From: an uncultured Gammaproteobacteria bacterium | GTDB lineage: Bacteria; Patescibacteriota; Patescibacteriia; Magasanikbacterales; UBA922 | Reading direction: 5' to 3' | Assembly: GCA_964522405.1 (NCBI GenBank) | Contig: CAZFTR010000001.1 | Coordinates: forward strand, 4,602 to 68,601 | Length of the DNA: 64,000 nucleotides | Shown here: positions 1-64,000 of the stretch, one piece after another | Numbering within the stretch: position 1 is the first letter of the stretch | Layout of the letters: the number at the start of each line of letters is the position of its first letter | The notes under the pieces: generated by a model | What the model was told of the DNA's origin: nothing | Database searches by the model: none | The model's input: only the letters and a program-made list of their open reading frames with translations | Position numbers and translations under genes: made by a program

Positions 1-106
1 ATTTTACTCCGCGTTGATATTCGTTTACCTGGCGGATACTGATAACTATTATCAGTAGTACGAAGCCGATGGCGTATCCCATATATTTTAATTAAGGATT
101 AAATTG

Positions 107-178
107 TGGGTCTGCAAGGAATCGAACCTTGATCTAAAGCTTAGAAGGCTTCTATTCTATCCGTTGAACTACAGACCC
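107..178 (-). tRNA. tRNA-Arg (anticodon TCT)
   Basis: The reverse complement GGGTCTGTAGTTCAACGGATAGAATAGAAGCCTTCTAAGCTTTAGATCAAGGTTCGATTCCTTGCAGACCCA folds as a cloverleaf: 7-bp acceptor stem GGGTCTG/CAGACCC, T-arm CAAGG-TTCGATT-CCTTG, anticodon loop CTTCTAA. CCA is not encoded. Confidence 0.8.
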
Positions 179-218
179 TTGATTTGTGTAATGAGTTTAT
201 ACTATTTTAGTCTTTTTG

Positions 219-1217
219 TCAATCCTGTTGACGATTTTTTCCATGAAATTTTTTATGTATATTTTTTAGTTCTCGGTCAGTAATGTGGGTATATATTTGG
301 GTAGTGGTGATAGAGGAGTGGCCAAGCATGCTCTGCACACTTCGAATATCTGCGCCATTCTGGAGTAAATCTGTCGCATATGAATGTCTAAGTGTGTGTG
401 GAGTTACTGGTTTTGTAATTCCAGCCATTTTTGCATATTTTTGCACACTTCTTTGAACAGATCTGGGAGTAAGCGGTATATCTTCTACAGGTTTTCCAGT
501 CTTGCCACTTACTGTCTTCTGTTTTCCGGTTCTTTTGTCATGAGAAATGAATAAATAGGGATTGATATCATATCTGGCTTCTAAATATTTCTTTATCCAA
601 TATCTGGCTTGCTCTGAAAGGAAGACAATTCTGCTTTTACCACCCTTTCCTCTTATAGTAAATTCTTCTTTTTTGAGGTTTATATCAGTTATTTTTAGCT
701 TAACTAGCTCTGACACACGAAGTCCGGCTGAAAAAAGTAATTCCAAGATTGCTTTGTCTCTAAGTGATATTAATTGCTTAGCAGAGGCTTTTTTCTTTTT
801 TTCAATTCCGGGGATTCCTTGAATCGGAGCTTCCATAAGTCTATCTAAGTCAGTTCCTTCCAGAAAACTAACTTCTCGATCTGGCATTTTCATAAGTTCT
901 ATTTTTTCCGGAGCCAAAGTCTCTACATCCCTTTTGGCTAGATATTTTAAAAATGATCTAACAGCTATAAGATGGTAATTTTGAGTATTTTTTTTGAGAG
1001 GGTCTCCATGAACATCAATAAGTCTATTGAGCCAAAGTCGATATTTACGTACTTTTTCTGCAGTTATAGCACTTGGTTTTTTATTTTCGCCAAGCCATTC
1101 AAGAAATCTGCTTAAATAAAAATGATAATTTTGTATAGTCCTATCACTACGATTTTTTTCAATTTCCAGGTATTCAAGAAATTCTTTTAAATAAATTTTC
1201 AGATTTTTTTCTGGCAT
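219..1217 (-). CDS. tyrosine site-specific recombinase, XerC/XerD-like
   Basis: The C-terminal catalytic region HTLRHSYATDLLQNGADIRSVQSMLGHSSITTTQIYTHI gives the R..H..R..Y signature of phage-integrase/Xer recombinases. The N-terminus has a SAM-like core-binding domain. Confidence 0.85.
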   Translation of the reverse strand: MPEKNLKIYLKEFLEYLEIEKNRSDRTIQNYHFYLSRFLEWLGENKKPSAITAEKVRKYRLWLNRLIDVHGDPLKKNTQNYHLIAVRSFLKYLAKRDVETLAPEKIELMKMPDREVSFLEGTDLDRLMEAPIQGIPGIEKKKKASAKQLISLRDKAILELLFSAGLRVSELVKLKITDINLKKEEFTIRGKGGKSRIVFLSEQARYWIKKYLEARYDINPYLFISHDKRTGKQKTVSGKTGKPVEDIPLTPRSVQRSVQKYAKMAGITKPVTPHTLRHSYATDLLQNGADIRSVQSMLGHSSITTTQIYTHITDRELKNIHKKFHGKNRQQD

Positions 1218-1413
1218 ATTTATATTTTACTATATATATTTTACGACACAATTTTGTCCACGTCAATTTAGATTAGTTTACTTTGTGGTTTATGCATTTA
1301 TTTGGTATAATAAATTGGACTTTTGCTAATATTTTTTGTAAAAAGTTTAAAAACCCTAAGGTTAATCCAGTCAGTTTTTCAAATGGCTTTCAATAGGGAA
1401 ATTTTTTATATTT

Positions 1414-4400
1414 ATGAATAGGCTTGAAAAGAAAACAAAGCCATTTTTGCATATCAGTGCATTTCTAACTGCTGCAGCATTTGTGGTTGCCTTTGCTTTT
1501 CTTTTTTCTGATCTTCATGCAGTAACTAAGACTTGGGATTTTGATAGTGCTTCAGATTATACCTTTGATGCAGATTATCTAAAAATAACAGATGGAAAAG
1601 CAGGGTTTGTGACATTTGATCAAACAGACGATGATAATACTCAAACAGGTTTTGGTGGTGGTACACACACAGGTACAGGCTGGAGTGCCAGTAATAACAG
1701 TCTGGGTATAGTTACCGGTACAGTTGCTCTTTATTGGAAATTTGATGAGGTAAGCGGAAATTTAGTCACTGATTCGTCCGGTAGTGGTATGAATGGAGGC
1801 TTGAATCAAAGTGATGGTTTTGATAATAACTGGGTTTTAGGAAAGTTTGCTAATGCTTTTGAATTTGCTAGCTCAACAAGTGAATCATTTGTAGCGCCAA
1901 CCTTTAATACTAAGCCAAATAGCGAACTGTATACCTCTGATATTTTTAGCGTTGCGCTTTGGGTTAGGTTAGATGAGTTGGTTGATAATAATTTTATTGA
2001 TTTATTTCATCGTATCAGCGGTGGAATTTCACGTTTGTACATGAGAGTCCAACCTACTCATAAAATAAGTTGGTCCATATGGGATGGAAGTCCGAATTGG
2101 AGTGGTTTGGTGGGGAATACTACTATTGAAATTGATAATTGGTACTATGTTGTTGGTACATATGATGGGGAAAATTTAAAGCTCTATATTAATGGTGAAT
2201 TAGATGGTTCAATGGCTAATTCCAATGGGATTGAGCAGTTTGATGGTAATAGAATCGCTGGTATAGCAACTATTACAGGAGGTCCTTATGGCGCAACTCA
2301 ACATTTGGATGGAATAGTTGATGATGTTCAATATTATTCTCGCGCCCTAAGCACAGAAGAAATATTGCATAATTACATCAACAGGCCCCCAGCCCAGCAA
2401 GGAATATTTGAATCACGTGTCATGAACAATTACGCAGCATCTTACTGGTGGTCATTAGCATGGAATCCAAAAGCTCCATATGGCAAAGAATTGCCAGATA
2501 ATCCACGTATGGGATTATTGATGCATTTTGATGAGGCAAGCGGAAGTACTGATTTTATCGATTCTTCAAGCGGTGGTAATTTAATATCATGTTCTGGCAC
2601 TTCTTGTCCGCTAACCGGCATAGCAAGTCAGCTTAGTACAGGCGCATATTTTGATGGAGTAGATGACAAGCTGGTTTTTAGTAATAGTCCTACATATAAT
2701 GCTGATGAAATCAAAGATTTTTCATTTAGTACATGGGTAAAGTCTGATTTGAGTCAGAATGGTTTTCATGTTATTGCTTCCGGAGGTTTATCTGATAACT
2801 CTGGCTGGAGTGTCTATACTTACAAAACTGCAAGTGGTGCTGAAAACGTGTATTTTGAAATAGCAAGACCTGGATATACAACTCAATACAAGATACGCGG
2901 TGTCAGTACACAAGATGATAGGTTTGTTTTTATTGGAGGTACCTATGATGCTAGTACTGATGAACTCATTATTTACAAAAATGGTAGTGGAATCGTTGGT
3001 TATGATTCAGCTGGAGCATTAACACAGGCACCTGGAGATGTTTTTGAAATTGGACAAAGAGCACTGCATTCCGGTTTTTCGGATTTTCCCTTCAGAGGTG
3101 TTATAGATGAATTTACGATTTACAATAAAAAGCTTTCAGATCAAGAGATGAGAAATCTATTTGTAGCCCAAAGACAAGGGGCTGCCATGTTGGACGACAA
3201 TGCACCTGATCGAGCTTTAGTGCTTCATATGAATGAAGCAGGAGGTAGTTCGGCGTTTAAAGACAAATCATCTTATAATAATAGCGCCTCTTGTTCTGGT
3301 AATACATGTCCTGTAGCGGGTGTAGAAGGACAAGTTGGCACAGCTTTGAAGTTTGATGGCGTTGATGATTATGTAGAGATAAGTGGTAGTAGTTTAGAAA
3401 TTTCTGATAAATTAACAATGGGTCTCTGGGTAAAACCGGAAACTAGCGGCTCGCATAAACAATTGATAAGTAAGAATCCGGCACCTGGCTCAGTGTCAAG
3501 TTATTATTTGTCATTAACAGCGCTAAAACCATGTGTTTGGCTTGGTCAAAACATGGTGGGTTGGAAATGTTCCATTAGTGCCGTACCTCTTAATGAATGG
3601 TCGTATGTTGCTGCAGTATTTGATGGTAGAAGTTTGAGAATTTATATCAATGGTGTTTTGGACAAAACATATAGTGGTCTAAGTGGTGTTATACCTACAA
3701 ACCCGGGTACATCAGTATGGCTTGGAAATAGACCTGATCTTTCCGGATATATGTATAAAGGTGGAATGGATGAAATAACCATATTCAGCAAAGCACTTTC
3801 CGCAGAAAAAATTTTAAATATATATAATGAACAAAAAATAGGAAAATTGGGATTGGAAAATATTGCCAGCGATCGCTCATTGGAAACAGCACAATACAGT
3901 GCAAGTGGAGCTAACATGACAGATAACGAATTATTATTGCATTTTAATGAAGCTTCATACAGTGGAACAGTAGATGAAGTTGTAGATAAATCAGGAAATG
4001 AGAATCACGGATTAGTGGTTGGAGGAGGCGATACTGTTGCCTATGGAAAATTAAATAGAGCAGCAAGTTTTGATGGAGTTGATGATAGTGTAACCATTGC
4101 TGATAACAATACCCTGGACACCAAGGAATCTGATTTAAGTATCGAAGCATGGATTAAACCGGAAAACGTTTCACAGGCCGGATATATCGTAACAAAACGT
4201 CTAAATGAATCTCCATGGACACAATGGGGCGTGGGAATATTTGATGGTAGTACTAATTATGGTTCAGGAAAGAAATTAGTCTGTACTTTCGGTTTAACCT
4301 CAGGTAGTGGTAGTTATTTTCATGATGTGGTGACAGTTGATGATATATTAGATGGGGATTGGCATCATGTAGTTTGTCGTGTTGATTATGGTAATAACAT

Positions 4401-7400
4401 AGAAGTATTTGTAGATGGTGTAAAAGTGGATACAAACATTATAAGAGATCAGAGTTGGACATCTCTTGAAAATGATGAACCAATTACAGTGGGTTCTGGG
4501 AATGGCGCCTTTTATTACAAGGGTTTAATTGATGAAGTTGCTGTCTATAGTCGTGCTTTATTGGATGAAGAAGTCCTAGATAGATACAAACGTGGGGCTG
4601 TTCGTGTTAAGTATCAAATTCGCTCATGCAATGACAGTGCTTGTGACGGTGAAACATATATGGGGCCGGATGGAACAGCAAGTACATATTATTCAGAATT
4701 ACAAAATAGTTTTTATTCAACTCCGGCCATAGGGCTTGCGAGTGTTCCGAATAATACGTACTTTCAGTATAAGGCAATATTTGAAACAGAAAACGCTTCA
4801 TATTTACCAGAAATATCATCAGTAACAGCAGGCCCAGATCATCAATCAATTGGTACATTTGAATTGATGCCAGCTAAGGCGTCAGCAGTATCATTTGCAA
4901 ATATAGACAGCTTCACAGATCAGGATGTTGGATTGATTACCGGTATAAATGATCCAGTGCCATACTACCAAATAACAAACCAAGGTGATCAAGAAATGCC
5001 TTCTTGGTATTTTTGGAATGGTTCAAGCTGGGCACAAACTTTTAACCCGGATGATTCCAATACTGAGTCAGAAATAAATACAAACATATCACAATTTTCA
5101 ACAGACATTGGAACTGGAAAATTCCTTTGGAAAGCATTTTTAAAAGTTATAGAAGCAGCAAAGAGTCTCAAGTTGTTCCAAGTAGAAGTAGATTACAATG
5201 CGCCTCCTACAGCTAATGTACTTGAAACAAAAGGGTCAGCAGTATATTTTGATGGGGAGAATGATTATATAACAATTCCTGATTCAGAAGGTTTTAATTT
5301 TGCAGGAAAGACGGCAAGTGTAGCCTTTTGGTTTAAGGTGCCTAATATTGAAATAATAAATCACATGATTGATCGTCAGGAGGGTGGATATCCTGGAGCA
5401 GGTTGGTATATAGGAATAAGACCAAATGGTAGATTGCACATAAATCATAGAGCCACAGATGACACTATTAATCTTTACTCAACAGCTCTTGTCAACGATA
5501 ATCAATGGCATTTCGGAGTGATAACCATTGATTCAGCTGATAATTTAGCAACAATGTATGTGGATGGAGTATTAAACTCAACCGATACCTTTGAGGGATT
5601 GATAGATAAAAATGATTCTTTCTTTATTGGTACTACTGGTGGTGGAAATTCGTCATATTATTTTAAAGGTTCAGTAGATGAAATAGCTTTTTATAATTAC
5701 AGTCTTACTCAGGAAGAAATAGACTTGTATTACAATTCAGGTAATGGCAGACGCGGTTTAGCTTCGGACAATGGATTAATTTCTGGTTGGAATTTTGACG
5801 AAGGAGCTGGAGATACCGCAAAAGACTATGGAATAAATGCCAATAATGGAGAATTATACAATGGCGCAACTTGGGTTCCAGGAAAGATTTCAGAGACAAC
5901 AAATATGTATGGTCCATATCCATATTTTTCAAGTATCTTTAATGATACCAAAGATAGTTATAAATCAGCACTTAGTTTTGATGGTGGCGGAGGATATGTT
6001 GAACTGGGAAAGAAGTTAGACGAAGAAAATATTACGGTTTTAGCTTGGATAAAGCTGGATGAACATAATTATTTTAATTATATAACCAGTAATTCCAGAG
6101 ATTGTTGTGCTAAATACGATGGGGATGAACTTAAGGTCAATGAAGGTGGTAGGCTTAGTGGTAGGATTTGGAATAATGATCCTGCAATTAGTGATTGGAA
6201 TTTAGTTAATGCAAAACTTGTTTCAAATCAGGTTTTAGCACTAGATACTTGGTACCAAGTAGCCTTTACATATGATGGCTCAACCATGGCTCTTTATGTG
6301 AATGGTGAACTTGATAATACTAAGGCCTCTACTCTCGGTATTGGTCAACCGTCTTCGTTTAATAGAACAATTGGAGCGATGGCAATGAGTCCGCATAATT
6401 ATAATTTTAGAGGTGATCTAGATGAGGTATCAATTTATGATCGTGCTCTTACAGCAGAAGAAATAGCAACTCATTATAACGGCGGTAATGGAAGATATGG
6501 TTTGGCAACAGATAGTGGATTAATAGGAGGTTGGCATTTTTATGAAGGTGCTGGAAATGCTGTGCAAGATTATAGTCCATACGGCAATCATGGAACAATA
6601 AAAAATAGTCTAGAATGGACCACAGGAGTTGTAAATGATCATGATTACGCCAACAAAGCTCGCATCCAAGTAAGTACAGATCCAAATTTTGAAAATATTA
6701 CTCACTGGGATTCAGGAGTTGAAGGTACAACACTTCCAAATTTTGTAGTTGCTTCTGAAAGATCAAAAGATATCAAATATGGCTCTCTTGGAAATGGTCC
6801 AATAATAGATTCGTTTAGTATGGCTGATGGGGACATTACCTATTATTGGCGTATAAAGTATTGGGATCATCATGGAGCAGAGGGAATATGGTCAGCTACA
6901 AGCAGTTTTACTATGCTTGACGCACCGGTTGCTCCTGGATCTGTTTCTGCTGCTAGAGTGTCAGACAATGAATTTACAGTTGGTTGGCAAGATCTTTCAA
7001 CTACAGAAGATAAATTTGTTTTAGAAAGAGACTACACACTCGGCGCTGGTGGATTTATGGGTTGGCAAAAGCTTACGGATTTAGCTCCAAACATAACCAA
7101 TTATACAGATAGTTCTACAGAAGTTGATTCAAAATACAAATATCGAGTAAAGGCAGTAAACCAAGCAGGTGAGTCAATTTATACAGAAGATCCGATAGAG
7201 CATTTCACCTCACCAAAGGCGCCTACCAGTGTAAGCTCAACCTATGATGGAGAAAATGCATTTACTGTTTCTTTTACTGATACTTCAGCAATTTCAAATA
7301 TACACGATGTAGAGAGATGTGATGATCAGATTTGTGACAATAATATCTATATGGCTGTAAGTGGTTCACCTGTTTCCACCTCGACTTTTCAAGATGCAGG

Positions 7401-10400
7401 TCTTGCTACAAACGCCAGATATAGATGGAGAGTACGTGCCTCTCTTGATCCAACTTCAGAATTGACTTCAGAATATGCCTATTCAAATTATGAGTTTAGT
7501 AAACCGCTTGCTCCAAGTAATTTTGCTTCAGAATTTGTAAGTGATAATCAGATTAATCTATCTTGGACAGATGATGTGCAATATGAGAGTGGATTTACAA
7601 TTTATGTTTCCGAGGATGGTAGTGAATATACTCCGATAACAATTGGAAACTCAACAACTACTGTTTCTCAAAATACTACAAATTATAGTTATGCTGATTC
7701 ATCCACAAATCATTCCTATAGTTTTAAGGCAAAATCATATATTGATGCTACAGCCAGTAACTCCGAGTTATTTTCAGATGATTCAGACATGACAGAAGTA
7801 ATTTATACATCACCTGTTGCGCCAACAATGTTAGCAGCAGTACCACTGAATTCAAGTAATATTCAATGGAATTTTACAGATAATTCAAATTATGAATTCG
7901 GGTATAAATTATTTACTGATGGGGGAGGAGAGATATTAAATTCAGAAAATGCAAATCTTGGCTCAATAGTTGAATCTGGCCTTTCTCCAAATACTGAATA
8001 TTCTCGTTATGTAACAACTTACAACAATTCAGGTTCTGCTTCTAGTGCAGTTACTTCAACTTATACAATCTCTGCAACTCCTTCAAACGGTCGTTCAATT
8101 TTCACATCTCAGACAGCTATAACAGTTGCCTGGGATGCAAATGGTAATCCTGATGGAACAGAATACTATATTGTCAATTCAAATACAGGTGCAAATTCCG
8201 GATGGGTAACAAAGCAAGAATTTGAGTTTAGTGATTTTAAATGTGGAAACAGTTATACTTTTGAAATAAAATCAAGAAACGCTCTAAGTCTCGAATCAAA
8301 TAATCATTCACTATCAATAAAAACAGATAATTGTTATGGTGGAGGAAGTCCAGCTACCCCACCTCCGGCATTGCCACCACCTCCAGAACCACCTAAGCCT
8401 GGAGATTTCAGCCTGGTTATAAATGAAGGTGAGCTGATTACAAACAATCTCACGGTAGTGCTTGCTATTGATGGAGGAGAAGATGCTATTATGATGGCTA
8501 TTTCAGAAGATGAAGGTTTTTTCGATACTTCTCAGATTCCATACAGTGAAGCATATGCTTTCCCATTATCAGAAGAAAATGGGACTAAGGTAGTTTATAT
8601 AAAGTTTTTTACAGAAGATGGAACTGAATCCCCAGTTATTTCTTCTGAAATTATTCTTGACACAGAAGCTCCGGAAATAATTGATCTAGAAATAGAAGAT
8701 GAATTTGAATTTGATCAAAATGTAATTGTAAAGGGAACTTCAGAAGCAGGAGCAAATATAATCCCAACTTTAAATAGTTCTCAAAAAACTGCAATTGAAA
8801 TTGATCAAGATGGAAATTGGGAAATTGATTTTGGTATTTTGGATTCAGGTGAATATATACTTGAACTGGTGACTAGAGATGGAGCTGGAAATGAGGGAGA
8901 TACTTATCTAGTTGCTTTTGTAGTTAATGAGGAGCCTATTGAAGAAGAGTCACAACCGCCGTCAGGAACAGCGACCACAACACCTGCGACAACTACCACT
9001 ACTCCGGAAGATGGCGAGGGCGGAGGATTGCCAGATCTTATAGACGAAGTTACAGACGTTATAGAAGATGTTCAGGATGCTGTGGACGAAACATATGAGG
9101 ATATAAAAGAAATAGTCAAAGAAATAATTCCATTGCCAGGACCACAAACAGGAGGTGAGTCTATAATTCCAACAGTGACCACCCAGAGCGGAAGTGAATT
9201 ATTAGGAGATGGACTATTGAGCTTTGGTTCAATAGGTCTGCCAAAAACATTTACAAATCTGGTTACCAGTTTCCCAACACTTGAAAAGACTTTTAGAGAT
9301 TTTGGAGTGAGAAATATAGCAGATCTTCATAGATTGCAGGGTGTAACTCTTGCTCTACCAACTATTGATGAACTTGTACCGGCTGATTCACTTGCTAAGT
9401 CAGCATTGGTTTTAGATACGCTTGAGGGATATACTATTGATGATTTAAGAGACGCTGCAGAAAAATTACCAACAGATGTAGTATTTTTTGAACTCAACAA
9501 TGGAAAGATTGCGCTTGCTCCGGTTGTAAATGGGGCATCATTTAGTGGAGAGGGTCCGACATTTAGAACTATACCAAATCAGGCTGTAAGCATGATTATA
9601 AGACCTTCAGAACCAGTTGAAACAATTACTTCACAGGTTGCGCTTAGAGAGCTTAGAACTAGGCAAGTTGCAGAAGCTCAAAAGAAAACAACCATACAAT
9701 CAGTAATTGATGCATTTGGGGAGACTGTCTCTGCTGTTCAGGTAAATGAAGTATCAGCAGCAGAAATAAAGGATCAAGATTTGGAAAGTACTCCTCAAGA
9801 TGAAAAAGGAAGATTTATTGTTGATCAAGTTGATTTTGAAGATTCAAATGATGATGGGGTTTATGTGGCAGATATAAATACTCCAGAAGTTTTTGGAAGT
9901 TTTGATATTATTACTGATGTTGATTATTCAACTCAGAAGAAGGACAATATCATTACCAATACCATGCTAATTGATCCTGAAGGTTATGTCTTTCACCAGA
10001 CAATTTCCGGAGAGGTTAGATTGGCAAATGCTAAAGTATCACTCTATCATTTTAGTGAAGAGTCTAGTGAATTTGAGCTTTGGGATGCAGAAAAATATGG
10101 ACAGGTAAATCCGCAGATTACAGATGATTCAGGAACTTATGCATTTTTAGTACCAGAAGGTCAGTATTATATTTCCGCACTTGCATCAACCTATAAACCA
10201 TATCAGTCACGAGGATTTACAGTACAGTCAAGTGGAAGAGGGGTACATATAAATATTGGACTTCAAAAATACTTTGATGTTGAACAATTCCTAAATATTG
10301 ATTATATAATTGTTACCATATTGATTGTCCTTTTAATACTTATGGTAAGAAGACTATTCAAAGGGATTAGAAAAATGAAAAAATACGATGATTATAATTA

Positions 10401-10401
10401 A
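1414..10401 (+). CDS. giant (2995 aa) cell-surface protein with an N-terminal signal/TM, six or more LamG (concanavalin-A-like, Laminin_G_3) repeats, several fibronectin-III-like domains, Pro-rich and Thr-rich linkers, and a C-terminal TM anchor
   Basis: Recurrent LamG motifs (L[KR][LI]Y[IV]NG..D) run with ALSFDGVDD...W.K and DE..IY.RALS..EI blocks at about aa 255, 520, 740, 975, 1380 and 1625. FN3-like SWTD/VGWQD segments lie at about aa 1850-2300. Linkers are PATPPPALPPPPEPPKPG and TATTTPATTTTTPEDGEGGG. The C-terminal hydrophobic helix IIVTILIVLLILMV is followed by RRLFKGIRKMKK. Confidence 0.8.
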   Translation: MNRLEKKTKPFLHISAFLTAAAFVVAFAFLFSDLHAVTKTWDFDSASDYTFDADYLKITDGKAGFVTFDQTDDDNTQTGFGGGTHTGTGWSASNNSLGIVTGTVALYWKFDEVSGNLVTDSSGSGMNGGLNQSDGFDNNWVLGKFANAFEFASSTSESFVAPTFNTKPNSELYTSDIFSVALWVRLDELVDNNFIDLFHRISGGISRLYMRVQPTHKISWSIWDGSPNWSGLVGNTTIEIDNWYYVVGTYDGENLKLYINGELDGSMANSNGIEQFDGNRIAGIATITGGPYGATQHLDGIVDDVQYYSRALSTEEILHNYINRPPAQQGIFESRVMNNYAASYWWSLAWNPKAPYGKELPDNPRMGLLMHFDEASGSTDFIDSSSGGNLISCSGTSCPLTGIASQLSTGAYFDGVDDKLVFSNSPTYNADEIKDFSFSTWVKSDLSQNGFHVIASGGLSDNSGWSVYTYKTASGAENVYFEIARPGYTTQYKIRGVSTQDDRFVFIGGTYDASTDELIIYKNGSGIVGYDSAGALTQAPGDVFEIGQRALHSGFSDFPFRGVIDEFTIYNKKLSDQEMRNLFVAQRQGAAMLDDNAPDRALVLHMNEAGGSSAFKDKSSYNNSASCSGNTCPVAGVEGQVGTALKFDGVDDYVEISGSSLEISDKLTMGLWVKPETSGSHKQLISKNPAPGSVSSYYLSLTALKPCVWLGQNMVGWKCSISAVPLNEWSYVAAVFDGRSLRIYINGVLDKTYSGLSGVIPTNPGTSVWLGNRPDLSGYMYKGGMDEITIFSKALSAEKILNIYNEQKIGKLGLENIASDRSLETAQYSASGANMTDNELLLHFNEASYSGTVDEVVDKSGNENHGLVVGGGDTVAYGKLNRAASFDGVDDSVTIADNNTLDTKESDLSIEAWIKPENVSQAGYIVTKRLNESPWTQWGVGIFDGSTNYGSGKKLVCTFGLTSGSGSYFHDVVTVDDILDGDWHHVVCRVDYGNNIEVFVDGVKVDTNIIRDQSWTSLENDEPITVGSGNGAFYYKGLIDEVAVYSRALLDEEVLDRYKRGAVRVKYQIRSCNDSACDGETYMGPDGTASTYYSELQNSFYSTPAIGLASVPNNTYFQYKAIFETENASYLPEISSVTAGPDHQSIGTFELMPAKASAVSFANIDSFTDQDVGLITGINDPVPYYQITNQGDQEMPSWYFWNGSSWAQTFNPDDSNTESEINTNISQFSTDIGTGKFLWKAFLKVIEAAKSLKLFQVEVDYNAPPTANVLETKGSAVYFDGENDYITIPDSEGFNFAGKTASVAFWFKVPNIEIINHMIDRQEGGYPGAGWYIGIRPNGRLHINHRATDDTINLYSTALVNDNQWHFGVITIDSADNLATMYVDGVLNSTDTFEGLIDKNDSFFIGTTGGGNSSYYFKGSVDEIAFYNYSLTQEEIDLYYNSGNGRRGLASDNGLISGWNFDEGAGDTAKDYGINANNGELYNGATWVPGKISETTNMYGPYPYFSSIFNDTKDSYKSALSFDGGGGYVELGKKLDEENITVLAWIKLDEHNYFNYITSNSRDCCAKYDGDELKVNEGGRLSGRIWNNDPAISDWNLVNAKLVSNQVLALDTWYQVAFTYDGSTMALYVNGELDNTKASTLGIGQPSSFNRTIGAMAMSPHNYNFRGDLDEVSIYDRALTAEEIATHYNGGNGRYGLATDSGLIGGWHFYEGAGNAVQDYSPYGNHGTIKNSLEWTTGVVNDHDYANKARIQVSTDPNFENITHWDSGVEGTTLPNFVVASERSKDIKYGSLGNGPIIDSFSMADGDITYYWRIKYWDHHGAEGIWSATSSFTMLDAPVAPGSVSAARVSDNEFTVGWQDLSTTEDKFVLERDYTLGAGGFMGWQKLTDLAPNITNYTDSSTEVDSKYKYRVKAVNQAGESIYTEDPIEHFTSPKAPTSVSSTYDGENAFTVSFTDTSAISNIHDVERCDDQICDNNIYMAVSGSPVSTSTFQDAGLATNARYRWRVRASLDPTSELTSEYAYSNYEFSKPLAPSNFASEFVSDNQINLSWTDDVQYESGFTIYVSEDGSEYTPITIGNSTTTVSQNTTNYSYADSSTNHSYSFKAKSYIDATASNSELFSDDSDMTEVIYTSPVAPTMLAAVPLNSSNIQWNFTDNSNYEFGYKLFTDGGGEILNSENANLGSIVESGLSPNTEYSRYVTTYNNSGSASSAVTSTYTISATPSNGRSIFTSQTAITVAWDANGNPDGTEYYIVNSNTGANSGWVTKQEFEFSDFKCGNSYTFEIKSRNALSLESNNHSLSIKTDNCYGGGSPATPPPALPPPPEPPKPGDFSLVINEGELITNNLTVVLAIDGGEDAIMMAISEDEGFFDTSQIPYSEAYAFPLSEENGTKVVYIKFFTEDGTESPVISSEIILDTEAPEIIDLEIEDEFEFDQNVIVKGTSEAGANIIPTLNSSQKTAIEIDQDGNWEIDFGILDSGEYILELVTRDGAGNEGDTYLVAFVVNEEPIEEESQPPSGTATTTPATTTTTPEDGEGGGLPDLIDEVTDVIEDVQDAVDETYEDIKEIVKEIIPLPGPQTGGESIIPTVTTQSGSELLGDGLLSFGSIGLPKTFTNLVTSFPTLEKTFRDFGVRNIADLHRLQGVTLALPTIDELVPADSLAKSALVLDTLEGYTIDDLRDAAEKLPTDVVFFELNNGKIALAPVVNGASFSGEGPTFRTIPNQAVSMIIRPSEPVETITSQVALRELRTRQVAEAQKKTTIQSVIDAFGETVSAVQVNEVSAAEIKDQDLESTPQDEKGRFIVDQVDFEDSNDDGVYVADINTPEVFGSFDIITDVDYSTQKKDNIITNTMLIDPEGYVFHQTISGEVRLANAKVSLYHFSEESSEFELWDAEKYGQVNPQITDDSGTYAFLVPEGQYYISALASTYKPYQSRGFTVQSSGRGVHINIGLQKYFDVEQFLNIDYIIVTILIVLLILMVRRLFKGIRKMKKYDDYN

Positions 10402-10412
10402 TAAATAATAAT

Positions 10413-10826
10413 ATGGGAAGATTTCGTGATACAATGCACAAGCCTGTCACTCTTGAAACTGTAATTATCTCAGTGATAATTGTTGCGCTGGTAGTTACAA
10501 ATATTTTGAGTTTCCTTAAATTAAATGAATACAAAGCTCGGGCAATTTCTCTTCAGCAGAAAAATACCATTCAGAGAAATATTATGAATTCAGAAAGGCA
10601 ATTATCAGATTTTTTTGCTTTTCTTCTTTCAAAGGTTTTGGTAGCAGAGGGAGAAATTACTTTTGAAGACAGATTAGCTCTTGAAAATAAAGTAAGATCA
10701 CTTGGTCATGAGGATATTTTGGCAAGTTGGAACGCTTTTACTATCGCAGAAACAGAGTTGCAGGCTCAGGAGAGAATTAGAGGTCTTCTAGGGCTTGTAG
10801 CAAATAAAATGCAGACAGAAAATTAG
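10413..10826 (+). CDS. hypothetical protein with an N-terminal TM helix
   Basis: The ORF starts 12 nt after the giant gene's stop and carries a hydrophobic N-terminus, VIISVIIVALVVTNILSFL. No family recognised. Confidence 0.5.
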   Translation: MGRFRDTMHKPVTLETVIISVIIVALVVTNILSFLKLNEYKARAISLQQKNTIQRNIMNSERQLSDFFAFLLSKVLVAEGEITFEDRLALENKVRSLGHEDILASWNAFTIAETELQAQERIRGLLGLVANKMQTEN

Positions 10827-10900
10827 TTTTCTAAAAAAATTATAAACAGTCGCATTTCAAATGTGACTTTTTTGCTTTTAAAAACTATTACTTAAAAATT

Positions 10901-10972
10901 GCTTCGCCGTCCTCGCCTCTCTTGCTAATCTGCTTTCAGCATTAGCAAGGAGTCTGCGGATTGTCTCATCAA
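10901..10972 (+). repeat. copy 1 of a ~70-nt conserved intergenic element (candidate structured-RNA motif). The other copies are at 36644-36712 and 62304-62372
   Basis: Conserved 5' flank gcttcgccgtcctcgcc, a hairpin with stem CTTGCTAAT/ATTAGCAAG and constant loop CTGCTTTCAGC, and conserved 3' flank ctgcggattgtctcatc. Confidence 0.6.
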
Positions 10973-11039
10973 TCTTTAAGTAATACTTTTTAAAAGCAAA
11001 AATAAACTATATCTTGACCCAGCACCATAAGCCAGAGGG

Positions 11040-11068
11040 TTGACAAAGTCACTTTTTTGTGGTATAAT
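11040..11068 (+). promoter_or_regulatory. sigma-70-like promoter, TTGACA-17nt-TGgTATAAT
   Basis: Perfect -35 TTGACA, 17-nt spacer, and a TG-extended TATAAT -10. It lies about 190 nt upstream of the 11260 gene. Confidence 0.6.
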
Positions 11069-11259
11069 ATATACATCAAAAATAAAAACAAACATAAAAA
11101 TAAACAAATATGAGCCAAATTCGTGGGGTTTCAGATACCCAAATAAAATCTGAAATTTCTTTTGTTTACGCATATCTTCTTACAGGTATCATGCTATTGG
11201 TAGCTGTTTTTTTATTCCTGCCTAGAGTCTCGGTAGGATAAAATATCACAAGTATTTTT

Positions 11260-12129
11260 ATGAGTGTGCAGTCTAAAATTAAAATCTCTCTAACAAGTAT
11301 TTTTTTTGCAATCATGATATTTATTAGTGCAGAGGCAGCACACGCAAATACTAGTAGTGCTTTTTATTTAAACAAAATTAAAGATCAAGCAGTAGATCTA
11401 ACTTCAGATGCAAAAGAATTTATTTCAAACACAGAAAAAACCATGCCATCTGAATTTAAAATATTTATACGTTCGATAAAAGAGCGCTTTTTTATTTTTG
11501 TAACCAGAAACCCGGAACAGAAAATACAAAGACGCCTTGAATACGCAAGAGACAATCTAGAGTTGGCTGATTTATTAAACCAGCAATTAGAAAATGATGA
11601 TTATAAAAGGATTGAGAAGGCTCTAAAAAGGGCAAATAACTATATGGGGGATATTGATATGAACTCAGTTGCTTGGATACCAAAAATTGATCAAGAAAAT
11701 ATGGATGATATCGCCTCCAAGCTTTCAGGGTATCAGATAAAGAGTGAAGATATATTAGATAAAGTTGAATTTCAATTTTCAGGAGAGAATTTGGATAAAT
11801 TTCAAGAATTAAGAGAAGATCTGCTTGGAACTGCCAAAACCATAATTGGAAAATTAAATTTGGAGAGCTTTTCTGGTGATACTAAGCAAAAAATAGTTGA
11901 GGTAAAAAATCAAATACAAACCAGAGAAAAAGATCTAGAAGAATATCAGGCTAAAAGAGAAGCGCTTTTGTATGAAGCCAAGGAGAGTGGAAAAGATACA
12001 CGCATAAAATTAGAAAAATTATACAAAGAACGTCGGGGAACTCTTGGTAAATACCTACAAAGAGCCAAAGAGGGTGGAAAAGAAATAAAGAAGAGTATCA
12101 AGGAGGCGGCTCAAGAAGATACCAGCTAA
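11260..12129 (+). CDS. secreted or membrane-anchored coiled-coil protein, hypothetical
   Basis: N-terminal signal-like segment SLTSIFFAIMIFISAEAAHA followed by a K/E-rich coiled-coil-like sequence. Confidence 0.6.
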   Translation: MSVQSKIKISLTSIFFAIMIFISAEAAHANTSSAFYLNKIKDQAVDLTSDAKEFISNTEKTMPSEFKIFIRSIKERFFIFVTRNPEQKIQRRLEYARDNLELADLLNQQLENDDYKRIEKALKRANNYMGDIDMNSVAWIPKIDQENMDDIASKLSGYQIKSEDILDKVEFQFSGENLDKFQELREDLLGTAKTIIGKLNLESFSGDTKQKIVEVKNQIQTREKDLEEYQAKREALLYEAKESGKDTRIKLEKLYKERRGTLGKYLQRAKEGGKEIKKSIKEAAQEDTS

Positions 12130-12130
12130 T

Positions 12131-12580
12131 ATGTTTTACTTGATTTTGCCTGATATAAGATCTTGTCACAATGTCGGAGCCATGTTTCGTACGGCAGACG
12201 CTTTTCAAGTGTCTAAGATTTTTTTAGTTGGCTATACAGCTTCACCTCCAAAAATACAAATTGATAAAGTCGCACTTGGTGCTGAAAAATGGGTTCCTTT
12301 TGAAAAGGTCGATGATCTTGAATCTCTATTAAAGAGTTTAAAAGAGAAAGGCATTGAGATCATTGCACTTGAAAAGAATAAAAAGAGTAAAGATATCTCT
12401 AAGATTAAACCTAAAAAGCCAATTGCCCTTATTGTTGGTAATGAGGTGGGTGGGATCAGCGAAGACATATTAAAAATTTGTGATAAGGTTGTTCACATCC
12501 CCATGTATGGAAAAAAAGAAAGTCTTAACGTAAGCATAGCAGCGGGAATTGCTATGTTCGAGCTTCATAAAAAAATTTAA
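12131..12580 (+). CDS. SpoU/TrmH-family (SPOUT) RNA 2'-O-methyltransferase, minimal 149-aa form
   Basis: Motifs GNEVGGISEDIL....HIPMYG...SLNVSIAAGIAMFEL match the SpoU methyltransferase C-terminal knot region. Confidence 0.7.
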   Translation: MFYLILPDIRSCHNVGAMFRTADAFQVSKIFLVGYTASPPKIQIDKVALGAEKWVPFEKVDDLESLLKSLKEKGIEIIALEKNKKSKDISKIKPKKPIALIVGNEVGGISEDILKICDKVVHIPMYGKKESLNVSIAAGIAMFELHKKI

Positions 12581-12661
12581 AAGATATTTATTGTTTAAAT
12601 TATCTGCTTCGGGTATACTATTATTAAATAGACTTTATCTGTCAAATAATAGTATTTTTTT

Positions 12662-13360
12662 ATGCATTTACCAATAGTAGCGCATACAATTTCAGTATTT
12701 GAACAAATGTACGACCGTATTCCTCCTGGTGTTCCGGAAGATATTGTTGCTGAATTAGAAACTCAGCTAAAAAGAATCAAATTAGATCATGATTTGAATT
12801 TAGTTGAGGTGGAAGACGCTATGATAGTTGCTGCCAAGAATCTCTGGCCTTACACCAGAGCTTTTCAGGAAATGTATTCTGCATATGCCCGAGATATGTC
12901 AGAGTCATTATTTTTGCAGATGGCTCAAGTTGGTTTGCGCTCTAAATATTCCAGATTTTTAGATTCCGGAGGAAATTTTGAAGATCTACATCGGGGCGTG
13001 GTAGCAGAATATTTTTCAGCAGAAGAGAGAGTTGAGCTCAGTGCTCTCTTGATAGAAATCCAAAATGAAATAAGAAAATTTGCTACTCAGTCACTTACTC
13101 ATTCGGACAAAGAAATATATCAGGAAAAAATAGAAGAATTTACTCAAATAATGGATCATATTGAAGATGAATTAGATCATCTCAGATCACTTGCAGAGCG
13201 TGAAGATGAGCATCCTCAGCTGATTGCAGAGATTAGAGAGCATATAAGGGCTTTTGAGCATGGTTTTGCTTTCCTGGGGCCTTCTGTGGACTATGAGGCG
13301 GTAAAAAATGCCAGAGGCTATGTAGAAGGTCGAAGATTTAATATTAAGATACGGGTATGA
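12662..13360 (+). CDS. hypothetical protein
   Basis: 232-aa ORF preceded by a plausible promoter TTGTTT-17-TATACT (12591-12619). It overlaps the next ORF by 4 nt (ATGA), which suggests operon coupling. Confidence 0.5.
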   Translation: MHLPIVAHTISVFEQMYDRIPPGVPEDIVAELETQLKRIKLDHDLNLVEVEDAMIVAAKNLWPYTRAFQEMYSAYARDMSESLFLQMAQVGLRSKYSRFLDSGGNFEDLHRGVVAEYFSAEERVELSALLIEIQNEIRKFATQSLTHSDKEIYQEKIEEFTQIMDHIEDELDHLRSLAEREDEHPQLIAEIREHIRAFEHGFAFLGPSVDYEAVKNARGYVEGRRFNIKIRV

Positions 13361-13731
13361 GACCAAAAGCAGAACCAACTAGAAAATCTGGATCAGTCGA
13401 AGTAGAGCTAGACACTGATTTAGATGTTGCTTCTGATGATTTTGATGATGATAGTGAAACTTTAAATAGACTTGCAGATGTTGTATCGGAAGAGCAATTA
13501 AGTGAGGGTGAATTTGTAAGATCTTATAGAGATAATGATGTCCTTTCCAGTTTAAACGATGGATTGAACACTGCATATGAAATATTGTCTGATTTGTTGA
13601 GTGGGCAGAAATTTGCCAATGTGTCCCCCGAACAAAGAGTACAGATGGAAAAAAGAATGCGTGATCGTATTGCCCAATATCATAGACAAATCGAAAAAAT
13701 AAAAGATCCTAATAGATTAAAACATGAATAA
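13357..13731 (+). CDS. hypothetical acidic protein
   Basis: 124-aa Asp/Glu-rich ORF, translationally coupled to the upstream ORF. Confidence 0.45.
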   Translation: MRPKAEPTRKSGSVEVELDTDLDVASDDFDDDSETLNRLADVVSEEQLSEGEFVRSYRDNDVLSSLNDGLNTAYEILSDLLSGQKFANVSPEQRVQMEKRMRDRIAQYHRQIEKIKDPNRLKHE

Positions 13732-14248
13732 TTCTAAAAAAATAATTTTGGTGGTTGCTAGTCAGGGTTTTCAGCCACATGAATATTTTGGTACCAAAGA
13801 AGTTCTTGAAAATGCCGGACTCCAAGTTCTTACTGCTAGTAATAAAATCGGAATAGCTCACTCAAGTGATGAGAGAGAAACTCAGGTAGATATGCTGGTT
13901 AGTGATATAGATCCCGAATTAGCTGATGGATTATTCTTCATTGGTGGACCCGGTGCTATGGATCATCTAAATAATGAAACAAGTTATCAAGTACTTAGAA
14001 AATGGCAAGAATCTGGAAAACCATTTGGCGCAATATGTATCTCTCCTAGAATTTTGGCCCATGCCGGAGTTTTGAAAGGGAAAAAAGCAACTGGCTGGAA
14101 TGGTGATAGTGAGTTAGAAGGAGTATTTAGTGAATTTAATGTTAATTTATCAAATGAAAACGTTATAATAGATGAAAATATTATAACTGCAAATGGTCCG
14201 GAAGCTGCAGAAGATTTTGGTAGAGCAATTGCAGGACTTTTTTCTTAG
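13724..14248 (+). CDS. DJ-1/PfpI (ThiJ) family protein
   Basis: FIGGPGAMDHL and the nucleophile-elbow segment GAICISPRILAHAGVL are typical of DJ-1/PfpI. Confidence 0.75.
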   Translation: MNNSKKIILVVASQGFQPHEYFGTKEVLENAGLQVLTASNKIGIAHSSDERETQVDMLVSDIDPELADGLFFIGGPGAMDHLNNETSYQVLRKWQESGKPFGAICISPRILAHAGVLKGKKATGWNGDSELEGVFSEFNVNLSNENVIIDENIITANGPEAAEDFGRAIAGLFS

Positions 14249-14267
14249 ATTTTCAAATTATAAATTT

Positions 14268-14294
14268 AAAAAACCCGAGTTATCGGGTTTTTAT
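14268..14294. terminator. bidirectional intrinsic terminator between convergent genes
   Basis: aaaaaaCCCGAgttaTCGGGttttt: a GC stem flanked by an A-run and a T-run. Confidence 0.7.
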
Positions 14295-14308
14295 ATTTTC
14301 TTTGGTAA

Positions 14309-14905
14309 TTATTTTAATTCATATGATCCAAATATTTCTCTACAAGTACACAGATTTCCTAAATGACAAAGTGTTAGCTTTGAAGCTCTGAATTTAAGAG
14401 GTAATTGATCATAAACAGGTTCATTTTTGCATTTCAAACTTATATGACCTTGGAAATTTTCAGGATTTTGATGATCTTTTTTGTAATTTTCTACCCAGTA
14501 TTTTGAAATAGGTTCAACCGGCTGATCTTGGTTAAACATTTCTATTTCTACCTTGTGGGTTAAAATTGAATCTAGTTGTTTCATTATTTCACCATGTAAG
14601 TCAGCAAGCTCTTTTGATGGTTTAATTTCAAAATAGAATGATTTTTTTCCATCAGGTTTAATATGTGTTGAAACTTTTGAAATTTCTAAATCAATTGAAT
14701 TGAATTTTTCGCTAATCTCTCCAAGTTTTTTGTTTATCAAATCAATTCGTGTTTTTTCTATTACTCCCATCGCTAGAGTAATATGAGGAAGATTATTTTT
14801 GTCATTGAATGCTGACAAGGGTGTAAATGTTTTGTTTAAGTTTATTGCAAGGTCAAGAATTTCTTTTGGTGGGATAAGGGCGACATCTATTGCAATTTTA
14901 GACAT
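14309..14905 (-). CDS. 2H phosphoesterase (LigT/ThpR-like, 2'-5' RNA ligase family)
   Basis: Two H-x-T/S-x motifs, LPHITLAMG and QGHISLK, at the spacing typical of the 2H superfamily. Confidence 0.65.
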   Translation of the reverse strand: MSKIAIDVALIPPKEILDLAINLNKTFTPLSAFNDKNNLPHITLAMGVIEKTRIDLINKKLGEISEKFNSIDLEISKVSTHIKPDGKKSFYFEIKPSKELADLHGEIMKQLDSILTHKVEIEMFNQDQPVEPISKYWVENYKKDHQNPENFQGHISLKCKNEPVYDQLPLKFRASKLTLCHLGNLCTCREIFGSYELK

Positions 14906-14925
14906 ATTTTGTAAGAGGCTTGTAT

Positions 14926-16287
14926 TTATTCTGTCTCAATAACAATCATTTGTTCAAGTCTACGAATATCTGCCAGAAGTTCAGATCGATCTTTGTTGAA
15001 CATGATAATATTGAATACACTGCTTCCGCCATGTTTGGCATAAAGACAGGAGTCTCCAATTTTTTTGTTTACGTAAATTCTTTTGAAGGATTTGAGATCT
15101 TGAGCTTTTTTGATACCAGTCATTTTTGAGAGTTTTCCTTCTTTTTGGGCAAAGAATTTCATAGCAACTGTATACCCCTTTACTTTTTTTAGAATTTCAG
15201 GTTTTTTAGGTAATTTAATCAACACATCATTCATGGTGTGGTTTATTCCATAAGAAAATTCATACATCATATGTCGAAAACCACCAACTCGAGGATTAAC
15301 TTCAATTATTTTCCAACCTTCTTCTGTTTTGAGTAGTTCGATGTGCGCGGTTGTGCTGCGAAGCGCAAGCGCATATATAGATTCTGCGGCAACTAACTTT
15401 GCTGTGTCTGCATTTGCTTCGTTTAATAGTGTTGGAGTTATTTGTCTATAGCCGAAGAAATCATCAAATCCAATACTTTTTCCAGGCTTAACATGAACTA
15501 TTGGACAAAAATAAATTTTACCTTTTGGATCAACATATGCATCGATAGAATACATCTCACCTTCCATAAATTTTTCAACCAGCACTTTCGGCTCACCTTT
15601 TCCACCATTCTCTTTGTAAACAGCTTCAATTTTTTTAAAAACTTTTTTCAGGACCTCTTCAAGTTCTTCTCTGTGATAGCAAATAGAAACAAGTCTGCTG
15701 GCAGCAAGGCCAGAAGGTTTGACTATGAGGGGATAGCCCACTTTTTCTTCTACTTCTTTTATAGTTTGCTTTGATAGTTTTTTAACTATGGTAAAAGGAG
15801 GGGTAATCTCAGGATCATGTGCAAAGAGTCTTTCTCGAGAAGCGATTTTGTCGCTGGACCATCTGAGAGATCTAACTGTAGGATTATTTACAAAAGGAAC
15901 ATGAGGAATTAATTTTTTTAGGAGAGGAAGTTCATCTTCTGATCTGGTTGTTAAAACTAAAATCTCATCTTGATAGGGTTTTAATGCTTGTTGAATCGCT
16001 ATTTCAGAAGAAGTGTCGCAGCTAAGTTTAAGGTCAAGCCTATCAATTGCATTTTTAGTAAATTCATCTAATTTTGTTTTGGAATCATAGATAAGTCCAA
16101 TGCGAAATTTTCTTTTTTCTTTTTTCTCGTATGCTTTTATGGCATCAATCATGTGTCCATAAATTTTACCAACATAGAGAATCAGATCTTTTTCTTTTTT
16201 ATTTTTTTCATCTTCGTTTGTGCGAATAACTTGATGATAAAGTTTTCCAACCAACTGTGTAATATTTTTTTCTATCCTTGAAGGCAT
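14926..16287 (-). CDS. ATP-grasp domain protein
   Basis: The C-terminal half (...EGEMYSIDAYVD...HIELLKTEEGWKIIEVNPRVGG) matches the ATP-grasp fold. The N-terminal ~180 aa are unassigned. Confidence 0.6.
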   Translation of the reverse strand: MPSRIEKNITQLVGKLYHQVIRTNEDEKNKKEKDLILYVGKIYGHMIDAIKAYEKKEKRKFRIGLIYDSKTKLDEFTKNAIDRLDLKLSCDTSSEIAIQQALKPYQDEILVLTTRSEDELPLLKKLIPHVPFVNNPTVRSLRWSSDKIASRERLFAHDPEITPPFTIVKKLSKQTIKEVEEKVGYPLIVKPSGLAASRLVSICYHREELEEVLKKVFKKIEAVYKENGGKGEPKVLVEKFMEGEMYSIDAYVDPKGKIYFCPIVHVKPGKSIGFDDFFGYRQITPTLLNEANADTAKLVAAESIYALALRSTTAHIELLKTEEGWKIIEVNPRVGGFRHMMYEFSYGINHTMNDVLIKLPKKPEILKKVKGYTVAMKFFAQKEGKLSKMTGIKKAQDLKSFKRIYVNKKIGDSCLYAKHGGSSVFNIIMFNKDRSELLADIRRLEQMIVIETE

Positions 16288-16381
16288 AAAATATATAATA
16301 AAATTACGTGGTTTAGTATAACAATTTTTCTGAGCTAGGTCAATGCTCTAAATCAAAAAATTAGCTAGTTTTAGCTAATTT

Positions 16382-17350
16382 TTATAGTGATTTTGGAGAA
16401 ATTTTACTGTGCTCTTTTACAATCGTCGAGATTTTTCTTTTATTTGCTAATCCTTTTTGCGCTCCAAATTCTTGAATAACGCTTACGGCATTGGCAGTTC
16501 CCCATTGCATGGCTTCGGCAATAGTTTTGTTGTTAATAATGGCTCCCATGAATCCACTTGCATAAGCATCACCTGCACCTGTTTTGGCAACAGCTTTTAT
16601 AGGATAGGCTTTCATGAATAGAAAATTTTCTCCATCATAAGTGTACGATCCTTCTGTTCCGTCAGTAATTACAACTGTTTTAACACCTTTTTTATGAATT
16701 GCTTTTAGACTGCTTTTTATATTTCGTTTTGAATTCAAAATAGTTGCAGCTTCTTCTCTGTTTACAAACAAAATATCAGTTTTGTCTAGCATCTCGCAGA
16801 CTTTTTTCAATCCATGCTTGAATTGAAATGAGCCAGGGTTCATGGCAATCTTGATTGAGGGATGTTTCTTTAGGTGAGAACAAAGTTGTTTTTGTAGACT
16901 AGAAAAAGATTTTCCAAGTGAAGTGTAATAGATCCACTTAGTTGCTGGAATTTTCATCAGGCTATAGCTGCGTGGAGCATGATACGAGAGTACTGTTCTT
17001 TCACTTTTATAATTTAGAATAATTGAGTATCTAGTTGCTTTTGATTTAAGGATTTTTATATTACCGGTATCAACTCCTGAATCTTTTAATTCATGTTCTA
17101 TAATATGACCTGTAATATCTTCTCCGAGTTCTGTAATTATTGAAGTACTTAGCCCTAGCTTTTTAAGGCCAACTGCAATATTGGCAGCGTTTCCACCGGT
17201 TGATTGGGCACTGTTTTTGATAGGGGTTTTATCAGCATAATTTATACAAAGAAGCTTCTTGTCCCTGTGCATGCCCACAGAAGAGGACTCGTCGTCTAAA
17301 ACTAGAAATGTGTCAAAAGTTGCGTCTCCAATTGTGACTAGATCAAACAT
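16382..17350 (-). CDS. PfkB-family carbohydrate kinase (ribokinase-like)
   Basis: N-terminal GG motif (STGGNAANIAVGL) and C-terminal PfkB signature AVAKTGAGDAYASGFMGA. Confidence 0.8.
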   Translation of the reverse strand: MFDLVTIGDATFDTFLVLDDESSSVGMHRDKKLLCINYADKTPIKNSAQSTGGNAANIAVGLKKLGLSTSIITELGEDITGHIIEHELKDSGVDTGNIKILKSKATRYSIILNYKSERTVLSYHAPRSYSLMKIPATKWIYYTSLGKSFSSLQKQLCSHLKKHPSIKIAMNPGSFQFKHGLKKVCEMLDKTDILFVNREEAATILNSKRNIKSSLKAIHKKGVKTVVITDGTEGSYTYDGENFLFMKAYPIKAVAKTGAGDAYASGFMGAIINNKTIAEAMQWGTANAVSVIQEFGAQKGLANKRKISTIVKEHSKISPKSL

Positions 17351-17355
17351 ATTTT

Positions 17356-17664
17356 CTATTTTATTTTTTTGTATTTTTTGAGATCCTGCTTATCGTGCTT
17401 GTGAAGTCCCATATATATTTCAACAATCTCTATTAAAGAAGCTATTGCAAGTCCACCCATTGCAATGATAAAAATTATATTACTAATAAAAAGCGCATAC
17501 ACTAACAAACATGATGCTCCAATCAATTTGACCAAATCTTGGCGTCTTTCTTGCTCTAGGAATACACTATAGGCAAGCAAAAGAGCTCCAATAATGGCAA
17601 CAATATAAACTAAGGCTTCAGTAGTCGTTATGGGTAGATTTGGAAGATATTTTTCTAAAAGCAT
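17356..17664 (-). CDS. small membrane protein, hypothetical
   Basis: 102 aa with three predicted TM helices. Confidence 0.45.
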   Translation of the reverse strand: MLLEKYLPNLPITTTEALVYIVAIIGALLLAYSVFLEQERRQDLVKLIGASCLLVYALFISNIIFIIAMGGLAIASLIEIVEIYMGLHKHDKQDLKKYKKIK

Positions 17665-17703
17665 AGTATTTTTATCGGTGTTTAGTATATCATAGCTCTA
17701 AAA

Positions 17704-19329
17704 TCAATCCAATATGCCATCTGGGAGTTGTTTTTTTATAGAATTTTTATTTTTTAACAAGTATAAAGTATTATTTGGGTTCCAACCTTTGATTTTTTCT
17801 TGCTCAATAACGTCAAATCCTTCGATCGGAGAAAAACTCAGAGCATAATCAGAAGTATTATTCACAAAAACATGACGTATCCACCACGGGCTACCAACCG
17901 GACCATGGGTTTTGTCTGATTCCTGAGCCGACCAGTAAGATTGGAATCCATTCCATTCATATCCAGCATCAATATGGTAAGTTTCCAGATCTGATTTAAA
18001 TAAAATATTTTCAGCCATATTCCATCTGGTTTTGTTCCAATTCATATAAAATGAAGTTTGACTAATGCTAAATATGGCAAAAATTAATAAACAAGTTCCA
18101 ATGGCAATTTTCGATATTTCTTTTTCTTGTAATTTTGCAACTAAAAGGATTGAAATCACAAAGAAAATTGGTAGAAAATATCGATCAAAACTTACAAATA
18201 GTAGAATTGGAATTAAAAATAAAATTCCAAAGAGATATACAAAATTTAACTCCTGTTTTTTTTCAGTTTTGTTTCTTAAAATCATGTAAATCAACCATCC
18301 GGCACTGGCAGCAGATATAATGGTGATAATTCCCAGAATTTTACTCGGAATAAGAGATGTGAATTCACCTCGCAGAACTCCCTGCATCGGTCCAAGTCCA
18401 TTTAGATTTATGATATTTGCTACATAGGGAAATTGCAGTAGTTTAATTTGTCTTATTAGGATCGCAATTATAATTGGGATAAGGGTGGTAGCCAAAAGCA
18501 ATTTGTCTTTGATTTTATTCAAATTTTTAATTCCCCAAGAAATAGAAAAAGGTAAAACAAAAAAACCAATATAAACAAAACTATACCAGAGCCACCAGAG
18601 CCCATTTATCAGAGTTTTTTTCAATCCAGGAATTTCATGGAGAGTAAAAGTATCTGGCAGAAAACCATTTTTCCATAAAAACCAATAAATTAGACAACCG
18701 AGAATTGCTGGGATGCCATAACTCCATAATAGGTTTTTGAATTTGATGTTTTTTAATTGTGTTAGAGAATAAATTCCGGCTGCAATCATGGCAACAATAT
18801 TTGTTTGTCGTGTATATGTTCCAAGAACCACGACAAGTCCAGCAAATAGTAACCAAATCGCTTTTTTGCTTACAAATCCTCTGTAGTACAGGTAAACAGA
18901 TAAGACAATGAAGAAGAGCCCGGGAATATCTGTCATAAAAGTAAAAGACAGATTATAGAAAATTGGATTTAGCCAGATTATTAGCGCAGCAAATAAGGCG
19001 AGTTTTTGTTTTTTGGTTATTTCAGCAATTAATTGATATGTAAGTAGAAGTGTTGCAAGAGACAGTACTAAAGTTGAAATACGTAGAGCAGAAAAAGAAA
19101 AAGTAAAAATTTTAGAAATGCCAACTCCAATAAGAATTGGCACATAAAAAGTCGGTCCGGCAAATGGATTCATGCGAAATTCACCAGTATTTACCCAGTG
19201 TTTGATAATTTCAGAGTGAACCCAGTCATCGTTCAGTGCAAATTCTCCGATTGGTGAAATAAAAACAAATTGGAGTAGAAAAAGTCCAATTATGATTAGT
19301 TGATATTTGTATTTTTTTAGGAAGTGCAT
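17704..19329 (-). CDS. polytopic membrane protein with a C-terminal soluble domain, possibly an ArnT/PMT-like glycosyltransferase
   Basis: Ten or more hydrophobic helices. The true start is taken as MHFLKKYK at 19329; the tracked ORF's first 66 codons read through the GC-rich repeat and look spurious. The family assignment is tentative. Confidence 0.5.
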   Translation of the reverse strand: MHFLKKYKYQLIIIGLFLLQFVFISPIGEFALNDDWVHSEIIKHWVNTGEFRMNPFAGPTFYVPILIGVGISKIFTFSFSALRISTLVLSLATLLLTYQLIAEITKKQKLALFAALIIWLNPIFYNLSFTFMTDIPGLFFIVLSVYLYYRGFVSKKAIWLLFAGLVVVLGTYTRQTNIVAMIAAGIYSLTQLKNIKFKNLLWSYGIPAILGCLIYWFLWKNGFLPDTFTLHEIPGLKKTLINGLWWLWYSFVYIGFFVLPFSISWGIKNLNKIKDKLLLATTLIPIIIAILIRQIKLLQFPYVANIINLNGLGPMQGVLRGEFTSLIPSKILGIITIISAASAGWLIYMILRNKTEKKQELNFVYLFGILFLIPILLFVSFDRYFLPIFFVISILLVAKLQEKEISKIAIGTCLLIFAIFSISQTSFYMNWNKTRWNMAENILFKSDLETYHIDAGYEWNGFQSYWSAQESDKTHGPVGSPWWIRHVFVNNTSDYALSFSPIEGFDVIEQEKIKGWNPNNTLYLLKNKNSIKKQLPDGILD

Positions 19330-19441
19330 ATTGTAAATGCTTGTCTCGCCCAAAGGATGGGATCCCGTCCAGTGAAAATTGGCGGGAAAAGGCTTAAAAA
19401 GCCTGAGAGATGACAGCGCTGTTATCCATAGTCTCCATTGT

Positions 19442-19520
19442 CGCCCATTCCACGTTCGCCGACAAGGGACTAAGAACAGGCGGCGCGCGAGCACCAGCCA
19501 GGCGCGTGTTGATTTACCAG
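19442..19520. repeat. GC-rich 79-nt perfect direct repeat, copy 1
   Basis: Sequence cgcccattccacgttcgccgacaagggactaagaacaggcggcgcgcgagcaccagccaggcgcgtgttgatttaccag is identical to 19875-19953. It is about 60% GC in an AT-rich context. Confidence 0.9.
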
Positions 19521-20209
19521 CCACCACCTTTGTTGTCTCTGCGGTTGGCGATGTGACCTGACAACGCCAGAGGCCAGACGATCCAGGCGATGAGAGCCGG
19601 GAAGCTCAGAACTTCCTCCCTCGGCATGGGGTTCCGCCTCGACTTTTCCATGCCCAGGTCTTTGGCGATGTAGATCAGGGCGAAAATGCCCAAGAACAGG
19701 TATCCGGCCAGGATACTGAGAGCAATCAAATCACTGGTGCTCAAAACCTTTCCTCCTTTCGCGGTTTTGCAATGTTGATTATAACAGTAAATAATTTTTT
19801 TTTCTATGGTTGGTTTCCAAATAAAAACCCTCCTTTTTAAGGGGGTAATAATGGTTAAAATAGTTCCCTTTCGCCGCCCATTCCACGTTCGCCGACAAGG
19901 GACTAAGAACAGGCGGCGCGCGAGCACCAGCCAGGCGCGTGTTGATTTACCAGTCTCCTTTTTTTTCTTCTTTTCGTCTCTGATCTCGATCAGGTAGCCG
20001 GCCAACATGAAGGGGCCTGCCATCAGCCCGAAGAGCCAGATCATGACACCGAATTTACTGGTGTCGGTGGGATTTCTTTCTTCTTCGCCCTTGCCGTGGT
20101 CACCGGTGACGTACAAGAGGGCGCCGAAGCTGAGGATGGCGTAGCCCCCGACCAGGCTGAGAATCATCAGGGCAGTGCTCAAAGTTCTCTCCTTGTTGCG
20201 ATTTTGCAA
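19514..20209 (-). CDS. GC-rich tandem pair of paralogous small two-TM membrane protein ORFs (A ~19955-20194, B ~19514-19754), fused in one frame through an A8 tract
   Basis: The halves LSTALMILSLVGGYAILSFGALLYVTG... and LSTSDLIALSILAGYLFLGIFALIYIA... are clearly homologous. Each is preceded by a conserved leader, atcaaYattgcaaaaYcgc, then AAGGAG, then TTG. Half B stops at the TAA inside the 79-nt repeat (cTGGTAAatc). Half A is out of frame by one base within an A8 run (19959-19966) and reads through. Confidence 0.4.
   Translation of the reverse strand: MQNRNKERTLSTALMILSLVGGYAILSFGALLYVTGDHGKGEEERNPTDTSKFGVMIWLFGLMAGPFMLAGYLIEIRDEKKKKKETGKSTRAWLVLARRLFLVPCRRTWNGRRKGTILTIITPLKRRVFIWKPTIEKKIIYCYNQHCKTAKGGKVLSTSDLIALSILAGYLFLGIFALIYIAKDLGMEKSRRNPMPREEVLSFPALIAWIVWPLALSGHIANRRDNKGGGW
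19875..19953. repeat. GC-rich 79-nt perfect direct repeat, copy 2
   Basis: Exact 79/79 match to 19442-19520. It is followed on the minus strand by a terminator-like hairpin, ccccctTAAAAaggaggg plus a T-run (19822-19846). Confidence 0.9.
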
Positions 20210-20325
20210 TATTGATTCTAGCAGGAAATAAAATTATTGTCTACTTTGCTTATAAAGAAAAAAGCCTCACCCTAGAAAAGGCGAGGCATAGTTTTTACTA
20301 TTGTTCACTGTTTATTGATCATTGC

Positions 20326-21297
20326 TTACTGTTCAGGCTCCCAAAGATTAATATATTCAATAGCACTAAGCGCAGCAGTCGCACCTTGCCCAGCAGAAAT
20401 ACTAATTTGTTTAAAAGGAATATTAGTCACGTCTCCGGCAGCGAAAAGTCCAGTACAATTTGTTTTGCAGCGAATATCTACTTCTATTTCTTTTGCTTTG
20501 TTTTTACTGGCACATTCTACAAATCCGGAATTTGGGATCATGCCAATGTGGACCATGACACCATTTATTCCATCAACTTGTTTTTCTTCTTCTGATCCAT
20601 TTTCTTGGTATTTAATACCAGTTACCATTTCATTGCCAAGTATTTCAGAAGTAAAACTATTGTAAATTATTTCTACATTTGATTTTTCTTTTACTTTGTC
20701 TACTAAAATTGTTTCACCTTTTGGAAAGCCTCCTAGATTGGACTCTGGATACTTGGTAACTAGATAAACTTTTTCAGCAATTTCTGCCATCATTAGAGCA
20801 GATTCGAGAGCTGCATTTCCTGCTCCAATAGTTGCTGTTGTTTTTCCTTTGTAGAGTGGTCCGTCACAAACCGTACAAAAAGTCACGCCTTTGTTTTTGT
20901 ATTCATTTTCTCCGGGAATTTTCAGTTCTCTAGGGTGAATGCCACTGGCAACTATCACAGCTTTGGTCTGGTATTCTTTTTTTTCACCGGAAAAATTTTC
21001 TGCGTGAACTACATGGTAGTTTTTTACTTGTTCAATTGATTTTACTTCAAAGCCATTATCAAATTGCACTCCATAGGAAAGAGCATGCTTGTGGAAATTT
21101 TGGGAAAGTTCAATTCCAGAAATAGTTTCAGTTCCAGGCCAGTTCTCTACAACTCCAGACAAAGCAACTTCACCACCAATGTCTTTGCTGACCACCACAA
21201 AATTCAATTTTCTGCGAGCAGCATAAATTGCAGCAGTACAACCTGCAGCTGCAGCTCCGATGATCACTAGATCAAGCATTTTTTCTTGATTTTCCAT
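20326..21297 (-). CDS. trxB: thioredoxin-disulfide reductase
   Basis: FAD-binding motif VIIGAAAAGCTAAIYAARR, redox-active CTVCDG (CxxC), and a second dinucleotide-binding motif. Confidence 0.85.
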   Translation of the reverse strand: MENQEKMLDLVIIGAAAAGCTAAIYAARRKLNFVVVSKDIGGEVALSGVVENWPGTETISGIELSQNFHKHALSYGVQFDNGFEVKSIEQVKNYHVVHAENFSGEKKEYQTKAVIVASGIHPRELKIPGENEYKNKGVTFCTVCDGPLYKGKTTATIGAGNAALESALMMAEIAEKVYLVTKYPESNLGGFPKGETILVDKVKEKSNVEIIYNSFTSEILGNEMVTGIKYQENGSEEEKQVDGINGVMVHIGMIPNSGFVECASKNKAKEIEVDIRCKTNCTGLFAAGDVTNIPFKQISISAGQGATAALSAIEYINLWEPEQ

Positions 21298-21336
21298 ATT
21301 TCATTTATTAATTTAGGTCTATATAAGAGTAACAGT

Positions 21337-22014
21337 CTATTTTCCCTTGGTCAAGCTGTCGATAAGTTGATTTAAGTCTTCAACATTTTCTTTTATAGTT
21401 TTTTCAGTATGAAAAACCGCACTCCCGGGACAAATTGCATCAACACCACTGGTGGAAATGTCTGGAATAGTTTCCAGATTTACTCCACCATCAAGAGAAA
21501 CAAACAGATCAGGATATTTTTCTTTTAGGTTTTTAATTCTTTCAGTGGTTTCCGGAATATACTTTTGCTTTTGAAAGCCCGGGACTACGCCCATGAACAT
21601 AACCGCATCAAGCTCTGAAATAAATTCATCTAAAACATCAATTGAGGTATCAGGATTGAGAACAATTCCAACCTTATGTCCTAGATTTTTTATAGAATTA
21701 ATAGTTTCAGCAATTTCAGTTTTCTCTACAGCTTCATAGTGAAATAAAACCCTTTTAATTTGGTGAACATCAGCCCATTTTGCAGTTTCTTCTACCGGGT
21801 TTGAGGTCATAAGATGAAGTTCAGCATCAATTTTCAGAAGTTCCTTGGTAACTTTCGGATCTCGCCAAGTGGTATTTGGTACAAATTTTCCATCAGCAAT
21901 ATCAATTTGAACCATTTTTATATATTTTTGTACCTCAAGAATCTGCTGGGTAAATTCTTCTTTTGATTGTACAAGTAAAGATGGAATTATCTGCATATCA
22001 CTCTTATTTTTCAA
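21337..22014 (-). CDS. rpe: ribulose-phosphate 3-epimerase
   Basis: Motifs MQIIPSLL, ELHLMTSNP and DGGVN match Rpe. The true start is probably the internal Met at 21996; the annotated start overlaps rpiB. Confidence 0.8.
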   Translation of the reverse strand: MKNKSDMQIIPSLLVQSKEEFTQQILEVQKYIKMVQIDIADGKFVPNTTWRDPKVTKELLKIDAELHLMTSNPVEETAKWADVHQIKRVLFHYEAVEKTEIAETINSIKNLGHKVGIVLNPDTSIDVLDEFISELDAVMFMGVVPGFQKQKYIPETTERIKNLKEKYPDLFVSLDGGVNLETIPDISTSGVDAICPGSAVFHTEKTIKENVEDLNQLIDSLTKGK

Positions 22015-22456
22015 GTTCTGCTACTTTGCCAAGTCTGCGTATATGTCGCTCATCACCACTAAATTCAGTTTCAAGCCATTTTTTGACCATTGCCAGGTGG
22101 TGATCTTCGCTTCCGAGTTTGGCTGCAAGGCAAAGCACATTAGTATTGTCATCTAGAACCATAGTCTCTGCAGCAGATAGATTATATCCAATTCCAGCCC
22201 GCACACCATTTACTTTGTTTGCAGCAATACAGACACCAACTCCATTTTTACAGATTAGAATTCCTCGTCCATTAGTTTCAGCGACTTTTTGAGCTAGCGG
22301 AATTGCATAATCCGGATAATCATCTGTTTCAATGTATTCAAAAGGGCCTAAATCTTCAATTTCAAGTTTGAGTTCGTTTTCAAGATAGCGAATAATCCGT
22401 TTTTTTAGTTGATATCCTCCATGATCTGATCCTATAAATAGCTTTCCTTGGTACAT
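22004..22456 (-). CDS. rpiB: ribose-5-phosphate isomerase B
   Basis: GSDHGGYQLK and ...CKNGVGVCIAANK match RpiB/LacAB. Confidence 0.85.
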   Translation of the reverse strand: MYQGKLFIGSDHGGYQLKKRIIRYLENELKLEIEDLGPFEYIETDDYPDYAIPLAQKVAETNGRGILICKNGVGVCIAANKVNGVRAGIGYNLSAAETMVLDDNTNVLCLAAKLGSEDHHLAMVKKWLETEFSGDERHIRRLGKVAELEK

Positions 22457-22591
22457 AATATATTGTTTATATTTAACTAGAAAAAATACTGTGATTATAT
22501 TGTAGCATAGAGATAGTTTGTGATAAAGGGAGTTTATGATTAGGTGAAATTGTGTTATAGTTTAACCAATATCGACTACATGGGGAGATGT

Positions 22592-22756
22592 ATGGTTTCC
22601 AGGTTGGGAAAGGAGCCGGTGGTGCTGGTCAAGGTTGTCTGGGGCGGGCTCAGCCCGGAGGATATTGCGGTTTACCGTCAAATCGCTAGGGACACAGTGG
22701 AGCGTTCCAAGCAAAATCGCTGCCATGGATGCGGCAGACCAAAGAAGGGGGAATGA
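22592..22756 (+). CDS. GC-rich small ORF (54 aa), possibly the product of a ~260-nt GC-rich transcript; could instead be a non-coding RNA
   Basis: A TG-extended -10 (tgtTATAGT) near 22545-22556, SD GGGGAGA 5 nt before ATG 22592, and an intrinsic terminator at 22795-22822. The protein MVSRLGKEPVVLVKVVWGGLSPEDIAVYRQIARDTVERSKQNRCHGCGRPKKGE has no recognised family. Confidence 0.35.
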   Translation: MVSRLGKEPVVLVKVVWGGLSPEDIAVYRQIARDTVERSKQNRCHGCGRPKKGE

Positions 22757-22794
22757 TGGGGGGCGCCACTCCATCTCGGATTGGCAAACTCGAA

Positions 22795-22822
22795 AAAACA
22801 TGAGAGAATCATGTTTTTTTGA
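22795..22822 (+). terminator. intrinsic terminator
   Basis: aaaaaaCATGAgagaaTCATGttttttt. Confidence 0.65.
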
Positions 22823-22843
22823 TATTAAATTTATCAAAACAAA

Positions 22844-22868
22844 AAAACAGCTTTTGCTGTTTTTCAGT
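22844..22868. terminator. bidirectional intrinsic terminator, likely ending the convergent minus-strand GC-rich gene
   Basis: aaaaaaacAGCttttGCTgttttt. Confidence 0.55.
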
Positions 22869-22959
22869 ACTTCCTAAAAATTCAAAAAAAATACTAAGGA
22901 AGGGGTGGGGCGGAAGGAATCACGGCGGGAGTCGCTGCGATCATCGCCCCGAGGGGGGA

Positions 22960-23631
22960 CTAGGCATCGATGGCCTCGAAGATCTGGGATCTGGGGCGGT
23001 CGGGGAGGGCGCGGGGCATGGCGTCGAGGGTCGTCATGTCCGCGTACCAGGCCTGCATGTAGCCGGTGGGACGGTGTTGGTCAGCGCTCGGCGCCGAGGC
23101 CTGGGCTCGGCTCTGGAGCAGGACGGCATTGAGCCGTTCCGGGTCGTTCTGGAACATCCAGAGCAGGAACTTCATCTGAAGCGCCTCCTCCTGGCTCATC
23201 TGGGGGATCTGGCCCGGACTGACCTTGGAGATCCGCTGACCCATGGTACGGAACAGGCCGTCGGCAGCCCTCAGCGCGGCCAGACGGTGCATCATGTTCT
23301 GGTTGTCCGGTTCCACCACTTGACTGCTCTCTTCGAGCGAAGCCCGCACCTTTTCCGGAATCTCTTCGCCGGCGGTTTCGTTGCCAGTGAAGATCAGGCG
23401 GTAGCGTGTCCGTTGACCCACGGGGATCTCGAGAATCAGTGCCAGCGGCGGGTTTTGGGCGATGGTGTACTCCAGGTAACACTCGATCATGTTTTCCGGA
23501 TCCTTGACTCCGGAGTCAGGGGGCTTGCTGTCTTCGTACGACTTCATGGCATTGTGCCAGTGCCAGAGAGTCAAGAAGAAGCCCAGGATCAGGACTGTGA
23601 TGAGGAGAGTCAGGAGGGTGAGAGAGTCCAT
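22960..23631 (-). CDS. GC-rich hypothetical protein with an N-terminal TM anchor (224 aa)
   Basis: Start MDSLTLLTLLITVLILGFFLTLW is preceded by AAGGAGG. Amino-acid composition is protein-like, whereas the overlapping plus-strand ORFs are G/R/L-rich antisense artefacts. About 58% GC. Confidence 0.55.
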   Translation of the reverse strand: MDSLTLLTLLITVLILGFFLTLWHWHNAMKSYEDSKPPDSGVKDPENMIECYLEYTIAQNPPLALILEIPVGQRTRYRLIFTGNETAGEEIPEKVRASLEESSQVVEPDNQNMMHRLAALRAADGLFRTMGQRISKVSPGQIPQMSQEEALQMKFLLWMFQNDPERLNAVLLQSRAQASAPSADQHRPTGYMQAWYADMTTLDAMPRALPDRPRSQIFEAIDA

Positions 23632-23759
23632 ATCGTGCCTCCTTGAGGCTTCCGGTTCTAGTCTGTTCAGTATTGTTGTCTTTTTTTGATAAAAAGTCAA
23701 GTCTGGAGTTTAGATTGACAAAACAACAATTTTGTCCTAATATGGGTATACAATTATAA

Positions 23760-23935
23760 AAGCGCAATACTCGCTATCAACGAGGATTCTGAGTCTCAGA
23801 AGCGCTGAAAGAAGAAAAACTTATATAAAGTTTAGTAGAATTTTCCGGGTAAGCCCGTAATAGCAGAAATTAAGAGCCACTTTGGAAGTGAGATGGTACC
23901 GCCCGATATTGGGTTCTCATGTGAGTGGTTTTTTA
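23760..23935 (+). promoter_or_regulatory. candidate T-box riboswitch leader of ileS
   Basis: A ~180-nt structured leader contains GAGAUGGUACCGCCCG, which resembles the T-box core (UGGUACCGC, 23895-23903), then a hairpin plus U-run near 23905-23934. ileS is the classic T-box-regulated gene. An Ile codon candidate (ATC, 23776-23778) sits in a loop context. Confidence 0.5.
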
Positions 23936-24083
23936 TTTATTATTAGTAAATTTGTTTAACCGTATTTATTATAAAATTCAACTCAGCTCTACAGAAATAA
24001 TTTGATATTCAGTTTAAATTGATCGCTCAACGTTTCATTTTATAATAAATACGGTTAAATTAACTCAAGCTATTAATTCATGT

Positions 24084-27053
24084 ATGCCTTACGAATCAAA
24101 TAAACATGAACTTGAAATAAAAAAGTTCTGGGACAACAACAAAATTTTTGAAAAATCTATAAATGAGCGTCCGGAAGATCAGCCCTATGTTTTTTATGAT
24201 GGTCCACCATTTGCAACCGGCTTGCCACATTATGGACATATAGTTGCCAGTTTGATGAAAGATGTTGTTCCCAGATATTGGACTATGCAAGGAAAGCGGG
24301 TTGAGCGTCTTTGGGGTTGGGATTGTCATGGTTTGCCGATTGAAAATATTGTTGAAAAAGAAATTGGATCAAAAAGTAAACAAGATATTGAAGAAATGGG
24401 AGTTGAAAAATTCAATGAGTCCTGTCGCTCAAAAGTTTTACATTATATAGATGAATGGAAAAGGACTATTCAAAGACTTGGACGCTGGGTTGATATGGAC
24501 AATGCCTACAAAACCATGGACAAAGATTATATGGAGTCAGTTTGGTGGGTTTTCAAAGAGCTTTGGGACAATGGTTTTGTTTATAAAGGATATAAATCAA
24601 TGCATGTTTGTCCACGTTGTGAGACAACACTTTCTCAGCAAGAAGTAAGTGAAGGTTACAAAGACATAAAAGATCTTTCCGCAACTGTAAAGTTTAAAAT
24701 TACCTCTACAATTTCAGATATTCATCAAGACCTGGGTGTGTGTAATGATCTCTTTGTTCTAGCTTGGACAACTACCCCTTGGACACTTCCTGGAAATGCC
24801 CTTTTGGCAGTTGGTGAGGATATTGAATATACAGTTGTTAAATTTGAAGGCTCTTGTTATGTGGTTGCCAAAGAAAGATTAATTGAAGTTTTTGATGAAA
24901 GAGAATTTGAAGTTGTTCAGCAATTAAAAGGAAAAGACCTGTTAGGTTTGGAATATGAGCCATTGTTTCCATATTATACTGATACAGAAAATGCTTTTAA
25001 GGTTGTGGCAGGAGATTTTGTAAGCACAGAAGAAGGAACAGGCGTGGTGCATATAGCTCCGGCTTTTGGTGAGGATGATTATCAAACAGGAAAAAAAGAA
25101 AAAACCGGCTGGGTCCAGCATGTTTCAATGAATGGAAAATTTAAGCCGGAAGTTGCAGATTTTGCAGGTCAGCAAGTTAAGCCAATAGAAGATCCTCAAA
25201 AAACAGATATAGAAATAATTAAATGGCTTGCTCACAATGAAAAGTTATTTTCAAAGAAAAAATATCTACATAGTTATCCGCATTGTTGGAGATGTGACAC
25301 CCCTCTAATAAATTACGCAACAGATTCCTGGTTCGTAAATGTAGAAAAATTAAAAAAGGACGCGCTTAAACATGCCAAAGAAATAAATTGGTCTCCAGAA
25401 CATATGAAAGAGGGGCGTTTTGGGAAGTGGCTAGAAGGAGCACGAGATTGGTCAATTTCTCGCCAGCGTTTTTGGGCATCAGTAATTCCAATTTGGGAAT
25501 GTGATAAGACAGGTGAATTTCATGTTATCGGTTCTGTAGAAGAACTTGAGAAATTAACCGGAGAAAAAATAGAAGACCTACATAAGCATACAGTAGATAA
25601 ACTAACTTGGAAAAATCAAAAAACAGGAGGAACTATGAAACGAATTCCAGATGTTCTTGATTGTTGGTTTGAAGCAGGTTCAATGCCTTACGCCCAAGTT
25701 CATTATCCATTTGCCAATCAAGAAAAATTTGAAGCAAGTTTTCCAGCAGAATTTATTGCCGAAGGACAAGATCAAACACGAGCCTGGTTTTATTATCTGC
25801 ATATTATTGCAACAGGTGTAAAACAAAAACATGCATTTAACAATGTGGTGGTAAATGGAATAGTTCTAGCAGAAGACGGAAAGAAGATGAGTAAGAAATT
25901 ACAAAATTATCCAGACCCAATGGTTGTGCTGGAGAAATACGGAGCAGATGCGCTTAGATACTACTTGGTGAGTTCACCGGTGATGCAAGCAGAAACTTTG
26001 AATTTTTCAGAAGAAGGTGTTCGAGAAGTTTTTAATAAGGTTGTCAATACACTTTGGAATGTAGGTAGTTTTTATGAGATGTTTGCAGATGAAAATTCAA
26101 AGTTCGATTTAGAATTGGCAAAGAATTCAAAAAATGTTTTGGATAAATGGATACTTGCCAAACTACATAGATTGCTTGAAGAAGTTACAAAAGAAATGAA
26201 TGAATACAGACTTAATGATGCATCTCGCCCAATTTTAGATTTTATATTAGATCTTTCACAGTGGTATGTGCGCAGATCAAGAGATAGATTTAAAGGTGAT
26301 GATGAAGAAGATAAAAAAGCAGCACTTGCTACGCTCCATGAAGTTCTTTTAACTCTTTCAAAAATCATGGCACCGTTTACTCCGTTTATTGCAGAGAAGA
26401 TTTATAAAGAAGTTGGTGGTGAGAAAGAATCTGTTCATTTGGATATGTGGCCAGAGGTGGATCAAAATATTTTGCTAGCAAACACGAATCTCTTAGTGGA
26501 TATGGAATCAGTCAGAGAAGTAGTTAAGCTTGGAAATTCTCTTAGAAAAGAAAACTCATTGAAAGTTAGACAGCCGCTTGCAAGTTTAAAAGCAGTTGCT
26601 ACTCTCTCAGGAGATAAAGATTATCTTGAGCAATATCAAAAAATTATTTCAGAAGAATTAAATATTAAGAAAGTTGAGTTAAGAAATTTACCTGGAAATA
26701 AAGAAATGGAAGAGATGAGAAGTTTGGCAAATGATAAAATTAAAGTTGCCGAAGATCAAAGATCTATCGTAGTCCTTAACACAGAAATAACCCCACAACT
26801 CGCCAAAGAAGGACTTCTCCGCGAAACAATCCGCGCCATAAATCAAATCAGAAAACAACAAGGCTTGATAATGCATGACCAAGTTCTTGTAGAATTTTCA
26901 ACAGAAGATAAAGTATTAAATGAAATCTTTACAAAAGCAGAATTTGCAGAAGAATTAAAAAAACAAACACTCACAAGTGAAATCAAATCAGGTGGAACTG
27001 AAGAAATAGAAATAGATAAAAGAAAAATTAAGATAATTGTGAAAAAAGCGTAA
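24084..27053 (+). CDS. ileS: isoleucine--tRNA ligase
   Basis: HIGH motif PHYGHI, KMSKS motif KMSKKL, WSISRQRFWAS and the Zn-binding CPRCE segment. 989 aa. Confidence 0.9.
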   Translation: MPYESNKHELEIKKFWDNNKIFEKSINERPEDQPYVFYDGPPFATGLPHYGHIVASLMKDVVPRYWTMQGKRVERLWGWDCHGLPIENIVEKEIGSKSKQDIEEMGVEKFNESCRSKVLHYIDEWKRTIQRLGRWVDMDNAYKTMDKDYMESVWWVFKELWDNGFVYKGYKSMHVCPRCETTLSQQEVSEGYKDIKDLSATVKFKITSTISDIHQDLGVCNDLFVLAWTTTPWTLPGNALLAVGEDIEYTVVKFEGSCYVVAKERLIEVFDEREFEVVQQLKGKDLLGLEYEPLFPYYTDTENAFKVVAGDFVSTEEGTGVVHIAPAFGEDDYQTGKKEKTGWVQHVSMNGKFKPEVADFAGQQVKPIEDPQKTDIEIIKWLAHNEKLFSKKKYLHSYPHCWRCDTPLINYATDSWFVNVEKLKKDALKHAKEINWSPEHMKEGRFGKWLEGARDWSISRQRFWASVIPIWECDKTGEFHVIGSVEELEKLTGEKIEDLHKHTVDKLTWKNQKTGGTMKRIPDVLDCWFEAGSMPYAQVHYPFANQEKFEASFPAEFIAEGQDQTRAWFYYLHIIATGVKQKHAFNNVVVNGIVLAEDGKKMSKKLQNYPDPMVVLEKYGADALRYYLVSSPVMQAETLNFSEEGVREVFNKVVNTLWNVGSFYEMFADENSKFDLELAKNSKNVLDKWILAKLHRLLEEVTKEMNEYRLNDASRPILDFILDLSQWYVRRSRDRFKGDDEEDKKAALATLHEVLLTLSKIMAPFTPFIAEKIYKEVGGEKESVHLDMWPEVDQNILLANTNLLVDMESVREVVKLGNSLRKENSLKVRQPLASLKAVATLSGDKDYLEQYQKIISEELNIKKVELRNLPGNKEMEEMRSLANDKIKVAEDQRSIVVLNTEITPQLAKEGLLRETIRAINQIRKQQGLIMHDQVLVEFSTEDKVLNEIFTKAEFAEELKKQTLTSEIKSGGTEEIEIDKRKIKIIVKKA

Positions 27054-27149
27054 TAAAAAAGTTTCCCCTCCTTTTTAAGTAGGGGCTATGCCACGTCAGT
27101 CGCGACTGACGTGGTTAGGGGGTGGTTTACTCTACACTTCTAACAAATA

Positions 27150-27176
27150 AAAAACACCCGAATCGGGTGTTTTTTA
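27150..27176 (+). terminator. intrinsic terminator after ileS
   Basis: aaaaaaCACCCGaatCGGGTGtttttt. Confidence 0.8.
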
Positions 27177-27679
27177 AATGGTGGTTTTTATGATCGCGCC
27201 ACACCGGAATTCACAATAGTTTATAAAATCCGGTGTGGCGGCGCGATCAAGTGTCTGTTCACGAGGTTGTTGTCCCTCGTTTACCAGAATCAATCCACCA
27301 CCTCTCCCTTATTTACTACTAACGCTCTTCTGGCGCTTTCGTTTTATTCTCGATAGGGAGCTGTTCTAATCGCGTTGCACGATCAGTCTAACGGGTACAG
27401 CCATGAACGGCTTCACGAACAGGCTGTTCGTATCGATCCAAACTGTTCCTGCATTGCACAGAAAACGACTGGTTTCGCGCTTTTTTGTGTGCGCGTGCTT
27501 CAGTCTCAGAATGATCGGAGTGGGTTCTTGCCGGGGTAGGTGCTACAGTCAATATATCTTGCCTTGGAATGAAGTCGAACCGGGCTTCAATCTTTGGTTT
27601 GATACTCGTGTAGAGCCTTATTCAGTCGTTCGGGTGACTGTCACACGTAGTAGGATCAGATCCTCTACGGTGCTGGTAG

Positions 27680-28141
27680 CTATCGCTTGCCGTACTTTTT
27701 ACGCAGGCTGCGACGCTCGATTTCGCGCTCCAGGAGATCCACCGCTTTTTTGGCTTCCTTGAGCCACCAGTGGCGGATGTCATGGATGTTGCCTTCTTTC
27801 AGGCACTTCCAGAGGAGCCAGAGCCAGTACTGGGTACCGTCTTCTTCGCCGTAGATCAGCGTTTCGAACGGTTCGGGGAGGTTGAAGCCCCCGTCCTTGT
27901 GCTCGGTCATCTCGAATCCCTTGTCGCCATTCTCAACTGCTGCGGCGACCAGGTCGACGAGTCTGTCCTCTCTGCGGTAGAGCTGTCTCTCCTCGCGCAT
28001 GACAGCGAGGAAATCAGTCCAGTCCTCCATGTACGCGGGGACGTAACTGAGGAACTGCTCACTCATCTCACCCACCCAGTGCTCGTGCCTATCAGCAACG
28101 AATTCCGTGTAGGAGAGATCCAAAAACTCTCTTCTATCCAT
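27680..28141 (-). CDS. GC-rich hypothetical protein (153 aa)
   Basis: Protein-like, Trp-rich acidic sequence. SD GGAG lies 7 nt before the ATG, and the 5' leader has a GC hairpin CCCCGGC-acggg-GCCGGGG at 28162-28180. About 57% GC. Confidence 0.55.
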   Translation of the reverse strand: MDRREFLDLSYTEFVADRHEHWVGEMSEQFLSYVPAYMEDWTDFLAVMREERQLYRREDRLVDLVAAAVENGDKGFEMTEHKDGGFNLPEPFETLIYGEEDGTQYWLWLLWKCLKEGNIHDIRHWWLKEAKKAVDLLEREIERRSLRKKYGKR

Positions 28142-28569
28142 CTAACACTCCGAAGCTACTGCCCCGGCCCCGTGCCGGGGAGCTCCGAGATCTCTCTCGG
28201 TTATATCTAGCAAATTTTGCAAAATATAATCGAGAGAGATTTTTGAGTTTTAAATGTCAGCTTTCAAATTATACAAACGAATTATATAATTTGGAACTGT
28301 CCCGAGGCTGAAGCTTCGGGTGAGTTTCTGGCGCTGTTGCGACCTGAGTCGCGAGGCGCAGTTGGTCTTGCTCTTAGAGTGTTGGGGGAGCTGATTGACC
28401 CTACCCCTTCTACTGATTTCGAACTTGTCGCACAGCCGGTTTTCTGGCTCTCTACCTACTCAATTGCCAACTCGTGGCATCCACATCTAGATTTCCCCGA
28501 AAGTTCAGAGAAACTCTCGGTCCACAGGAGCGGAGTTAAATCCGCATCTTCATCGATTAGAAATCGATG

Positions 28570-28872
28570 CTACTTGCTTCCCTCCTGGTGTTTCACCAGA
28601 CGTCGATGGACTTTCTCATCGGCGTAGTCCAGCTCGAGTCGGAGCATCGCGTCCTCGAAGGAGCTCAGCGCTTTCTCGACGCTGTCCGGCGTCGTCGTCT
28701 CGGTGGTGGTGATCGACTGGGAGATCGGATCGGCCCATGCATGGAGGATGCGCGTGGCACGTTTTCCGTACTTGTGGCGCGCGCCTTCGGGCATGTTGCG
28801 CATGACAGAGGTCAGTCGGTTCTCGAGCGCCTCGAGACGGACCTGGAAAAGATATTGCTCGCTTTTCTTCAT
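28570..28872 (-). CDS. GC-rich hypothetical protein (~100 aa; start ATG 28872 chosen by analogy to its paralogous leader, alternative GTG at 28893)
   Basis: A leader paralogous to the 153-aa gene: hairpin CCCTGGt-aaagg-GCCAGGG, then gcagtRgcttYggag, then 7-9 nt, then ATG. Confidence 0.45.
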   Translation of the reverse strand: MKKSEQYLFQVRLEALENRLTSVMRNMPEGARHKYGKRATRILHAWADPISQSITTTETTTPDSVEKALSSFEDAMLRLELDYADEKVHRRLVKHQEGSK

Positions 28873-29111
28873 CTTTCTTTTCTCCAAAGCCACTGCCCTG
28901 GCCCTTTACCAGGGAGCCCAAGAGATTTCCCTTGGTTAAGCGAAAAAAGCAGATAACCGCTTAAATTAGGCAAAAGCCTAAATTTTCGCTAAATCAAGGG
29001 AAATTTCAGTGAATTGTCAATAACGGCTAACAATTAATTATAGCAGGTTTTGACGGTTTTGTCAATGAGTGGTAAAATTAGATAACGACTTCAAAAATTA
29101 ACTAAAAAATT

Positions 29112-30596
29112 ATGATTAAATACACAAATGCTCCGGAATTGACCAAAAATACTGAATTTTTGATTGTTCCTGTACTTGAGGAGAAAGGTTTAGATGCTTG
29201 GACCAAGAAATTAGACCAGGAATATGGTGGACTTTTATCAAAAGCCATTGATACAGAAGAATTTGAATCAAAAAAGCTGCAAACTGTTCTACTTTTTACT
29301 TCAAATGAAAAAACTACCTATATTCTACTAGTTGGTTTGGGAGAAAAAAAGAATTTGAATATTGAAACCTGGAAACGGGTAGTTGGTGTGGGTGTTATAG
29401 CAGCACAAAGCAAAAAACAAACTAAACTTGGGCTTTATGTTTCTTCTAAGATCTTGAAAGTTTTTGATAGTAAACATCTGGCACAAGAAACAGTTGTTGC
29501 TGTTGAAACTGCTAATTATGCTTTTGATAATTACAAAGAAGAAAAAGCAAAAGTAAAATCAATTGAAAGTTTTGAATTGTTGGGAAGTTTTAGTTCTTCT
29601 GAGCAAAAAGCAATTGAAAAAGGAATTAGTGATGGGCAGGTAATTGGTCAATCAGTTAACACAGCTAGAACTCTTGGAAATACATCCCCTTCAGAAATGT
29701 TTCCAGAACAGCTTGCCAAAGAAGCTGAGAAAATCGCCAAAGTAGTTCCAGGATTAAAAACCAAGGTTTTAAATCAAACAGAAATTGAAAAATTAAAAAT
29801 GGGTTCTTTTCTTGGTGTTGCTAGTGGATCACAACATGAACCGAAATTTATAATTATGGAGTATTGGGGAGCTGCAAAATCTCAGAAACCAACTGTCCTG
29901 GTTGGAAAAGGAATCACTTTTGATTCTGGTGGGCTGTCAATCAAGACTGGAAACTATATGTGTGATATGAAGTTTGATATGCTTGGCGCTGCAACTGCCA
30001 TTGCTACTATTGCTGCTGCTGCCAGACTTAAACTAAAGAAAAATATTATTACTCTTGCTCCAACTTGTGAAAATATGCCGGGCGGAGATGCTTATCGACC
30101 AGATGACATTCTTACTGCCATGAACGGAAAAACTATTGAAGTAAAAAATACAGATGCAGAAGGAAGACTTATACTTGCAGACGCATTGTGCTATGCTAGT
30201 AAATATCAGCCAAAAGAAGTTATAGATTTTGCAACGCTTACTGGAAGTTGTATGGCTGCGCTTGGTCTTGAAAGAAATGGTTTGTTTTCTCCTGAGCAAA
30301 AAATCGCAGATAAAATACTTGAGAGTAGCAAGGCAGTAGGTGAGCAACATTGGCAACTTCCGCTTGGAGAAGAATATAGCGAGTCTATGAAGAGTGAAAT
30401 TGCAGATATTTCAAATATAAGCAGTATTAGATATGGTGGAGCAAGCACTGCCGCTGCGTTTCTGCAATTTTTTACAGATTATGCCTGGGCTCATATAGAT
30501 CTTTCTGCAAGTTACCACAAAGGAAAAGGAAAACCATGGATCAGACATGGGGCAAATGGATCTGCGGTTCAGACTATGGTTGAGTATTTGAGGTAA
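29112..30596 (+). CDS. pepA: leucyl aminopeptidase (peptidase M17)
   Basis: M17 signature NTDAEGRL and metal-binding residues conserved. Confidence 0.9.
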   Translation: MIKYTNAPELTKNTEFLIVPVLEEKGLDAWTKKLDQEYGGLLSKAIDTEEFESKKLQTVLLFTSNEKTTYILLVGLGEKKNLNIETWKRVVGVGVIAAQSKKQTKLGLYVSSKILKVFDSKHLAQETVVAVETANYAFDNYKEEKAKVKSIESFELLGSFSSSEQKAIEKGISDGQVIGQSVNTARTLGNTSPSEMFPEQLAKEAEKIAKVVPGLKTKVLNQTEIEKLKMGSFLGVASGSQHEPKFIIMEYWGAAKSQKPTVLVGKGITFDSGGLSIKTGNYMCDMKFDMLGAATAIATIAAAARLKLKKNIITLAPTCENMPGGDAYRPDDILTAMNGKTIEVKNTDAEGRLILADALCYASKYQPKEVIDFATLTGSCMAALGLERNGLFSPEQKIADKILESSKAVGEQHWQLPLGEEYSESMKSEIADISNISSIRYGGASTAAAFLQFFTDYAWAHIDLSASYHKGKGKPWIRHGANGSAVQTMVEYLR

Positions 30597-30625
30597 GTAG
30601 GGATCGCTTACGCGTTTATTAGGCT

Positions 30626-30670
30626 GGCTTGGGGTATTCGGATTTACGGATGATTCAGATAATACGGATC
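30626..30670 (+). repeat. copy a of a second dispersed intergenic repeat family (modules GGCTTGGGGTATTCGGAT and GGATTTACGGAT..ACGGATC)
   Basis: Both modules recur at 56858-56943 in a different order. The region is noticeably more GC-rich than its surroundings. Confidence 0.6.
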
Positions 30671-30736
30671 GAACAATGTGTTGGTAAATCATTATTCACT
30701 TGTTAATTATTAATTGTTAGTTGCTAGTTAAGTAGT

Positions 30737-31315
30737 ATGATTTCATACATCACCGGAAAAATACTTTCAAAAAGTAAAGTCAGTGCTGTTGTTTTGACAA
30801 CTGGCGGAGTTGGCTATGAAATTGGCCTTACAACACTTCAACTTTCTGGAATTTCAGAGGGACAAGAGATAGGTTTTTTTGCATATTTGAAAGTAAGTGA
30901 CAGTAGTCTTGATTTGTATGGATTTGAGTCAGCAGAGGAGAGAGAATTTTTCACATTGCTTCTTTCAGTTTCAGGAGTCGGACCAAAAAGCGCCATGAAT
31001 ATTCTAGGACTTGGCTCAATAGATCAGATCAAAGATGCAATAGCTCGCCAAGATGTAAAATACCTAACAGCAGTACAGGGAATGGGAAAGAAAACAGCAG
31101 AGCGAATGGTAGTAGAATTAAAATCTAAGATTGCCAAACAAGTTACGCAAGTTAGTGAAGAAAAAAATGGCGGTGTGTTAGGTGATGTGGTAGAAGGATT
31201 GGTTTCACTTGGTTATAGTCGGGATGACGCAAGAGAGGTTGCTCAGAAATTGGATAGTACAGGGAAGACAAGTGAAGATCTGCTACGTATCGCCTTGCGG
31301 ATGATGAGTAAATAG
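30737..31315 (+). CDS. ruvA: Holliday junction branch-migration protein RuvA
   Basis: N-terminal MISYITGKL...GVGYEI and a helix-hairpin-helix region (GVGPKSAMNIL) match RuvA. 192 aa. Confidence 0.85.
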   Translation: MISYITGKILSKSKVSAVVLTTGGVGYEIGLTTLQLSGISEGQEIGFFAYLKVSDSSLDLYGFESAEEREFFTLLLSVSGVGPKSAMNILGLGSIDQIKDAIARQDVKYLTAVQGMGKKTAERMVVELKSKIAKQVTQVSEEKNGGVLGDVVEGLVSLGYSRDDAREVAQKLDSTGKTSEDLLRIALRMMSK

Positions 31316-31324
31316 GAACTAAAA

Positions 31325-31541
31325 TAAATAAAAAATCGGTGTTGAGCCGATTTTTTTATTTATGGGTATTTTAAAATAATTGGGTATGTCGCTTCACATC
31401 CCCGAGCCAAAGTACAGAGTGGTTAGTTCAGCTCTCGCCATTAATGCGCGGTACTGGCGAAAGACCTACGCATCTTCAATAAGGACACACTCTCCTCCTG
31501 AATAGGAGCCGAAGCACCTTCCCATAAAGATGTGAAGCGAC
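31325..31541 (-). ncRNA. candidate small RNA (~215 nt) with its own promoter, a 13-bp closing helix and an intrinsic terminator
   Basis: Minus-strand promoter TTGACG(31576-31571)-17nt-TAACAT(31553-31548), TSS near 31541. A 13-bp closing helix pairs GUCGCUUCACAUC with GAUGUGAAGCGAC (31529-31541 / 31388-31400) around a GC-rich ~130-nt core containing a GCUUCGGC hairpin. It ends at terminator tcggctcaacaccga plus a T-run (31336-31350; this hairpin also terminates ruvA). No ORF. Confidence 0.5.
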
Positions 31542-31595
31542 AGGAGTATGTTAGCACTTTGGTTTTTTGGCGTCAAAAAAGTGAGAAAAAGTTTC

Positions 31596-31805
31596 CTATT
31601 TTGTTTTGAGTAAATTATAAATGGCTGCGATTATAAAAACTAACTGGAGAATAATAAAGATTAGATCTCCAATATAAATACTATATATTTCTAAACAGAG
31701 ACCGCCAATTATATAAAGAATATTCTGATTTTTTCTTTTTTTGGTAATTATTCCTATGGAGATAAGCAATAATCCGATTGCTCCGATAATTTTGAAGATG
31801 CTCAT
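31596..31805 (-). CDS. small membrane protein (69 aa)
   Basis: Two hydrophobic helices. 4-nt overlap with the upstream ORF in a minus-strand operon with mutM. Confidence 0.4.
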   Translation of the reverse strand: MSIFKIIGAIGLLLISIGIITKKRKNQNILYIIGGLCLEIYSIYIGDLIFIILQLVFIIAAIYNLLKTK

Positions 31806-32056
31806 AAAGACTTCTTATTTTTTTTATAAATTCTTCTTGTGTTGTAGAGAACAGCCACAAGAAACCAACCCAGTAAGGCAAATAATGAAGCTAGTATGAT
31901 TTGAAATAGGGCTAAACTTAATTTTGCATCTGGAGCATCCATCATAAAGGGTACTTGAAAAATAACCGCAAGCACAAAAAGTGGTAAAAGATATAGAATA
32001 AATTTAAAACTTTTTCTTAAGATTTTTCTTTTGTAGGTTTTTAAGGTTTTAAGCAT
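31802..32056 (-). CDS. small membrane protein (84 aa)
   Basis: Two TM helices. Immediately downstream of mutM on the same strand. Confidence 0.45.
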   Translation of the reverse strand: MLKTLKTYKRKILRKSFKFILYLLPLFVLAVIFQVPFMMDAPDAKLSLALFQIILASLFALLGWFLVAVLYNTRRIYKKNKKSL

Positions 32057-32087
32057 AAATTAAGGATATATTAAAAATATTTAAGAA

Positions 32088-32909
32088 TTATTTTTGACAA
32101 GTTGAGCAATAGAAACTAGATCTACCATTTTGTTTTACTCTCTCTATTGCCCCGGAACAATTTAAACAATTTTGAGAGTCTCTGCCATAGACTTTAAATG
32201 TTTGTTGGAATTCTCCAACGTCACCATTGAGTTGCACATAGTCTCGCAGTGTTGAACCGCCCAGCTTAATGGCCTTTTTGAGAATTTTTTTGATATTTTT
32301 TACTAATAATTTTACCTCTTGCGGCTCTAGAGAGTTTGCCGGTCTTAGAGGTGATATTTTGCTTTCAAACAAGGATTCATTTATATAAATATTACCAACA
32401 CCAACGACGATTTTATTATCCATCATGGCTGTTTTGATGTTGATTGATTTCCCGGAGATTTTTTTGGATAGGTATGCACTGTTAAATTTTTGGCTAAGAG
32501 GTTCAGGTCCTAATTCTCTGAGCATTTTATGCTCTGCAATTTGATTTGCAGGTAGTAGATCAATTAAGCCAAATCTGCGAACATCATTGTAGATTAAGCA
32601 ACTATGGTCATTAAATTTAACTACAAAGTGGTCATGTTTATTTAGTTGGTTAGGTGGATTTTTTAAATAAATTAATTTTCCAGTCATTCCCAGATGGATG
32701 AGTAGGGTTTGGGCATTATCAAAATCAATCAAGATATAACGAGCCCTTCTGCTGATCGCTTTTATCCTTTGTTTTTTCAAAATTTGAAGATTTTTAGGGT
32801 AGGGAAGCCTTAGTCTTTTGCCTGAAATTGAAATCTCGACAATTTTTTGGTTTGGAATATATTTTTTCAGGCCGGCGACAATGGTTTGTACTTCAGGGAG
32901 TTCGGGCAT
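32088..32909 (-). CDS. mutM: formamidopyrimidine-DNA glycosylase
   Basis: N-terminal MPELPEV with catalytic Pro2, helix-two-turn-helix, and a C-terminal zinc finger CLNC...CSTC. Confidence 0.9.
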   Translation of the reverse strand: MPELPEVQTIVAGLKKYIPNQKIVEISISGKRLRLPYPKNLQILKKQRIKAISRRARYILIDFDNAQTLLIHLGMTGKLIYLKNPPNQLNKHDHFVVKFNDHSCLIYNDVRRFGLIDLLPANQIAEHKMLRELGPEPLSQKFNSAYLSKKISGKSINIKTAMMDNKIVVGVGNIYINESLFESKISPLRPANSLEPQEVKLLVKNIKKILKKAIKLGGSTLRDYVQLNGDVGEFQQTFKVYGRDSQNCLNCSGAIERVKQNGRSSFYCSTCQK

Positions 32910-33185
32910 AGGGGGAGGGGGATGGGAGGGTTTAAGTATGTGTGAAATTTGGGAGAGTGCGAATTAGCGAATTATATATATTTTAATAGGTTAATAAAAT
33001 TTGGCCTATTTCACATAACGTTAGGGATATACGAAGTTTTTCTGCAGCGTAGCGGAAGAAAAATTTGGGTGAAGCCCGAGCCGAGGGCTGAACCGTATAT
33101 CCCTTGTTATGTGCCCCGACGACTGAAAGGAGGAGAGCGCAGCGTGGTTCGACCGAAGGGAGAAAGTCCGCCGTAGCCCACCGTC

Positions 33186-33833
33186 CTATTCGCAATTATT
33201 ATGCAACTTCCACATTTCTGGATCGTGTCCTTCAGGGATATTCTCGCATGGATTGCCAGAGGTATACCCTCTCAATTCATTATATTGTTCTACTTGCTGG
33301 GGCGTAAGAATTTCAACCATAGACAAGTGATATTTCAAATGAACAAACCTCAATTGACCATACAACTCAGCACTTTCTTTAACTTTTTCTTGAAGAAATG
33401 CGTTTGTAATTGTTTTAGTTGTGAATGAATCATCAATTTCTTTTTCAATATCTATAATTTTTTCACCAAGATCAATGGCTTCGGAACGCATTTCTTCATA
33501 AAGTGCTTCAATTTGTTTATGTTGTTCATTTGCTAGTTGAAATTCTCCTCCATCATACGCATCCAAAACATGACGAGGGCCAGGGTATCCGTTAAGTTCG
33601 GCAGGTTTTGCCATTCCTCCGAAAGGAGTTCCAGCCCCAGCAAGTAGTCCCTCAATATCATTTTGAGAAAGTGATTTTATACCTCTGGCTTCTTGTCCTG
33701 CATAAGGTGAATGTACTGCACTTTCGTCAGAAGTTTGAGAAGTACTTTTATGCTGTTGCGAGAATATCCCTACAACTACAGCGATAAGAATAACTCCAAT
33801 AATAATTGCGAATTTTTTATTAAACTTTTTCAT
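33186..33833 (-). CDS. secreted protein with an LTXXQ motif (Spy/CpxP-like periplasmic family)
   Basis: Signal peptide MKKFNKKFAIIIGVILIAVVVGIF, plus LTPQQVEQYNELRG and LSQNDIEGLLAG motifs. Confidence 0.5.
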   Translation of the reverse strand: MKKFNKKFAIIIGVILIAVVVGIFSQQHKSTSQTSDESAVHSPYAGQEARGIKSLSQNDIEGLLAGAGTPFGGMAKPAELNGYPGPRHVLDAYDGGEFQLANEQHKQIEALYEEMRSEAIDLGEKIIDIEKEIDDSFTTKTITNAFLQEKVKESAELYGQLRFVHLKYHLSMVEILTPQQVEQYNELRGYTSGNPCENIPEGHDPEMWKLHNNCE

Positions 33834-34086
33834 AATGATTAGCTAAATTATAAATGATTTAAAAGTTTTCCGCTAAAGGCGGGCGGAGGCGAATTGCACA
33901 TAACTAGCATTTATAGGAACAGTTTACCAAATAACAACAGAAATTGGTATGTTATGCGAACTGTCATCTGCAAATTAGCTCACCTCTAAATAATACCACC
34001 CATCCCTCATCCCATCAAATAAAAAACAAGCCCCCTCTCACAGGCCTGTTTTTATTGTTCATTGTTTATTGGTCACTGGTCATTGA

Positions 34087-36582
34087 TCAAAGCAAAGCAA
34101 TACTCGCCACCTTATCCCCCTCAACCTTAAATCTCATCATTCTCACTCCTTGAGTAGCTCGACCAAGCGTGGAAACACTCTTCAGCGGTGTTCTTACCAC
34201 TTGCCCGTTTACAGAAATCATCATCAGGTCTTGCTCTTCTGTATTGTTGATTACTCTGGCACCAATTATCTCTCCGGTTTTGCTGGTAATTGACATGGTC
34301 TTAATTCCGCTTCCTCCGCGACCTTGTACTTTATACTCTTTCAAGGCCGTGCGTTTTCCTAGTCCGTTTTCTGAAACCACTAGAAGTTCAAATACTTTTT
34401 TGTTGATTAGATCTGGTTGGGCTATTCCCATTCCTACTATCTGATCTTTGGATTTTAGTCTGATTCCTCGAACTCCACTGGCTGTTCGTCCCATTGCTCT
34501 TACTCCTGATTCTTTGAAGCGAATTGCTTGGCCCAGTTTGGTAATCAGCACTATATCGTCTTTCCCTGCTGATGGGCGAACCCATTCCAGATAATCGTCT
34601 TCTTTTAGTTTTAGAGCAATCAATCCTGATCTCCGCACATTTCCAAAGTCTTCTATTTTTGTTTTCTTGATGGTTCCTTTGTTGGTTACCATGACCAGGA
34701 ATTTGTATTTGCTCATATCATCCATGGAGAGTATGGCTGATACTTTTTCATTTGGTGCCAATTGCAAGAAATTTACCAGTGCTTGTCCTTTTGCTGTTCT
34801 GCTGGTTTGTGGTATTTCATAAGCTCGCAGCAAAAATACTCGTCCTCTGGTGGTAAAGAATAGCAAATTGTCATGAGTATTGGTTGAGATCAAGTGTTCT
34901 ACCACATCTTCTTCTTTGGTGGTTAGCCCCATAACACCTTTTCCACCTCTTCCTTGGGTTTTGAAGGTGTCTGTGGGCATTCTTTTGATATATCCGTCTT
35001 TTGTTCCAAGGATTATAGTTGGTTCATTTGGTACCAGGTCTTCTACACTAAATTCTTTTACTCCGTGAGCTATGATTGCTGTGCGTCTTTCGTCTGCGTA
35101 TTTTTCTTTTATTCCAGCAATATCTTTTTTGATAATCCCTAATATTTTCTTTGGACTTTTGAGGATTGATTCTAGCTCTGCAATTAGTTTTTTCTTTTCT
35201 TTTAATTCATCATCTATTTTCTTTCTTTCCAAATTGGCCAGCTGTTGTAGCTTCATTTCAAGAATGGCAACTGTTTGTCGCTCTGTAAATTTGAATTTCT
35301 TCATCAAATTAGCTTTGGCCTCTTCTTTGTCTTTTGATTTTCTAATTGTATTGATCACCGCATCTATTTTGTCCAGTGCTTTTTTCAAGCCTTCAAGAAT
35401 ATGGGCGCGATCTTTTGCTTTGTTTAATTCAAACTCTGTTCTTCTCCTTATAACTTCTTGTCTGTGCTTGATATATTCTTCTAGTACTGTTTTTAAATTC
35501 AAAACTCTTGGTTGAATTCCATCAATCAGAGCCAGCATGTTGACATGAAATGTTGTTTGCAAGTCTGTTAATTTGAAAAGTCTATTTAGGATTTTTTTGG
35601 CGTATGCGTCTTTTTTTAGTTGGATTACTACCCGAACCCCTTCTTTGTTTGATTCATCACGTAGATCTTTTATTCCTTCTATTTTCTTTTCTTGTACTAG
35701 TGTGGCAATTTTCTCTAGAAGTTTTGATTTGTTTACTTGATAAGGAACTTCTGTCACTACAATTTGATAATATCCGGTTTTTAATTCCTGAATATCTGTT
35801 TTAGCGCGAACCACTATTCCTCCGCGTCCGGTGGCATATGCTGCGGCAATGTCTTTTTTATTATAAATAATTCCACCGGTAGGGAAGTCTGGTCCTTTTA
35901 CATGTTTTACCAGTTCATCAATGGTTGTTTTCGGATCTTCGATCAAGGCTGCAATTCCATCACAAAGTTCTCCAAGATTATGTGGAGGTATATTGGTGGC
36001 CATTCCAACTGCAATACCCATGCTTCCGTTGAGTAGAAGATTTGGAAGTTTACTTGGTAGTACTCTTGGTTCTTTTCCTGATCCATCATATGTTGGACCA
36101 TAATCCACTGTTTGTTTTTCTATGTCTAGAAGCATTTCTTCTGCTATTGCTTCCAGTTTTGCCTCTGTATAACGCATGGCAGCTGCTCGATCTCCGTCCA
36201 TTGAACCGAAGTTTCCTTGTCCTCGAACCAGGGTATTTCTCATGCTAAAGTATTGCGCCATTCTCACCATTGAGTCATAAATTGCAGCATCTCCATGAGG
36301 ATGGTATTTTGCCATTACTTCACCTACTACATGAGCTGATTTGCGGAATTTTGAATTATGTTTAAGGCCGATACTCCACATAGCATAGAGGATTCTTCTG
36401 TGAACCGGTTTGAGTCCATCTCGAACGTCTGGTAATGCGCGTGATACTATTACACTCATTGCATAATCAAGATAGGATGTTTGCATTTCATCTACCAGAC
36501 TAATTGGTTCTACTTTTCCAATTGACCCCATTTCTGCAACTTCTTCTCCCTTTTTTGGAGTTTTGATCTTTTTCAATGCCAT
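34087..36582 (-). CDS. gyrA: DNA gyrase subunit A
   Basis: AAAMRYTE active-site Tyr region, KYHPHGD, and a GyrA-box-like QGRGGKG in the C-terminal beta-pinwheel. 831 aa. Confidence 0.9.
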
Positions 36583-36643
36583 ATATGTTTTTATATTTAT
36601 TTCTTCTTTGGTTATAATTTTAGAGTATATTTTATTAAACTAG

Positions 36644-36712
36644 CTTCGCCGTCCTCGCCTCTCTTGTTGATTTGCTTTCAGCATCAACAAGGTGGCTGTG
36701 GATTGTCTCATC
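36644..36712 (+). repeat. copy 2 of the ~70-nt conserved intergenic element
   Basis: gcttcgccgtcctcgcctct-CTTGTTGAT-ttgctttcagc-ATCAACAAG-gtggctgtggattgtctcatc. The stem carries compensatory changes relative to copy 1. Confidence 0.6.
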
Positions 36713-36805
36713 TACTTTAATAAAATATACTCTAAAATTATAACAACTGATTTCAATAAAAAGGGATCTTATTAGAATCATCCCGCCTATATTGTAGTTT
36801 GTAAA

Positions 36806-37540
36806 TTATTCACTGTCAATTTCTATAGTAGAAGTTGTGATTTCTATTGTGCTGGTTACTGAGTCAGTGCTGGTGGACATTTTTTCTAATATTAGATTGG
36901 CAAAACTTTCGCGAATGGCAGCAATCAATGATTGATCTTCATCTTTATTTTTGATTTCATCAATTCTTTTTTCCAGTGTTTCATCTGATTTGGTGATTAT
37001 TTTCATGGTTTCCTGCAGATCATCTTTGCTTTCACTGAGAAGTCTTTCTTCTAGTCCAGTTTCTTGCTTTGTGTCATATAGAAAAGTTTTTATATTGAAA
37101 AACCAAATGATAAATATTGCCAGAGAAAAAATTATCACTCCAGCCCACATCCAAACAAATAGATTTTTTCCATGTACAACAGGTTTTGCCATTTGTTTTT
37201 GTGGTTTTTGGAATTTAACTGTAGGTTTTGTAGGTGGCAGTTCAATATTTGCTGGTTTTTGAGCAGGTGGCTGTTTGCTTGGGGTGAGAACCGGTCTTTT
37301 CTTAATATCCTGCAATATCATGCTCGGAATTTCATCAACCATTTTTTTGATTGCTTTTTTTTCTTCTAATTTTTCTAGTTTTTCAGTAGGTGGAGTTTTT
37401 TCTAGAACTTTTTTCACTCTTTTTTTTCTGGGCTTAGTTTTCTTTTTTGCAACAGTTTTTTTTGCAGGTTTTTTTGGAGCAATTTTCTTTTTTTTGCCTT
37501 TTGCCTCTGCTTTGGGTTTTTTTGTTTTTTTGACAGGCAT
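36806..37540 (-). CDS. hypothetical protein with a Lys/Pro/Ala-rich (histone-H1-like) N-terminus, a central TM helix and an acidic C-terminus
   Basis: KKPKAEAKGKKKKIAPKKPAKK..., TM LFVWMWAGVIIFSLAIFIIWFF. Confidence 0.5.
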   Translation of the reverse strand: MPVKKTKKPKAEAKGKKKKIAPKKPAKKTVAKKKTKPRKKRVKKVLEKTPPTEKLEKLEEKKAIKKMVDEIPSMILQDIKKRPVLTPSKQPPAQKPANIELPPTKPTVKFQKPQKQMAKPVVHGKNLFVWMWAGVIIFSLAIFIIWFFNIKTFLYDTKQETGLEERLLSESKDDLQETMKIITKSDETLEKRIDEIKNKDEDQSLIAAIRESFANLILEKMSTSTDSVTSTIEITTSTIEIDSE

Positions 37541-37581
37541 ACCTTAATTATAGTTTGTAGTTTACAGTTGATAGTTTACAG

Positions 37582-38199
37582 TTATTCTTTTGATAGGATA
37601 ATTATTTGGGTGTCTTCTTGTGGAAGATCTTTTTTCTTTAGTATTACTTTTTTCTCAGGTTTAATATCATGAGCTATTCCCATTTCTTTTAGAAATTTTT
37701 CAGGACCTTTTATTTTTGGATTATTATCACTTTTGAATGCCATTGGAATGACAATTTTTGGTTCAAGTTCATTTATAACCTTGATGGCTGCTTCAGTTTT
37801 GTAAGCATCTTCATGTTCAATTGGAATTATTAGAATATCTATATCAGACAATAATTCTTTTTGTCTGTCTGTTAAGGATTTGTTAGTAAGTCCAAGATGG
37901 CCGACACTGAGATTCTCAGAGTCAATTCTAACCATGGTTTCACCTTTTTGTGTGCCCTCTGCTGAGGTTATTAGAACTCCCTTTACATCACATTCTCCAG
38001 GTTCAGATAGAGTAAAAGGATTTCCAGAGATAGTTATAGAGTCTTTTTCTCCTCTAGTATAGAGAGAAACATGAGAAGTCAGACTTCGTGGAAAATTTCC
38101 AGTTTTTGGTTTGTATGTGTCGATAGTAATGATCACATCTTCATTAAGTGCTTTTGTTTGGAGTTTAAAAGCAGTATTTCCCAGCCAAGATATATGCAT
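37582..38199 (-). CDS. metal-dependent hydrolase, beta-lactamase fold (UPF0173-like)
   Basis: The N-terminus MHISWLGNTAFKLQTK resembles the MBL-fold MKxTWLGHSxF family. 205 aa. Confidence 0.45.
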   Translation of the reverse strand: MHISWLGNTAFKLQTKALNEDVIITIDTYKPKTGNFPRSLTSHVSLYTRGEKDSITISGNPFTLSEPGECDVKGVLITSAEGTQKGETMVRIDSENLSVGHLGLTNKSLTDRQKELLSDIDILIIPIEHEDAYKTEAAIKVINELEPKIVIPMAFKSDNNPKIKGPEKFLKEMGIAHDIKPEKKVILKKKDLPQEDTQIIILSKE

Positions 38200-38434
38200 A
38201 TTTATTTTAAATCAGCTAAATTATGGGAATATTATACCAAGGTTTGCATCTATTGGCAAGTAATTAAAACTAGCTAATTTCCCCTAATATTTGGCTAATT
38301 TAAGCGATTTGGCCTAGGGCTTGCATTTTTTCATTCAAGGTGCTATAATATGCCCACTTTTATATATATCTGGTAATACCAGAGCTTGAGAAATCAGGCT
38401 AATCATGGATTGTTAAATCCATATTAATTTATTT

Positions 38435-39691
38435 ATGCAAAACACAGAAGTAGACACAAAAACAGTAGATTTTGGCAAACTTTTGACTGAGTATTTTGCT
38501 AAGATTCCTCAAATTGGGGATTTAGCAAAAGGAAAGGTTATTTCTATAGACAAAGGTGAGGTCAGAATTGATATCAACGGAATGATAGTTGGTGTTGTGC
38601 GTGGTCATGAACTGTTTAGTGAATCAAAGGAATTTTCTGATGTATCAGTTGGAGATGATGTAGAGGCTACTGTAATAGAAGAAGAAAATGAGAACGGAGA
38701 AATGGAACTTTCATTCAGAATAGCTGGACATAAGATTGTTTGGGCTAGAATGCAAGATTTTGTTAATGACAATACTGTTGTTGATGGAAAAGTTATTGGA
38801 GCAAACAAAGGTGGAATGATGATAAAAGTTGACGCTCTGGTTGGTTTCCTTCCTGTTTCTCAATTAAGTCCTGAGAATTATCCTCGTGTTCCCGGTGGAG
38901 ATAAAAATCGTATTTTAGAGCATTTACGTGATTTTGTTGGAAAAACAATGAAAGTAAAAGTTCTTGATGCTAGAGAAGATGAAGAAAAATTAATTTTATC
39001 AGAAAAAGCTGTTTGGGAAGATTCACAAAAAAGTATTTTAGAATCATATAAAACCGGAGATATTGTAGAAGGTGAAATTAGCGCTCTTACTCCGTTTGGA
39101 GCATTTATGAAGTTTGGTGATGGTCTTGAGGGGCTTATCCATATTTCTGAGATTGTTTGGCAGAGAATTGATCATCCAAAAGATGTTTTGAAAACCGGAC
39201 AACCTGTAAAAGCACAAATTATTGATTTGAATAAATCAAAAATTTACCTTTCTCTTAAACGTCTTATCAATGATCCTTGGAAAACTGTAAAAGATAAATA
39301 CAAAGTAGGTCAAACTGTAACCGGAGAAATTCACAAAGTTGAGCCGTTTGGGCTTATGGTAAAGTTGGACAATGAAATTCATGGTTTAGCTCATATTTCT
39401 GATCTCTCTGATAAACAAATTGGAGACAGTAAAGCTTTCTTGAGTAAATTCAATGTTGGAGATGATCAAAAATTTGAAATTATCTCTATAGAGCCTTCTG
39501 ATCATCGTTTAGGTCTAAGACTTGATGGTGTAAAAGGAAGAGCTGAAAAACAAGAAAAAGCTCCAGTAAAGACAGAGGCTGAAACAAAAGAAAAAGAAGA
39601 AAAGCCTGCAGAAGAGGTAAAACCTGCTCAAACTGAAGAAGCAGAGAAAAAAGAAGAGAAAACTGAAGAGAAAACTGAAGAGGCAGCTTAA
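38435..39691 (+). CDS. rpsA: 30S ribosomal protein S1 with a K/E-rich tail
   Basis: Four S1-domain repeats (G..V.G.V..I...G.FV). A promoter with gtgcTATAAT lies upstream at 38341-38350. Confidence 0.75.
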   Translation: MQNTEVDTKTVDFGKLLTEYFAKIPQIGDLAKGKVISIDKGEVRIDINGMIVGVVRGHELFSESKEFSDVSVGDDVEATVIEEENENGEMELSFRIAGHKIVWARMQDFVNDNTVVDGKVIGANKGGMMIKVDALVGFLPVSQLSPENYPRVPGGDKNRILEHLRDFVGKTMKVKVLDAREDEEKLILSEKAVWEDSQKSILESYKTGDIVEGEISALTPFGAFMKFGDGLEGLIHISEIVWQRIDHPKDVLKTGQPVKAQIIDLNKSKIYLSLKRLINDPWKTVKDKYKVGQTVTGEIHKVEPFGLMVKLDNEIHGLAHISDLSDKQIGDSKAFLSKFNVGDDQKFEIISIEPSDHRLGLRLDGVKGRAEKQEKAPVKTEAETKEKEEKPAEEVKPAQTEEAEKKEEKTEEKTEEAA

Positions 39692-39817
39692 AAAGGTTAA
39701 GAAATTATTAAAACCACCCTTAAAAAGGGTGGTTTTATATACATTGACAAAAGAGCCATTTTTGGCTATAATTGCATTCATTGTTAGTGAACAATATATA
39801 ATTAAGTATTTATTTTT

Positions 39818-41674
39818 ATGAAAGAACTTATTAAAAAATTTGGTGTGGTGGTTCTTACCTTGCTGCTTATAGCTGCTCTTTTGAGTTTTTCTGAGATGAA
39901 AAAAGAAAAACCAGAAGAGGTTGGTATTAATAAGCTGGTTCAGGAAATAGAAGAGGGTTCTGTTAAGTCAATTGATATTACCGGAGATATTTTAAAGGTA
40001 AAACTTGTTGATGATAATGCACCTAAGCAAGAAGTAAAAAAAGAATTTGGACAGTCTTTTTCTGAGCTTATGAACAACTATGATGTTGATCCTGTTAAGC
40101 TAAAAGCTGTAGAAGTTTCTATTAAAAAAGAAAGCGGAGCAGGTTATTGGCTTGAGCAACTAGCTCCTTACTTACTTCCATTACTACTTATTGTTGGATT
40201 GATTTATTTTATGAGCCGACAAGTTCAGGGAGTAAACAATCGTGCTATGGGGTTTGGACAAAGTAAAGCTCGTGAATCCAAGCAAGATGATAAAAACAAA
40301 AAAACTTTCAAAGACGTTGCAGGGTCAAAAGAAGCAAAGGAAGAACTGCGCGAAATAATTGAATTTTTAAAACATCCAAAGAAATTTTCAGACATGGGCG
40401 CAAAGATTCCTAAAGGAGTTTTATTGATGGGTGCACCTGGTACTGGAAAAACACTTCTTGCTAAGGCTGTTTCCGGAGAAGCTGGAGTTCCTTTTTTCCA
40501 TATAAGCGGGTCTGAATTTGTAGAGATGTTTGTCGGAGTAGGTGCCAGTCGTGTTCGCGACCTTTTTAACAAAGCAAAGAAAACAGCACCGGCAATCGTA
40601 TTTATCGATGAGATTGATGCTGTTGGTAGAAAGCGTGGAGCAGGACTTGGTGGATCTCATGATGAGCGTGAACAAACACTAAATCAGATTTTGGTGGAAA
40701 TGGATGGTTTTGAAACTAATAGTGGTGTAATAGTAATAGCTGCTACTAATAGGCCGGACGTTCTTGATCAAGCTCTTCTTCGTCCAGGACGTTTTGACAG
40801 GAGAGTAGTGATTGATCTACCTGATATAGATGCCCGAGAAGAGATTTTGGGAGTTCATGCAAGTAACAAGCCAATTGCCAAAGATGTTAAACTTCGTGAA
40901 ATTGCTGAGAGAACGCCTGGTTTTTCCGGTGCTGATCTTGAAAATTTGTTAAATGAGGCTGCTATTATGGCAGTAGGAAGGAAAGTTAAAGAAATTGATT
41001 CAAAGCTTGTGCTTGAAGCTATAGAAAAAGTAATGCTAGGACCTGAAAAGCGATCCAGAGTAATGGACAAAAAAGACAAAGAAATGACTGCTTATCATGA
41101 GGCAGGCCATGCAGTGGTTGGGCATTTTCTAGAGCATTGTGATCCTATTCGAAAAGTGTCTATCATTGGTCGTGGTATGGCTGGTGGTTACACACTTAGT
41201 GTGCCAGAAAAAGATATTCCTTATAGAACCCTTGCAAAATTCAAAGATGATATGGCTATGATGCTGGGAGGATATGTGATTGAGAAAATGAAATATGGAG
41301 ATGAATTTCTCTCAACAGGCCCATCTAGTGATTTGAAAAAAGCTACAGAAACTGCTACTAAGATGGTTATGAGATATGCCATGAGTGATAAGCTTGGACC
41401 AAGACTTTATGGTGAGAATGAAGAAATGATTTTCTTGGCTCAAGAAATTCATAATAAGAAAAATTATTCTGAGAAAACTGCAGAGCTTATTGATGAAGAG
41501 ATAGATGAGCTTCTTACAAACGCAAAGAAAACAGCAGAAAAAATCCTGCATGATCATATGGAAGAGATTGAGAAATTGGTTGAGCATTTACTAGAAAAAG
41601 AAACAATTGAGAGAGGCGAGTTTGTAAAAGTTATGGGCTCTGGAGCAAAGAAGGAAGAAGAATCTGAAGCCTAA
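39818..41674 (+). CDS. ftsH: ATP-dependent zinc metalloprotease FtsH
   Basis: N-terminal TM, Walker [12 protein letters not shown] region, and HEAGHA zinc-binding motif. Confidence 0.95.
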
Positions 41675-41803
41675 AAAATTGATTCTAAATATAAAATCCG
41701 CTGAAATGCGGATTTTATAATATTTGATCGCATATTAATAAAAAATATGCTATAATGCTGGATAGTTTAAAAGTCATTTAAATATATTTTTAATATCTTC
41801 TAT

Positions 41804-42790
41804 ATGAAAGAACCAAAATACGGAGAGGCTCTCCGTGCAAGTTGGAAACTTTCTTGGCAACACAAGAGTTTATGGTCATTTGGACTATTTGCTATGTTGC
41901 TTGGCCAGCTTGGAATTTCAGAGCTTTTGCTTAAGCTCGGTATGGCTTCATCCACTTTCCAAACAGGTGGTTTTTGGCCTTATTTAGTTTTTTTCTTAAA
42001 TCCAAAAACTTGGATTAGTGCAGCAAAAGCTGGTGAATTCGGGCCTGACAGAGTGGTCTGGATGATTTGGCTTATACTTATACTTGCGGCAGTTTTTGCC
42101 TTTTTATTGTTTATTGCTACAGTCTGCCAGGGGGCAATAGTACACGCTGCAGCAAAATATAGCAAAAGAGCTTCTTCTTTTCCAGACGAAAGAAAATCAT
42201 GGCATGCAGGAGTTAAACATTTTTGGCGAGTATTGTCTCTCAATATTGCTAGAAAGATCGCTTTTTTTCTGATGGCTCTTCTGGTTGTTTGGTCAACTTT
42301 CAATGCTCTTATTTCAGCAAGTTTTAGTGATAGTCTTTTGTTTATCTTAATTTTCATACTCGCAGCAGTGTTTGGTATGATTTTGTCACTTCTGCTTATA
42401 TACGCAGTTGCATATGTAATTGTAGAAGAATATTCATTTGGAGAAGCAATTTCATCAGCTTGGAAATTATTTGTAAATCATTGGTTGGTATCATTTGAGG
42501 TTGGTTTTTCTCTTTTGGTTTTGAATATTGTAGCAATAATCTTGGTAGTGGCAGGATTTTTATACCTATTCCTACTTCCTGTAGTGGTGGCAACCTACAT
42601 CTCTTCAGTTTTTGGCGGCTTGGTTCTGTTCAAGGTAGCTGTGTTTATTGGATATGTATTTTTTGTGGTATTTGCTATATCTATTTCAGCCATATTTACA
42701 GTTTTTGTAACTAGTGTATGGACTCATTTATTTGTAAAAATGCATAAAGTTGGTGTTAAGAGCAAGATTCTACATTTGTTTAGAAAATAA
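41804..42790 (+). CDS. polytopic membrane protein, hypothetical
   Basis: 328 aa with 6-8 predicted TM helices. No recognised family. Confidence 0.5.
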   Translation: MKEPKYGEALRASWKLSWQHKSLWSFGLFAMLLGQLGISELLLKLGMASSTFQTGGFWPYLVFFLNPKTWISAAKAGEFGPDRVVWMIWLILILAAVFAFLLFIATVCQGAIVHAAAKYSKRASSFPDERKSWHAGVKHFWRVLSLNIARKIAFFLMALLVVWSTFNALISASFSDSLLFILIFILAAVFGMILSLLLIYAVAYVIVEEYSFGEAISSAWKLFVNHWLVSFEVGFSLLVLNIVAIILVVAGFLYLFLLPVVVATYISSVFGGLVLFKVAVFIGYVFFVVFAISISAIFTVFVTSVWTHLFVKMHKVGVKSKILHLFRK

Positions 42791-42819
42791 GTATATTTGA
42801 GGAGTGAAATTGAGTATAT

Positions 42820-44565
42820 ATGGCCTATCCGTCAATTGATGATTTGATGAAAAAAGGAGGTGGTGGTGCAGGTAAGCCTGCTAGTTCTTTGCGTGTTTCT
42901 TCCAAAAAAACTGAAGAGCAGTTTGAAGAGAAAATGGATCAAATCAAAAAGAAAGAATTGGAAACTGAGGCCAAAAGAAGTCGTCAGCTATATGACAATA
43001 AGTATTCCTATATTGATCTTAATAAGTTTCCTGTAAGTCAAGAAGCTTTGAGACAAATACCAAAAGACATTGCAGAAAAATTAAAGCTGGTTTGTTTTTA
43101 TGCTGATACTCATGAAATTAGACTTGGTGCGCTTGACCCGGGCGATGAGGCGGTGCATCAATATATAAAGGAAATTGAAAAGCAAAGATATTTAAATTCA
43201 AAGCTCTATCTAATATCTCAAATTAGCTTTAATCATGTTTTAGATTTGTATAGAACTTTGCCGATTGTAAAACCAATAACCAAAGATGTTACCATTGAAC
43301 AGACTGATTTACAAAAAGTACAAGCTAGTATAAAAGATTTCAGTTCAGTTGAACAAACACTTAAACAAAAAACAACTACTGATATTCTCACTATCATTTT
43401 AGGCGCAGCATTCAAGTTGGGTGCTTCAGATGTTCATGTTGAAACAGAAGAAGAACAAATTGTAGTAAGGTATAGAATTGATGGAATTTTACATGATGTG
43501 GCTGAGCTCGATGTTGAGATCATGAAAAAGCTTATTTCTCGTGTAAAATTACTTTCTTCTCTTAAAATAAATATTAGAAATAAGCCTCAAGACGGGCGTT
43601 TTACAATTAAATTTGATACTGGAGATGTTGATGTTCGTGTTTCTGTTATTCCTACTGTCTATGGAGAGAGTGTAGTTATGCGTCTTCTTATGCAGAACAG
43701 GGAGGGTTTATTACTAGATGATCTTGGCTTTAGAGGTGCTGCTCTTGAGCTTCTGAGGGAAGAAATACAAAGACCAAATGGAATGATTTTAACTACTGGA
43801 CCTACTGGAAGTGGTAAGACTACCACCTTGTATGCCATTATGCAGATGTTAAATAAGCCTGGTGTTAAAATAATCACTTTGGAAGATCCGGTTGAGTATC
43901 GTTTAGAAGGAATAAACCAAAGCCAAATTGATCGATCAAAAGATTATACCTTTGCCAAGGGTTTGCGTTCGTTACTTCGTCAAGATCCTGATATTGTTAT
44001 GGTTGGTGAAATAAGAGATTTGGAAACAGGAGATATTGCTGTTCAGGCTTCACTTACAGGTCATCTGATGCTTTCAACAGTTCATACCAATAGTGCTGCC
44101 GGTGCAATTCCTCGACTTTTGGCCATGGGTATAAAACCTTTTCTGCTTAGTCCGGCTTTAAATGTAGTTATTGGTCAGAGGTTAGTTAGAAAAATTGCCG
44201 AAGGATCAAGAAAGGAAAAACCATTAGAAGAATTTGACCAAGCAACGCAAGATAAAATTTTAAAAATATTAGACAGTTTACCAGAGCAGGAAAAAGCAAA
44301 AATTGCTGACAAGCCTAAAGTTTTTTATGAACCAGTTGCAGAAAATAGTGAAGATGGTATAGGATATAAAGGAAGGATAGGAATTTTTGAAGTATTTAGA
44401 ATGACAGAAGAGCTGGAAAAAATGATAGCAGCAGGACAAATAGCAGAGGCCGAAGTAGCTTCAGTTATTAGAAAAGATGGTATGTTAACTATGGCTCAGG
44501 ATGGATTATTAAAGGCTCTTGATGGTTTAACTAGTGTTGAAGAAGTATTTAGAGTTTCTGATTAA
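42820..44565 (+). CDS. pilB: type II/IV secretion system ATPase (GspE/PilB family)
   Basis: Walker A GPTGSGKTTT, Asp box and His box conserved. 581 aa. Confidence 0.85.
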   Translation: MAYPSIDDLMKKGGGGAGKPASSLRVSSKKTEEQFEEKMDQIKKKELETEAKRSRQLYDNKYSYIDLNKFPVSQEALRQIPKDIAEKLKLVCFYADTHEIRLGALDPGDEAVHQYIKEIEKQRYLNSKLYLISQISFNHVLDLYRTLPIVKPITKDVTIEQTDLQKVQASIKDFSSVEQTLKQKTTTDILTIILGAAFKLGASDVHVETEEEQIVVRYRIDGILHDVAELDVEIMKKLISRVKLLSSLKINIRNKPQDGRFTIKFDTGDVDVRVSVIPTVYGESVVMRLLMQNREGLLLDDLGFRGAALELLREEIQRPNGMILTTGPTGSGKTTTLYAIMQMLNKPGVKIITLEDPVEYRLEGINQSQIDRSKDYTFAKGLRSLLRQDPDIVMVGEIRDLETGDIAVQASLTGHLMLSTVHTNSAAGAIPRLLAMGIKPFLLSPALNVVIGQRLVRKIAEGSRKEKPLEEFDQATQDKILKILDSLPEQEKAKIADKPKVFYEPVAENSEDGIGYKGRIGIFEVFRMTEELEKMIAAGQIAEAEVASVIRKDGMLTMAQDGLLKALDGLTSVEEVFRVSD

Positions 44566-44601
44566 AATTAAATAATTAAATTTCCATAAGAATAGTTAAA
44601 T

Positions 44602-45750
44602 ATGGTTCGAAAAAAGAATCCCAGACAAATTTCATCTAATTATGGTCAACCTGTGCGTTTTTATAAGCTGGTTGCCTTGAGTTTTTTATTTATTACCATT
44701 GTTTTGTTGGGCCTTATTGTTTTTATGTCTGCAAAGCGAGCAAATATAACTATTACTACCAGGCCTGAGCCGGTTGACAGTAATGTTAGTATAAATGTCG
44801 GTGAAAATGCCGTAGCACCGAGCATTGCCGGTACTGTTACTAGCTCTTTGGTAGTGTTGGAAAAGAAATTTGAACCAAAAGGAGTTAGACAAGAGGTTAG
44901 TACTGCGACCGGACATGTAACTTTGATAAATGATCGCTCTGTAGATCAGCCTCTAGTGGCTACTACTCGATTATTAACACCAGAAGGAGTATTATTTAGA
45001 CTTGAAAATCGAGTTTTAATCCCAGCAAAAAGTTCAATCCAGGCAGAAGTTTATGCAGATAAAGAGGGCGAGATAAGTAATATTGAGGCAACTGATTTTA
45101 CAATTCCAGGTTTGAGTAAATCTCTACAAAAATTAGTTTATGCGAAAAGTGATCAGCCAATTTCTGGAGGAGTTCGTTATGTGGGAATTTTGAGTAAAAA
45201 AGATCTTCAGCAGGCAGAGCAAGCTATGCTTGACGATGTCAAAGCATTGGCAAAAACAACTTTGGAAGAAAATAGCCAAGGTCAGAGATTTGTATTTTCA
45301 TTGGTACAAAATACTGTTGAGTCTGATACAGAAATTGGAGTAGAAACTGATGGTTTTAATTTATCTGCAAAAGCAACTGTAGTTGGGGTATATTATGATA
45401 TTGAGGAATTAAAAAAATTAGCTGAAAGTGTCTTAGCAAAACAAGCAGTTGGTTCAAGTGAATTTGTTCAGGTTGGAGAAGGAGAACCAACAGCAATTCT
45501 AGAAGATTATGATTTAGAAGATGAAACTGCAGTTTTGGCAGCCACTTTTAATGGGCTTGTCACTATTGATGCTAACAGCAAAGAGCTGGATAAATTAATG
45601 TTTTATGGAAAAACAGAGGATGAAGTAAGAAGATATGTTTTATCACTTGATCATGTTCATGGTGTAGATGTTAGTTTTCGTCCACTTTGGAATAGTACTG
45701 TTCCTCATGTTGCAGATCATGTAAATGTGGTGGTTAGGCAAGTTGAATAG
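44602..45750 (+). CDS. hypothetical protein with an N-terminal TM anchor; possibly pilus-associated given its position after pilB
   Basis: TM segment LVALSFLFITIVLLGLIVFM. No recognised family. Confidence 0.5.
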   Translation: MVRKKNPRQISSNYGQPVRFYKLVALSFLFITIVLLGLIVFMSAKRANITITTRPEPVDSNVSINVGENAVAPSIAGTVTSSLVVLEKKFEPKGVRQEVSTATGHVTLINDRSVDQPLVATTRLLTPEGVLFRLENRVLIPAKSSIQAEVYADKEGEISNIEATDFTIPGLSKSLQKLVYAKSDQPISGGVRYVGILSKKDLQQAEQAMLDDVKALAKTTLEENSQGQRFVFSLVQNTVESDTEIGVETDGFNLSAKATVVGVYYDIEELKKLAESVLAKQAVGSSEFVQVGEGEPTAILEDYDLEDETAVLAATFNGLVTIDANSKELDKLMFYGKTEDEVRRYVLSLDHVHGVDVSFRPLWNSTVPHVADHVNVVVRQVE

Positions 45751-45797
45751 TTTGATTTGTTTGACAACGATAATTTATCATGATAATTTAAAGATGT

Positions 45798-45851
45798 ATG
45801 AGAAATAGAAGATTTACAACCACTACATTGAATTTTCTTTTTTCGAGGTAG
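45798..45851 (+). CDS. candidate Thr-codon-rich leader peptide 1 (MRNRRFTTTTLNFLFSR)
   Basis: 17-codon mini-ORF with four consecutive Thr codons (ACA ACC ACT ACA). It is followed by a terminator at 45883-45905 (ACCCTCgaaaGAGGGTtttttt). There is no SD, so the call is speculative. Confidence 0.3.
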   Translation: MRNRRFTTTTLNFLFSR

Positions 45852-45909
45852 TGGATTTTTGCTAAATAATCTGATAACCATGACCCTCGAAAGAGGGTTT
45901 TTTATTTTT

Positions 45910-45966
45910 ATGAATTTGTTTATTTTAACAACTACTACAACTACTACTAACTCTCCACCGGTTTGA
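45910..45966 (+). CDS. candidate Thr-codon-rich leader peptide 2 (MNLFILTTTTTTTNSPPV)
   Basis: 18-codon mini-ORF with seven consecutive Thr codons. It is followed by a terminator at 45990-46013 (CACCCCaaaccaGGGGTGtttttt). There is no SD. Confidence 0.3.
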   Translation: MNLFILTTTTTTTNSPPV

Positions 45967-46093
45967 GGTAGTTTTTGTAAAGCAAAAAACACCCCAAACC
46001 AGGGGTGTTTTTTAATGAGTGAGAAAGTTGTAAACAGATTTGAAATTGAGATTTGTTTCTAGCTTTTTGACAAAAAAAGGAGGTGGCTAGATT

Positions 46094-47086
46094 ATGAGAT
46101 TTGGTCTTGAGGCTGAATTTCTGCTCGAAAACATCAAGGTCGATCAAGCGTTGGAGCTTGGGATCCCTGGTGTGACGAGAGAGTTCTTTGACATGATGGT
46201 GGAAGTCGTGACTGGCATCCATCAAACAAGGGGAGAAGCAGTAGAGGAGCTTCGCGATCGTACCATTGCCTTGCAGAGGGGTGGGGCAGTGCTTCATCCA
46301 TTTGCTTCGCATGCCTTTGGTGATCCCTGGGACAGGGTGGGGTTTGAAAGTGTGACCGGAGTAAGCGACTATTACCGTTGGGTGTACTACGTAGCTTGCC
46401 AGAATCCGCTTGAGCTTCACCACGTTGGGATCCACATCAACGCTTCTCAGGCTGGGTTGGTGGGTGACGCACTGATTCATGCCACTAACTGGTTGCGCTG
46501 CTTGAACTTCTTGTTCATTTTGCTCGGTTCCAACTCTCCGCTTCAGCGAGGTTTGCCTTCAGGATGTCTCTCCAGGCGTTCTTACTTCTATCCAAACCGG
46601 TATGACGTACCGCTTTGGTGTGGAGAGGCTAGTTTCAGAGCCTGGGTGCGGCAGGAGGAGGCTCTCGGCAAGATCTATCCTGGAAAAGCGCGTTGCTGGA
46701 TGTCGGTTTGCCCTCGGCTCGAGGGCGATAAGATCGATTCTGAGCTCGAGAGGATTGAGCTCAGATCGCTCGACAGTGGTGCCAACCTGTCGTGGGAGGT
46801 GCTGGAGGGATGTTGTCAGCTCCTCGAGCGCATTGTGGTCTACTCAGGCCATGGTTCAGAGCTCCCTGTTGACATTGATCAAATCCAGTTCAATGACAAG
46901 GCTGTAGCTCGTCTTGGCCGGCAAGCAACGCTCTTGTTTGAGGGTCGGAGCCGTCAAGCAGAGGAATTGGCCAGGTATTGGTGTCAGGGAATTGAGTCGC
47001 TTGAACAAGTTCTGGACTACGGTTCACAGGCTGAAAAAATCCTGAACCAGATCCAGGATTCTGGGGTCCAAACCCAAAGGAGGTAG
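46094..47086 (+). CDS. GC-rich carboxylate-amine ligase, glutamate-cysteine ligase family 2 (GCS2/YbdK-like)
   Basis: The N-terminal MRFGLEAEFLL block matches the GCS2-family ExE start. 330 aa, about 58% GC against ~35% in the flanks. Strong SD AAGGAGGTG. Confidence 0.5.
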   Translation: MRFGLEAEFLLENIKVDQALELGIPGVTREFFDMMVEVVTGIHQTRGEAVEELRDRTIALQRGGAVLHPFASHAFGDPWDRVGFESVTGVSDYYRWVYYVACQNPLELHHVGIHINASQAGLVGDALIHATNWLRCLNFLFILLGSNSPLQRGLPSGCLSRRSYFYPNRYDVPLWCGEASFRAWVRQEEALGKIYPGKARCWMSVCPRLEGDKIDSELERIELRSLDSGANLSWEVLEGCCQLLERIVVYSGHGSELPVDIDQIQFNDKAVARLGRQATLLFEGRSRQAEELARYWCQGIESLEQVLDYGSQAEKILNQIQDSGVQTQRR

Positions 47087-47199
47087 AGGAGGGGCGGGAG
47101 TGTGAAGGCGCTCCCGGTTCCCAAAATTATTTTATATATTTAAAGTAATTTAGGAATTTAAAAGTTGACAAAATATTTGAGATAATGTAATCTCAATAT

Positions 47200-47410
47200 T
47201 AGACGCATTTGTACAAAAGCCAGCCCAGTGGTAGCTTCCTAGACAGGAATAGATGATAGAACTGAGAGTCATCTTCTAGAGAAAGCCACATGGTACCACT
47301 TTTGGAGCGTCAAGACAAAATATAAAAGTTAAACTTTCAGGTGGAACCGTCTTTAATCTAAACTTTAAGGACCCTGATTAGCTAAGTTTTTGGGCTGTCA
47401 GGGTTTTTTT
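47200..47410 (+). promoter_or_regulatory. candidate T-box riboswitch leader of thrS
   Basis: Promoter TTGACA(47165-47170)-17-TAATCT. The ~215-nt leader has a hairpin AGATGA-tagaACUgagag-TCATCT with the Thr codon ACU at 47261-47263, a T-box-like CAUGGUACCACUUUUGGAGCG (47303-47323) with a UGGA bulge candidate, and a terminator CCCTGAttagctaagtttttgggctgTCAGGG plus T7 (47372-47410) just before the thrS start. Confidence 0.5.
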
Positions 47411-47425
47411 ATTTAAAATAATTAT

Positions 47426-49228
47426 ATGTCAGAAAAAGATATTTTAGTTGATTCAATTGCTAAAGAGCAAAATGGGTCAAAGAAAGAAAATTCAATTGTT
47501 AGATCAAGACATTCTTTGTCACATCTTATGACAATGGCGGTTTTGGATATGTATCCTGATACACCACTTGGCATTGGTCCGACAATTGAAAAAGGTTTTT
47601 ATCAGGATTATGATTTTGCAGAACCTGTGGCTGAAAATATTTTGCCAAAATTAGAAAAAAGAATCAAAAAATATCTTAAGCAAAAGATAGATTTTGTACA
47701 AAGCAATGGAAATTTTGAAGATGCGCTTGAGTTTTACAAAGATGATCCCTACAAGACTGAAATAATCAATGAGTTAAAAGAAAAAGGTGAAAAGCAAGTA
47801 AGTTTTTATGATTCTGATTGGTTCCATAATCTTTGTGGTGGTCCTCATGTTGGAAATACTTCTGAAATAAATCCAGATGCTTTTAAACTTGTCAAAATTG
47901 CCGGAGCTTACTGGAGAGGTGATGAAAAAAATAAAATGTTGACTAGGATTTATGGAGTTGCTTTTGAGACCAAAGAAGAACTTGACGCTTATCTTGAAAT
48001 GATGGAAGAAGCCAAGAAAAGAGATCATAGAAAGCTTGGAAAAGAACTGGATCTTTTTACTTTTTCCGAGCTTGTTGGGCCTGGTCTTCCGCTGTGGACC
48101 CCCAAAGGAACAGCACTACGAAATACATTAGATGATTTTGTTTGGCAGCTTCGTCAAGAAAGAGGTTATCAAAAAGTTACAATACCTCATATTACAAAAA
48201 AAGAATTATATGAAAAAAGTGGACATTGGCAGAAATTTGCTGATCAATTATTTCATATCAAAACCAGAGAAGGTCATGAATTTGCCATGAAGCCAATGAA
48301 CTGCCCGCATCATACACAGATTTATAATCATTTATCCAGGAGTTATCGCGACTTGCCGCAGAGATATGCAGAAACTACAACATGTTATCGAGATGAACAA
48401 ACCGGCGAACTTCATGGAATTTCTAGAACTAGAGCCTTTAGCCAAGACGATGCCCATGTTTTTTGTAGAACTTCACAAGTAAAGGAAGAATTTCTCAAGA
48501 TTTGGGATATTATTGATATTTTCTACAAAGCTACTGGTTTTGAGAAACTCGAAGTTCGCTTATCACTTCATGATCCGGATAATTTTGATAAATATTTAGG
48601 AACTCCAGAACTTTGGAAAGATGCAGAAAATCAATTAAGAGAGTTGGCCGAGGAACGGGGAGTGGAGTATAGAGAAGATCTTGGAGAAGCGGCATTTTAT
48701 GGACCAAAAATAGATTTTATTGCCAAAGATTCCATAGGAAGAGAGTGGCAAGTAGCTACAATACAGCTCGATATTAATATGCCAGAGAGATTTGATCTCA
48801 CTTGTATAAATGAAAAAGGAGAATCTGAAAGAATAGTTATGATTCACGCAGCAATTATGGGTTCTATTGAAAGATTTTTTTCAATATTCATAGAGCATCA
48901 TGCCGGCGCATTTCCAATTTGGCTTTCTCCAGCTCAGGTTCATTTTGTCCCGGTTTCAAATGAAAATCATCTCCAGGGTGTGAAGAAGTTCGCAGAAGAA
49001 CTAAAAGACTTGGGAATTAGGGTAAGTGTTGACAGTGCTGATGAAACAGTTGGAAAGAAAATTAGAAAGGCCTCAGGACAGAAAATCCCTTATGTTGTAG
49101 TTGTTGGTGATAAAGAGTTGGGTGGTGGAGATTGGACAGTAAGAGTTCGAGGGCAAGAAGAACAGATAGCAATATCCAAAAAAGAATTTATTGATAAAGT
49201 CTTAAAAGAAATTGAAGAAAAGAAATAA
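47426..49228 (+). CDS. thrS: threonine--tRNA ligase
   Basis: Class II motifs, FAMKPMNCPHH zinc site, and RTRAFSQDDAHVFC. 600 aa. Confidence 0.9.
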   Translation: MSEKDILVDSIAKEQNGSKKENSIVRSRHSLSHLMTMAVLDMYPDTPLGIGPTIEKGFYQDYDFAEPVAENILPKLEKRIKKYLKQKIDFVQSNGNFEDALEFYKDDPYKTEIINELKEKGEKQVSFYDSDWFHNLCGGPHVGNTSEINPDAFKLVKIAGAYWRGDEKNKMLTRIYGVAFETKEELDAYLEMMEEAKKRDHRKLGKELDLFTFSELVGPGLPLWTPKGTALRNTLDDFVWQLRQERGYQKVTIPHITKKELYEKSGHWQKFADQLFHIKTREGHEFAMKPMNCPHHTQIYNHLSRSYRDLPQRYAETTTCYRDEQTGELHGISRTRAFSQDDAHVFCRTSQVKEEFLKIWDIIDIFYKATGFEKLEVRLSLHDPDNFDKYLGTPELWKDAENQLRELAEERGVEYREDLGEAAFYGPKIDFIAKDSIGREWQVATIQLDINMPERFDLTCINEKGESERIVMIHAAIMGSIERFFSIFIEHHAGAFPIWLSPAQVHFVPVSNENHLQGVKKFAEELKDLGIRVSVDSADETVGKKIRKASGQKIPYVVVVGDKELGGGDWTVRVRGQEEQIAISKKEFIDKVLKEIEEKK

Positions 49229-49330
49229 ACATTTTAATTATAATTGAGCCGCTTCCAGAGTATTGGAGGCGGTTTTTTTATTCACAGTCTAATTCTTGAA
49301 ATTATTATCAACATCATGTAGAATATTTGT

Positions 49331-49533
49331 CTGTTCCTTTTTTGGCAGGTAACAGGGGGGCGTGATGATCATCATCTGAGATAGAGTCTGGAGACCTGAT
49401 TCAGGCGCCGCGTTCGCGCGGCAAAAAGATTTTTTTCCAGACAGCGCGTTCCCGGTTTGGGTAGTTTACCACTCCGGGGGCGTCGCAGGAATAAATTAGA
49501 CAAATCAAAAAACCGGCTTAGTGCCGGTTTTTT
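49331..49533 (+). ncRNA. candidate small RNA (~200 nt) with a consensus promoter and an intrinsic terminator
   Basis: The thrS terminator (49244-49278) is followed by TTGAAA(49296-49301)-17nt-TAGAAT(49319-49324). A GC-rich ~200-nt region follows with hairpins (GGCGCCGCGUUCGCGCGGC; GUCUGGAGACC...), ending at aaaaaACCGGCttagtGCCGGTtttttt (49510-49532). No ORF of 60 aa or more. Confidence 0.5.
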
Positions 49534-49540
49534 GATTGAT

Positions 49541-50653
49541 TTATGCACTTGCTTGTTGAGCAGAAGCTTGTTCTGTACTCATTTGTTCTTCGGCTTGCAA
49601 GTCTCTTATGGCCTGCTCTACTTCTATGCTACGAATATCTCCTTTGAGAAGTGCTATGTGTTCTGCCATTTCTTCTTTTGAAAATCCTTTAGATTTTATT
49701 ACTCGGTATTCATTTCCTTTGGCATCTACAAATTTTCCGGTTTTTTTAATTTCGTCTACAGTGGCACTTATGGCATTTTGTCGAGCTTTTTCATTGGCAA
49801 AATCTTGCTCATCTACAAGTTTGGTAGCTTCTTCTATAATTTGATCTTCACTCATTTCAGCAGTACTCATGATTTGTCCTGATTCTTTTATTTCTTGGGC
49901 AATTTTTCTAATAGCCTTCAGTTTTTCTTCTTCATTGGCATAATCTTGCTGGTCAGCAATTAGCGCAGCTGTTTGAATAATTTCTTTTTCATCCATTCCT
50001 GTTTCCAGATTTTCAATAACAGCAGATTTTAGATCATGAGTTTGATCCAATTGATCTGTAGATGCGTCAGCATATTGATCTCCGGTAAGTTTTTCCAGAA
50101 ACCCTTCAAGTTGATTATATTTACCTCTGATTTTCCTTAGGCTTAATATTACTTCTGCAAGCTGCTCAATATCTACATTTGGATCTTTTTCAAGCTCAAT
50201 GCGTTTTTCATCGAGATTTGCAATTAGTTCCAGGTAATCAAAAATTTTTTCATTTGCTTGCTCGATTAGCTGAGTAACTTCTGCAGTTTTTTCTTCTGCT
50301 ATTCTCTCCCCGATGTGAATCACATCTCTACCTCCAGGAGTTTCTAAATCCGAGTCATCAGCAGTAGCCATGGTCTCTTCACTTTGTCTTCGAATTTCAG
50401 CAAGAGATAAATTTTGCCTCCTGCTGAGAGGATCTGTTTCTTCAGAAGTGGCTGGTTTTCCGATGGGTTGATGCAATTCAATTAATTCTCCACCTTGTGT
50501 AGGATTGGGAGTTTGCTGTTCAGTTTGGGGTTCGTCTTCACGGTATTGATTAGGATCAATACCAGCCTCGCTTAAGGCTTGATTGATATCTGCCTGAGGT
50601 AGGTCTACTCTCCCGCTAGGGGAAATATTATATCTTTTTTCAGGTTTAACCAT
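49541..50653 (-). CDS. hypothetical acidic coiled-coil protein with internal repeats
   Basis: 370 aa. Repeated ...DQQDYANEEEKLKAIRKIAQEIKESGQ and DEQDFANEKARQNAISATVDEIKKTGK blocks. Confidence 0.55.
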   Translation of the reverse strand: MVKPEKRYNISPSGRVDLPQADINQALSEAGIDPNQYREDEPQTEQQTPNPTQGGELIELHQPIGKPATSEETDPLSRRQNLSLAEIRRQSEETMATADDSDLETPGGRDVIHIGERIAEEKTAEVTQLIEQANEKIFDYLELIANLDEKRIELEKDPNVDIEQLAEVILSLRKIRGKYNQLEGFLEKLTGDQYADASTDQLDQTHDLKSAVIENLETGMDEKEIIQTAALIADQQDYANEEEKLKAIRKIAQEIKESGQIMSTAEMSEDQIIEEATKLVDEQDFANEKARQNAISATVDEIKKTGKFVDAKGNEYRVIKSKGFSKEEMAEHIALLKGDIRSIEVEQAIRDLQAEEQMSTEQASAQQASA

Positions 50654-50661
50654 AAGTATAT

Positions 50662-52959
50662 TTAATTTGAAGATTCCGGAGTTTGATCAGGATTGTTTGC
50701 TGAGTTAAAAGCACTGTCTACGTCTTCTGGCTTTCCTGTAGAAAGTGGCTTGTCACCCACAGCTCCGAGAAGAGTTTTTCTTCTTAGTGCTTCTTTTCTT
50801 TTTGCAGCTGTGGTAAGCGGTTTGGCAGTTCTAGGATCAAAGCGTTTGCCAACCACGACTCTACCTTCTGGTCTCTTTGGGCTGGCTTTTACGCCAGGCA
50901 CTTCCAAATAACGAGCATCTTGCACAATGGCTGCTCTATCTGCGTCTGTAAGTTCTTTTATCTTTGGTCTTCCTTGAGTGTCTGTAGTCTCTCTTTTTCG
51001 ACTTGCAGGTCTTTTTGCTTTGGCTGGCTTTGATTGTGGTGGTTTTCTTGAGGCTGTATCTTCTTCTTCATAATCTTCATATAAATCAGCGTCAGCAGTG
51101 CCTGTATTAACTCTAGGCACTTTCAAATAGGGAGCATCTTGTACAATGGCTGCTCTATCTGCGTCTGTAAGTTCTTGTACTTCTCCAATTTCCGGAGGTA
51201 GTTCAGGTGGTCCTTCTTTTGGTTCAAATGTTTTTCTTTTTCTTGCTCCAAGTCCTGTAGGTCTTTTTGTTTTGGTAGGAGTTTTTGCCACTCTTACTCT
51301 TTTTGGGGCTTTTGCTGGTTCTGGTTTTTCTTCTGGCTCAGCTGTTTCAAGTGGCTCGCCAGTGTCAACTCGACGCTCAGTTTTTCCTGGACTCTCTTTG
51401 CCTCCAGGTACTTCGAGGTAAGGAGCATCTTGAACTAGCCTGGCACGATCTTCGTCTGTAAGCTCCTGTGGTTCAGGTTCAAAAGATACTTCTCCTGTCT
51501 TAGGTTGCGATTGATCTTTTTGTGTGGTAGGTTCTGCTTCAGCTTTTGTTGGAGCTTCAGTATCTGCAGGTGTCATAGGGCTAGTTACTTGAGCTTCTAA
51601 TGGTTCTTTTGGTTCTGGTGGAGGACCATCCGTAGATTCTTCCGTTGGGATTGGAAGCTCTTCTGGTTTTTCATCCGGTTTAATTATTTTAAGAATACGT
51701 TCTGTCTCTGCTTCTGCTTCTGCTCCATAGTCTGGAGCTAATGCTACTTTTCCTTCTGTTGGTGGTTGCATTGCAGCTCTTGCTTTGGCATCTGCTAATC
51801 CATCTACTGCTGAATCTGTTTTTAAAATTGCACCCATTCCCAGGCCTGCTGCAATTGCTGCTGCCCAGCGCATAAATTTTCCTTGTTCTTTAATTCCGCC
51901 TCCACCTCCGCCACCTTTTTTTCTTTGTGGCATAGGGATTACATCTGCGGCTTGGTCTGTTTGGGGTGTTTCTGGTTCTGGCTCAGTTGTGGTTTGTTCA
52001 GATTCTCTGGTAGCAAAAGCTTCAGTAAGTTGACTTACGAGGTTTGCGAAATCTTGATTGTTTGCAAGAAGTTTGTTATAAAGTCTTCCAGATCCAAATC
52101 TAGGTTCTCCATTTGGCTTCAGTTTTACGGTTTTTTGTTTTCCGTTTAATTCAAAAGCAACTGAATTTATTTGATCTATGATTTGTTCCGGGGTTAGTGG
52201 GGGAGTTTCGATTTCCTCTATGCTCTGTTCAAGTGCTTCAGCTCTGGCGTGAAGTGCCGCTGCATCTGCCTTTATTTCTTCTGGAGTGACATCTGCTGAT
52301 CCAGCTTCTAATGCTTGTATTTTTGCTTCTAGGGCAGCAGTTTGAGCTTCAATTGAATCATCAACTTGCGGGGTTTCTACACCCTCCACCACAGTTGCAA
52401 TTTTTGAAGTAGGCATTGTTCTTTCTTCTGGTACAATCTCTGCGAATGGAATTTCTTCTTCCTCATCCGGTACAATCTCTGCCAATGGGATTTCCTCCTC
52501 AATTTCTTCAGCCTTCGGGGCTTCTAGAACTTCAGCTCCGGTGATTCCTCCTTTGGCAACAGCTTTATCAGCTTCTTCTTGTGAAAGAATATCTGCATCT
52601 GTTATTTCTGTGACAGATTCTTTAAGTCTTTCCAGTTTTTCTACAGGCTGTATAGGTTTTCTCTCTGAGGGGCCTTCAAGCGCAGTTAGAAGTGTGTCAA
52701 TTCTAGTTTGCGCAGCCATAACTTTTTCTGCTATATCGGGATCCATCATTTCCATAGGTTCTGTTGGTACAAGCGCCTCATCTTCTGGATCTAAGCTCTT
52801 TTCTAACTTGATAGCGCCATCTTTAAAAAGCTCAACTCCTGTTTCTTTTTTTGTTTGTTCAATAATGCCTTTTATCGCTTGTTTTACCTCTGTGCTGGTT
52901 ATTTCACCTAATTTTATTTTTTGATTGACTTCTTCACCACTAGTTTCTCCTGATTGCAT
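50662..52959 (-). CDS. hypothetical acidic Pro/Glu/Thr-rich protein with four copies of an ELTDADRAAIVQDAPYLEVPG repeat and one TM segment
   Basis: 765 aa. Repeats LTDEDRARLVQDAPYLEVPGG, ELTDADRAAIVQDAPYLKVP and ELTDADRAAIVQDARYLEVPG. TM segment MRWAAAIAAGLGMGAIL. A Gly8 tract is encoded by a G/C homopolymer-rich run. Confidence 0.55.
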   Translation of the reverse strand: MQSGETSGEEVNQKIKLGEITSTEVKQAIKGIIEQTKKETGVELFKDGAIKLEKSLDPEDEALVPTEPMEMMDPDIAEKVMAAQTRIDTLLTALEGPSERKPIQPVEKLERLKESVTEITDADILSQEEADKAVAKGGITGAEVLEAPKAEEIEEEIPLAEIVPDEEEEIPFAEIVPEERTMPTSKIATVVEGVETPQVDDSIEAQTAALEAKIQALEAGSADVTPEEIKADAAALHARAEALEQSIEEIETPPLTPEQIIDQINSVAFELNGKQKTVKLKPNGEPRFGSGRLYNKLLANNQDFANLVSQLTEAFATRESEQTTTEPEPETPQTDQAADVIPMPQRKKGGGGGGGIKEQGKFMRWAAAIAAGLGMGAILKTDSAVDGLADAKARAAMQPPTEGKVALAPDYGAEAEAETERILKIIKPDEKPEELPIPTEESTDGPPPEPKEPLEAQVTSPMTPADTEAPTKAEAEPTTQKDQSQPKTGEVSFEPEPQELTDEDRARLVQDAPYLEVPGGKESPGKTERRVDTGEPLETAEPEEKPEPAKAPKRVRVAKTPTKTKRPTGLGARKRKTFEPKEGPPELPPEIGEVQELTDADRAAIVQDAPYLKVPRVNTGTADADLYEDYEEEDTASRKPPQSKPAKAKRPASRKRETTDTQGRPKIKELTDADRAAIVQDARYLEVPGVKASPKRPEGRVVVGKRFDPRTAKPLTTAAKRKEALRRKTLLGAVGDKPLSTGKPEDVDSAFNSANNPDQTPESSN

Positions 52960-52962
52960 TTT

Positions 52963-53667
52963 TCAAATTTCAGCATTTAACAGATGATCTTTTCTCATTT
53001 GGGCCTGAGCTTCTCTTTGTCGATCTAATTCTTCTCTTTTAGTAGTTTCCTCAGCAGTATCTTCTGCAGCTCTACTATCTTTTCGTTCTTGAAGGGTTGC
53101 TCTAACCCTATCCAGCTCCTCTGCTGATTCTTCTTCAGTCATTTTCACGAAATCTGCAATTCTAGCTTCAGTATCTCTTGAGCCTTGCTCTAACTCTGCT
53201 CGAAATTTGGCCTCTCTTAGTCTTTCATCACTAATTCCTTTTTCCCCTTCAAGAAGCTTTTCTAGATCTTGTTCTCTCCTATCTGCTTCTGAAGCTGTTT
53301 TTGGTTGTCTTTTTCTCATTTCTTCAAAGGCCTTTTCATCAGCCACTTTGTCTTCTTCTGGGCTTGTCATGTCAAAGTCTGCAACAAATTTTTGATGTGC
53401 AGCTTCATCTTTTTCCTTTTGTTTTTTTTCTGCAGCTGTCAGAGATTTTCCCGGGTCCTCGCTTGTGGTAGGCTCTTTGGCATCTGGTACCAATTTAAGG
53501 CCGACTTTTCGAGCTTCTTCTGGCGTGACGCTTTCCGCCATTACTTGCGGCAATTGATCAAAAAAAGGAGTTCTCGATTGTTCCATTTTTTTAGCAGAAT
53601 TTCGTTCTGGCATATAATTGAAGTTAATATTACTTAGTATTTTAGCATAAAAAACCCATTTTGTCAA
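52963..53667 (-). CDS. hypothetical highly charged protein
   Basis: 234 aa, K/E/D/R-rich. Third member of a same-strand trio of low-complexity acidic proteins. Confidence 0.5.
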   Translation of the reverse strand: MTKWVFYAKILSNINFNYMPERNSAKKMEQSRTPFFDQLPQVMAESVTPEEARKVGLKLVPDAKEPTTSEDPGKSLTAAEKKQKEKDEAAHQKFVADFDMTSPEEDKVADEKAFEEMRKRQPKTASEADRREQDLEKLLEGEKGISDERLREAKFRAELEQGSRDTEARIADFVKMTEEESAEELDRVRATLQERKDSRAAEDTAEETTKREELDRQREAQAQMRKDHLLNAEI

Positions 53668-53808
53668 GTTTTTTGGCTAATTTTAGCAAAATTTATGCAG
53701 TTTTAGTCTTTTTTTGGCCTTGATTTTTAATTTATTTTCGTTTATAATAAGCTCCCAATAGCCTGAAAACTGTAATTTATCTATTCATTATCACCCAAAA
53801 GCAGTTTT

Positions 53809-55185
53809 TTGTCTAAGAAATTTGTATTTATGAGCATCAACTCAGAGAAAAAGCAGTATTTTTACCATATTTTGACATTTGGTTGTCAGATGAATAAAAG
53901 TGATTCTGAGAGAATGGAGTCATTATTACAAAATATGGGCATGAAAAGCACTGAAAATCAGGAAGATGCTGATTTTATTGTTATGAATAGTTGTTCTGTG
54001 CGCCAAAAGGCAGAAGATAGGATTGTTGGCTTTAGTCAGAAATTTATTAAATTAAAGAAAAAAAATCCAAAATTGATTGTTGCGGTTACTGGTTGTATGC
54101 CCGGGAGAGACAAGGGAAGTAAAATGAAATCACGGCTTAAGGGCGTTGATCTGTATTTCCCTACCAAAGACATGATTTTTCTTCCAAAATGGCTCTCTGA
54201 GCTTAATCCTGATTTGCGTGAACTGGATAATATTGAAAAAGATTATTTGAATCTCAGACCAACTTATCAGAGCGGTTTCCAAGCTTTTGTAACTCTTCAA
54301 ACCGGTTGTAATCATTTTTGTACTTATTGTGTGGTTCCTTTTGCTCGTGGGCTTGAGCAAAATCGATCTCTGAAAGATATTCTTGAAGAGGTAAAAGATC
54401 TTGCTAAAAACGGATATCTTGAAATTACATTACTTGGTCAAATTGTAAATCATTATATTGCTGAAGATCCTGAGTATTTTTCTACTCAAAATCCATACAA
54501 AGAAAATGATTTTGCTAAATTGCTTTGGGAAATAAATCAGATTAAAGGAATTGAAAGAATTCATTGGACAGCCCCTCATCCGATTTTCATGGATGATGAA
54601 GTAATTGATGCTTTGGCTCTACCAAAACAAGTTAATTTTATACATCTTCCGGTTCAATCAGGTAATGATGAGATGCTCAAGAAGATGAACCGCAGGCATG
54701 ATCGAGAATTTTATATTGATATTATCAAAAAAATTAGAGCCAAAAAGCCGGATATTGCCATTGGAACTGATATTATCGTAGGTTTTTGCGGGGAGACAGA
54801 CAGAATGTTTAATGATACAGTAGAGTTGTACAAGGAATGTGATTTTGATATTTCTTATAACGCTCAATATTCAACCAGAAGTGGGACTGTTGCTGATAAA
54901 GTTTTTGATGATGATGTGACTCACGCAGAAAAAAAACGCCGATGGTGGGTTTTACAAGAGCTAATGGAAGAAATTGTTTTAAAAAAGAATCAAGCATATA
55001 AAGGAAAAGAAGTTAAAGTCCTAGTAGAGGAATGTAGAGATGGATGGTGTAGAGGAAATTCAAATGAAATGAAAAGAGTACATTTTCAGGGTGACCAGTC
55101 AATGGTAGGAAAAATTATTGTGGTAAAAATAGAAAGATGCGACGAGTGGGTTCTCTGGGGAAAATATCAAAAAACATATGTTTAA
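53809..55185 (+). CDS. miaB: tRNA-2-methylthio-N6-dimethylallyladenosine synthase (radical SAM methylthiotransferase)
   Basis: N-terminal MTTase domain TFGCQMNKSDSE, radical-SAM motif GCNHFCTYC, and a TRAM domain. Confidence 0.85.
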   Translation: MSKKFVFMSINSEKKQYFYHILTFGCQMNKSDSERMESLLQNMGMKSTENQEDADFIVMNSCSVRQKAEDRIVGFSQKFIKLKKKNPKLIVAVTGCMPGRDKGSKMKSRLKGVDLYFPTKDMIFLPKWLSELNPDLRELDNIEKDYLNLRPTYQSGFQAFVTLQTGCNHFCTYCVVPFARGLEQNRSLKDILEEVKDLAKNGYLEITLLGQIVNHYIAEDPEYFSTQNPYKENDFAKLLWEINQIKGIERIHWTAPHPIFMDDEVIDALALPKQVNFIHLPVQSGNDEMLKKMNRRHDREFYIDIIKKIRAKKPDIAIGTDIIVGFCGETDRMFNDTVELYKECDFDISYNAQYSTRSGTVADKVFDDDVTHAEKKRRWWVLQELMEEIVLKKNQAYKGKEVKVLVEECRDGWCRGNSNEMKRVHFQGDQSMVGKIIVVKIERCDEWVLWGKYQKTYV

Positions 55186-56122
55186 AAGTGAAGAGACAAA
55201 ACTTCCTAAATTAATTGTTTTGCTTGGACCAACGGCTAGTGGTAAGACTGGTTGGAGTTTGCGTCTTGCCAAAAAAATAAATGGAGAAATTATTTCTGCA
55301 GATTCAAGACAAATCTATAAGAAAATGGATATTGGTACTGCCAAAGCAGGTGGTGAATGGAAGAGAAATGGTTTGCGCAGGACTTATTTTGTAGAGGATA
55401 TTCCTCATCATTTAATAGATTTCCTAAATCCCGGGAAAACTTTTTCTGTGGCAGAATTTCGAGACAAGGCAATTAAATATGCAAAATTATCATATAAAAA
55501 TAAGCGTGTTCCCATGCTGGTTGGTGGTACTGGATTATACATAAGTTCTGTTGTAGATAATTTTAATATTCCCAGAGTTACGGCAAATAAAAAACTTAGA
55601 AAAAGTTTAGAAGAAAAAACAAATCAAGAATTAATGGAATTGCTTCAGCGTCTTGATCATGAACATGCCAACAATATTGATCCAAAAAATACTCGTAGGC
55701 TTATCCGCGCTCTTGAAGTTTGTATACTGACAGGCGAACCATTTTCTGCACAAAAACAAAAAGGCGAACCTCTATTTGATATTTTACAGATTGCTCCGGA
55801 TATTCCAAGAGAAATTTTACATGAAAGAATTAATACTCGTGTTGATGAGATGGTTGAAGAAGGTTTGATTGATGAATTAAAAAATCTTCTTAAGCAAAAA
55901 TATGGTTGGAATCTGCCTAGCATGCAGGGGATTGGTTATAGACAATTTAAATCGTATCTTGATGGTCGCGAGTCTCTTGAAGATGCCATTGAAATTTTAA
56001 AAAGAGATACCAGAAGATTTGCCAGAAGACAAATGACTTGGTTTAGAAGAGATAAGAGAATAAAATGGTGTAAAACTTATGAAGATGCTGAAAAACAGGT
56101 TTTAGATTTTCTTGATTCTTGA
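55178..56122 (+). CDS. miaA: tRNA dimethylallyltransferase
   Basis: P-loop GPTASGKT and SADSRQIYK motifs. Overlaps miaB by 8 nt, so the two form an operon. Confidence 0.85.
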   Translation: MFKSEETKLPKLIVLLGPTASGKTGWSLRLAKKINGEIISADSRQIYKKMDIGTAKAGGEWKRNGLRRTYFVEDIPHHLIDFLNPGKTFSVAEFRDKAIKYAKLSYKNKRVPMLVGGTGLYISSVVDNFNIPRVTANKKLRKSLEEKTNQELMELLQRLDHEHANNIDPKNTRRLIRALEVCILTGEPFSAQKQKGEPLFDILQIAPDIPREILHERINTRVDEMVEEGLIDELKNLLKQKYGWNLPSMQGIGYRQFKSYLDGRESLEDAIEILKRDTRRFARRQMTWFRRDKRIKWCKTYEDAEKQVLDFLDS

Positions 56123-56169
56123 AGAAAGAGGATTATTAGAATATAATAAGATTATATTGATTAAATTTT

Positions 56170-56841
56170 ATGCCTCAAAATCTCCCTCCAATATTACCAG
56201 GATCCAGTTCTTCATCAAAACCAGCATCAGGTATAAGTAGAGCCCAGGATCTGTCAGTTACCAAGCTTCAACAGAAAAAAGATCGAGAATCTGCTGTAGT
56301 TTCTACTAGTCAAGCTATACGTCGTACTCAGACAGGTCGGCCAATAACATCTGTGAGTCGTATAGGTCGGGAAGAAGCTAAGACTTCTATATCACGACCT
56401 GATAGAGAAGTGAGATCTATTTATGATTCAGCTGAGCAGCAAATAGGTGATGATTACAGAAGGCACGGCCATATCAGGAGGTTGATCAAGGAGAGACAGC
56501 AAGCAGCAGTTGAAGAGAAAAAGCGCGTTGAGGAAGAGTCAAAAGGATTTTTTATTGGTACTGGAAAGAGATATAGAAAAACTGGTCCAAGCACTCTTAA
56601 GAAAAAATTAAGAAGAATGGTAAGAAAAGATCCAGCACAATATCGAAATATTTCTTTGAAAGACAGAGAGAAATTTGAAGATATTGTGGATACTAGCTTA
56701 AAACATAAACGCACAGGTACTAGAATAAACAGAAAAGACCGAATCAAGATGAGAAGAAAAGCATTTAAATCATGGAAAGGTGGGGAGATTAGCAAGCAAG
56801 ATTACAAAGATTTCAAAAAACTTATCTATCGTTTGGAGTAG
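56170..56841 (+). CDS. hypothetical basic protein
   Basis: 223 aa, R/K-rich. No recognised family. Confidence 0.45.
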   Translation: MPQNLPPILPGSSSSSKPASGISRAQDLSVTKLQQKKDRESAVVSTSQAIRRTQTGRPITSVSRIGREEAKTSISRPDREVRSIYDSAEQQIGDDYRRHGHIRRLIKERQQAAVEEKKRVEEESKGFFIGTGKRYRKTGPSTLKKKLRRMVRKDPAQYRNISLKDREKFEDIVDTSLKHKRTGTRINRKDRIKMRRKAFKSWKGGEISKQDYKDFKKLIYRLE

Positions 56842-56857
56842 TAAATCAACAGGTGTA

Positions 56858-56943
56858 CTGCGGATTTACGGATAATTGAAACGGATCATTGGCGCGTTGA
56901 TGAAACTGGCTTGGGGTATTCGGATAGATTATTTTATCCGAAT
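56858..56943 (+). repeat. copy b of the second dispersed intergenic repeat family
   Basis: ctgcGGATTTACGGATaATTgAaACGGATCattgg...ctGGCTTGGGGTATTCGGATagattattttATCCGAAT. The tail forms an 8-bp hairpin ATTCGGAT/ATCCGAAT. Confidence 0.6.
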
Positions 56944-56967
56944 GCTATCTGTAAAACCGGATACATA

Positions 56968-58530
56968 TTAATTTTTATTTTTCAATTCTTCTTTTAAAAG
57001 TTTTTCTACAACTTTTGGATCGGCGCTTCCTTCTGTTGCTTTCATAACCATACCAATTAGGAATTTTAATACTGTATCTTTTCCAGAGCGAAATTGTTCC
57101 ACCTGTTGCGGATAACTTTTTACTGTATCTTTTATTATTTCTGTAATTTTTCCTTCGTCAGATATTTGGCCATATCCTTTTTCTTCCATAATATGGGTTG
57201 GATCCTTGTCAGTGTTTGCCTCAATCATTTCTAAAAGTATTTTTTGAGCATTTGTGGAGTTTACTCTACCTGCATATACCAATGCTATTAACTCTGCAAA
57301 ATTTTCAGGAGAAATTTTTATTTCAGAGATAGAGATTTTCTTTTCCTTTGTTAGACCCATCAGTTTGCTGGTCAGCCAACCGCCGGTTAATTTTGCTAAA
57401 GTATTTCGTTTGTTTTCTTTGATCTCATCAGTTTCACCTTTGATCTCCGGAAGACTGTGAAGCCAATCAACCAGTTCGCTCATAACGTTTTCAGCAAAAT
57501 TAGCCCAGTATCTGTCATCTGTCAAAATTTTTGAATCAGCATAAGAAAAACCATATTCCTGGTTAAATCTATTTCTTTTTGACTGAGGAAGTTCTGGAAG
57601 TGAAATATCACCAGCAATTTTCATCGGATGAAAAGGTGGTATGTCTGGTTCTGGAAAATAACGGTAGTCTTGGGCATTTTCTTTGGTTCTTTGTAATACA
57701 GTTTCTTGCTTGTTTTCATCCCAGCCTCGAGTTTGTTGCACCCAGCTTTCTCCTGCTTCAATCATCTCAGTTTGTCTTTTGATTTCAAATTCAATTGCTT
57801 TTTCAACTGCTTTGAATGAATTGATATTCTTTAGTTCAACTTTTTCGTTTAATTGGTAGTTTCCAAGTGGCTTTACAATTCCGTCCACTATTTCAAATTT
57901 TCCTGATTCTTGCATGGATATATTTGCTTCGCATCGCATATGCCCTTTTTCCATGTTTGCGTCACTTACTTCCAGATATCTCATGATCAGTTGTAATTCT
58001 TGGCAATATTTTTTGGCTTCTGCAGCTGTTTTAAAATCCGGATCAGTAACAATTTCAACCAGTGGCACGCCAGCTCTGTTAAAATCCACATAAGTCTCTC
58101 CTTTTGCGCCATGTAGCAGTTTGGCAGTGTCTTCTTCTAGGTGAACTCTGGTTATGCCGATTTTGGCTTGGTCTCGAACATTGTCTTCTGTTGGAAAATT
58201 GAGAGTAATTGATCCATGTTCTGCAATTGGTTCATCATATTGTGAAATTTGATATCCTTTGGGAAGATCAGGATAGAAATAATGTTTTCGATCAAATTTT
58301 GAGAGTTCCCTTATACTGCATCCTAGAGCTTTTCCAATCAAAACAGTCCAGACAATTGCTTGTCGGTTTGGAACCGGTAATGTACCAGGATGGGCAAGTG
58401 AAATTTCTGAAATATGAGTATTTGGTTGATTGCTATCAGGGTCATTTTTTTCAGAAGAGAACATCTTACTCTTGGTTTTGAGCTCGACATGGACTTCCAT
58501 TCCAATAATTGCTGTATATTGTTTTGACAT
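56968..58530 (-). CDS. gatB: Asp-tRNA(Asn)/Glu-tRNA(Gln) amidotransferase subunit B
   Basis: N-terminal GMEVHVELKT, central catalytic core, and a C-terminal YqeY-like domain. 520 aa. Confidence 0.85.
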   Translation of the reverse strand: MSKQYTAIIGMEVHVELKTKSKMFSSEKNDPDSNQPNTHISEISLAHPGTLPVPNRQAIVWTVLIGKALGCSIRELSKFDRKHYFYPDLPKGYQISQYDEPIAEHGSITLNFPTEDNVRDQAKIGITRVHLEEDTAKLLHGAKGETYVDFNRAGVPLVEIVTDPDFKTAAEAKKYCQELQLIMRYLEVSDANMEKGHMRCEANISMQESGKFEIVDGIVKPLGNYQLNEKVELKNINSFKAVEKAIEFEIKRQTEMIEAGESWVQQTRGWDENKQETVLQRTKENAQDYRYFPEPDIPPFHPMKIAGDISLPELPQSKRNRFNQEYGFSYADSKILTDDRYWANFAENVMSELVDWLHSLPEIKGETDEIKENKRNTLAKLTGGWLTSKLMGLTKEKKISISEIKISPENFAELIALVYAGRVNSTNAQKILLEMIEANTDKDPTHIMEEKGYGQISDEGKITEIIKDTVKSYPQQVEQFRSGKDTVLKFLIGMVMKATEGSADPKVVEKLLKEELKNKN

Positions 58531-58614
58531 ATTTTTAGTTTAATATTCACTATATTAGCATGGATTTAGAGATATTAAAAGCCCCTATTTAGGGGCTTTT
58601 TTTGTTGTGGTTTT

Positions 58615-59385
58615 TTATTCTTTTGTAGGCGCTGGCACTTTTTTTAGTTCAAGGAAAAGTATTACTTTGGCAAAAATTGTCAGAGGAGTAAATAGTAATC
58701 CTACAATTATTACTAGAATATTTATAATACTCATGGCAATCACATTTGCGATTGTTCCAAGTGTTACACTTTGTTTTAAAAATACAATTGCGTATTTGAG
58801 TATCTGCTGAGGAATAATGGCAATTACCGCAAAAACAATCCAAGGCAAAGCAAGTCTCCAAAGAACTGCCCACCATCTTTTATTTGTTAGGCTTTTGCTG
58901 AATTTAATAGCTTCAATAGGTTTTTTGATTTCATCAATTGCTATTGCTTCCATGGTAAACACAAACCAAACCCCAATTATTACCCCAGGGATAATAAATA
59001 GAATTGTACCAAGTATGGCAGCTATGGCAACGATTATAGATGCGGCTACAGCAGGCCAGAGCAAAAATCTAGCATCAGTAAGTTCTTCGCTAAGAGGTAA
59101 AAGTTCTTTTCCAGTGTACATTGAGGCCGAAATTCTGGTAATTGCAATTGAAATCCAAAGTTCAATCAAAATTGCAATAACATATAGTATGAAATAACCT
59201 ATGGCAATTATGAGATTGACTGTGGATGTGATTCCCTGTGAAATTATTGGGTCAACAATAGTTCCAATTATGGCCAAAAAACCAAGTGGAATAAATAGAA
59301 GTGTGAGATATTTAAATAATACTTGCCAATTTTTTTTATAAAGAGAAAAGCACTTGATGACAATATCCCATGCTTTGATAAGCAT
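58615..59385 (-). CDS. polytopic membrane protein, hypothetical
   Basis: 256 aa with about 6 TM helices. Confidence 0.5.
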   Translation of the reverse strand: MLIKAWDIVIKCFSLYKKNWQVLFKYLTLLFIPLGFLAIIGTIVDPIISQGITSTVNLIIAIGYFILYVIAILIELWISIAITRISASMYTGKELLPLSEELTDARFLLWPAVAASIIVAIAAILGTILFIIPGVIIGVWFVFTMEAIAIDEIKKPIEAIKFSKSLTNKRWWAVLWRLALPWIVFAVIAIIPQQILKYAIVFLKQSVTLGTIANVIAMSIINILVIIVGLLFTPLTIFAKVILFLELKKVPAPTKE

Positions 59386-59449
59386 ATAAATAGTTTTAAG
59401 AATAACTGTTTTTTATTATATCATTTTTACCTAAAAATGAGAAATATTT

Positions 59450-60034
59450 TTACAGTTTTTTTGATACTACACCCCAGATTTTTTCATGAATTTCTTCTAT
59501 TGATTGATTGGCATCTACTGGTATCCAACCGTATTCTTGGCCTAGTCTGGCGTAGACCGCTCTGACTTTTTCTTGAAGATCGTTGTTAGTTTCGTATATA
59601 TGATCTTTTTCTGTGGCTTCTTTGAATCTATTTCCATCAAAAACAAATGCAATGTCTTCCTTTAGAAGATGAGAATTAATTGTTTTCATGAATTCTTCAT
59701 CAACTCCTGATCCAATTCCCCAGCTCAGGCCCGAACCTGTATAATCTTCTCCTACAATATGTATTCCAGATTCAAGTTTTTGTTTTAGAATTGATTCATA
59801 CTGGGTACGATTGATAACATTCAGAAGTTGAGATTCTCGGTAAGAAAAATCATATGGATTTCCTCCGCGGAGAAAATCATTGACCATTTTCCCGGATGGT
59901 TCTATATCGTAAAGTGGATATTTTAGATATTCAGCTTCAAAACCTTCTTTGTTGAGCCGTTCAACTAGAAGTTTTGCTTGGGTACTTTTTCCTGTGTTGT
60001 TGATTCCGTAGAGGACAATAAATTTTCCATCCAT
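59450..60034 (-). CDS. tmk: thymidylate kinase
   Basis: P-loop YGINNTGKSTQ and the DRY-like EDYTGSGLSWG motif. Located next to folA and thyA. Confidence 0.65.
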   Translation of the reverse strand: MDGKFIVLYGINNTGKSTQAKLLVERLNKEGFEAEYLKYPLYDIEPSGKMVNDFLRGGNPYDFSYRESQLLNVINRTQYESILKQKLESGIHIVGEDYTGSGLSWGIGSGVDEEFMKTINSHLLKEDIAFVFDGNRFKEATEKDHIYETNNDLQEKVRAVYARLGQEYGWIPVDANQSIEEIHEKIWGVVSKKL

Positions 60035-60036
60035 AT

Positions 60037-60507
60037 TTATTTTTTATAAGTTACAAAAGCTAAATTATCTCTTTCATCGCGCTCAGTTTCATGCCAAGTA
60101 TTAAGATCAATCTCTGGGAAAAAAGCATCCCCATTAACTTGCTCATGAACATGGGTGATGTATAGTGTGTCGGCAATATCCATGGTTTGGTTATAGATTT
60201 GCCCTCCGCCAATAACTACTATTTCTTGATTTGGATACTTTGAAATAGCATCATTTATATTTTGGAAAAGATCTACATCTTTTGGAACAGCATATTCGGG
60301 ATTTCTAGTGATTACAATATTTTTGCGATGGGGTAGTGGTCTGAATTTTTCTGGGATTGATTCCCAGGTTTTTCTACCCATGAGGACAATTTTCCCTTTG
60401 GTTTTTTCCTTGAAATGCTTCATGTCTTCTGGTAGATGCCAAGGAAGGTCTCCATCTTTTCCAATACAGTTGTTTTCTGAAATTGCTGCTATGAGTGAGA
60501 TTGGCAT
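60037..60507 (-). CDS. folA: dihydrofolate reductase
   Basis: MPISLIAAISENNCIGKDGDLPW... and the GGGQIY motif. Confidence 0.9.
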   Translation of the reverse strand: MPISLIAAISENNCIGKDGDLPWHLPEDMKHFKEKTKGKIVLMGRKTWESIPEKFRPLPHRKNIVITRNPEYAVPKDVDLFQNINDAISKYPNQEIVVIGGGQIYNQTMDIADTLYITHVHEQVNGDAFFPEIDLNTWHETERDERDNLAFVTYKK

Positions 60508-60510
60508 ATT

Positions 60511-61383
60511 CTAAACTGCTATATCAAATGAAATTCTTGGATAGCTTTCATATCCTGTTTTTTTGGTGTCGCTTGCTTGCCAATCAAATATTGAAGTGAA
60601 ATTTTCTGTTTTGATTTTGCAAAGAGGGTATTTATCTGGATCGCGACTAAGCTGTTCTCTGGCTCCCTCTACATGGTTGCTGTAAATATGTACATCTCCT
60701 AAAAATCCAACCAGTTTTCCTTCTTCTAATCCTGCTTCTTTGGCAAGTAAGTGGAGGAGGATTGCATAGCTCGCTATATTAAAGGGTAGGCCAAGCATAA
60801 CATCTACTGATCTCTGGTTCCAAAGCAAATTTAATTTACCATCGATTACTGTAACTTGAAAACAATAATGACATGGTGGAAGCGCCATTTGATCAAGCAT
60901 GCTTGGATTCCAAGCATTTACTATCATTCTTCTGCTACTCGGGTCTTTTTTAAGTAATTCTATTAAGTTTTTTAGTTGGTCCACGCCCTTTCCAGTGTAG
61001 TCTGTGTCATAATTTTCATAATTTCCATTGAAATGTCTCCATTGAAATCCATAGACAGCTCCAAGATCTCGCTCTTCTGCCATTTTTTGTTTTGTTTCTT
61101 CGTCATGCGCATAAGGAACTTTTTTTGGATTACACCATTCGTCCCAAATATGACATTTTCGTTCTTTGAGCCATTCTTTGTCTGTAATTCCTTTTATAAA
61201 AAATTCTAACTCTGTGGCAACAATCTTAAAAGGCATTTTTTTGGTAGTGAGAAGTGGAAAACCTCTACTCATGTCATGTTCAAACATGGCTCCTGCAATA
61301 GCAATAGTTCCGGTTCCAGTACGGTCGGATTTTTCTACTCCTGTTTCTAGGATTTTTCGTACTATGTCTAGGTAGGTTTTCAT
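60511..61383 (-). CDS. thyA: thymidylate synthase
   Basis: Active-site PPCHYCFQ and LPFNIASYA motifs. Confidence 0.95.
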   Translation of the reverse strand: MKTYLDIVRKILETGVEKSDRTGTGTIAIAGAMFEHDMSRGFPLLTTKKMPFKIVATELEFFIKGITDKEWLKERKCHIWDEWCNPKKVPYAHDEETKQKMAEERDLGAVYGFQWRHFNGNYENYDTDYTGKGVDQLKNLIELLKKDPSSRRMIVNAWNPSMLDQMALPPCHYCFQVTVIDGKLNLLWNQRSVDVMLGLPFNIASYAILLHLLAKEAGLEEGKLVGFLGDVHIYSNHVEGAREQLSRDPDKYPLCKIKTENFTSIFDWQASDTKKTGYESYPRISFDIAV

Positions 61384-61385
61384 AT

Positions 61386-61883
61386 TTACGGATTGTTATT
61401 TAGAAGTCCTTCTATATGTTTTTTTTCTGCTGCTAATAATTTGAGTTCTACTCTATATTCATCGTACTCTTGGTCTAGCTCAGCTTTTTTATCAGTATTT
61501 GTTTGTGCGGTTCTTTCTTGGTCTATTTTTGTTTGTTTTTCTTCCATTTCTGCTATGCGTTCTTCAAATTCAGCAAGCTGTTTCCCGAGTTCTTCTGTGC
61601 ATATTGTTGGATTGCCAGTATTGATATCACAATAAAGATTTCTACGATCTTTTCTTAATTCTCGCCAGTAGCTGTGCATTCTTGATTTGTTATTTCTAAC
61701 TTCCTCTGGCTTTTTCTGCCTAAAAGGATTTCTGTCGTGCAATTTTCTCTCTATCCTTTTTCCTAGATTTGGTCTTTTCCCAATTTCTAAGGCTTTGCCG
61801 GCTGTAAATTGTTTTCTTGATGCTTCAGACATATTAAAACATTCCTGTGCTTCCATATTTTCCATCTCCTCTTGAGCTATCAT
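61386..61883 (-). CDS. hypothetical coiled-coil protein
   Basis: 165 aa, charged. Its end overlaps the dut start by 50 nt. Confidence 0.4.
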   Translation of the reverse strand: MIAQEEMENMEAQECFNMSEASRKQFTAGKALEIGKRPNLGKRIERKLHDRNPFRQKKPEEVRNNKSRMHSYWRELRKDRRNLYCDINTGNPTICTEELGKQLAEFEERIAEMEEKQTKIDQERTAQTNTDKKAELDQEYDEYRVELKLLAAEKKHIEGLLNNNP

Positions 61884-62259
61884 TTAATGTTTCGACTTCT
61901 TCTAGCTCAGCTATCGCGACTGGAAATATTATTAATTGGGCAATTTTCTGCCCTTTTTTTATTTCTACCGGTTTTTTTGTAAAATTTGTTAATATTACAT
62001 TATATTCTCCTCGATAGCCTGCATCATATACTCCTCCTGATGTTTTCATGCCTGACTTTGCCATTCCGCTTTTATCTTTTACTATGGCTGCATAACCCTC
62101 TTCAAATTCTAGTGCAAAGCCACAACCGAACACTTCTCTTTCTCCTGGTTCAATAACTGTATCTTTTTCTATTGAATACATGTCCAGCCCCACATCTCCA
62201 GGATGAGCATAATTCGGTAGTTTTGTGTCTGGATGTAATTTTTTTATTTTAATTTTCAT
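61834..62259 (-). CDS. dut: dUTP diphosphatase (dUTPase/dCTP-deaminase fold)
   Basis: Motifs PGDVGLDMYS and GVYDAGYRGE. 141 aa. Confidence 0.75.
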   Translation of the reverse strand: MKIKIKKLHPDTKLPNYAHPGDVGLDMYSIEKDTVIEPGEREVFGCGFALEFEEGYAAIVKDKSGMAKSGMKTSGGVYDAGYRGEYNVILTNFTKKPVEIKKGQKIAQLIIFPVAIAELEEVETLNDSSRGDGKYGSTGMF

Positions 62260-62303
62260 ATGTTGTTTTGACTTTTTGCGTTTGATTTTTTCTCTAAATC
62301 CTC

Positions 62304-62372
62304 CTTCGCCGTCCTCGGTTCTATTGTTGATCTGCTTTCAGCATCAACAATGTGCCTGCGGATTGTCTCATG
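62304..62372 (+). repeat. copy 3 of the ~70-nt conserved intergenic element
   Basis: ttcgccgtcctcggttct-ATTGTTGAT-ctgctttcagc-ATCAACAAT-gtgcctgcggattgtctcatg. The stem is again kept by compensatory changes. TGACTTTTTGC lies upstream, as in copy 1. Confidence 0.6.
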
Positions 62373-62476
62373 ATTTTTTAGAGAAAAAATCAATATAATT
62401 CATAAATTTATTCTACTACACATTTCAGAGATCAAATATAGATCTTTCAGCTATCTCCGAAGATGGATGCCCTGCG

Positions 62477-63064
62477 TTACGAGTTGTTGGCTTTATATTT
62501 GCCAATTATTTTTTCAATTTTTGCATAAAATTCTTCAAAGTCTCCAGTATTTTCTATAATATGATCTGCAATCTTAAATGATTCTCTAATTTTCCTTTCT
62601 GTCTCCTGATTGCATTCTTTTTGAAATTGTTCAAATGTCTTGTTTTGATCATCTGGATTTTCTGAACGCTGAGTTAGTCTCTCATATCTTGTTTTTTCAT
62701 CAAGATCAATGGCGATCAATATAAAGCCTGGAATTTCTTTGAGATATTCAACATCTGTTGGTCTTCTGATTCCTTCTGTAATGATAATTTTTGCGTCAGA
62801 TAGTTCTACGTCTTTGGCAAGTACTTTTGACATAATATCTTCACCATAGGTTCCTCGAAGAAATGTAGAAAGTGACTGCATATTGGTTCGGTTTTTTTCT
62901 ACATGAACTCTATCAAGTATATCACGAAGCATATCTGAAAAACGGAACGAAATCGCTCCGTATTTTTGTTTTATATAATCTGATGCTGTGGTTTTTCCTG
63001 ATGCAATTTCACCGGTTATTCCAATTATTAGTTTTTCCATATTATTTTTTTCTTTCAAAATCAC
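62477..63064 (-). CDS. P-loop nucleotide kinase (dephospho-CoA-kinase-like / dNMP-kinase-like)
   Basis: Walker A IGITGEIASGKTT. Sits in the thymidylate cluster and overlaps the dCMP deaminase gene by 23 nt. Confidence 0.55.
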   Translation of the reverse strand: MILKEKNNMEKLIIGITGEIASGKTTASDYIKQKYGAISFRFSDMLRDILDRVHVEKNRTNMQSLSTFLRGTYGEDIMSKVLAKDVELSDAKIIITEGIRRPTDVEYLKEIPGFILIAIDLDEKTRYERLTQRSENPDDQNKTFEQFQKECNQETERKIRESFKIADHIIENTGDFEEFYAKIEKIIGKYKANNS

Positions 63065-63542
63065 AACTATATTGTCGGTATTTTATTCCAGCTGCATCCA
63101 TAAGTCTTTTGGCTGCTATAAAAGCAGGTTGGCCGTCATACTTGTTGCTTTCGTATATTACTTCTTTTATTCCATTTTGGATTAAGGCCTTGGTGCATTC
63201 GTTGCAAGGAAAAAGTGTGCTGTATATTTTGCAATTAGTGGTGTCATTGTTGGAATTATAAACTGCGTTTTCCTCGGCATGACAGACATAAGCATATTTG
63301 GTATCTTGGTACTCTCCTTCACGCTCCCAAGGAAATTCTTCTTCACTAATTCCTCTTGGAAAGCCATTGTATCCTAGCCCAACCACGACATTGTTTTGGT
63401 CAGCTATTACTGCTCCAACTTGGCTGGAAGGGTCTTTGGAGCGCTCTGCAATGACATGGGCCATGCGCATAAAGCATTCATCCCAGGAGATATAGTTTTC
63501 ACGATATTTTATAGTCATAGTAGTAAAATTATAGCAGACCAT
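63042..63542 (-). CDS. dCMP deaminase (cytidine/deoxycytidylate deaminase family)
   Basis: Zn-binding motifs CHAEENAV and PCNECTKAL. Confidence 0.85.
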   Translation of the reverse strand: MVCYNFTTMTIKYRENYISWDECFMRMAHVIAERSKDPSSQVGAVIADQNNVVVGLGYNGFPRGISEEEFPWEREGEYQDTKYAYVCHAEENAVYNSNNDTTNCKIYSTLFPCNECTKALIQNGIKEVIYESNKYDGQPAFIAAKRLMDAAGIKYRQYSCDFERKK

Positions 63543-63605
63543 ATATTTGTTGGCAAATTAAAAAAAAGCCTCAATTTCGAGGCTTTTTTAGAAGTTTTTT
63601 TGAGA

Positions 63606-64000
63606 TTATTCAATTTCAATCTTTACACTTGGGCCCATGCTGCTGGCTAGGAATATTGATTTTATAAATGTTCCTTTTACAGATGATGCTTTGGCTTTTT
63701 TTACTGTTTCTATAAATATTTCGAAGTTTTCTTTTAGTTTTGAATCTTCAAAGCTAACTTTTCCAATTACCTGATGAATATTTCCAGAGTCGTCATTTTT
63801 AAATGATGCTTTTCCTTTTTTTAGATCATCAATCATTTTCTTTACATCTTTTCCAACTGTTTCTGTTTTTGGGTTGGGCATAAGGCCTTTTGGTCCAAGA
63901 ACTTTTGCAGCAATTGCAATTTTTGGCATCATTTCCGGTGTTGCAATTGCAATATCAAATTCCACTTTTCCAGTAGTTTTGATGGTTTTGATTTCTTCTT
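63606..64000 (-). CDS. rplA: 50S ribosomal protein L1 (C-terminal part; gene runs past the window end)
   Basis: The C-terminal ...KGTFIKSIFLASSMGPSVKIE matches L1. Upstream codons continue beyond 64000. Confidence 0.8.
   Translation of the reverse strand, partial: EEIKTIKTTGKVEFDIAIATPEMMPKIAIAAKVLGPKGLMPNPKTETVGKDVKKMIDDLKKGKASFKNDDSGNIHQVIGKVSFEDSKLKENFEIFIETVKKAKASSVKGTFIKSIFLASSMGPSVKIEIE

Follow-up and report, generated by a model that had tools for sequence, protein, structure and literature searches.

Probable tandem ribosome-mediated attenuators responding to charged tRNA-Thr upstream of a YbdK-fold ligase gene in a CPR/Patescibacteria genome

The 64,000-nucleotide stretch of DNA analysed here (the window) belongs to an AT-rich (37% GC) CPR/Patescibacteria genome, whose threonyl-tRNA synthetase (ThrRS) has its best relatives, at no more than 68% identity, in Magasanikbacteria, Uhrbacteria and Peribacteria MAGs. 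Neighbouring genes in the window include those for a PilB-type ATPase, FtsH and S1. Between the stop of a 382-aa ORF at 45750 and a GC-rich ORF at 46094-47086, the gap is occupied by two similar units in which a mini-ORF containing a run of Thr codons is followed by an intrinsic terminator (Table 1). An earlier note on this DNA had described two Thr-rich mini-ORFs, each with a terminator, at 45798-46013, and all of these elements were present at those positions, including the ORF 2 peptide as it had been given. The ATG of ORF 2 lies immediately 3' of the U-tract of terminator 1, and terminator 2 is bidirectional in form. Only three mini-ORFs of at most 45 codons with a run of at least four Thr codons were found in the whole window, and two of these are the units described here.

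Table 1. Features of the region upstream of the ligase gene and of the neighbouring thrS leader, in window coordinates.
Feature	Position	Strand	Evidence and remarks
Promoter-like site: TTGACA 45761-45766, 17 nt, TAATTT 45784-45789	45761-45789	+	Ends 8 nt before ATG 45798; sequence
Leader ORF 1, MRNRRFTTTTLNFLFSR: ATG 45798, stop TAG 45849-45851	45798-45851	+	Homologous peptides MRNVRFTTTTTDTIFIG (L081), MKNHVYNATVTTTHLM (L082), MKNVCTTTTTLIPA (L090)
Unit 1 region 1, Thr codons ACA ACC ACT ACA	45816-45827	+	Pairs with 45843-45855, -11.8 kcal/mol
Unit 1 region 2, UUUUCGAGGUAGUGGA, stop codon inside	45840-45855	+	Partner: Thr codons or terminator 5' arm
Intrinsic terminator 1 (regions 3 and 4), GACCCTCGAAAGAGGGTT and T-run; GACCCUC GAAA GAGGGUU and U-tract	45882-45905	+	Folding
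Leader ORF 2, MNLFILTTTTTTTNSPPV: ATG 45910, stop TGA 45964-45966	45910-45966	+	Homologous peptides MNFYQLTTTTTTASPP (L081), MNFLFFQSTTTPLLLFFLTGTVP (L082)
Unit 2 region 1, seven Thr codons ACA ACT ACT ACA ACT ACT ACT	45928-45948	+	1:2 pairing, -11.6 kcal/mol
Unit 2 region 2, CGGUUUGAGGUAGUUUUUGUAA, stop codon inside	45959-45980	+	-16.7 kcal/mol with 45984-46001
Intrinsic terminator 2, AAAAAACACCCC AAACCA GGGGUGUUUUUU (AAAAAACACCCC/GGGGTGTTTTTT)	45984-46013	+	Inverted repeat, folding
Strong Shine-Dalgarno sequence of the ligase gene, AGGAGGTG	46078-46085	+	Unusual in a genome without Shine-Dalgarno sequences
Regulated gene, 330-aa GCS2/YbdK-fold carboxylate-amine ligase-like protein	46094-47086	+	Pfam GCS2, AF2, Foldseek
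thrS promoter, T-box-like leader and terminator	47166-47411	+	Separate from the attenuator system

A conserved segment between ORF and hairpin had also been proposed, and the repeat search found it in both units as TTYGAGGTAGT (TTCGAGGTAGT, 45842-45852; TTTGAGGTAGT, 45962-45972); taken alone, the shared 11-mer (GAGGTAGT) was not significant window-wide (2 matches versus 1.9 expected, allowing at most one mismatch). The complementarity of the Thr codons to this GTAGT(GG) segment, likewise claimed beforehand, was recovered in both units by an inverted-repeat search. The same search returned additional pairings, of TTTCGAGG (45841-48) with CCTCGAAA (45885-92) and of 45955-45977 with 45983-46005, in both of which sequence around the stop codon is joined with the terminator 5' arm of the same unit. 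For unit 1, the antiterminator pairing UUUCGAGG/CCUCGAAA was calculated at -11.0 kcal/mol. The minimum free energy (MFE) fold of the region contained both hairpins and both terminators (z=-4.6 versus shuffles), and when the terminator 3' arm was omitted the antiterminator pairing became the predicted structure, also in unit 2. Since the sequence is identical in L086, another assembly of this organism, there is no sign of the variable microsatellite that had been considered for the ACTACT tract.

Conservation of the Thr runs in relatives had been set beforehand as the test on which the proposal could fail. A Thr-run mini-ORF with a terminator was found upstream of the ligase homologue in 12 of 12 informative loci, namely the window, L081, L082, L083/L084, L088, L089, L090, L091 and L094 plus the partial loci L087, L092 and L093. 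All ligase homologues with an assignable contig were collected, and these loci are the ones that extend far enough upstream; those other than the window and L081-L083 came from short metagenomic contigs; a scan of metagenome contigs with protein alignment yielded two loci only, one of them a duplicate of L083. The homologues at these loci are 45-53% identical and reside in unrelated genomic contexts, with flanking genes that vary by locus: SMC and S16 at L081, the DnaG/sigma-70 side at L082, and Translin and a cation ATPase at L083 (= L084). Some of the units lie in divergent intergenic regions with a promoter of their own.

One or two units are present per locus. The leaders at L081 (MRNVRFTTTTTDTIFIG and MNFYQLTTTTTTASPP) and L090 (MKNVCTTTTTLIPA) lie ahead of a PepT-like M20 peptidase gene, which is followed by the ligase gene. 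The other leaders are MKNHVYNATVTTTHLM and MNFLFFQSTTTPLLLFFLTGTVP (L082), MMNNSVQQLQTTTTTQPEC (L083), MTYCGRYTTTTLLTRLPS (L089), MIYRQTTTTTTTGQPSDSR (L091), MKSVFKTTTTKLP (L094) and, with 8 aa and only two Thr codons, MTTLFLSG (L088), while the units of L087, L092 and L093 are truncated because their contigs start within the unit. An in-frame ATG, a Thr run and a stop are kept in all units. The N-termini of the leader peptides share 2-6 conserved residues (MRN.RF and MNF/L...), but across all units only the Thr run is conserved, and peptide lengths and C-termini vary freely.

The gene downstream of the units encodes a protein with a weak match to Pfam PF04107 (GCS2; 25.4 bits, cut-off 21), and it scored 23 bits against the NCBIfam YbdK model TIGR02050, whose cut-off is 176. 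Its AF2 model (pLDDT 92.8) was placed by Foldseek on YbdK-type structures (PDB 1r8g, 1tt4; TM 0.73, E=4e-13) at an identity of only 14-17%, and it also superposes on glutamate-cysteine ligases; a sequence search of the PDB gave E=0.029 at best, to YbdK. The fold is thus like that of the YbdK/GCS2 carboxylate-amine ligases, while the protein belongs to a very small, distinct family. We found 14 family members at 45-53% identity among 5.8 billion proteins; in a set of 1.84 billion representatives, 10 scored E<1e-30 before a sharp drop, which corresponds to about ten clusters at 50% identity. The annotation of one member gives a Magasanikbacteria MAG as its source. A PepT-like peptidase gene (169-176 bits against TIGR01883, below the cut-off) lies directly upstream of the ligase gene at three loci, and in the two of these where a leader is visible (L081 and L090) the leader precedes the peptidase gene. 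We know of no link between this ligase enzyme and threonine, a point that we count against the attenuator model presented below.

The ligase gene differs in composition from its surroundings. In the window it has 53% GC versus a background of 37%, and its product contains 2.4% Thr versus 5.8%; across the family the Thr content is 2.2-5.3% versus the same 5.8% background. At 10 of 10 loci the ligase genes are 5-16 GC points above their surroundings, and 9 of 10 carry a strong Shine-Dalgarno (SD) sequence of the GGAGG type, the exception being that on the shortest contig (L085). The co-operonic peptidase gene is, like the host genes, without an SD. From these sequence properties, the ligase gene looks like a horizontally mobile accessory gene. 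An avoidance of ANN codons, read by tRNAs that need threonine-derived t6A37, was considered and was not supported: ANN codons make up 15-23% in the ligases versus 27-33% in host genes, a depletion that is inseparable from the high GC content, and in the window ligase AGR accounts for 12 of 27 Arg codons. The other GC-rich islands of the window gave no Pfam hits and contain no Thr leaders.

The units had been noted to lie upstream of both the ligase gene and thrS. Of the two, the ligase gene held up as the target and thrS was rejected, as the latter is preceded by a separate promoter, T-box-like leader and terminator, and the ligase cassette is missing from the thrS loci of relatives. Besides a promoter-like site and a terminator, the sequence between the ligase gene and thrS (47426) contains the motif AGGTGGAACCG and a long stem interrupted by a UACCA internal loop; the leader at 47190-47411 carries AGGUGGAACCG and an ACC-A loop (specifier ACC-A). 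In 15 of 80 CPR relatives, thrS is likewise preceded by the GGTGGAACCG motif and a loop reading ACC-A (ACT-A in one case), and one of these 15 has a partial Rfam T-box match. The T-box model itself (RF00230) had no match in 45650-47500 at E<=10, and the GGUGGNACC motif is absent from the two units. A let-7-like match in L077, to which a resemblance of UGAGGUAGU had led, was an unrelated hairpin.

Synteny was informative on the origin of the arrangement. About 20 relatives have a homologue of the 382-aa gene upstream of thrS and in the same orientation, mostly ending ~100-400 nt before thrS (in a few up to ~3 kb), and the ligase gene is absent from all 80 thrS loci of relatives. Because the upstream gene abuts thrS in relatives without units or ligase, the two units and the ligase gene together represent an insertion. 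When the collected loci were scanned for mini-ORFs with at least four Thr codons and a terminator, two cases were found beyond the ligase leaders, and both lie directly upstream of thrS: MSDITTTTTTSR at L017, where TTGACA-17-TATAGT is followed after 9 nt by the leader ORF, and MKLNFVTTTTNLS at L047 (Roizmanbacteria). The leader-peptide design is therefore predicted to serve thrS itself in some CPR relatives. The thrS of the window has a putative T-box-like leader instead.

The TTGACA-17-TAATTT promoter, which had been no more than a guess, turned out to be conserved in position. A perfect TTGACA-17-TAnnnT ending 7-10 nt before the ATG was present in 6 of 9 first units, and in that of L091 an imperfect -35 box (TTGCAT) was combined with a distance of 12 nt to the ATG. 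A promoter that ends 7-12 nt before the first ATG predicts a leaderless mRNA, and the ORF 1 transcript is probably leaderless or near-leaderless. The lack of an SD in front of the mini-ORFs had been regarded as a weakness of the proposal. An SD-like motif was found in about 0 of 24 large native ORFs of the window, and the host genes in L081-L083 are likewise without SD, so that a missing SD is no argument against translation of the mini-ORFs. ORF 2 has neither an SD nor a promoter of its own; the ATGs of second units come right behind the first terminator's U-tract, in surroundings rich in A and U. Initiation at ORF 2 would have to depend on this A/U-rich, unstructured leader, which is plausible and fits an organism that does without SD sequences.

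For structure statistics we used 13 units (11 ligase leaders and the two thrS leaders of L017 and L047), which share descent and are therefore not 13 independent observations. Region 1 (R1) was defined as the Thr run, R2 as the sequence that begins 13 nt past the final Thr codon and ends at the terminator, R3 as the terminator 5' arm plus loop, and R4 as the terminator 3' arm. The strongest evidence came from the antiterminator pairing of R2 with the terminator arm: cognate R2:R3 pairs had a mean of -15.45 kcal/mol versus -9.04 for non-cognate combinations (permutation p=2e-5), with z=-10.2 versus shuffled R2. For R1:R2 the means were -11.35 kcal/mol cognate versus -9.93 non-cognate (p=0.019; z=-5.5 versus shuffles), after an earlier test on 11 units had been marginal (p=0.07); this cognate advantage is modest because the Thr runs all resemble each other. 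Compensatory pairs were UUUCGAGG/CCUCGAAA in unit 1 of the window, GGAUUCGAGG/CCUCGAAUCC in L091, UUGGUUGAGUUUG/CAAGCUCAACCAA and CUUGAGGC/GCCUCAAG in the first and second unit of L081, and CUGGAGGGUAUU/AAUACCCGCCAG in L047. Both the antiterminator and the anti-antiterminator pairings thus covary. The stop codon lies inside or adjoins R2 in 12 of 13 units, the second unit of L082 having it ~16 nt downstream of the pairing segment. Runs of 3-7 consecutive Thr codons are found in 12 of the 13 and of 4-7 in 11 (the second unit of L082 has three and L088 two).

To simulate the ribosome, 28 nt around the A site were masked before folding. In transcripts ending before the terminator 3' arm, the terminator 5' arm was sequestered over half of its length or more in 13 of 13 units when the ribosome was masked on the Thr codons, and it was free in nearly all of them when the ribosome was masked at the stop. 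With full-length transcripts, stalling on Thr shifted the MFE fold to the antiterminator in unit 1 of the window (seen with the ribosome at the first Thr codon), both units of L081, the second unit of L082 and L083. No switch was obtained in the full-length equilibrium fold with a stalled ribosome for unit 2 of the window, the first unit of L082 and L090, in which the terminator stayed, so that the model requires kinetic, co-transcriptional folding. The comparison of terminator and antiterminator folds, recommended as a check, therefore did reveal switching in masked-ribosome folds, which for unit 2 of the window appeared only in the truncated ones. In truncated folds of several units the antiterminator formed even without a ribosome, unlike the textbook default-off state.

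Threonine attenuation by ribosome-mediated switching between alternative pairings, as the earlier note had proposed, is supported by this conservation, covariation and fold switching. We consider it likely that the region consists of tandem ribosome-mediated transcription attenuators that sense charged tRNA-Thr and control the ligase gene at 46094-47086. From the computed anatomy, conservation, covariation and fold switching, we infer as follows where transcription starts, that the mini-ORFs are translated, that termination does occur and which physiological signal is sensed. Transcription would start at the TTGACA-17-TAATTT promoter, at about the ATG of ORF 1, giving a leaderless transcript. 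When Thr-tRNA is plentiful, the ribosome would reach the stop within region 2 and mask it, the 3:4 terminator would form, and the polymerase would stop. When Thr-tRNA is scarce, the ribosome would stall on the four (unit 1) or seven (unit 2) Thr codons of region 1; region 2, left free, would then pair with the terminator 5' arm as an antiterminator and the polymerase would read on. Without translation, units of the textbook kind would pair region 1 with region 2 and terminate. The two units in series would multiply the on/off ratio.

Other readings of the region were weighed against this model. Two consecutive intrinsic terminators or small RNAs behind the upstream gene (44602-45750), with Thr runs that are incidental to ACT/ACA-rich sequence, would suit the location directly after the stop of the 382-aa ORF, the bidirectional form of terminator 2 and the lack of significance of the GAGGTAGT 11-mer by itself. 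We give this reading next to no credence, since it is contradicted by comparative data: the upstream gene of relatives runs straight to thrS without units, the units accompany the ligase gene into unrelated contexts that include divergent intergenic regions with their own promoter, and each of them retains an ATG, a Thr run and a stop in one frame. It is also highly improbable, if slightly less so, that small peptides with a function of their own are made from the mini-ORFs, such as the precursors of ribosomally synthesized, modified peptides processed by the adjacent ligase or peptidase; the hairpins, as leaky terminators, would then adjust the ratio of precursor to enzyme, and Thr would not be sensed. 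Such a role could explain why conserved N-termini are always found beside an ATP-dependent ligase-fold enzyme, in three loci together with a peptidase, and members of the same fold do act on peptide or protein carboxylates (PafA/Dop are among the Foldseek matches). It does not fit the fact that only the Thr run is kept in all units, lengths and C-termini being free down to the 8 aa of L088, nor the variation in unit number from one to two. A precursor gene would moreover need neither the covariation of the post-stop RNA with the Thr codons nor that with the terminator arm, and the same design precedes thrS at L017 and L047 with no ligase gene nearby.

The attenuators could also be real and report something other than nutritional Thr supply: general stress on translation, or inhibition of ThrRS, caused for instance by an antibiotic or by an antimetabolite of threonine, with the ligase, with or without the peptidase, serving in resistance or detoxification. 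Stalling on a leader ORF is a known inducer of resistance genes. The sensing of antibiotics by uORFs is the subject of PMC12121999. In line with such a function, the regulated genes are not Thr-biosynthesis genes, and the cassette is sporadic, GC-rich, SD-carrying and found in varied contexts, as accessory genes or genes moved horizontally typically are. The codons are specifically Thr in all units, which points to tRNA-Thr charging and not to a drug-specific arrest motif, and we regard a stress signal as improbable, although less so than the two readings above. Stress and supply are inseparable by sequence, because the signal is identical whether ThrRS is inhibited or Thr runs short.

Within the attenuator model, we tentatively suggest that the units and the ligase gene may form a mobile CPR accessory cassette: a GC-rich, SD-bearing gene for a very rare YbdK-fold ligase, with or without a PepT-like peptidase, whose function is tied to tRNA-Thr charging. 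This function might lie in a new reaction for salvaging or sparing threonine, in bacteria unable to make amino acids, or in protection from threonine antimetabolites or inhibitors of ThrRS, and the cassette might perhaps derive from a GC-richer lineage, possibly a host. If so, it would provide the first evidence of coupled transcription-translation attenuation and leaderless initiation in Patescibacteria, and its regulator would open a direct, testable route to what an orphan enzyme family does. A precise physiological cue (low Thr-tRNA) would be attached to a nearly orphan ligase family, which could guide a biochemical assay. If true, the attenuator model would also mean that these reduced, largely unculturable bacteria couple transcription tightly to translation, initiate on leaderless transcripts and sense how far tRNA is charged. 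Within one CPR lineage the same signal would apparently be used in three ways: by Thr leaders before the ligase gene, by Thr leaders before thrS in relatives, and by divergent T-boxes before thrS.

Leader-peptide attenuation is textbook biology, and its hallmarks at the level of sequence and predicted structure were found here: consecutive codons, a terminator, an exclusive antiterminator, 1:2 pairing with stop placement, and conservation. We found no description of leader-peptide attenuation in CPR/Patescibacteria in the searchable literature. Rfam gave nothing in the region at gathering thresholds, and at permissive ones unit 2 alone matched, weakly, Phe_leader (30 bits, E=0.016) and Thr_leader (RF00506; 26.2 bits, E=0.031, full-length). 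The Thr_leader match falls well short of that model's gathering score (55 bits), so there is no membership in that sequence family.

Attenuation modules in series within one leader, which sharpen the response, are known from other systems. Bacillus subtilis thrZ has three tandem T-boxes, which bind tRNA and do not involve translation. In Salmonella mgtCBR, tandem attenuators have two ORFs that sense Pro and ATP in one leader (PMC3641672). Unlike thrZ and mgtCBR, the region studied here has two homologous leader-peptide units predicted to sense the same amino acid. Leaderless leader peptides have been proposed upstream of aminoacyl-tRNA synthetase and amino-acid genes in Streptomyces lividans (leuL, trpL, alaL and thrL; PMC8079986), and poly-Cys leaderless sORFs are described in mycobacteria (bioRxiv 10.1101/834739). 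As in these Actinobacteria leaders, the transcript would start at the ATG of a short ORF rich in cognate codons, followed by hairpins and a terminator, and the L017 and L047 leaders precede thrS in the same way as S. lividans thrL precedes its thrS. Both the phylum and the gene targeted in the window are different. S. lividans thrL contains just two Thr codons and lacks a clear terminator (PMC8079986), unlike the units here with their 4-7 consecutive codons and canonical terminators.

The closest mechanistic parallel is the thr leader of Escherichia coli (thrL), with its Thr-codon ORF, alternative 1:2, 2:3 and 3:4 pairings and intrinsic terminator. There, the polymerase reads through when tRNA-Thr charging is low. 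In contrast to that leader, the units described here have no Ile codons, and their target is a GCS2-like ligase gene and not thrABC; they are furthermore found in a CPR host, with a probably leaderless first ORF and two complete units in series. The candidate attenuators are predicted to work like the E. coli thr leader, and what sets them apart is the host clade, the tandem and probably leaderless layout, and the orphan target.

The T-boxes of this CPR genome escape standard annotation through divergence. The T-box-like thrS leader of the window, which combines a promoter-like TTGACA-17-TAATCT with an intrinsic terminator, has a long stem I whose UACCA internal loop contains the Thr codon ACC followed by A. 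It also carries AGGTGGAACCG with a UGGA bulge, which would fit a tRNA with a UCCA end, and the Rfam T-box model gave no match to this leader even at E<=10. Upstream of an ORF for an IleRS-like class I aminoacyl-tRNA synthetase (domains tRNA-synt_1, Anticodon_1 and DUF5915), Rfam returned a T-box match of 40.5 bits (E=2.7e-6) against a gathering score of 93.

Coordinates of features in the window and at two loci from relatives
Feature	Location	Strand	Remarks
Giant ORF, 2995 aa	window 1414-10401	+	
GC-rich islands, sharp	window 19400-20200, 22570-23700, 27200-28950, plus 46094-47130		
Sub-threshold Rfam T-box match	window 23748-23921	+	upstream of ORF 24084-27053
T-box-like leader	window 47166-47411	+	upstream of thrS (47426-49228)
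Thr leader-peptide attenuator, MSDITTTTTTSR	L017 2974-3108		directly upstream of thrS
Thr leader-peptide attenuator, MKLNFVTTTTNLS	L047 3724-3862		directly upstream of thrS

The GCS2-like ligase gene, which in the window lies downstream of the tandem Thr attenuators, had a GC content 5-16 points above its flanks at all 10 loci examined, and at 9 of these (the exception being L085) it was preceded by a GGAGG-type Shine-Dalgarno (SD) sequence. Native genes essentially lack an SD, both in the whole window (∼0 of 24 large ORFs) and at three of the comparison loci (L081-L083), and the regions upstream of them are A/T-rich. The GC-rich islands of the window reach 50-66% GC versus 37% for the genome, and their ORFs, which occur on both strands, had no Pfam match. 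One of these ORFs (22960-23700, reverse strand) has a strong AAGGAGG SD, as found at the ligase gene. The stretch 22570-22800, with a terminator at its end, appears not to be coding. A permissive Rfam scan detected nothing beyond the T-box match at 23748-23921. The islands may represent foreign genes or unrecognised structured RNAs.

At the ligase locus, the 5' arm of the first terminator holds an in-frame ATG (45880), and a start there would lengthen the second leader ORF to MTLERGFFIFMNLFILTTTTTTTNSPPV (45880-45966, forward strand). Since L081 and L082 have TTG instead, this ATG is, from the sequence comparison, probably incidental. At L094, the Thr attenuator is followed, ahead of the ligase gene, by a second long hairpin with a terminator-like element (AAAGAGTCTTCC...GGAAGACTCTTTTT; 180-330). 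This element has no Thr-run ORF; it could be a second unit that has degenerated, or a control element of another kind.

Surface adhesins are common among episymbiotic CPR bacteria. In the giant ORF, which probably encodes one, a sialidase N-terminal-like domain and fn3 accompany six Laminin_G_3/ConA-like lectin repeats.

Among 80 CPR relatives, 15 carried a AGGTGGAACCG-type motif and an ACC-A loop (ACT-A once) upstream of thrS, with a very short stem I in many of them; at L075, the RF00230 match was partial (24 bits, E=0.2). The thrS attenuators of L017 and L047 comprise a leaderless-type promoter, an antiterminator and a terminator, and their Thr leader peptides are an alternative to the T-box within one radiation.

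Follow-up and report, generated by a model that had tools for sequence, protein, structure and literature searches.

A candidate lineage-specific small RNA between thrS and a convergent orphan gene in a CPR/Patescibacteria genome

Within the 64,000-nt stretch of DNA analyzed here (the window), which belongs to a CPR/Patescibacteria bacterium, the interval downstream of the threonyl-tRNA synthetase gene thrS is tentatively read as the gene of a small non-coding RNA, ~175-210 nt long, that is specific to this lineage and would be transcribed independently from the + strand, with a probability of roughly 45%. In the sense of a new, unvalidated member of an ordinary kind, an intergenic sRNA candidate is plausible at this position. 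Its anatomy, excess folding stability, strand asymmetry, lack of an ORF, lack of a known family, and lineage-specific location are directly seen. A sequence-only reading of the locus had already proposed an independent, non-coding promoter-to-terminator transcript, and this remains the best reading, fitting everything that was computed; the 6S-like or housekeeping identity offered in the same proposal is not supported. The elements of the locus, in window positions, are as follows.

47426-49228, + strand: thrS (threonyl-tRNA synthetase), with the Pfam domains tRNA-synt_2b, HGTP_anticodon, and tRNA_SAD
49229-53808: lineage-specific insert of 4.6 kb between thrS and miaB, containing the candidate RNA and three minus-strand orphan genes
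49246-49275, + strand: intrinsic terminator-like hairpin of thrS, a 13-bp stem with 6 GC pairs, then TTTTTTT
49296-49324, + strand: sigma-70-type promoter-like site TTGAAA-17-TAGAAT, 10/12 matches, 17-nt spacer
49331-49502, + strand: candidate sRNA body, 51-53% GC, multi-branched fold, no ORF, no Rfam family
49503-49537, both strands: bidirectional intrinsic terminator, arms 49503-49517 and 49523-49537, 15 nt each, 100% complementary, 5-nt loop
49541-50653, - strand: convergent orphan ORF of 370 aa, acidic and of low complexity

The region is identical base for base in the Logan assembly, which was made independently; the organism, whose assembly comes from SRR8146440, also occurs in SRR8146441 and SRR31802803. 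The closest thrS elsewhere is only 68-70% identical and is found in Magasanikbacteria MAGs. The hairpin at 49246-49275 is the separator between thrS and the candidate RNA. Beyond the candidate, the insert encodes proteins of 370, 765, and 234 aa, all on the minus strand, acidic and of low complexity, one with an internal triple repeat; the 765-aa protein has a single hydrophobic segment and three repeats of a ELTDADRAAIVQDAPYLEVPG-like motif. No homologue of the three was found in searches of 5.8 billion proteins and of 1.84 billion cluster representatives, and no family match was obtained for their genes; the 370-aa ORF, which had no Pfam, PHROG, NCBIfam, or PADLOC match, recovered only itself among the 5.8 billion proteins. 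The boundaries of the insert are not marked by flanking direct or terminal inverted repeats, and no recombinase or transposase gene lies near the candidate element. On the + strand, thrS is followed only by miaB (53809), 4.6 kb away in this genome, which agrees with the earlier remark that the candidate has no downstream gene on its strand. The idea of a guide or partner RNA for the neighboring proteins was rejected, because these are acidic, of low complexity, and show no signature of a nuclease or reverse transcriptase. Near the start of the window, a tyrosine recombinase gene (219-1217, - strand; Phage_integrase domains) adjoins tRNA-Arg(TCT) at 106-178; the region 106-1217 could be an integration hotspot or contain a XerC/D homologue.

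The near-consensus promoter that had been reported after the thrS terminator corresponds to the promoter-like site at 49296-49324, matching 10 of 12 consensus positions, and from this site transcription is predicted to start near 49329-49333. Sites with at least 10/12 matches number 50 in the 128 kb of both strands of the window (3.9e-4 per position-strand), and by chance ~0.02 such sites in the correct orientation would be expected within the 60 nt preceding the element. The count of promoter-like sites in the local 2-kb region is not above that of shuffles (6 vs 4.8), and other genes in the window are also preceded by consensus promoters of the same type. The site follows the thrS terminator, precedes the structured core, and faces only the candidate element, with no + strand gene between it and the terminator at 49503-49537. 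The latter, described beforehand as strong and bidirectional, proved to be a perfect 15-bp stem with a mean pair probability of 0.97, flanked by A and U tracts, the U-tract extending to ~49545. It begins 10 nt past the last helix of the candidate RNA, leaves a gap of 3 nt to the stop codon of the convergent ORF (370 aa), and is common to both units; because the convergent gene needs a terminator anyway, it does not count as independent evidence of an sRNA.

The candidate RNA body has a GC content of 51-53% over ~170 nt, as compared with the window mean of 37%, so that the claimed GC-rich stretch of ~200 nt exists and only its figure of ~55% was slightly high. The segment 49355-49504, at 53% GC, lies at the 96th percentile of the 150-nt windows. 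According to the paper on the GC-IGR method (PMC8632094), structured RNA genes are known to stand out as long intergenic regions enriched in GC. The larger GC-rich islands elsewhere in the window are protein-coding and look foreign, so GC richness alone is weaker evidence in this genome. For the candidate unit itself, no credible ORF was found, as had been stated: every ORF of at least 20 aa crosses the promoter or the terminator, and no reading frame of the element shows coding remnants.

Folding of the + strand including the terminator gave an MFE of -88.7 kcal/mol (z -6.5 vs shuffles), the 175-nt core gave -66.1 kcal/mol (z -3.8 vs shuffles), and a 150-nt core window gave z -2.7. Seven 150-nt GC-rich coding controls from the same window reached z -1.8 to +1.1, which indicates that the excess stability of the core is not merely a GC effect. 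The MFE and centroid structures are both multi-branched, with four local domains, and contain the following elements.

49332-49338 (UGUUCCU) with 49487-49493 (AGGAAUA), + strand: P1, an uncertain closing helix of 7 bp, mean pair probability 0.45
49339-49344 with 49353-49358, + strand: weak G·U-rich helix
49364-49376, + strand: P3, small palindromic hairpin GAUGA-UCA-UCAUC, mean pair probability 0.77, containing GATC
49386-49442, + strand: P4, three-way-junction domain whose stem pairs GUCUGGAGA with UUUCCAGAC
49395-49405, + strand: P4a, hairpin CCUG-AUU-CAGG
49407-49422, + strand: P4b, hairpin GCCGCG-UUCG-CGCGGC with a cUUCGg tetraloop
49444-49486, + strand: P5, hairpin of 12 bp, two of them G·U, mean pair probability 0.99
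49458-49460 with 49469-49471, + strand: P5a, inner 3-bp helix, mean pair probability 0.93

The mean pair probabilities of P4, P4a, and P4b are 0.94, 0.91, and 0.99, and the stable local hairpins noticed in the sequence-only reading are reproduced throughout P4, P4a, P4b, P5, and P5a (0.91-0.99) in a core of z -3.8. By inspection, P1 has a possible competitor in a 5' hairpin formed by 49331-49337 with 49348-49355 (pair probability ~0.08). A 16-nt A/U-rich tail separates the 12-bp hairpin from the terminator; this tail, together with GGGGGGCGU and UGAGAUAGA, is single-stranded in the predicted fold. Directly after the G-run, the P3 palindrome holds a four-codon frame, AUG AUC AUC AUC UGA (49364-49381), most probably a side effect of the palindrome GATGATCATC and not a leader peptide.

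The + strand is favored by the cUUCGg loop, the G·U pairs, the lower MFE, and the orientation of both the promoter-like site and the U-tract. The + strand MFE lies 10 kcal/mol below that of the minus strand, and its helices include eight G·U pairs; on the minus strand, those in P4 and P5 turn into A·C mismatches and P5 is broken, and the tetraloop of P4b reads cUUCGg on the + strand and cGAACg on the minus strand. On the minus strand, the element would moreover lie beyond the terminator of the convergent gene, with no other good terminator to end it. Significant folding is seen on the minus strand as well (z -3.8 to -8.5), since most of the helices are local Watson-Crick palindromes.

Homologues were sought within 4 kb on either side of thrS in 80 related GTDB genomes. 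Neither nhmmer nor blastn detected the element near thrS in these relatives, the GC profile downstream of thrS showed nothing like it, and R1, a covariance model built from the single candidate sequence, retrieved no homologue from the 80 loci; the conservation across related genomes that had been suggested as a check is thus absent at these loci. In the relatives, the locus comprises pilB, a 382-aa gene, and thrS; miaB/miaA, along with a 223-aa gene, are found no more than 2.2 kb downstream. In four of these relatives (L002, L014, L019, and L049), miaB/miaA lie 0.03-2.2 kb from thrS, the thrS stop being at 5782 and the miaA start at 5883 in L002, and miaB starting 27 nt past thrS in L049. The element is missing near the thrS of relatives because it belongs to an insert that they lack, and its position in this lineage-specific insert makes a conserved housekeeping RNA unlikely. 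Synteny-guided retrieval is impossible, since the 370-, 765-, and 234-aa neighbors have no homologues, and the helices have no covariation support because no second sequence was found. The idea of an L20 leader, in which thrS would be followed by the infC operon, was rejected: infC-rplT follows thrS in only 3 of the 80 loci, is nearby on the opposite strand in one further locus, and is absent downstream here.

Wider searches were equally negative. The metagenome scan with GGGGGGCGTN{8,14}TCTGAGATAGAG returned 0 matches, and that with GGGGGGCGN{8,16}CTGAGAN{8,16}ACCTGAT returned 16, a number consistent with chance, none of which fits R1 or Rfam. Of four patterns applied to viral contigs, three gave no matches and one, the second, gave 14, at chance level and none fitting R1; BLAST against phages and plasmids yielded terminator-like fragments only, and a lookup of the same locus in other samples found none. 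No paralogue of the element was found within the window, where it occurs once.

Repeats of other kinds are present in the window. A 120-nt intergenic element occurs in three copies, 67-76% identical, at 10876-10995, 36618-36737, and 62278-62397; in two of them, 33-nt inverted-repeat arms 68 nt apart were detected, and the element resembles a MITE or a family of structured repeats. The 43-nt repeat GGATCGCTTACGCGTTTATTAGGCTGGCTTGGGGTATTCGGAT (81% identity) is found at 30601-30643 and 56883-56925, in both cases just downstream of the end of a + strand ORF.

The main rival to the sRNA reading is that the GC-rich stretch is a non-functional remnant, i.e., foreign or decayed DNA that came with the insert or lies at its edge, with incidental hairpins and hexamers and transcription that would be noise. 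We regard this as somewhat unlikely. It would agree with the position of the element at the boundary of a 4.6-kb insert that is missing in relatives and holds only orphan genes, with the foreign look of the other islands of 55-72% GC and their orphan genes, with the failure to find a homologue or paralogue, and with a regional count of promoter-like sites within shuffle expectation. However, the folding stability exceeds that of both the shuffles and the GC-rich coding controls, the helix probabilities are very high and include a canonical cUUCGg tetraloop, the 10/12 promoter match has the optimal spacer of 17 nt and points at the element alone, and coding remnants were seen in no frame. The location at an insertion boundary would also suit a DNA-level element, in which a cluster of palindromes at the thrS-insert junction provides protein-binding or recombination sites. 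Most of the helices are perfect short DNA palindromes (TGATGATCATCA, CCTGATTCAGG, GCCGCGTTCGCGCGGC), and the z-scores of the two strands are about equal; nevertheless, we consider such a function highly improbable, as no recombinase or transposase gene is nearby, no direct or terminal inverted repeats flank the insert, the element occurs only once in the window, and the G·U pairs make P4 and P5 better as + strand RNA than as DNA or minus-strand RNA.

Two further readings accept an RNA and differ in its kind. A cis-acting leader (a riboswitch or attenuator) would act either by read-through antisense to the convergent orphan operon or as a leader left stranded by the loss of its downstream gene on arrival of the insert, and we judge it improbable. 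An aptamer-like size, the multi-branched fold, and the terminator directly after it speak for this reading, as do the TPP-like CUGAGA and ACCUGAU, the two copies of GGGGGCG, in principle possible competitors for CGCGUUCC, and the frame AUG AUC AUC AUC UGA after the G-run, although that mini-frame is simply the palindrome GATGATCATC. The element is probably not a cis switch, because the 5' arm of the terminator has no partner, the alternative pairing costs ~23 kcal/mol (for a forced GGGGGGCG:CGCGUUCC pairing), and there is no + strand target gene before 53809; no antiterminator was found, the 5' arm is unpaired in nascent RNA folds 1..187, and the only matches to riboswitch or leader families are terminator-driven. 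It is extremely improbable that the candidate is a divergent member of a known family (TPP riboswitch, 6S, SRP RNA, RNase P RNA, or tmRNA), a reading that is already largely refuted. Its size of ~200 nt, its GC richness, and the succession of GGGGGGCG-hairpin-CUGAGA and ACCUGAU in TPP motif order invite the comparison, but the search against Rfam 15 over the whole window at gathering thresholds had a tRNA as its sole match. A local 401-nt search at E<=10 produced 30 weak matches, from which TPP, 6S, SRP, RNase P, and tmRNA were all absent; those of low E (rnk_pseudo, BASRCI337, Thr_leader, OrzO-P, and AgrB) were carried by the terminator hairpin and rejected as family assignments. The Rfam check that the sequence-only reading had recommended thus ended with no family at gathering thresholds and terminator-driven matches only at E<=10, and its view that the TPP words are superficial held up, both words being present and the TPP model giving no match at E<=10. 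ARAGORN detected no tmRNA, the fold is not rod-like, the C-run of P2 is missing, ACCUGAU closes a triloop hairpin and not a sensor arm, and the 16 metagenome loci with the same three words are not TPP riboswitches and match no model. The suggestion of a 6S-like or housekeeping RNA finds no support, given the lack of a matching Rfam model, the multi-branched fold, the absence of the element at the thrS locus in the 80 relatives, and its residence in a lineage-specific insert.

For the preferred reading, an independent sRNA, we infer transcription, RNA ends, and any trans-acting function as follows. RNA polymerase would start from the sigma-70-type promoter at 49296-49324, with a start site near 49331, and would stop at the terminator at 49503-49537, which would also end the convergent orphan gene. 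The transcript is predicted to fold into a weak closing helix or 5' hairpin, a palindromic hairpin, a three-way junction with cUUCGg, and a 12-bp hairpin containing G·U pairs. It would most likely act in trans, either by base-pairing through its single-stranded segments or by binding a protein with the junction domain or with these segments. The search for target complementarity within the window gave nothing convincing, the best match being 14 nt, A/U-rich, with a BLAST E of 0.03; whole-length duplex folding against start regions returned full-length duplexes, which are uninterpretable.

A second unit built like the candidate was observed at 22575-22825 on the + strand, with ~220 nt of 55-60% GC and a long-range closing stem. 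An extended -10 promoter-like sequence, TGTTATAGT, lies near 22551-22559, the terminator is at ~22794-22822, the folding z is -2.8, and no Rfam match was obtained at E<=1 besides terminator matches. This unit and the candidate share the rare adjacent 7-mers GGGGGCG and CCACTCC, in swapped order; their overall k-mer sharing is marginal (6-mers p ~0.01, 7-mers p ~0.1), and Smith-Waterman scores of the candidate against the other GC-rich intergenic regions of the window are at null level. That the two form a set of GC-rich, independently transcribed structured RNAs of one Magasanikbacteria lineage, unrelated to described families, seems quite unlikely. If true, such a set among GC-rich orphan islands would hint that an otherwise AT-rich, reduced genome has taken up a pool of RNAs and genes horizontally.

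Other regions of the window are GC-rich as well. On both sides of ileS, three minus-strand genes have a GC content of 55-72% (22960-23634, 27680-28141, and 28570-28881), each with a Shine-Dalgarno sequence and an ATG, and with AT-rich flanks. They had no Pfam, NCBIfam, PADLOC, or plasmid match, one being a singleton cluster, and they look like recently acquired foreign genes. Between GC-rich genes, the stretches 27054-27679 and 28142-28566 are non-coding, with 47-48% GC and no Rfam match at E<=0.01; a near-perfect long hairpin occupies ~27191-27250 of this non-coding DNA (150-nt window z -5.2). The 276-nt intergenic region 32910-33185 (48% GC) starts with the purine run GGGGGAGGGGGATGGGAGGG, has no Rfam match at E<=0.1, and folds with z -2.1 on the + strand. 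A T-box leader match at 23748-23921 on the + strand is sub-threshold (40.5 bits vs a gathering threshold of 93, E 1.8e-6); the ORF of a class I aminoacyl-tRNA synthetase (24084-27053, 989 aa) lies downstream of it and the promoter-like sequence TTGACA...TAATAT ahead of it, and it may represent a divergent T-box of a CPR bacterium.

The regulatory and structural RNAs of CPR/Patescibacteria, which none of the papers listed in a literature search treats, appear little explored. If expressed, the candidate would be a rare case of a lineage-specific structured sRNA in reduced, uncultured bacteria, and a target for metatranscriptome mining. As a single unconserved sequence without a functional handle, it is of value mainly as a catalogue entry. 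The result also removes two readings of the locus, namely an orphan TPP-like riboswitch and a missing 6S or housekeeping RNA of CPR bacteria.

In TPP riboswitches, the motif order is GGGGUGC-P3-CUGAGA and then ACCUGAU; P2 forms between the G-run ahead of P3 and a C-run soon past CUGAGA, and the pyrophosphate-sensor arm P4/P5 contains ACCUGAUCUGG...CCAGCG (conserved CUGG...CCAGCG). Such riboswitches precede a thiamine-related gene on their own strand and carry an expression platform. The candidate resembles RF00059 in that CUGAGA (CTGAGA, 49376-49381) comes after a small hairpin with a preceding G-run and ACCUGAU (ACCTGAT, 49394-49400) follows 12 nt on. Unlike in RF00059, CUGAGA is succeeded by UAGAGUCUGGAG, with no complementary CCC(C) to close P2, and GGGGGGCG is weakly paired through G·U pairs, or single-stranded, in the candidate fold. 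In place of a P4/P5 arm, ACCUGAU and the UCAGG after it form a 4-bp hairpin with a 3-nt loop, and the candidate has neither a same-strand regulated gene nor an antiterminator. The 6S RNA is an extended rod with a closing stem, a large central bubble, and a terminal stem. Similar in length to RF00013, and likewise an independent transcription unit (as predicted here), the candidate differs in the lack of a model match, in its multi-branched structure with a P1 of only 7 bp, and in not being conserved at the thrS locus of relatives; a 6S-like rod is impossible because both of its halves are G-rich and fold locally.

A generic bacterial intergenic sRNA gene has its own sigma-70 promoter and a Rho-independent terminator, spans 50-300 nt, and is non-coding. 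The candidate, with its promoter-like site, structured non-coding body, and intrinsic terminator between convergent genes, resembles this type, and it also shares the single-stranded segments between hairpins and the A/U-rich stretch before the terminator. Compared with a generic base-pairing sRNA, it is unusually GC-rich and multi-branched, and no relatives were found. The GC-IGR candidates described in PMC8632094 were accepted only with covariation among homologues, unlike the present single sequence. As in those candidates, we are dealing with a long GC-enriched intergenic region of an AT-rich genome, for which a stable structure is predicted.

Follow-up and report, generated by a model that had tools for sequence, protein, structure and literature searches.

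CPR genomes are tiny, tightly packed and thought to be poor in repeats. What, then, is a repeated, GC-rich and seemingly folded sequence doing in the spacer between two genes of a thymidylate-metabolism operon in such a genome, and with which class of element does it belong? We address this question for a 64,000-nt stretch of DNA (hereafter, the window) from a low-GC bacterium, the GyrA of which groups with Candidatus Magasanikbacteria (Patescibacteria/CPR), its nearest non-identical counterpart among 5.8 billion proteins being only 83–84% identical. A sequence-only reading of this DNA had described the stretch at 62304–62372 as the third copy of an element of about 70 nt, preceded by a promoter-like sequence and followed by a run of six T residues on the plus strand.

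The gene setting of copy 3

The sequence is indeed present at that position. The conserved, GC-rich core of copy 3 spans 62304–62371 (68 nt), is 85% identical to copy 1 over these 68 nt, and scores 104.5 bits with R1, a covariance model that we built from the three window cores. It lies within the 217-nt spacer between dut, encoding dUTPase (61834–62259, minus strand; an ORF with the Pfam dUTPase match in the gene calls of identical contigs), which is downstream of it on the minus strand, and a P-loop (d)NMP-kinase-like gene (62477–63064, minus strand; Pfam AAA_17/AAA_18, with weak CoaE and DNMK matches), which is upstream. The coordinates also agree with the claimed distance to the dut start, as the left edge of the core is 45 nt from the ATG; the whole element ends 22 nt before this start codon, in sense orientation. 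Every gene surrounding copy 3 is encoded on the minus strand, in the order dCMP deaminase (63042–63542), P-loop (d)NMP-kinase-like gene, dut, a 165-aa ORF, thyA, folA and tmk, and the cluster was thus rightly assigned to thymidylate metabolism. The 165-aa ORF between dut and thyA (61386–61883) has no Pfam match and shares 50 nt with the 3′ end of dut; in relatives, the dut–thyA interval holds nothing (L101) or only a 54-aa ORF (L099).

Copy 3 is unchanged in all four public assemblies of the source species. The right arm of copy 3 is bracketed by the ends of two SRR8146441 contigs of the same species (the start of L006 and the end of L089), near window positions 62375 and 62408, and no inverted core was seen; these ends probably represent an assembly break at the AT-rich stem. 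An invertible promoter was considered but is not supported, the contig breaks near the arm being one-sided in one sample and the core-spanning contigs of the species all having one orientation.

Three conserved cores with a covarying inner hairpin

The window contains exactly three cores, at 10902–10969 (copy 1), 36644–36711 (copy 2) and 62304–62371 (copy 3), which score 104–107 bits with R1, the next match in the window reaching 14 bits with filters off. All in one orientation, the three 68-nt cores are 85–88% identical to each other, which bears out the description of copy 3 as a member of a repeated family, and a repeat finder returned the same single family in a single orientation (10876–10995, 36618–36737 and 62278–62397). 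Two invariant blocks, TTCGCCGTCCTCG.. and G.G.CTG.GGATTGTCTC, occur three times each, compared to 0.00–0.01 occurrences expected by chance.

When read on the minus strand, the core of copy 3 consists of ATGAGACAATCCGCAGGCAC, a stem-loop and AGAACCGAGGACGGCGAAG. Its inner hairpin (62323–62351) comprises a 9-bp stem (62323–62331 pairing with 62343–62351) and an 11-nt loop (62332–62342), the latter reading CTGCTTTCAGC on the plus and GCTGAAAGCAG on the minus strand and being identical among the copies except for one base in copy 2. The inner stem exists in three versions, CTTGCTAAT/ATTAGCAAG, CTTGTTGAT/ATCAACAAG and, in copy 3, ATTGTTGAT/ATCAACAAT. The last is 100% complementary, and 3 of the 12 inner-stem pairs are altered on both sides among the three copies, in agreement with the earlier claim that the stem variant keeps its pairing. 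On both sides of the hairpin, the core flanks of 19–20 nt are almost invariant and face each other with many non-Watson–Crick contacts.

Taken alone, the core forms an irregular hairpin. The plus-strand version, with several extra G.U pairs, folds at −21 to −24 kcal/mol (z-scores −3.1 to −3.7), compared to −17 to −22 kcal/mol for the minus strand, in which, as read from the sequence, tandem G.A pairs are possible at the base of the core and one G.U pair is found in the copy 1 arm. The cores also differ from the arms that enclose them in GC content (47–51% versus 15–18% overall; about 47% versus 18% in copy 3).

Long, locus-private stems carry the cores at their tips

The cores are enclosed by outer inverted repeats. 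In copy 1, the whole element extends from 10869 to 11002, with 33-nt arms (10869–10901 and 10970–11002) that are 94% complementary and flank the core at 10902–10969; copy 2 (36611–36744) is built alike, its 33-nt arms (36611–36643 and 36712–36744) being 97% complementary around the core at 36644–36711. The arms of copy 3 are shorter: the left arm (62282–62298; TTGATTTTTTCTCTAAA) is 17 nt long and 100% complementary to the right arm (62377–62393; TTTAGAGAAAAAATCAA), and the two form the base of a 112-nt hairpin in the whole-element fold. At the arm–core junction, positions 62299–62303 face 62372–62376 with two further pairs and a 3x3 internal loop. The minus strand reads GGAGG at 62299–62303, 40 nt before the dut ATG, in copy 3 only. 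The pair adjoining the core (alignment columns 33/102) is G–C in copies 1 and 2 and C–G in copy 3. Because the outer inverted repeats enclose the cores, the units amount to 134, 134 and 112 nt in copies 1, 2 and 3, respectively. The size of about 70 nt given earlier thus holds for the 68-nt core, while the unit at this locus, with its outer inverted repeat, is about 112 nt.

Between copies, the similarity of the arms does not exceed that of shuffled sequence (p = 0.68, 0.04 and 1.0 for the 5′ arms). Within copies, pairing is well maintained: in the whole-element alignment, 90.8% of the cells are paired compared to 43–51% when the partners are slid, 19 of the 48 pairs are altered on both sides compared to 0–5 in the slid controls, and none of 500 shuffles matches the observed pairing values. 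Each core is located at the apex of a long AT-rich stem with locus-private sequence, and, by these substitution patterns, the element is a structured nucleic acid in which pairing is conserved beyond the controls.

Promoter, terminator and peptide readings

The arms bear directly on the promoter-like sequence and the T run, which together implied a small plus-strand transcription unit composed of a promoter, a hairpin and a T-run, possibly an antisense RNA against the dut leader. TTGACT does occur upstream of copy 3 (62268–62273), T6 does occur downstream of it, and the fold z-scores of the plus-strand core mentioned above would suit such a transcript. However, a sigma-70-type promoter requires two hexamers with an adequate match, 16–18 nt apart, and TTGACT is separated from the poorly matching TCTAAA (62293–62298) by 19 nt rather than by the 17 nt stated earlier, so that our scan of 62100–62600 scored 0 promoter-like sites; it also gave 0 terminator-like sites. 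TCTAAA is part of the left outer arm. The T6 run lies at 62374–62379, about one base past the core, and is in this sense correctly described, but half of it belongs to the right outer arm, which begins inside it. Since TCTAAA and T6 belong to the opposing arms of the outer repeat, the one mirrors the other on either strand, and, moreover, no T-run follows the cores of copies 1 and 2. We therefore consider a plus-strand transcription unit highly improbable.

An intrinsic terminator on the sense strand was rejected as well. Such a terminator consists of a G+C-rich stem followed directly by a U-run on the transcribed strand, and what follows the copy 3 hairpin on the sense (minus) strand is the A-rich ACGCAAAAAG, with T6 on the other strand; because the hairpin is succeeded by an A-rich stretch instead of a U-run, the anatomy of an intrinsic terminator is lacking. 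The long stem may still affect kinase-to-dut readthrough or mRNA processing.

Nor does the element seem to encode a peptide. The candidates (a peptide starting with MRQSA, or the 45-aa ORF at 62256–62393) were discarded because a ribosome-binding site is lacking, the stops vary between copies and the stem substitutions are compensatory. No ORF is consistent in the three copies, the frames being interrupted or devoid of start codons, and a profile joining four frames found none of the ORFs that would be spuriously translated from the core among 5.8 billion proteins. A by-eye comparison with hammerhead, HDV-like, twister, K-turn, SRP and group II domain V structures was likewise negative, as their defining positions are not conserved, and a putative second, decayed core just after the kinase stop, sharing GCTGAAAG, was not significant (p = 0.07).

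The copies are insertions specific to this lineage

The three copies occupy dissimilar settings. Copy 2 ends 28 nt upstream of the gyrA ATG (36582) in sense orientation. Copy 1 is antisense to both of its neighbours, with no downstream gene in its own orientation, and lies between a plus-strand terminator-like hairpin (10848–10868) and a 12/12 promoter match (11040–11068). It adjoins a 9-kb single ORF (1414–10401; 2,995 aa) with repeated Laminin-G/LamG-like 'YxDG..D' segments, which were also seen as the direct-repeat families D8 and D16.

Relatives share both the operon order around kinase–dut and the upstream neighbour of gyrA. Their kinase–dut spacer measures 32 nt (L099, Dut 74% identical) and 54 nt (L101), compared to 217 nt here, and their hyp–gyrA spacer measures 16 nt (L096, GyrA 84% identical) and about 40 nt (L008), compared to 223 nt here. 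These shorter spacers indicate that the copies are lineage-specific insertions. In the gyrA regions of 80 relatives (1.4 Mb in total), neither R1 nor a fuzzy two-motif scan recovered the core, and the exact two-block pattern was found neither in 185,579 species genomes nor in viral contigs. Three metagenome matches to this pattern were dismissed as chance occurrences inside GC-rich coding DNA, and BLAST searches against phages and plasmids returned chance fragments only.

Since copies 2 and 3 closely precede gyrA and dut, respectively, and are sense-oriented, and since the core is both conserved and structured, one may think of a cis-regulatory leader (an attenuator or a riboswitch) for the DNA-precursor and topology genes dut–thyA–folA–tmk and gyrA. 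We give this explanation very little credence, given that relatives run the same operons without the element, copy 1 has no gene to lead in its orientation, and we saw neither a terminator/antiterminator alternative nor a U-tract on the sense strand. The absence of the element from the copy 3 site in relatives and the position of copy 1 together argue against a dedicated regulator of the thymidylate genes. No Rfam family was recognized either: searches at copy 3 with E values up to 10 yielded chance-level snoRNA/lncRNA matches far below their gathering scores, and the entire window contained a single tRNA at the gathering threshold. To our knowledge, a closing stem of 17–33 bp is unlike that of known aptamers, which also counts against a leader.

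Analogous elements in other Magasanikbacteria

We searched the relatives for GC-rich centres enclosed by long inverted repeats. One of them, L019, carries three copies of a different GC-rich core, TGGTTGCC..GGCAACCA, then CCTCGGAGCCACAGCGAG, embedded in 30–33-nt arms and located after ileS (15197–15296), before ileS (18246–18348) and before trxB (19662–19767). About 24 nt of these arms, by the core, are common to the copies, and the outer 8–11 nt are private, yet still complementary. All three copies have one orientation, with flanking genes running both ways, and an Rfam search of these analogues returned nothing. Single examples of a core in a stem, with arms of 29–35 nt, were found in each of L011, L051, L059 and L042.

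The most informative case is an orthologous pair between ftsH and the gene for a Cys-rich protein (L056 5487–5601 and L066 2146–2261). The core is identical at 52 of 55 positions (95%) and the arms at 21 of 33 (64%), compared to 56–71% for the outer flanks and 82.5% for the ftsH DNA. Arm complementarity reaches 29/30 and 27/31 within the genomes and drops to 20–22/33 across them, and length changes are present in both arms. The arms therefore drift at about the rate of the flanks and yet stay paired, while the core is nearly fixed. That the core is conserved above the ftsH coding DNA fits a host function and a recent re-insertion equally well.

Sites of this kind may also carry hairpins lacking a core. 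In L101, an unrelated hairpin (16-bp stem) takes up the kinase–dut spacer, AT-rich hairpins of 29–30 bp (L038, L044 and L055) or 23 bp (L046) are found just upstream of gyrA, and the window itself has a long AT-rich hairpin without a GC-rich core (23951–24063; arms 23955–23982 and 24032–24059, 49 nt apart) that ends 21–24 nt before the ileS ATG. The hairpin before ileS is thus core-bearing in L019 and core-less in the window. Core-less hairpins at the same kinds of site suggest two components, a locus-specific stem and a core inserted at its apex. Nevertheless, core-bearing arms cluster at 30–35 nt, whereas most core-less hairpins have arms of 18–23 nt, and this gap implies that the simple version, namely insertion into any native hairpin, does not explain the lengths. 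Upstream of the IleRS gene (24084–27053), a T-box leader match is found at 23748–23921, below threshold (E 1.7e-6; 40.5 bits compared to a gathering score of 93).

Several of these observations are relevant to an explanation by host function, whereby the core would be a protein-binding small RNA or a signal for mRNA processing or stability, and the long perfect stem might present the core or allow it to be cut out; the RNase III processing stems of rRNA and phage T7 are the model for such stem-based excision. The invariance of the unpaired core positions, combined with covariation of the stems, would be expected of a module of this kind, as would a GC-rich core in an AT-rich genome, the possible tandem G.A pairs at the core base on the minus strand, and the end points of copies 2 and 3, 28 and 22 nt before start codons. 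Stems of about 30–35 bp recur across unrelated cores, and the conservation of the L056/L066 core above coding DNA points in the same direction. On the other hand, the element occurs neither at the same sites in relatives nor in the 1.4 Mb of related DNA, its orientation is not tied to transcription (copy 1 is flanked by a terminator and a promoter of the opposite strand, and the L019 family includes sense as well as antisense copies), no consistent promoter, terminator or Rfam match accompanies it, and the wobble evidence for the strand is split. Weighing these points, we find a structured RNA module serving the host a rather unlikely explanation.

Orientation and spacing of the copies

The orientation of the copies is independent of transcription, copy 1 being antisense and copies 2 and 3 sense. 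The three copies here, like the three in L019, form a set with one orientation whatever the gene direction, which may hint at a site acting at the DNA level, single-stranded or duplex, such as a recombination site, a priming or replication-associated hairpin on one template strand, or a site for a chromosome-organizing protein. Further points in its favour are the spacing of the copies, which lie 25,742 and 25,660 bp apart among housekeeping genes (window positions 10876, 36618 and 62278), the 9-bp inverted half-sites in the core, and the slightly better fold of the core on the plus strand, G-rich across the window. By a post-hoc estimate, for three points placed at random in 64 kb, the two adjacent gaps would differ by no more than 82 bp with a probability of about 0.004. 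Cores 1 and 2 also contain GCGAAGC, known as a very stable DNA mini-hairpin sequence (PMC13037366).

However, the spacings in the analogous L019 family, 3.0 and 1.4 kb, give no sign of a general period, and GC skew in the window mostly tracks gene direction and is not a guide to the replication strand. The concerted changes of the half-sites speak for pairing and not for recognition as a duplex, and the element is missing from relatives. The 11-bp gap between the half-sites is long for the core site of a tyrosine recombinase, which counts against a site of this type. Altogether, we judge a DNA-level site improbable.

Comparison with known hairpin repeats

Having weighed these alternatives, we lean towards a REP/MITE-like family specific to this lineage, with small dispersed repeats that are non-coding, form hairpins, are or were mobile and fold as a single strand, an assignment that we regard as probable, albeit with limited confidence. 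The comparison with classical MITEs is mixed. The copies are small, non-coding and dispersed (three, of 112–134 nt), as MITEs are, but they lack terminal inverted repeats common to all copies, since the arms differ. Direct target-site duplications are absent too: the flanks of the three copies, read directly, contain no direct repeat, which counts against a mobile element. No polymorphic empty site was found among the four public assemblies of the source species. No transposase or HUH enzyme was seen in the window, which argues against an element of the REP/MITE kind, and no RAYT gene was present among the scanned window ORFs. The sole recombinase seen in the window is an Xer-like tyrosine recombinase (219–1217, minus strand; Phage_integrase E 1e-44), the gene of which directly adjoins tRNA-Arg(TCT) (106–178).

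The closest parallels are REP/REPIN sequences with RAYT transposases, which resemble our element in their small size, lack of coding capacity, extragenic location and multiple copies, in their folding into single-stranded hairpins and in their vertical persistence within a lineage (PMC3116915, PMC3337134). The copies described here are extragenic and palindromic, with three in 64 kb, and relatives of the source genome carry clear REPIN-like inverted pairs (TGTCATTCCCGCGAAAGCGGGAATCCAG). However, a REPIN has two conserved inverted REP units as arms around a variable middle; here, the architecture is reversed, with a conserved middle and locus-private arms. In several Magasanikbacteria relatives, the REPIN-like pairs comprise two inverted TGTCATTCCCGCGAAAGCGGGAATCCAG copies around a variable spacer of 13–26 nt (L023 6020–6107; L048 12511–12586; L064 4228–4300; L078 13686–13771 and 14660–14734; L085 12512–12594) and are often located just downstream of gyrA. 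A further hairpin element, starting with AGTCATCCTGAGCGAAGTGAAGGATC, fills the carA–carB spacer of L101 (17845–17932; same in L102), and heads of a similar form, GTCATYCTGA...GCGA(A)G, are found again in L040 and L059.

Correia repeat-enclosed elements of Neisseria and the MITEs ERIC, YPAL and RUP resemble our element as intergenic insertions of 100–150 bp, with long inverted repeats around a core and co-transcription with neighbouring genes, and their hairpins can serve as substrates of RNase III and influence what becomes of the mRNA (PMC2649163, PMC2229807, PMC10969869). Correia elements differ in having terminal repeats that do not vary from copy to copy and that lie next to a TA duplication, whereas here the arms differ and no duplication is seen; in addition, no outward promoter is conserved among the window copies. 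Yeast mitochondrial GC clusters are also short GC-rich hairpins that are scattered in the AT-rich spacers of a compact genome, under constraint as hairpins and transcribed with their flanks (PMC4478555). Nevertheless, they belong to another domain of life, are unrelated in sequence, and do not lie inside long locus-specific inverted repeats. Our element differs from REP/REPIN, Correia elements and GC clusters in combining a conserved apex with private arms.

Integron attC sites are imperfect hairpins of 57–141 nt that act as folded single strands and conserve structure above sequence. The likeness to our element lies in the folded hairpin, in the conservation of structure rather than sequence, and in the uniform orientation. 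An attC site, however, conserves the R''/R' and L''/L' boxes at the base of the hairpin, varies its apex and occurs in cassette arrays, whereas here the apex is conserved, the hairpin base is the variable part, and the copies lie 25 kb apart among housekeeping genes, with neither a cassette array nor an integron integrase nearby. Mobile elements may also choose their targets by structure: IS1397 and ISKpn1 target the loops of REP sequences, and insertion after terminators is typical of class C group II introns. If the cores entered pre-existing hairpins, the target logic, structure rather than sequence, would be the same, although those elements are autonomous and protein-coding, whereas here we have a 68-nt non-coding core only.

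For a REP/MITE-like repeat, we envisage the following course of events. An enzyme with its gene elsewhere would recognize the folded single strand and copy the core into intergenic spacers, reading the loop and flanks by sequence and the stem by shape. Insertion would probably take place at or into pre-existing intergenic hairpins, a step suggested by the unrelated 'empty' hairpins that relatives carry at the same three kinds of site, and arm complementarity might thereafter be kept through compensatory or arm-templated change. The kinase–dut copy would be transcribed within the operon mRNA and fold into a long stem; because this stem lacks a U-tract, transcription would be expected to pass through copy 3, which may at most offer a target for a double-strand RNase or a stabilizing hairpin.

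A more far-reaching proposal, which we put forward tentatively and hold to be doubtful, is that the cores described here and those in other Magasanikbacteria constitute an undescribed class, either a non-coding element that places copies of itself specifically at the apex of intergenic hairpins in single-stranded DNA or a host-domesticated RNA module carried on a stem of about three helical turns (30–35 bp). Either way, the arms would owe their complementarity to arm templating and not to descent from a common repeat.

The presence of structured insertions inside essential operons, before dut–thyA–folA–tmk and before gyrA, means that CPR genomes tolerate dispersed palindromic elements, which they may also exploit. 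The reversed architecture and, in one orthologous pair, a core conserved above coding DNA provide a tractable case for studying how hairpin repeats spread, how the pairing of their arms is kept up, and whether they shape mRNA processing in organisms not yet grown. For annotation, the core should not be labelled a promoter–terminator unit or a riboswitch.

Other features of the window

Two further parts of the window have an unusual composition. The GC-rich, ORF-poor segment at 22460–23750 was considered as a large RNA, a possibility set aside upon finding a protein-level homolog in L016. The segment at 27050–29110 is GC-richer (41–43%), its ORFs are unannotatable, with no Pfam match, and it may be foreign DNA; it contains inverted repeats at 28183–28247 (32-nt arms, 1 nt apart) and 28922–29007 (25-nt arms).
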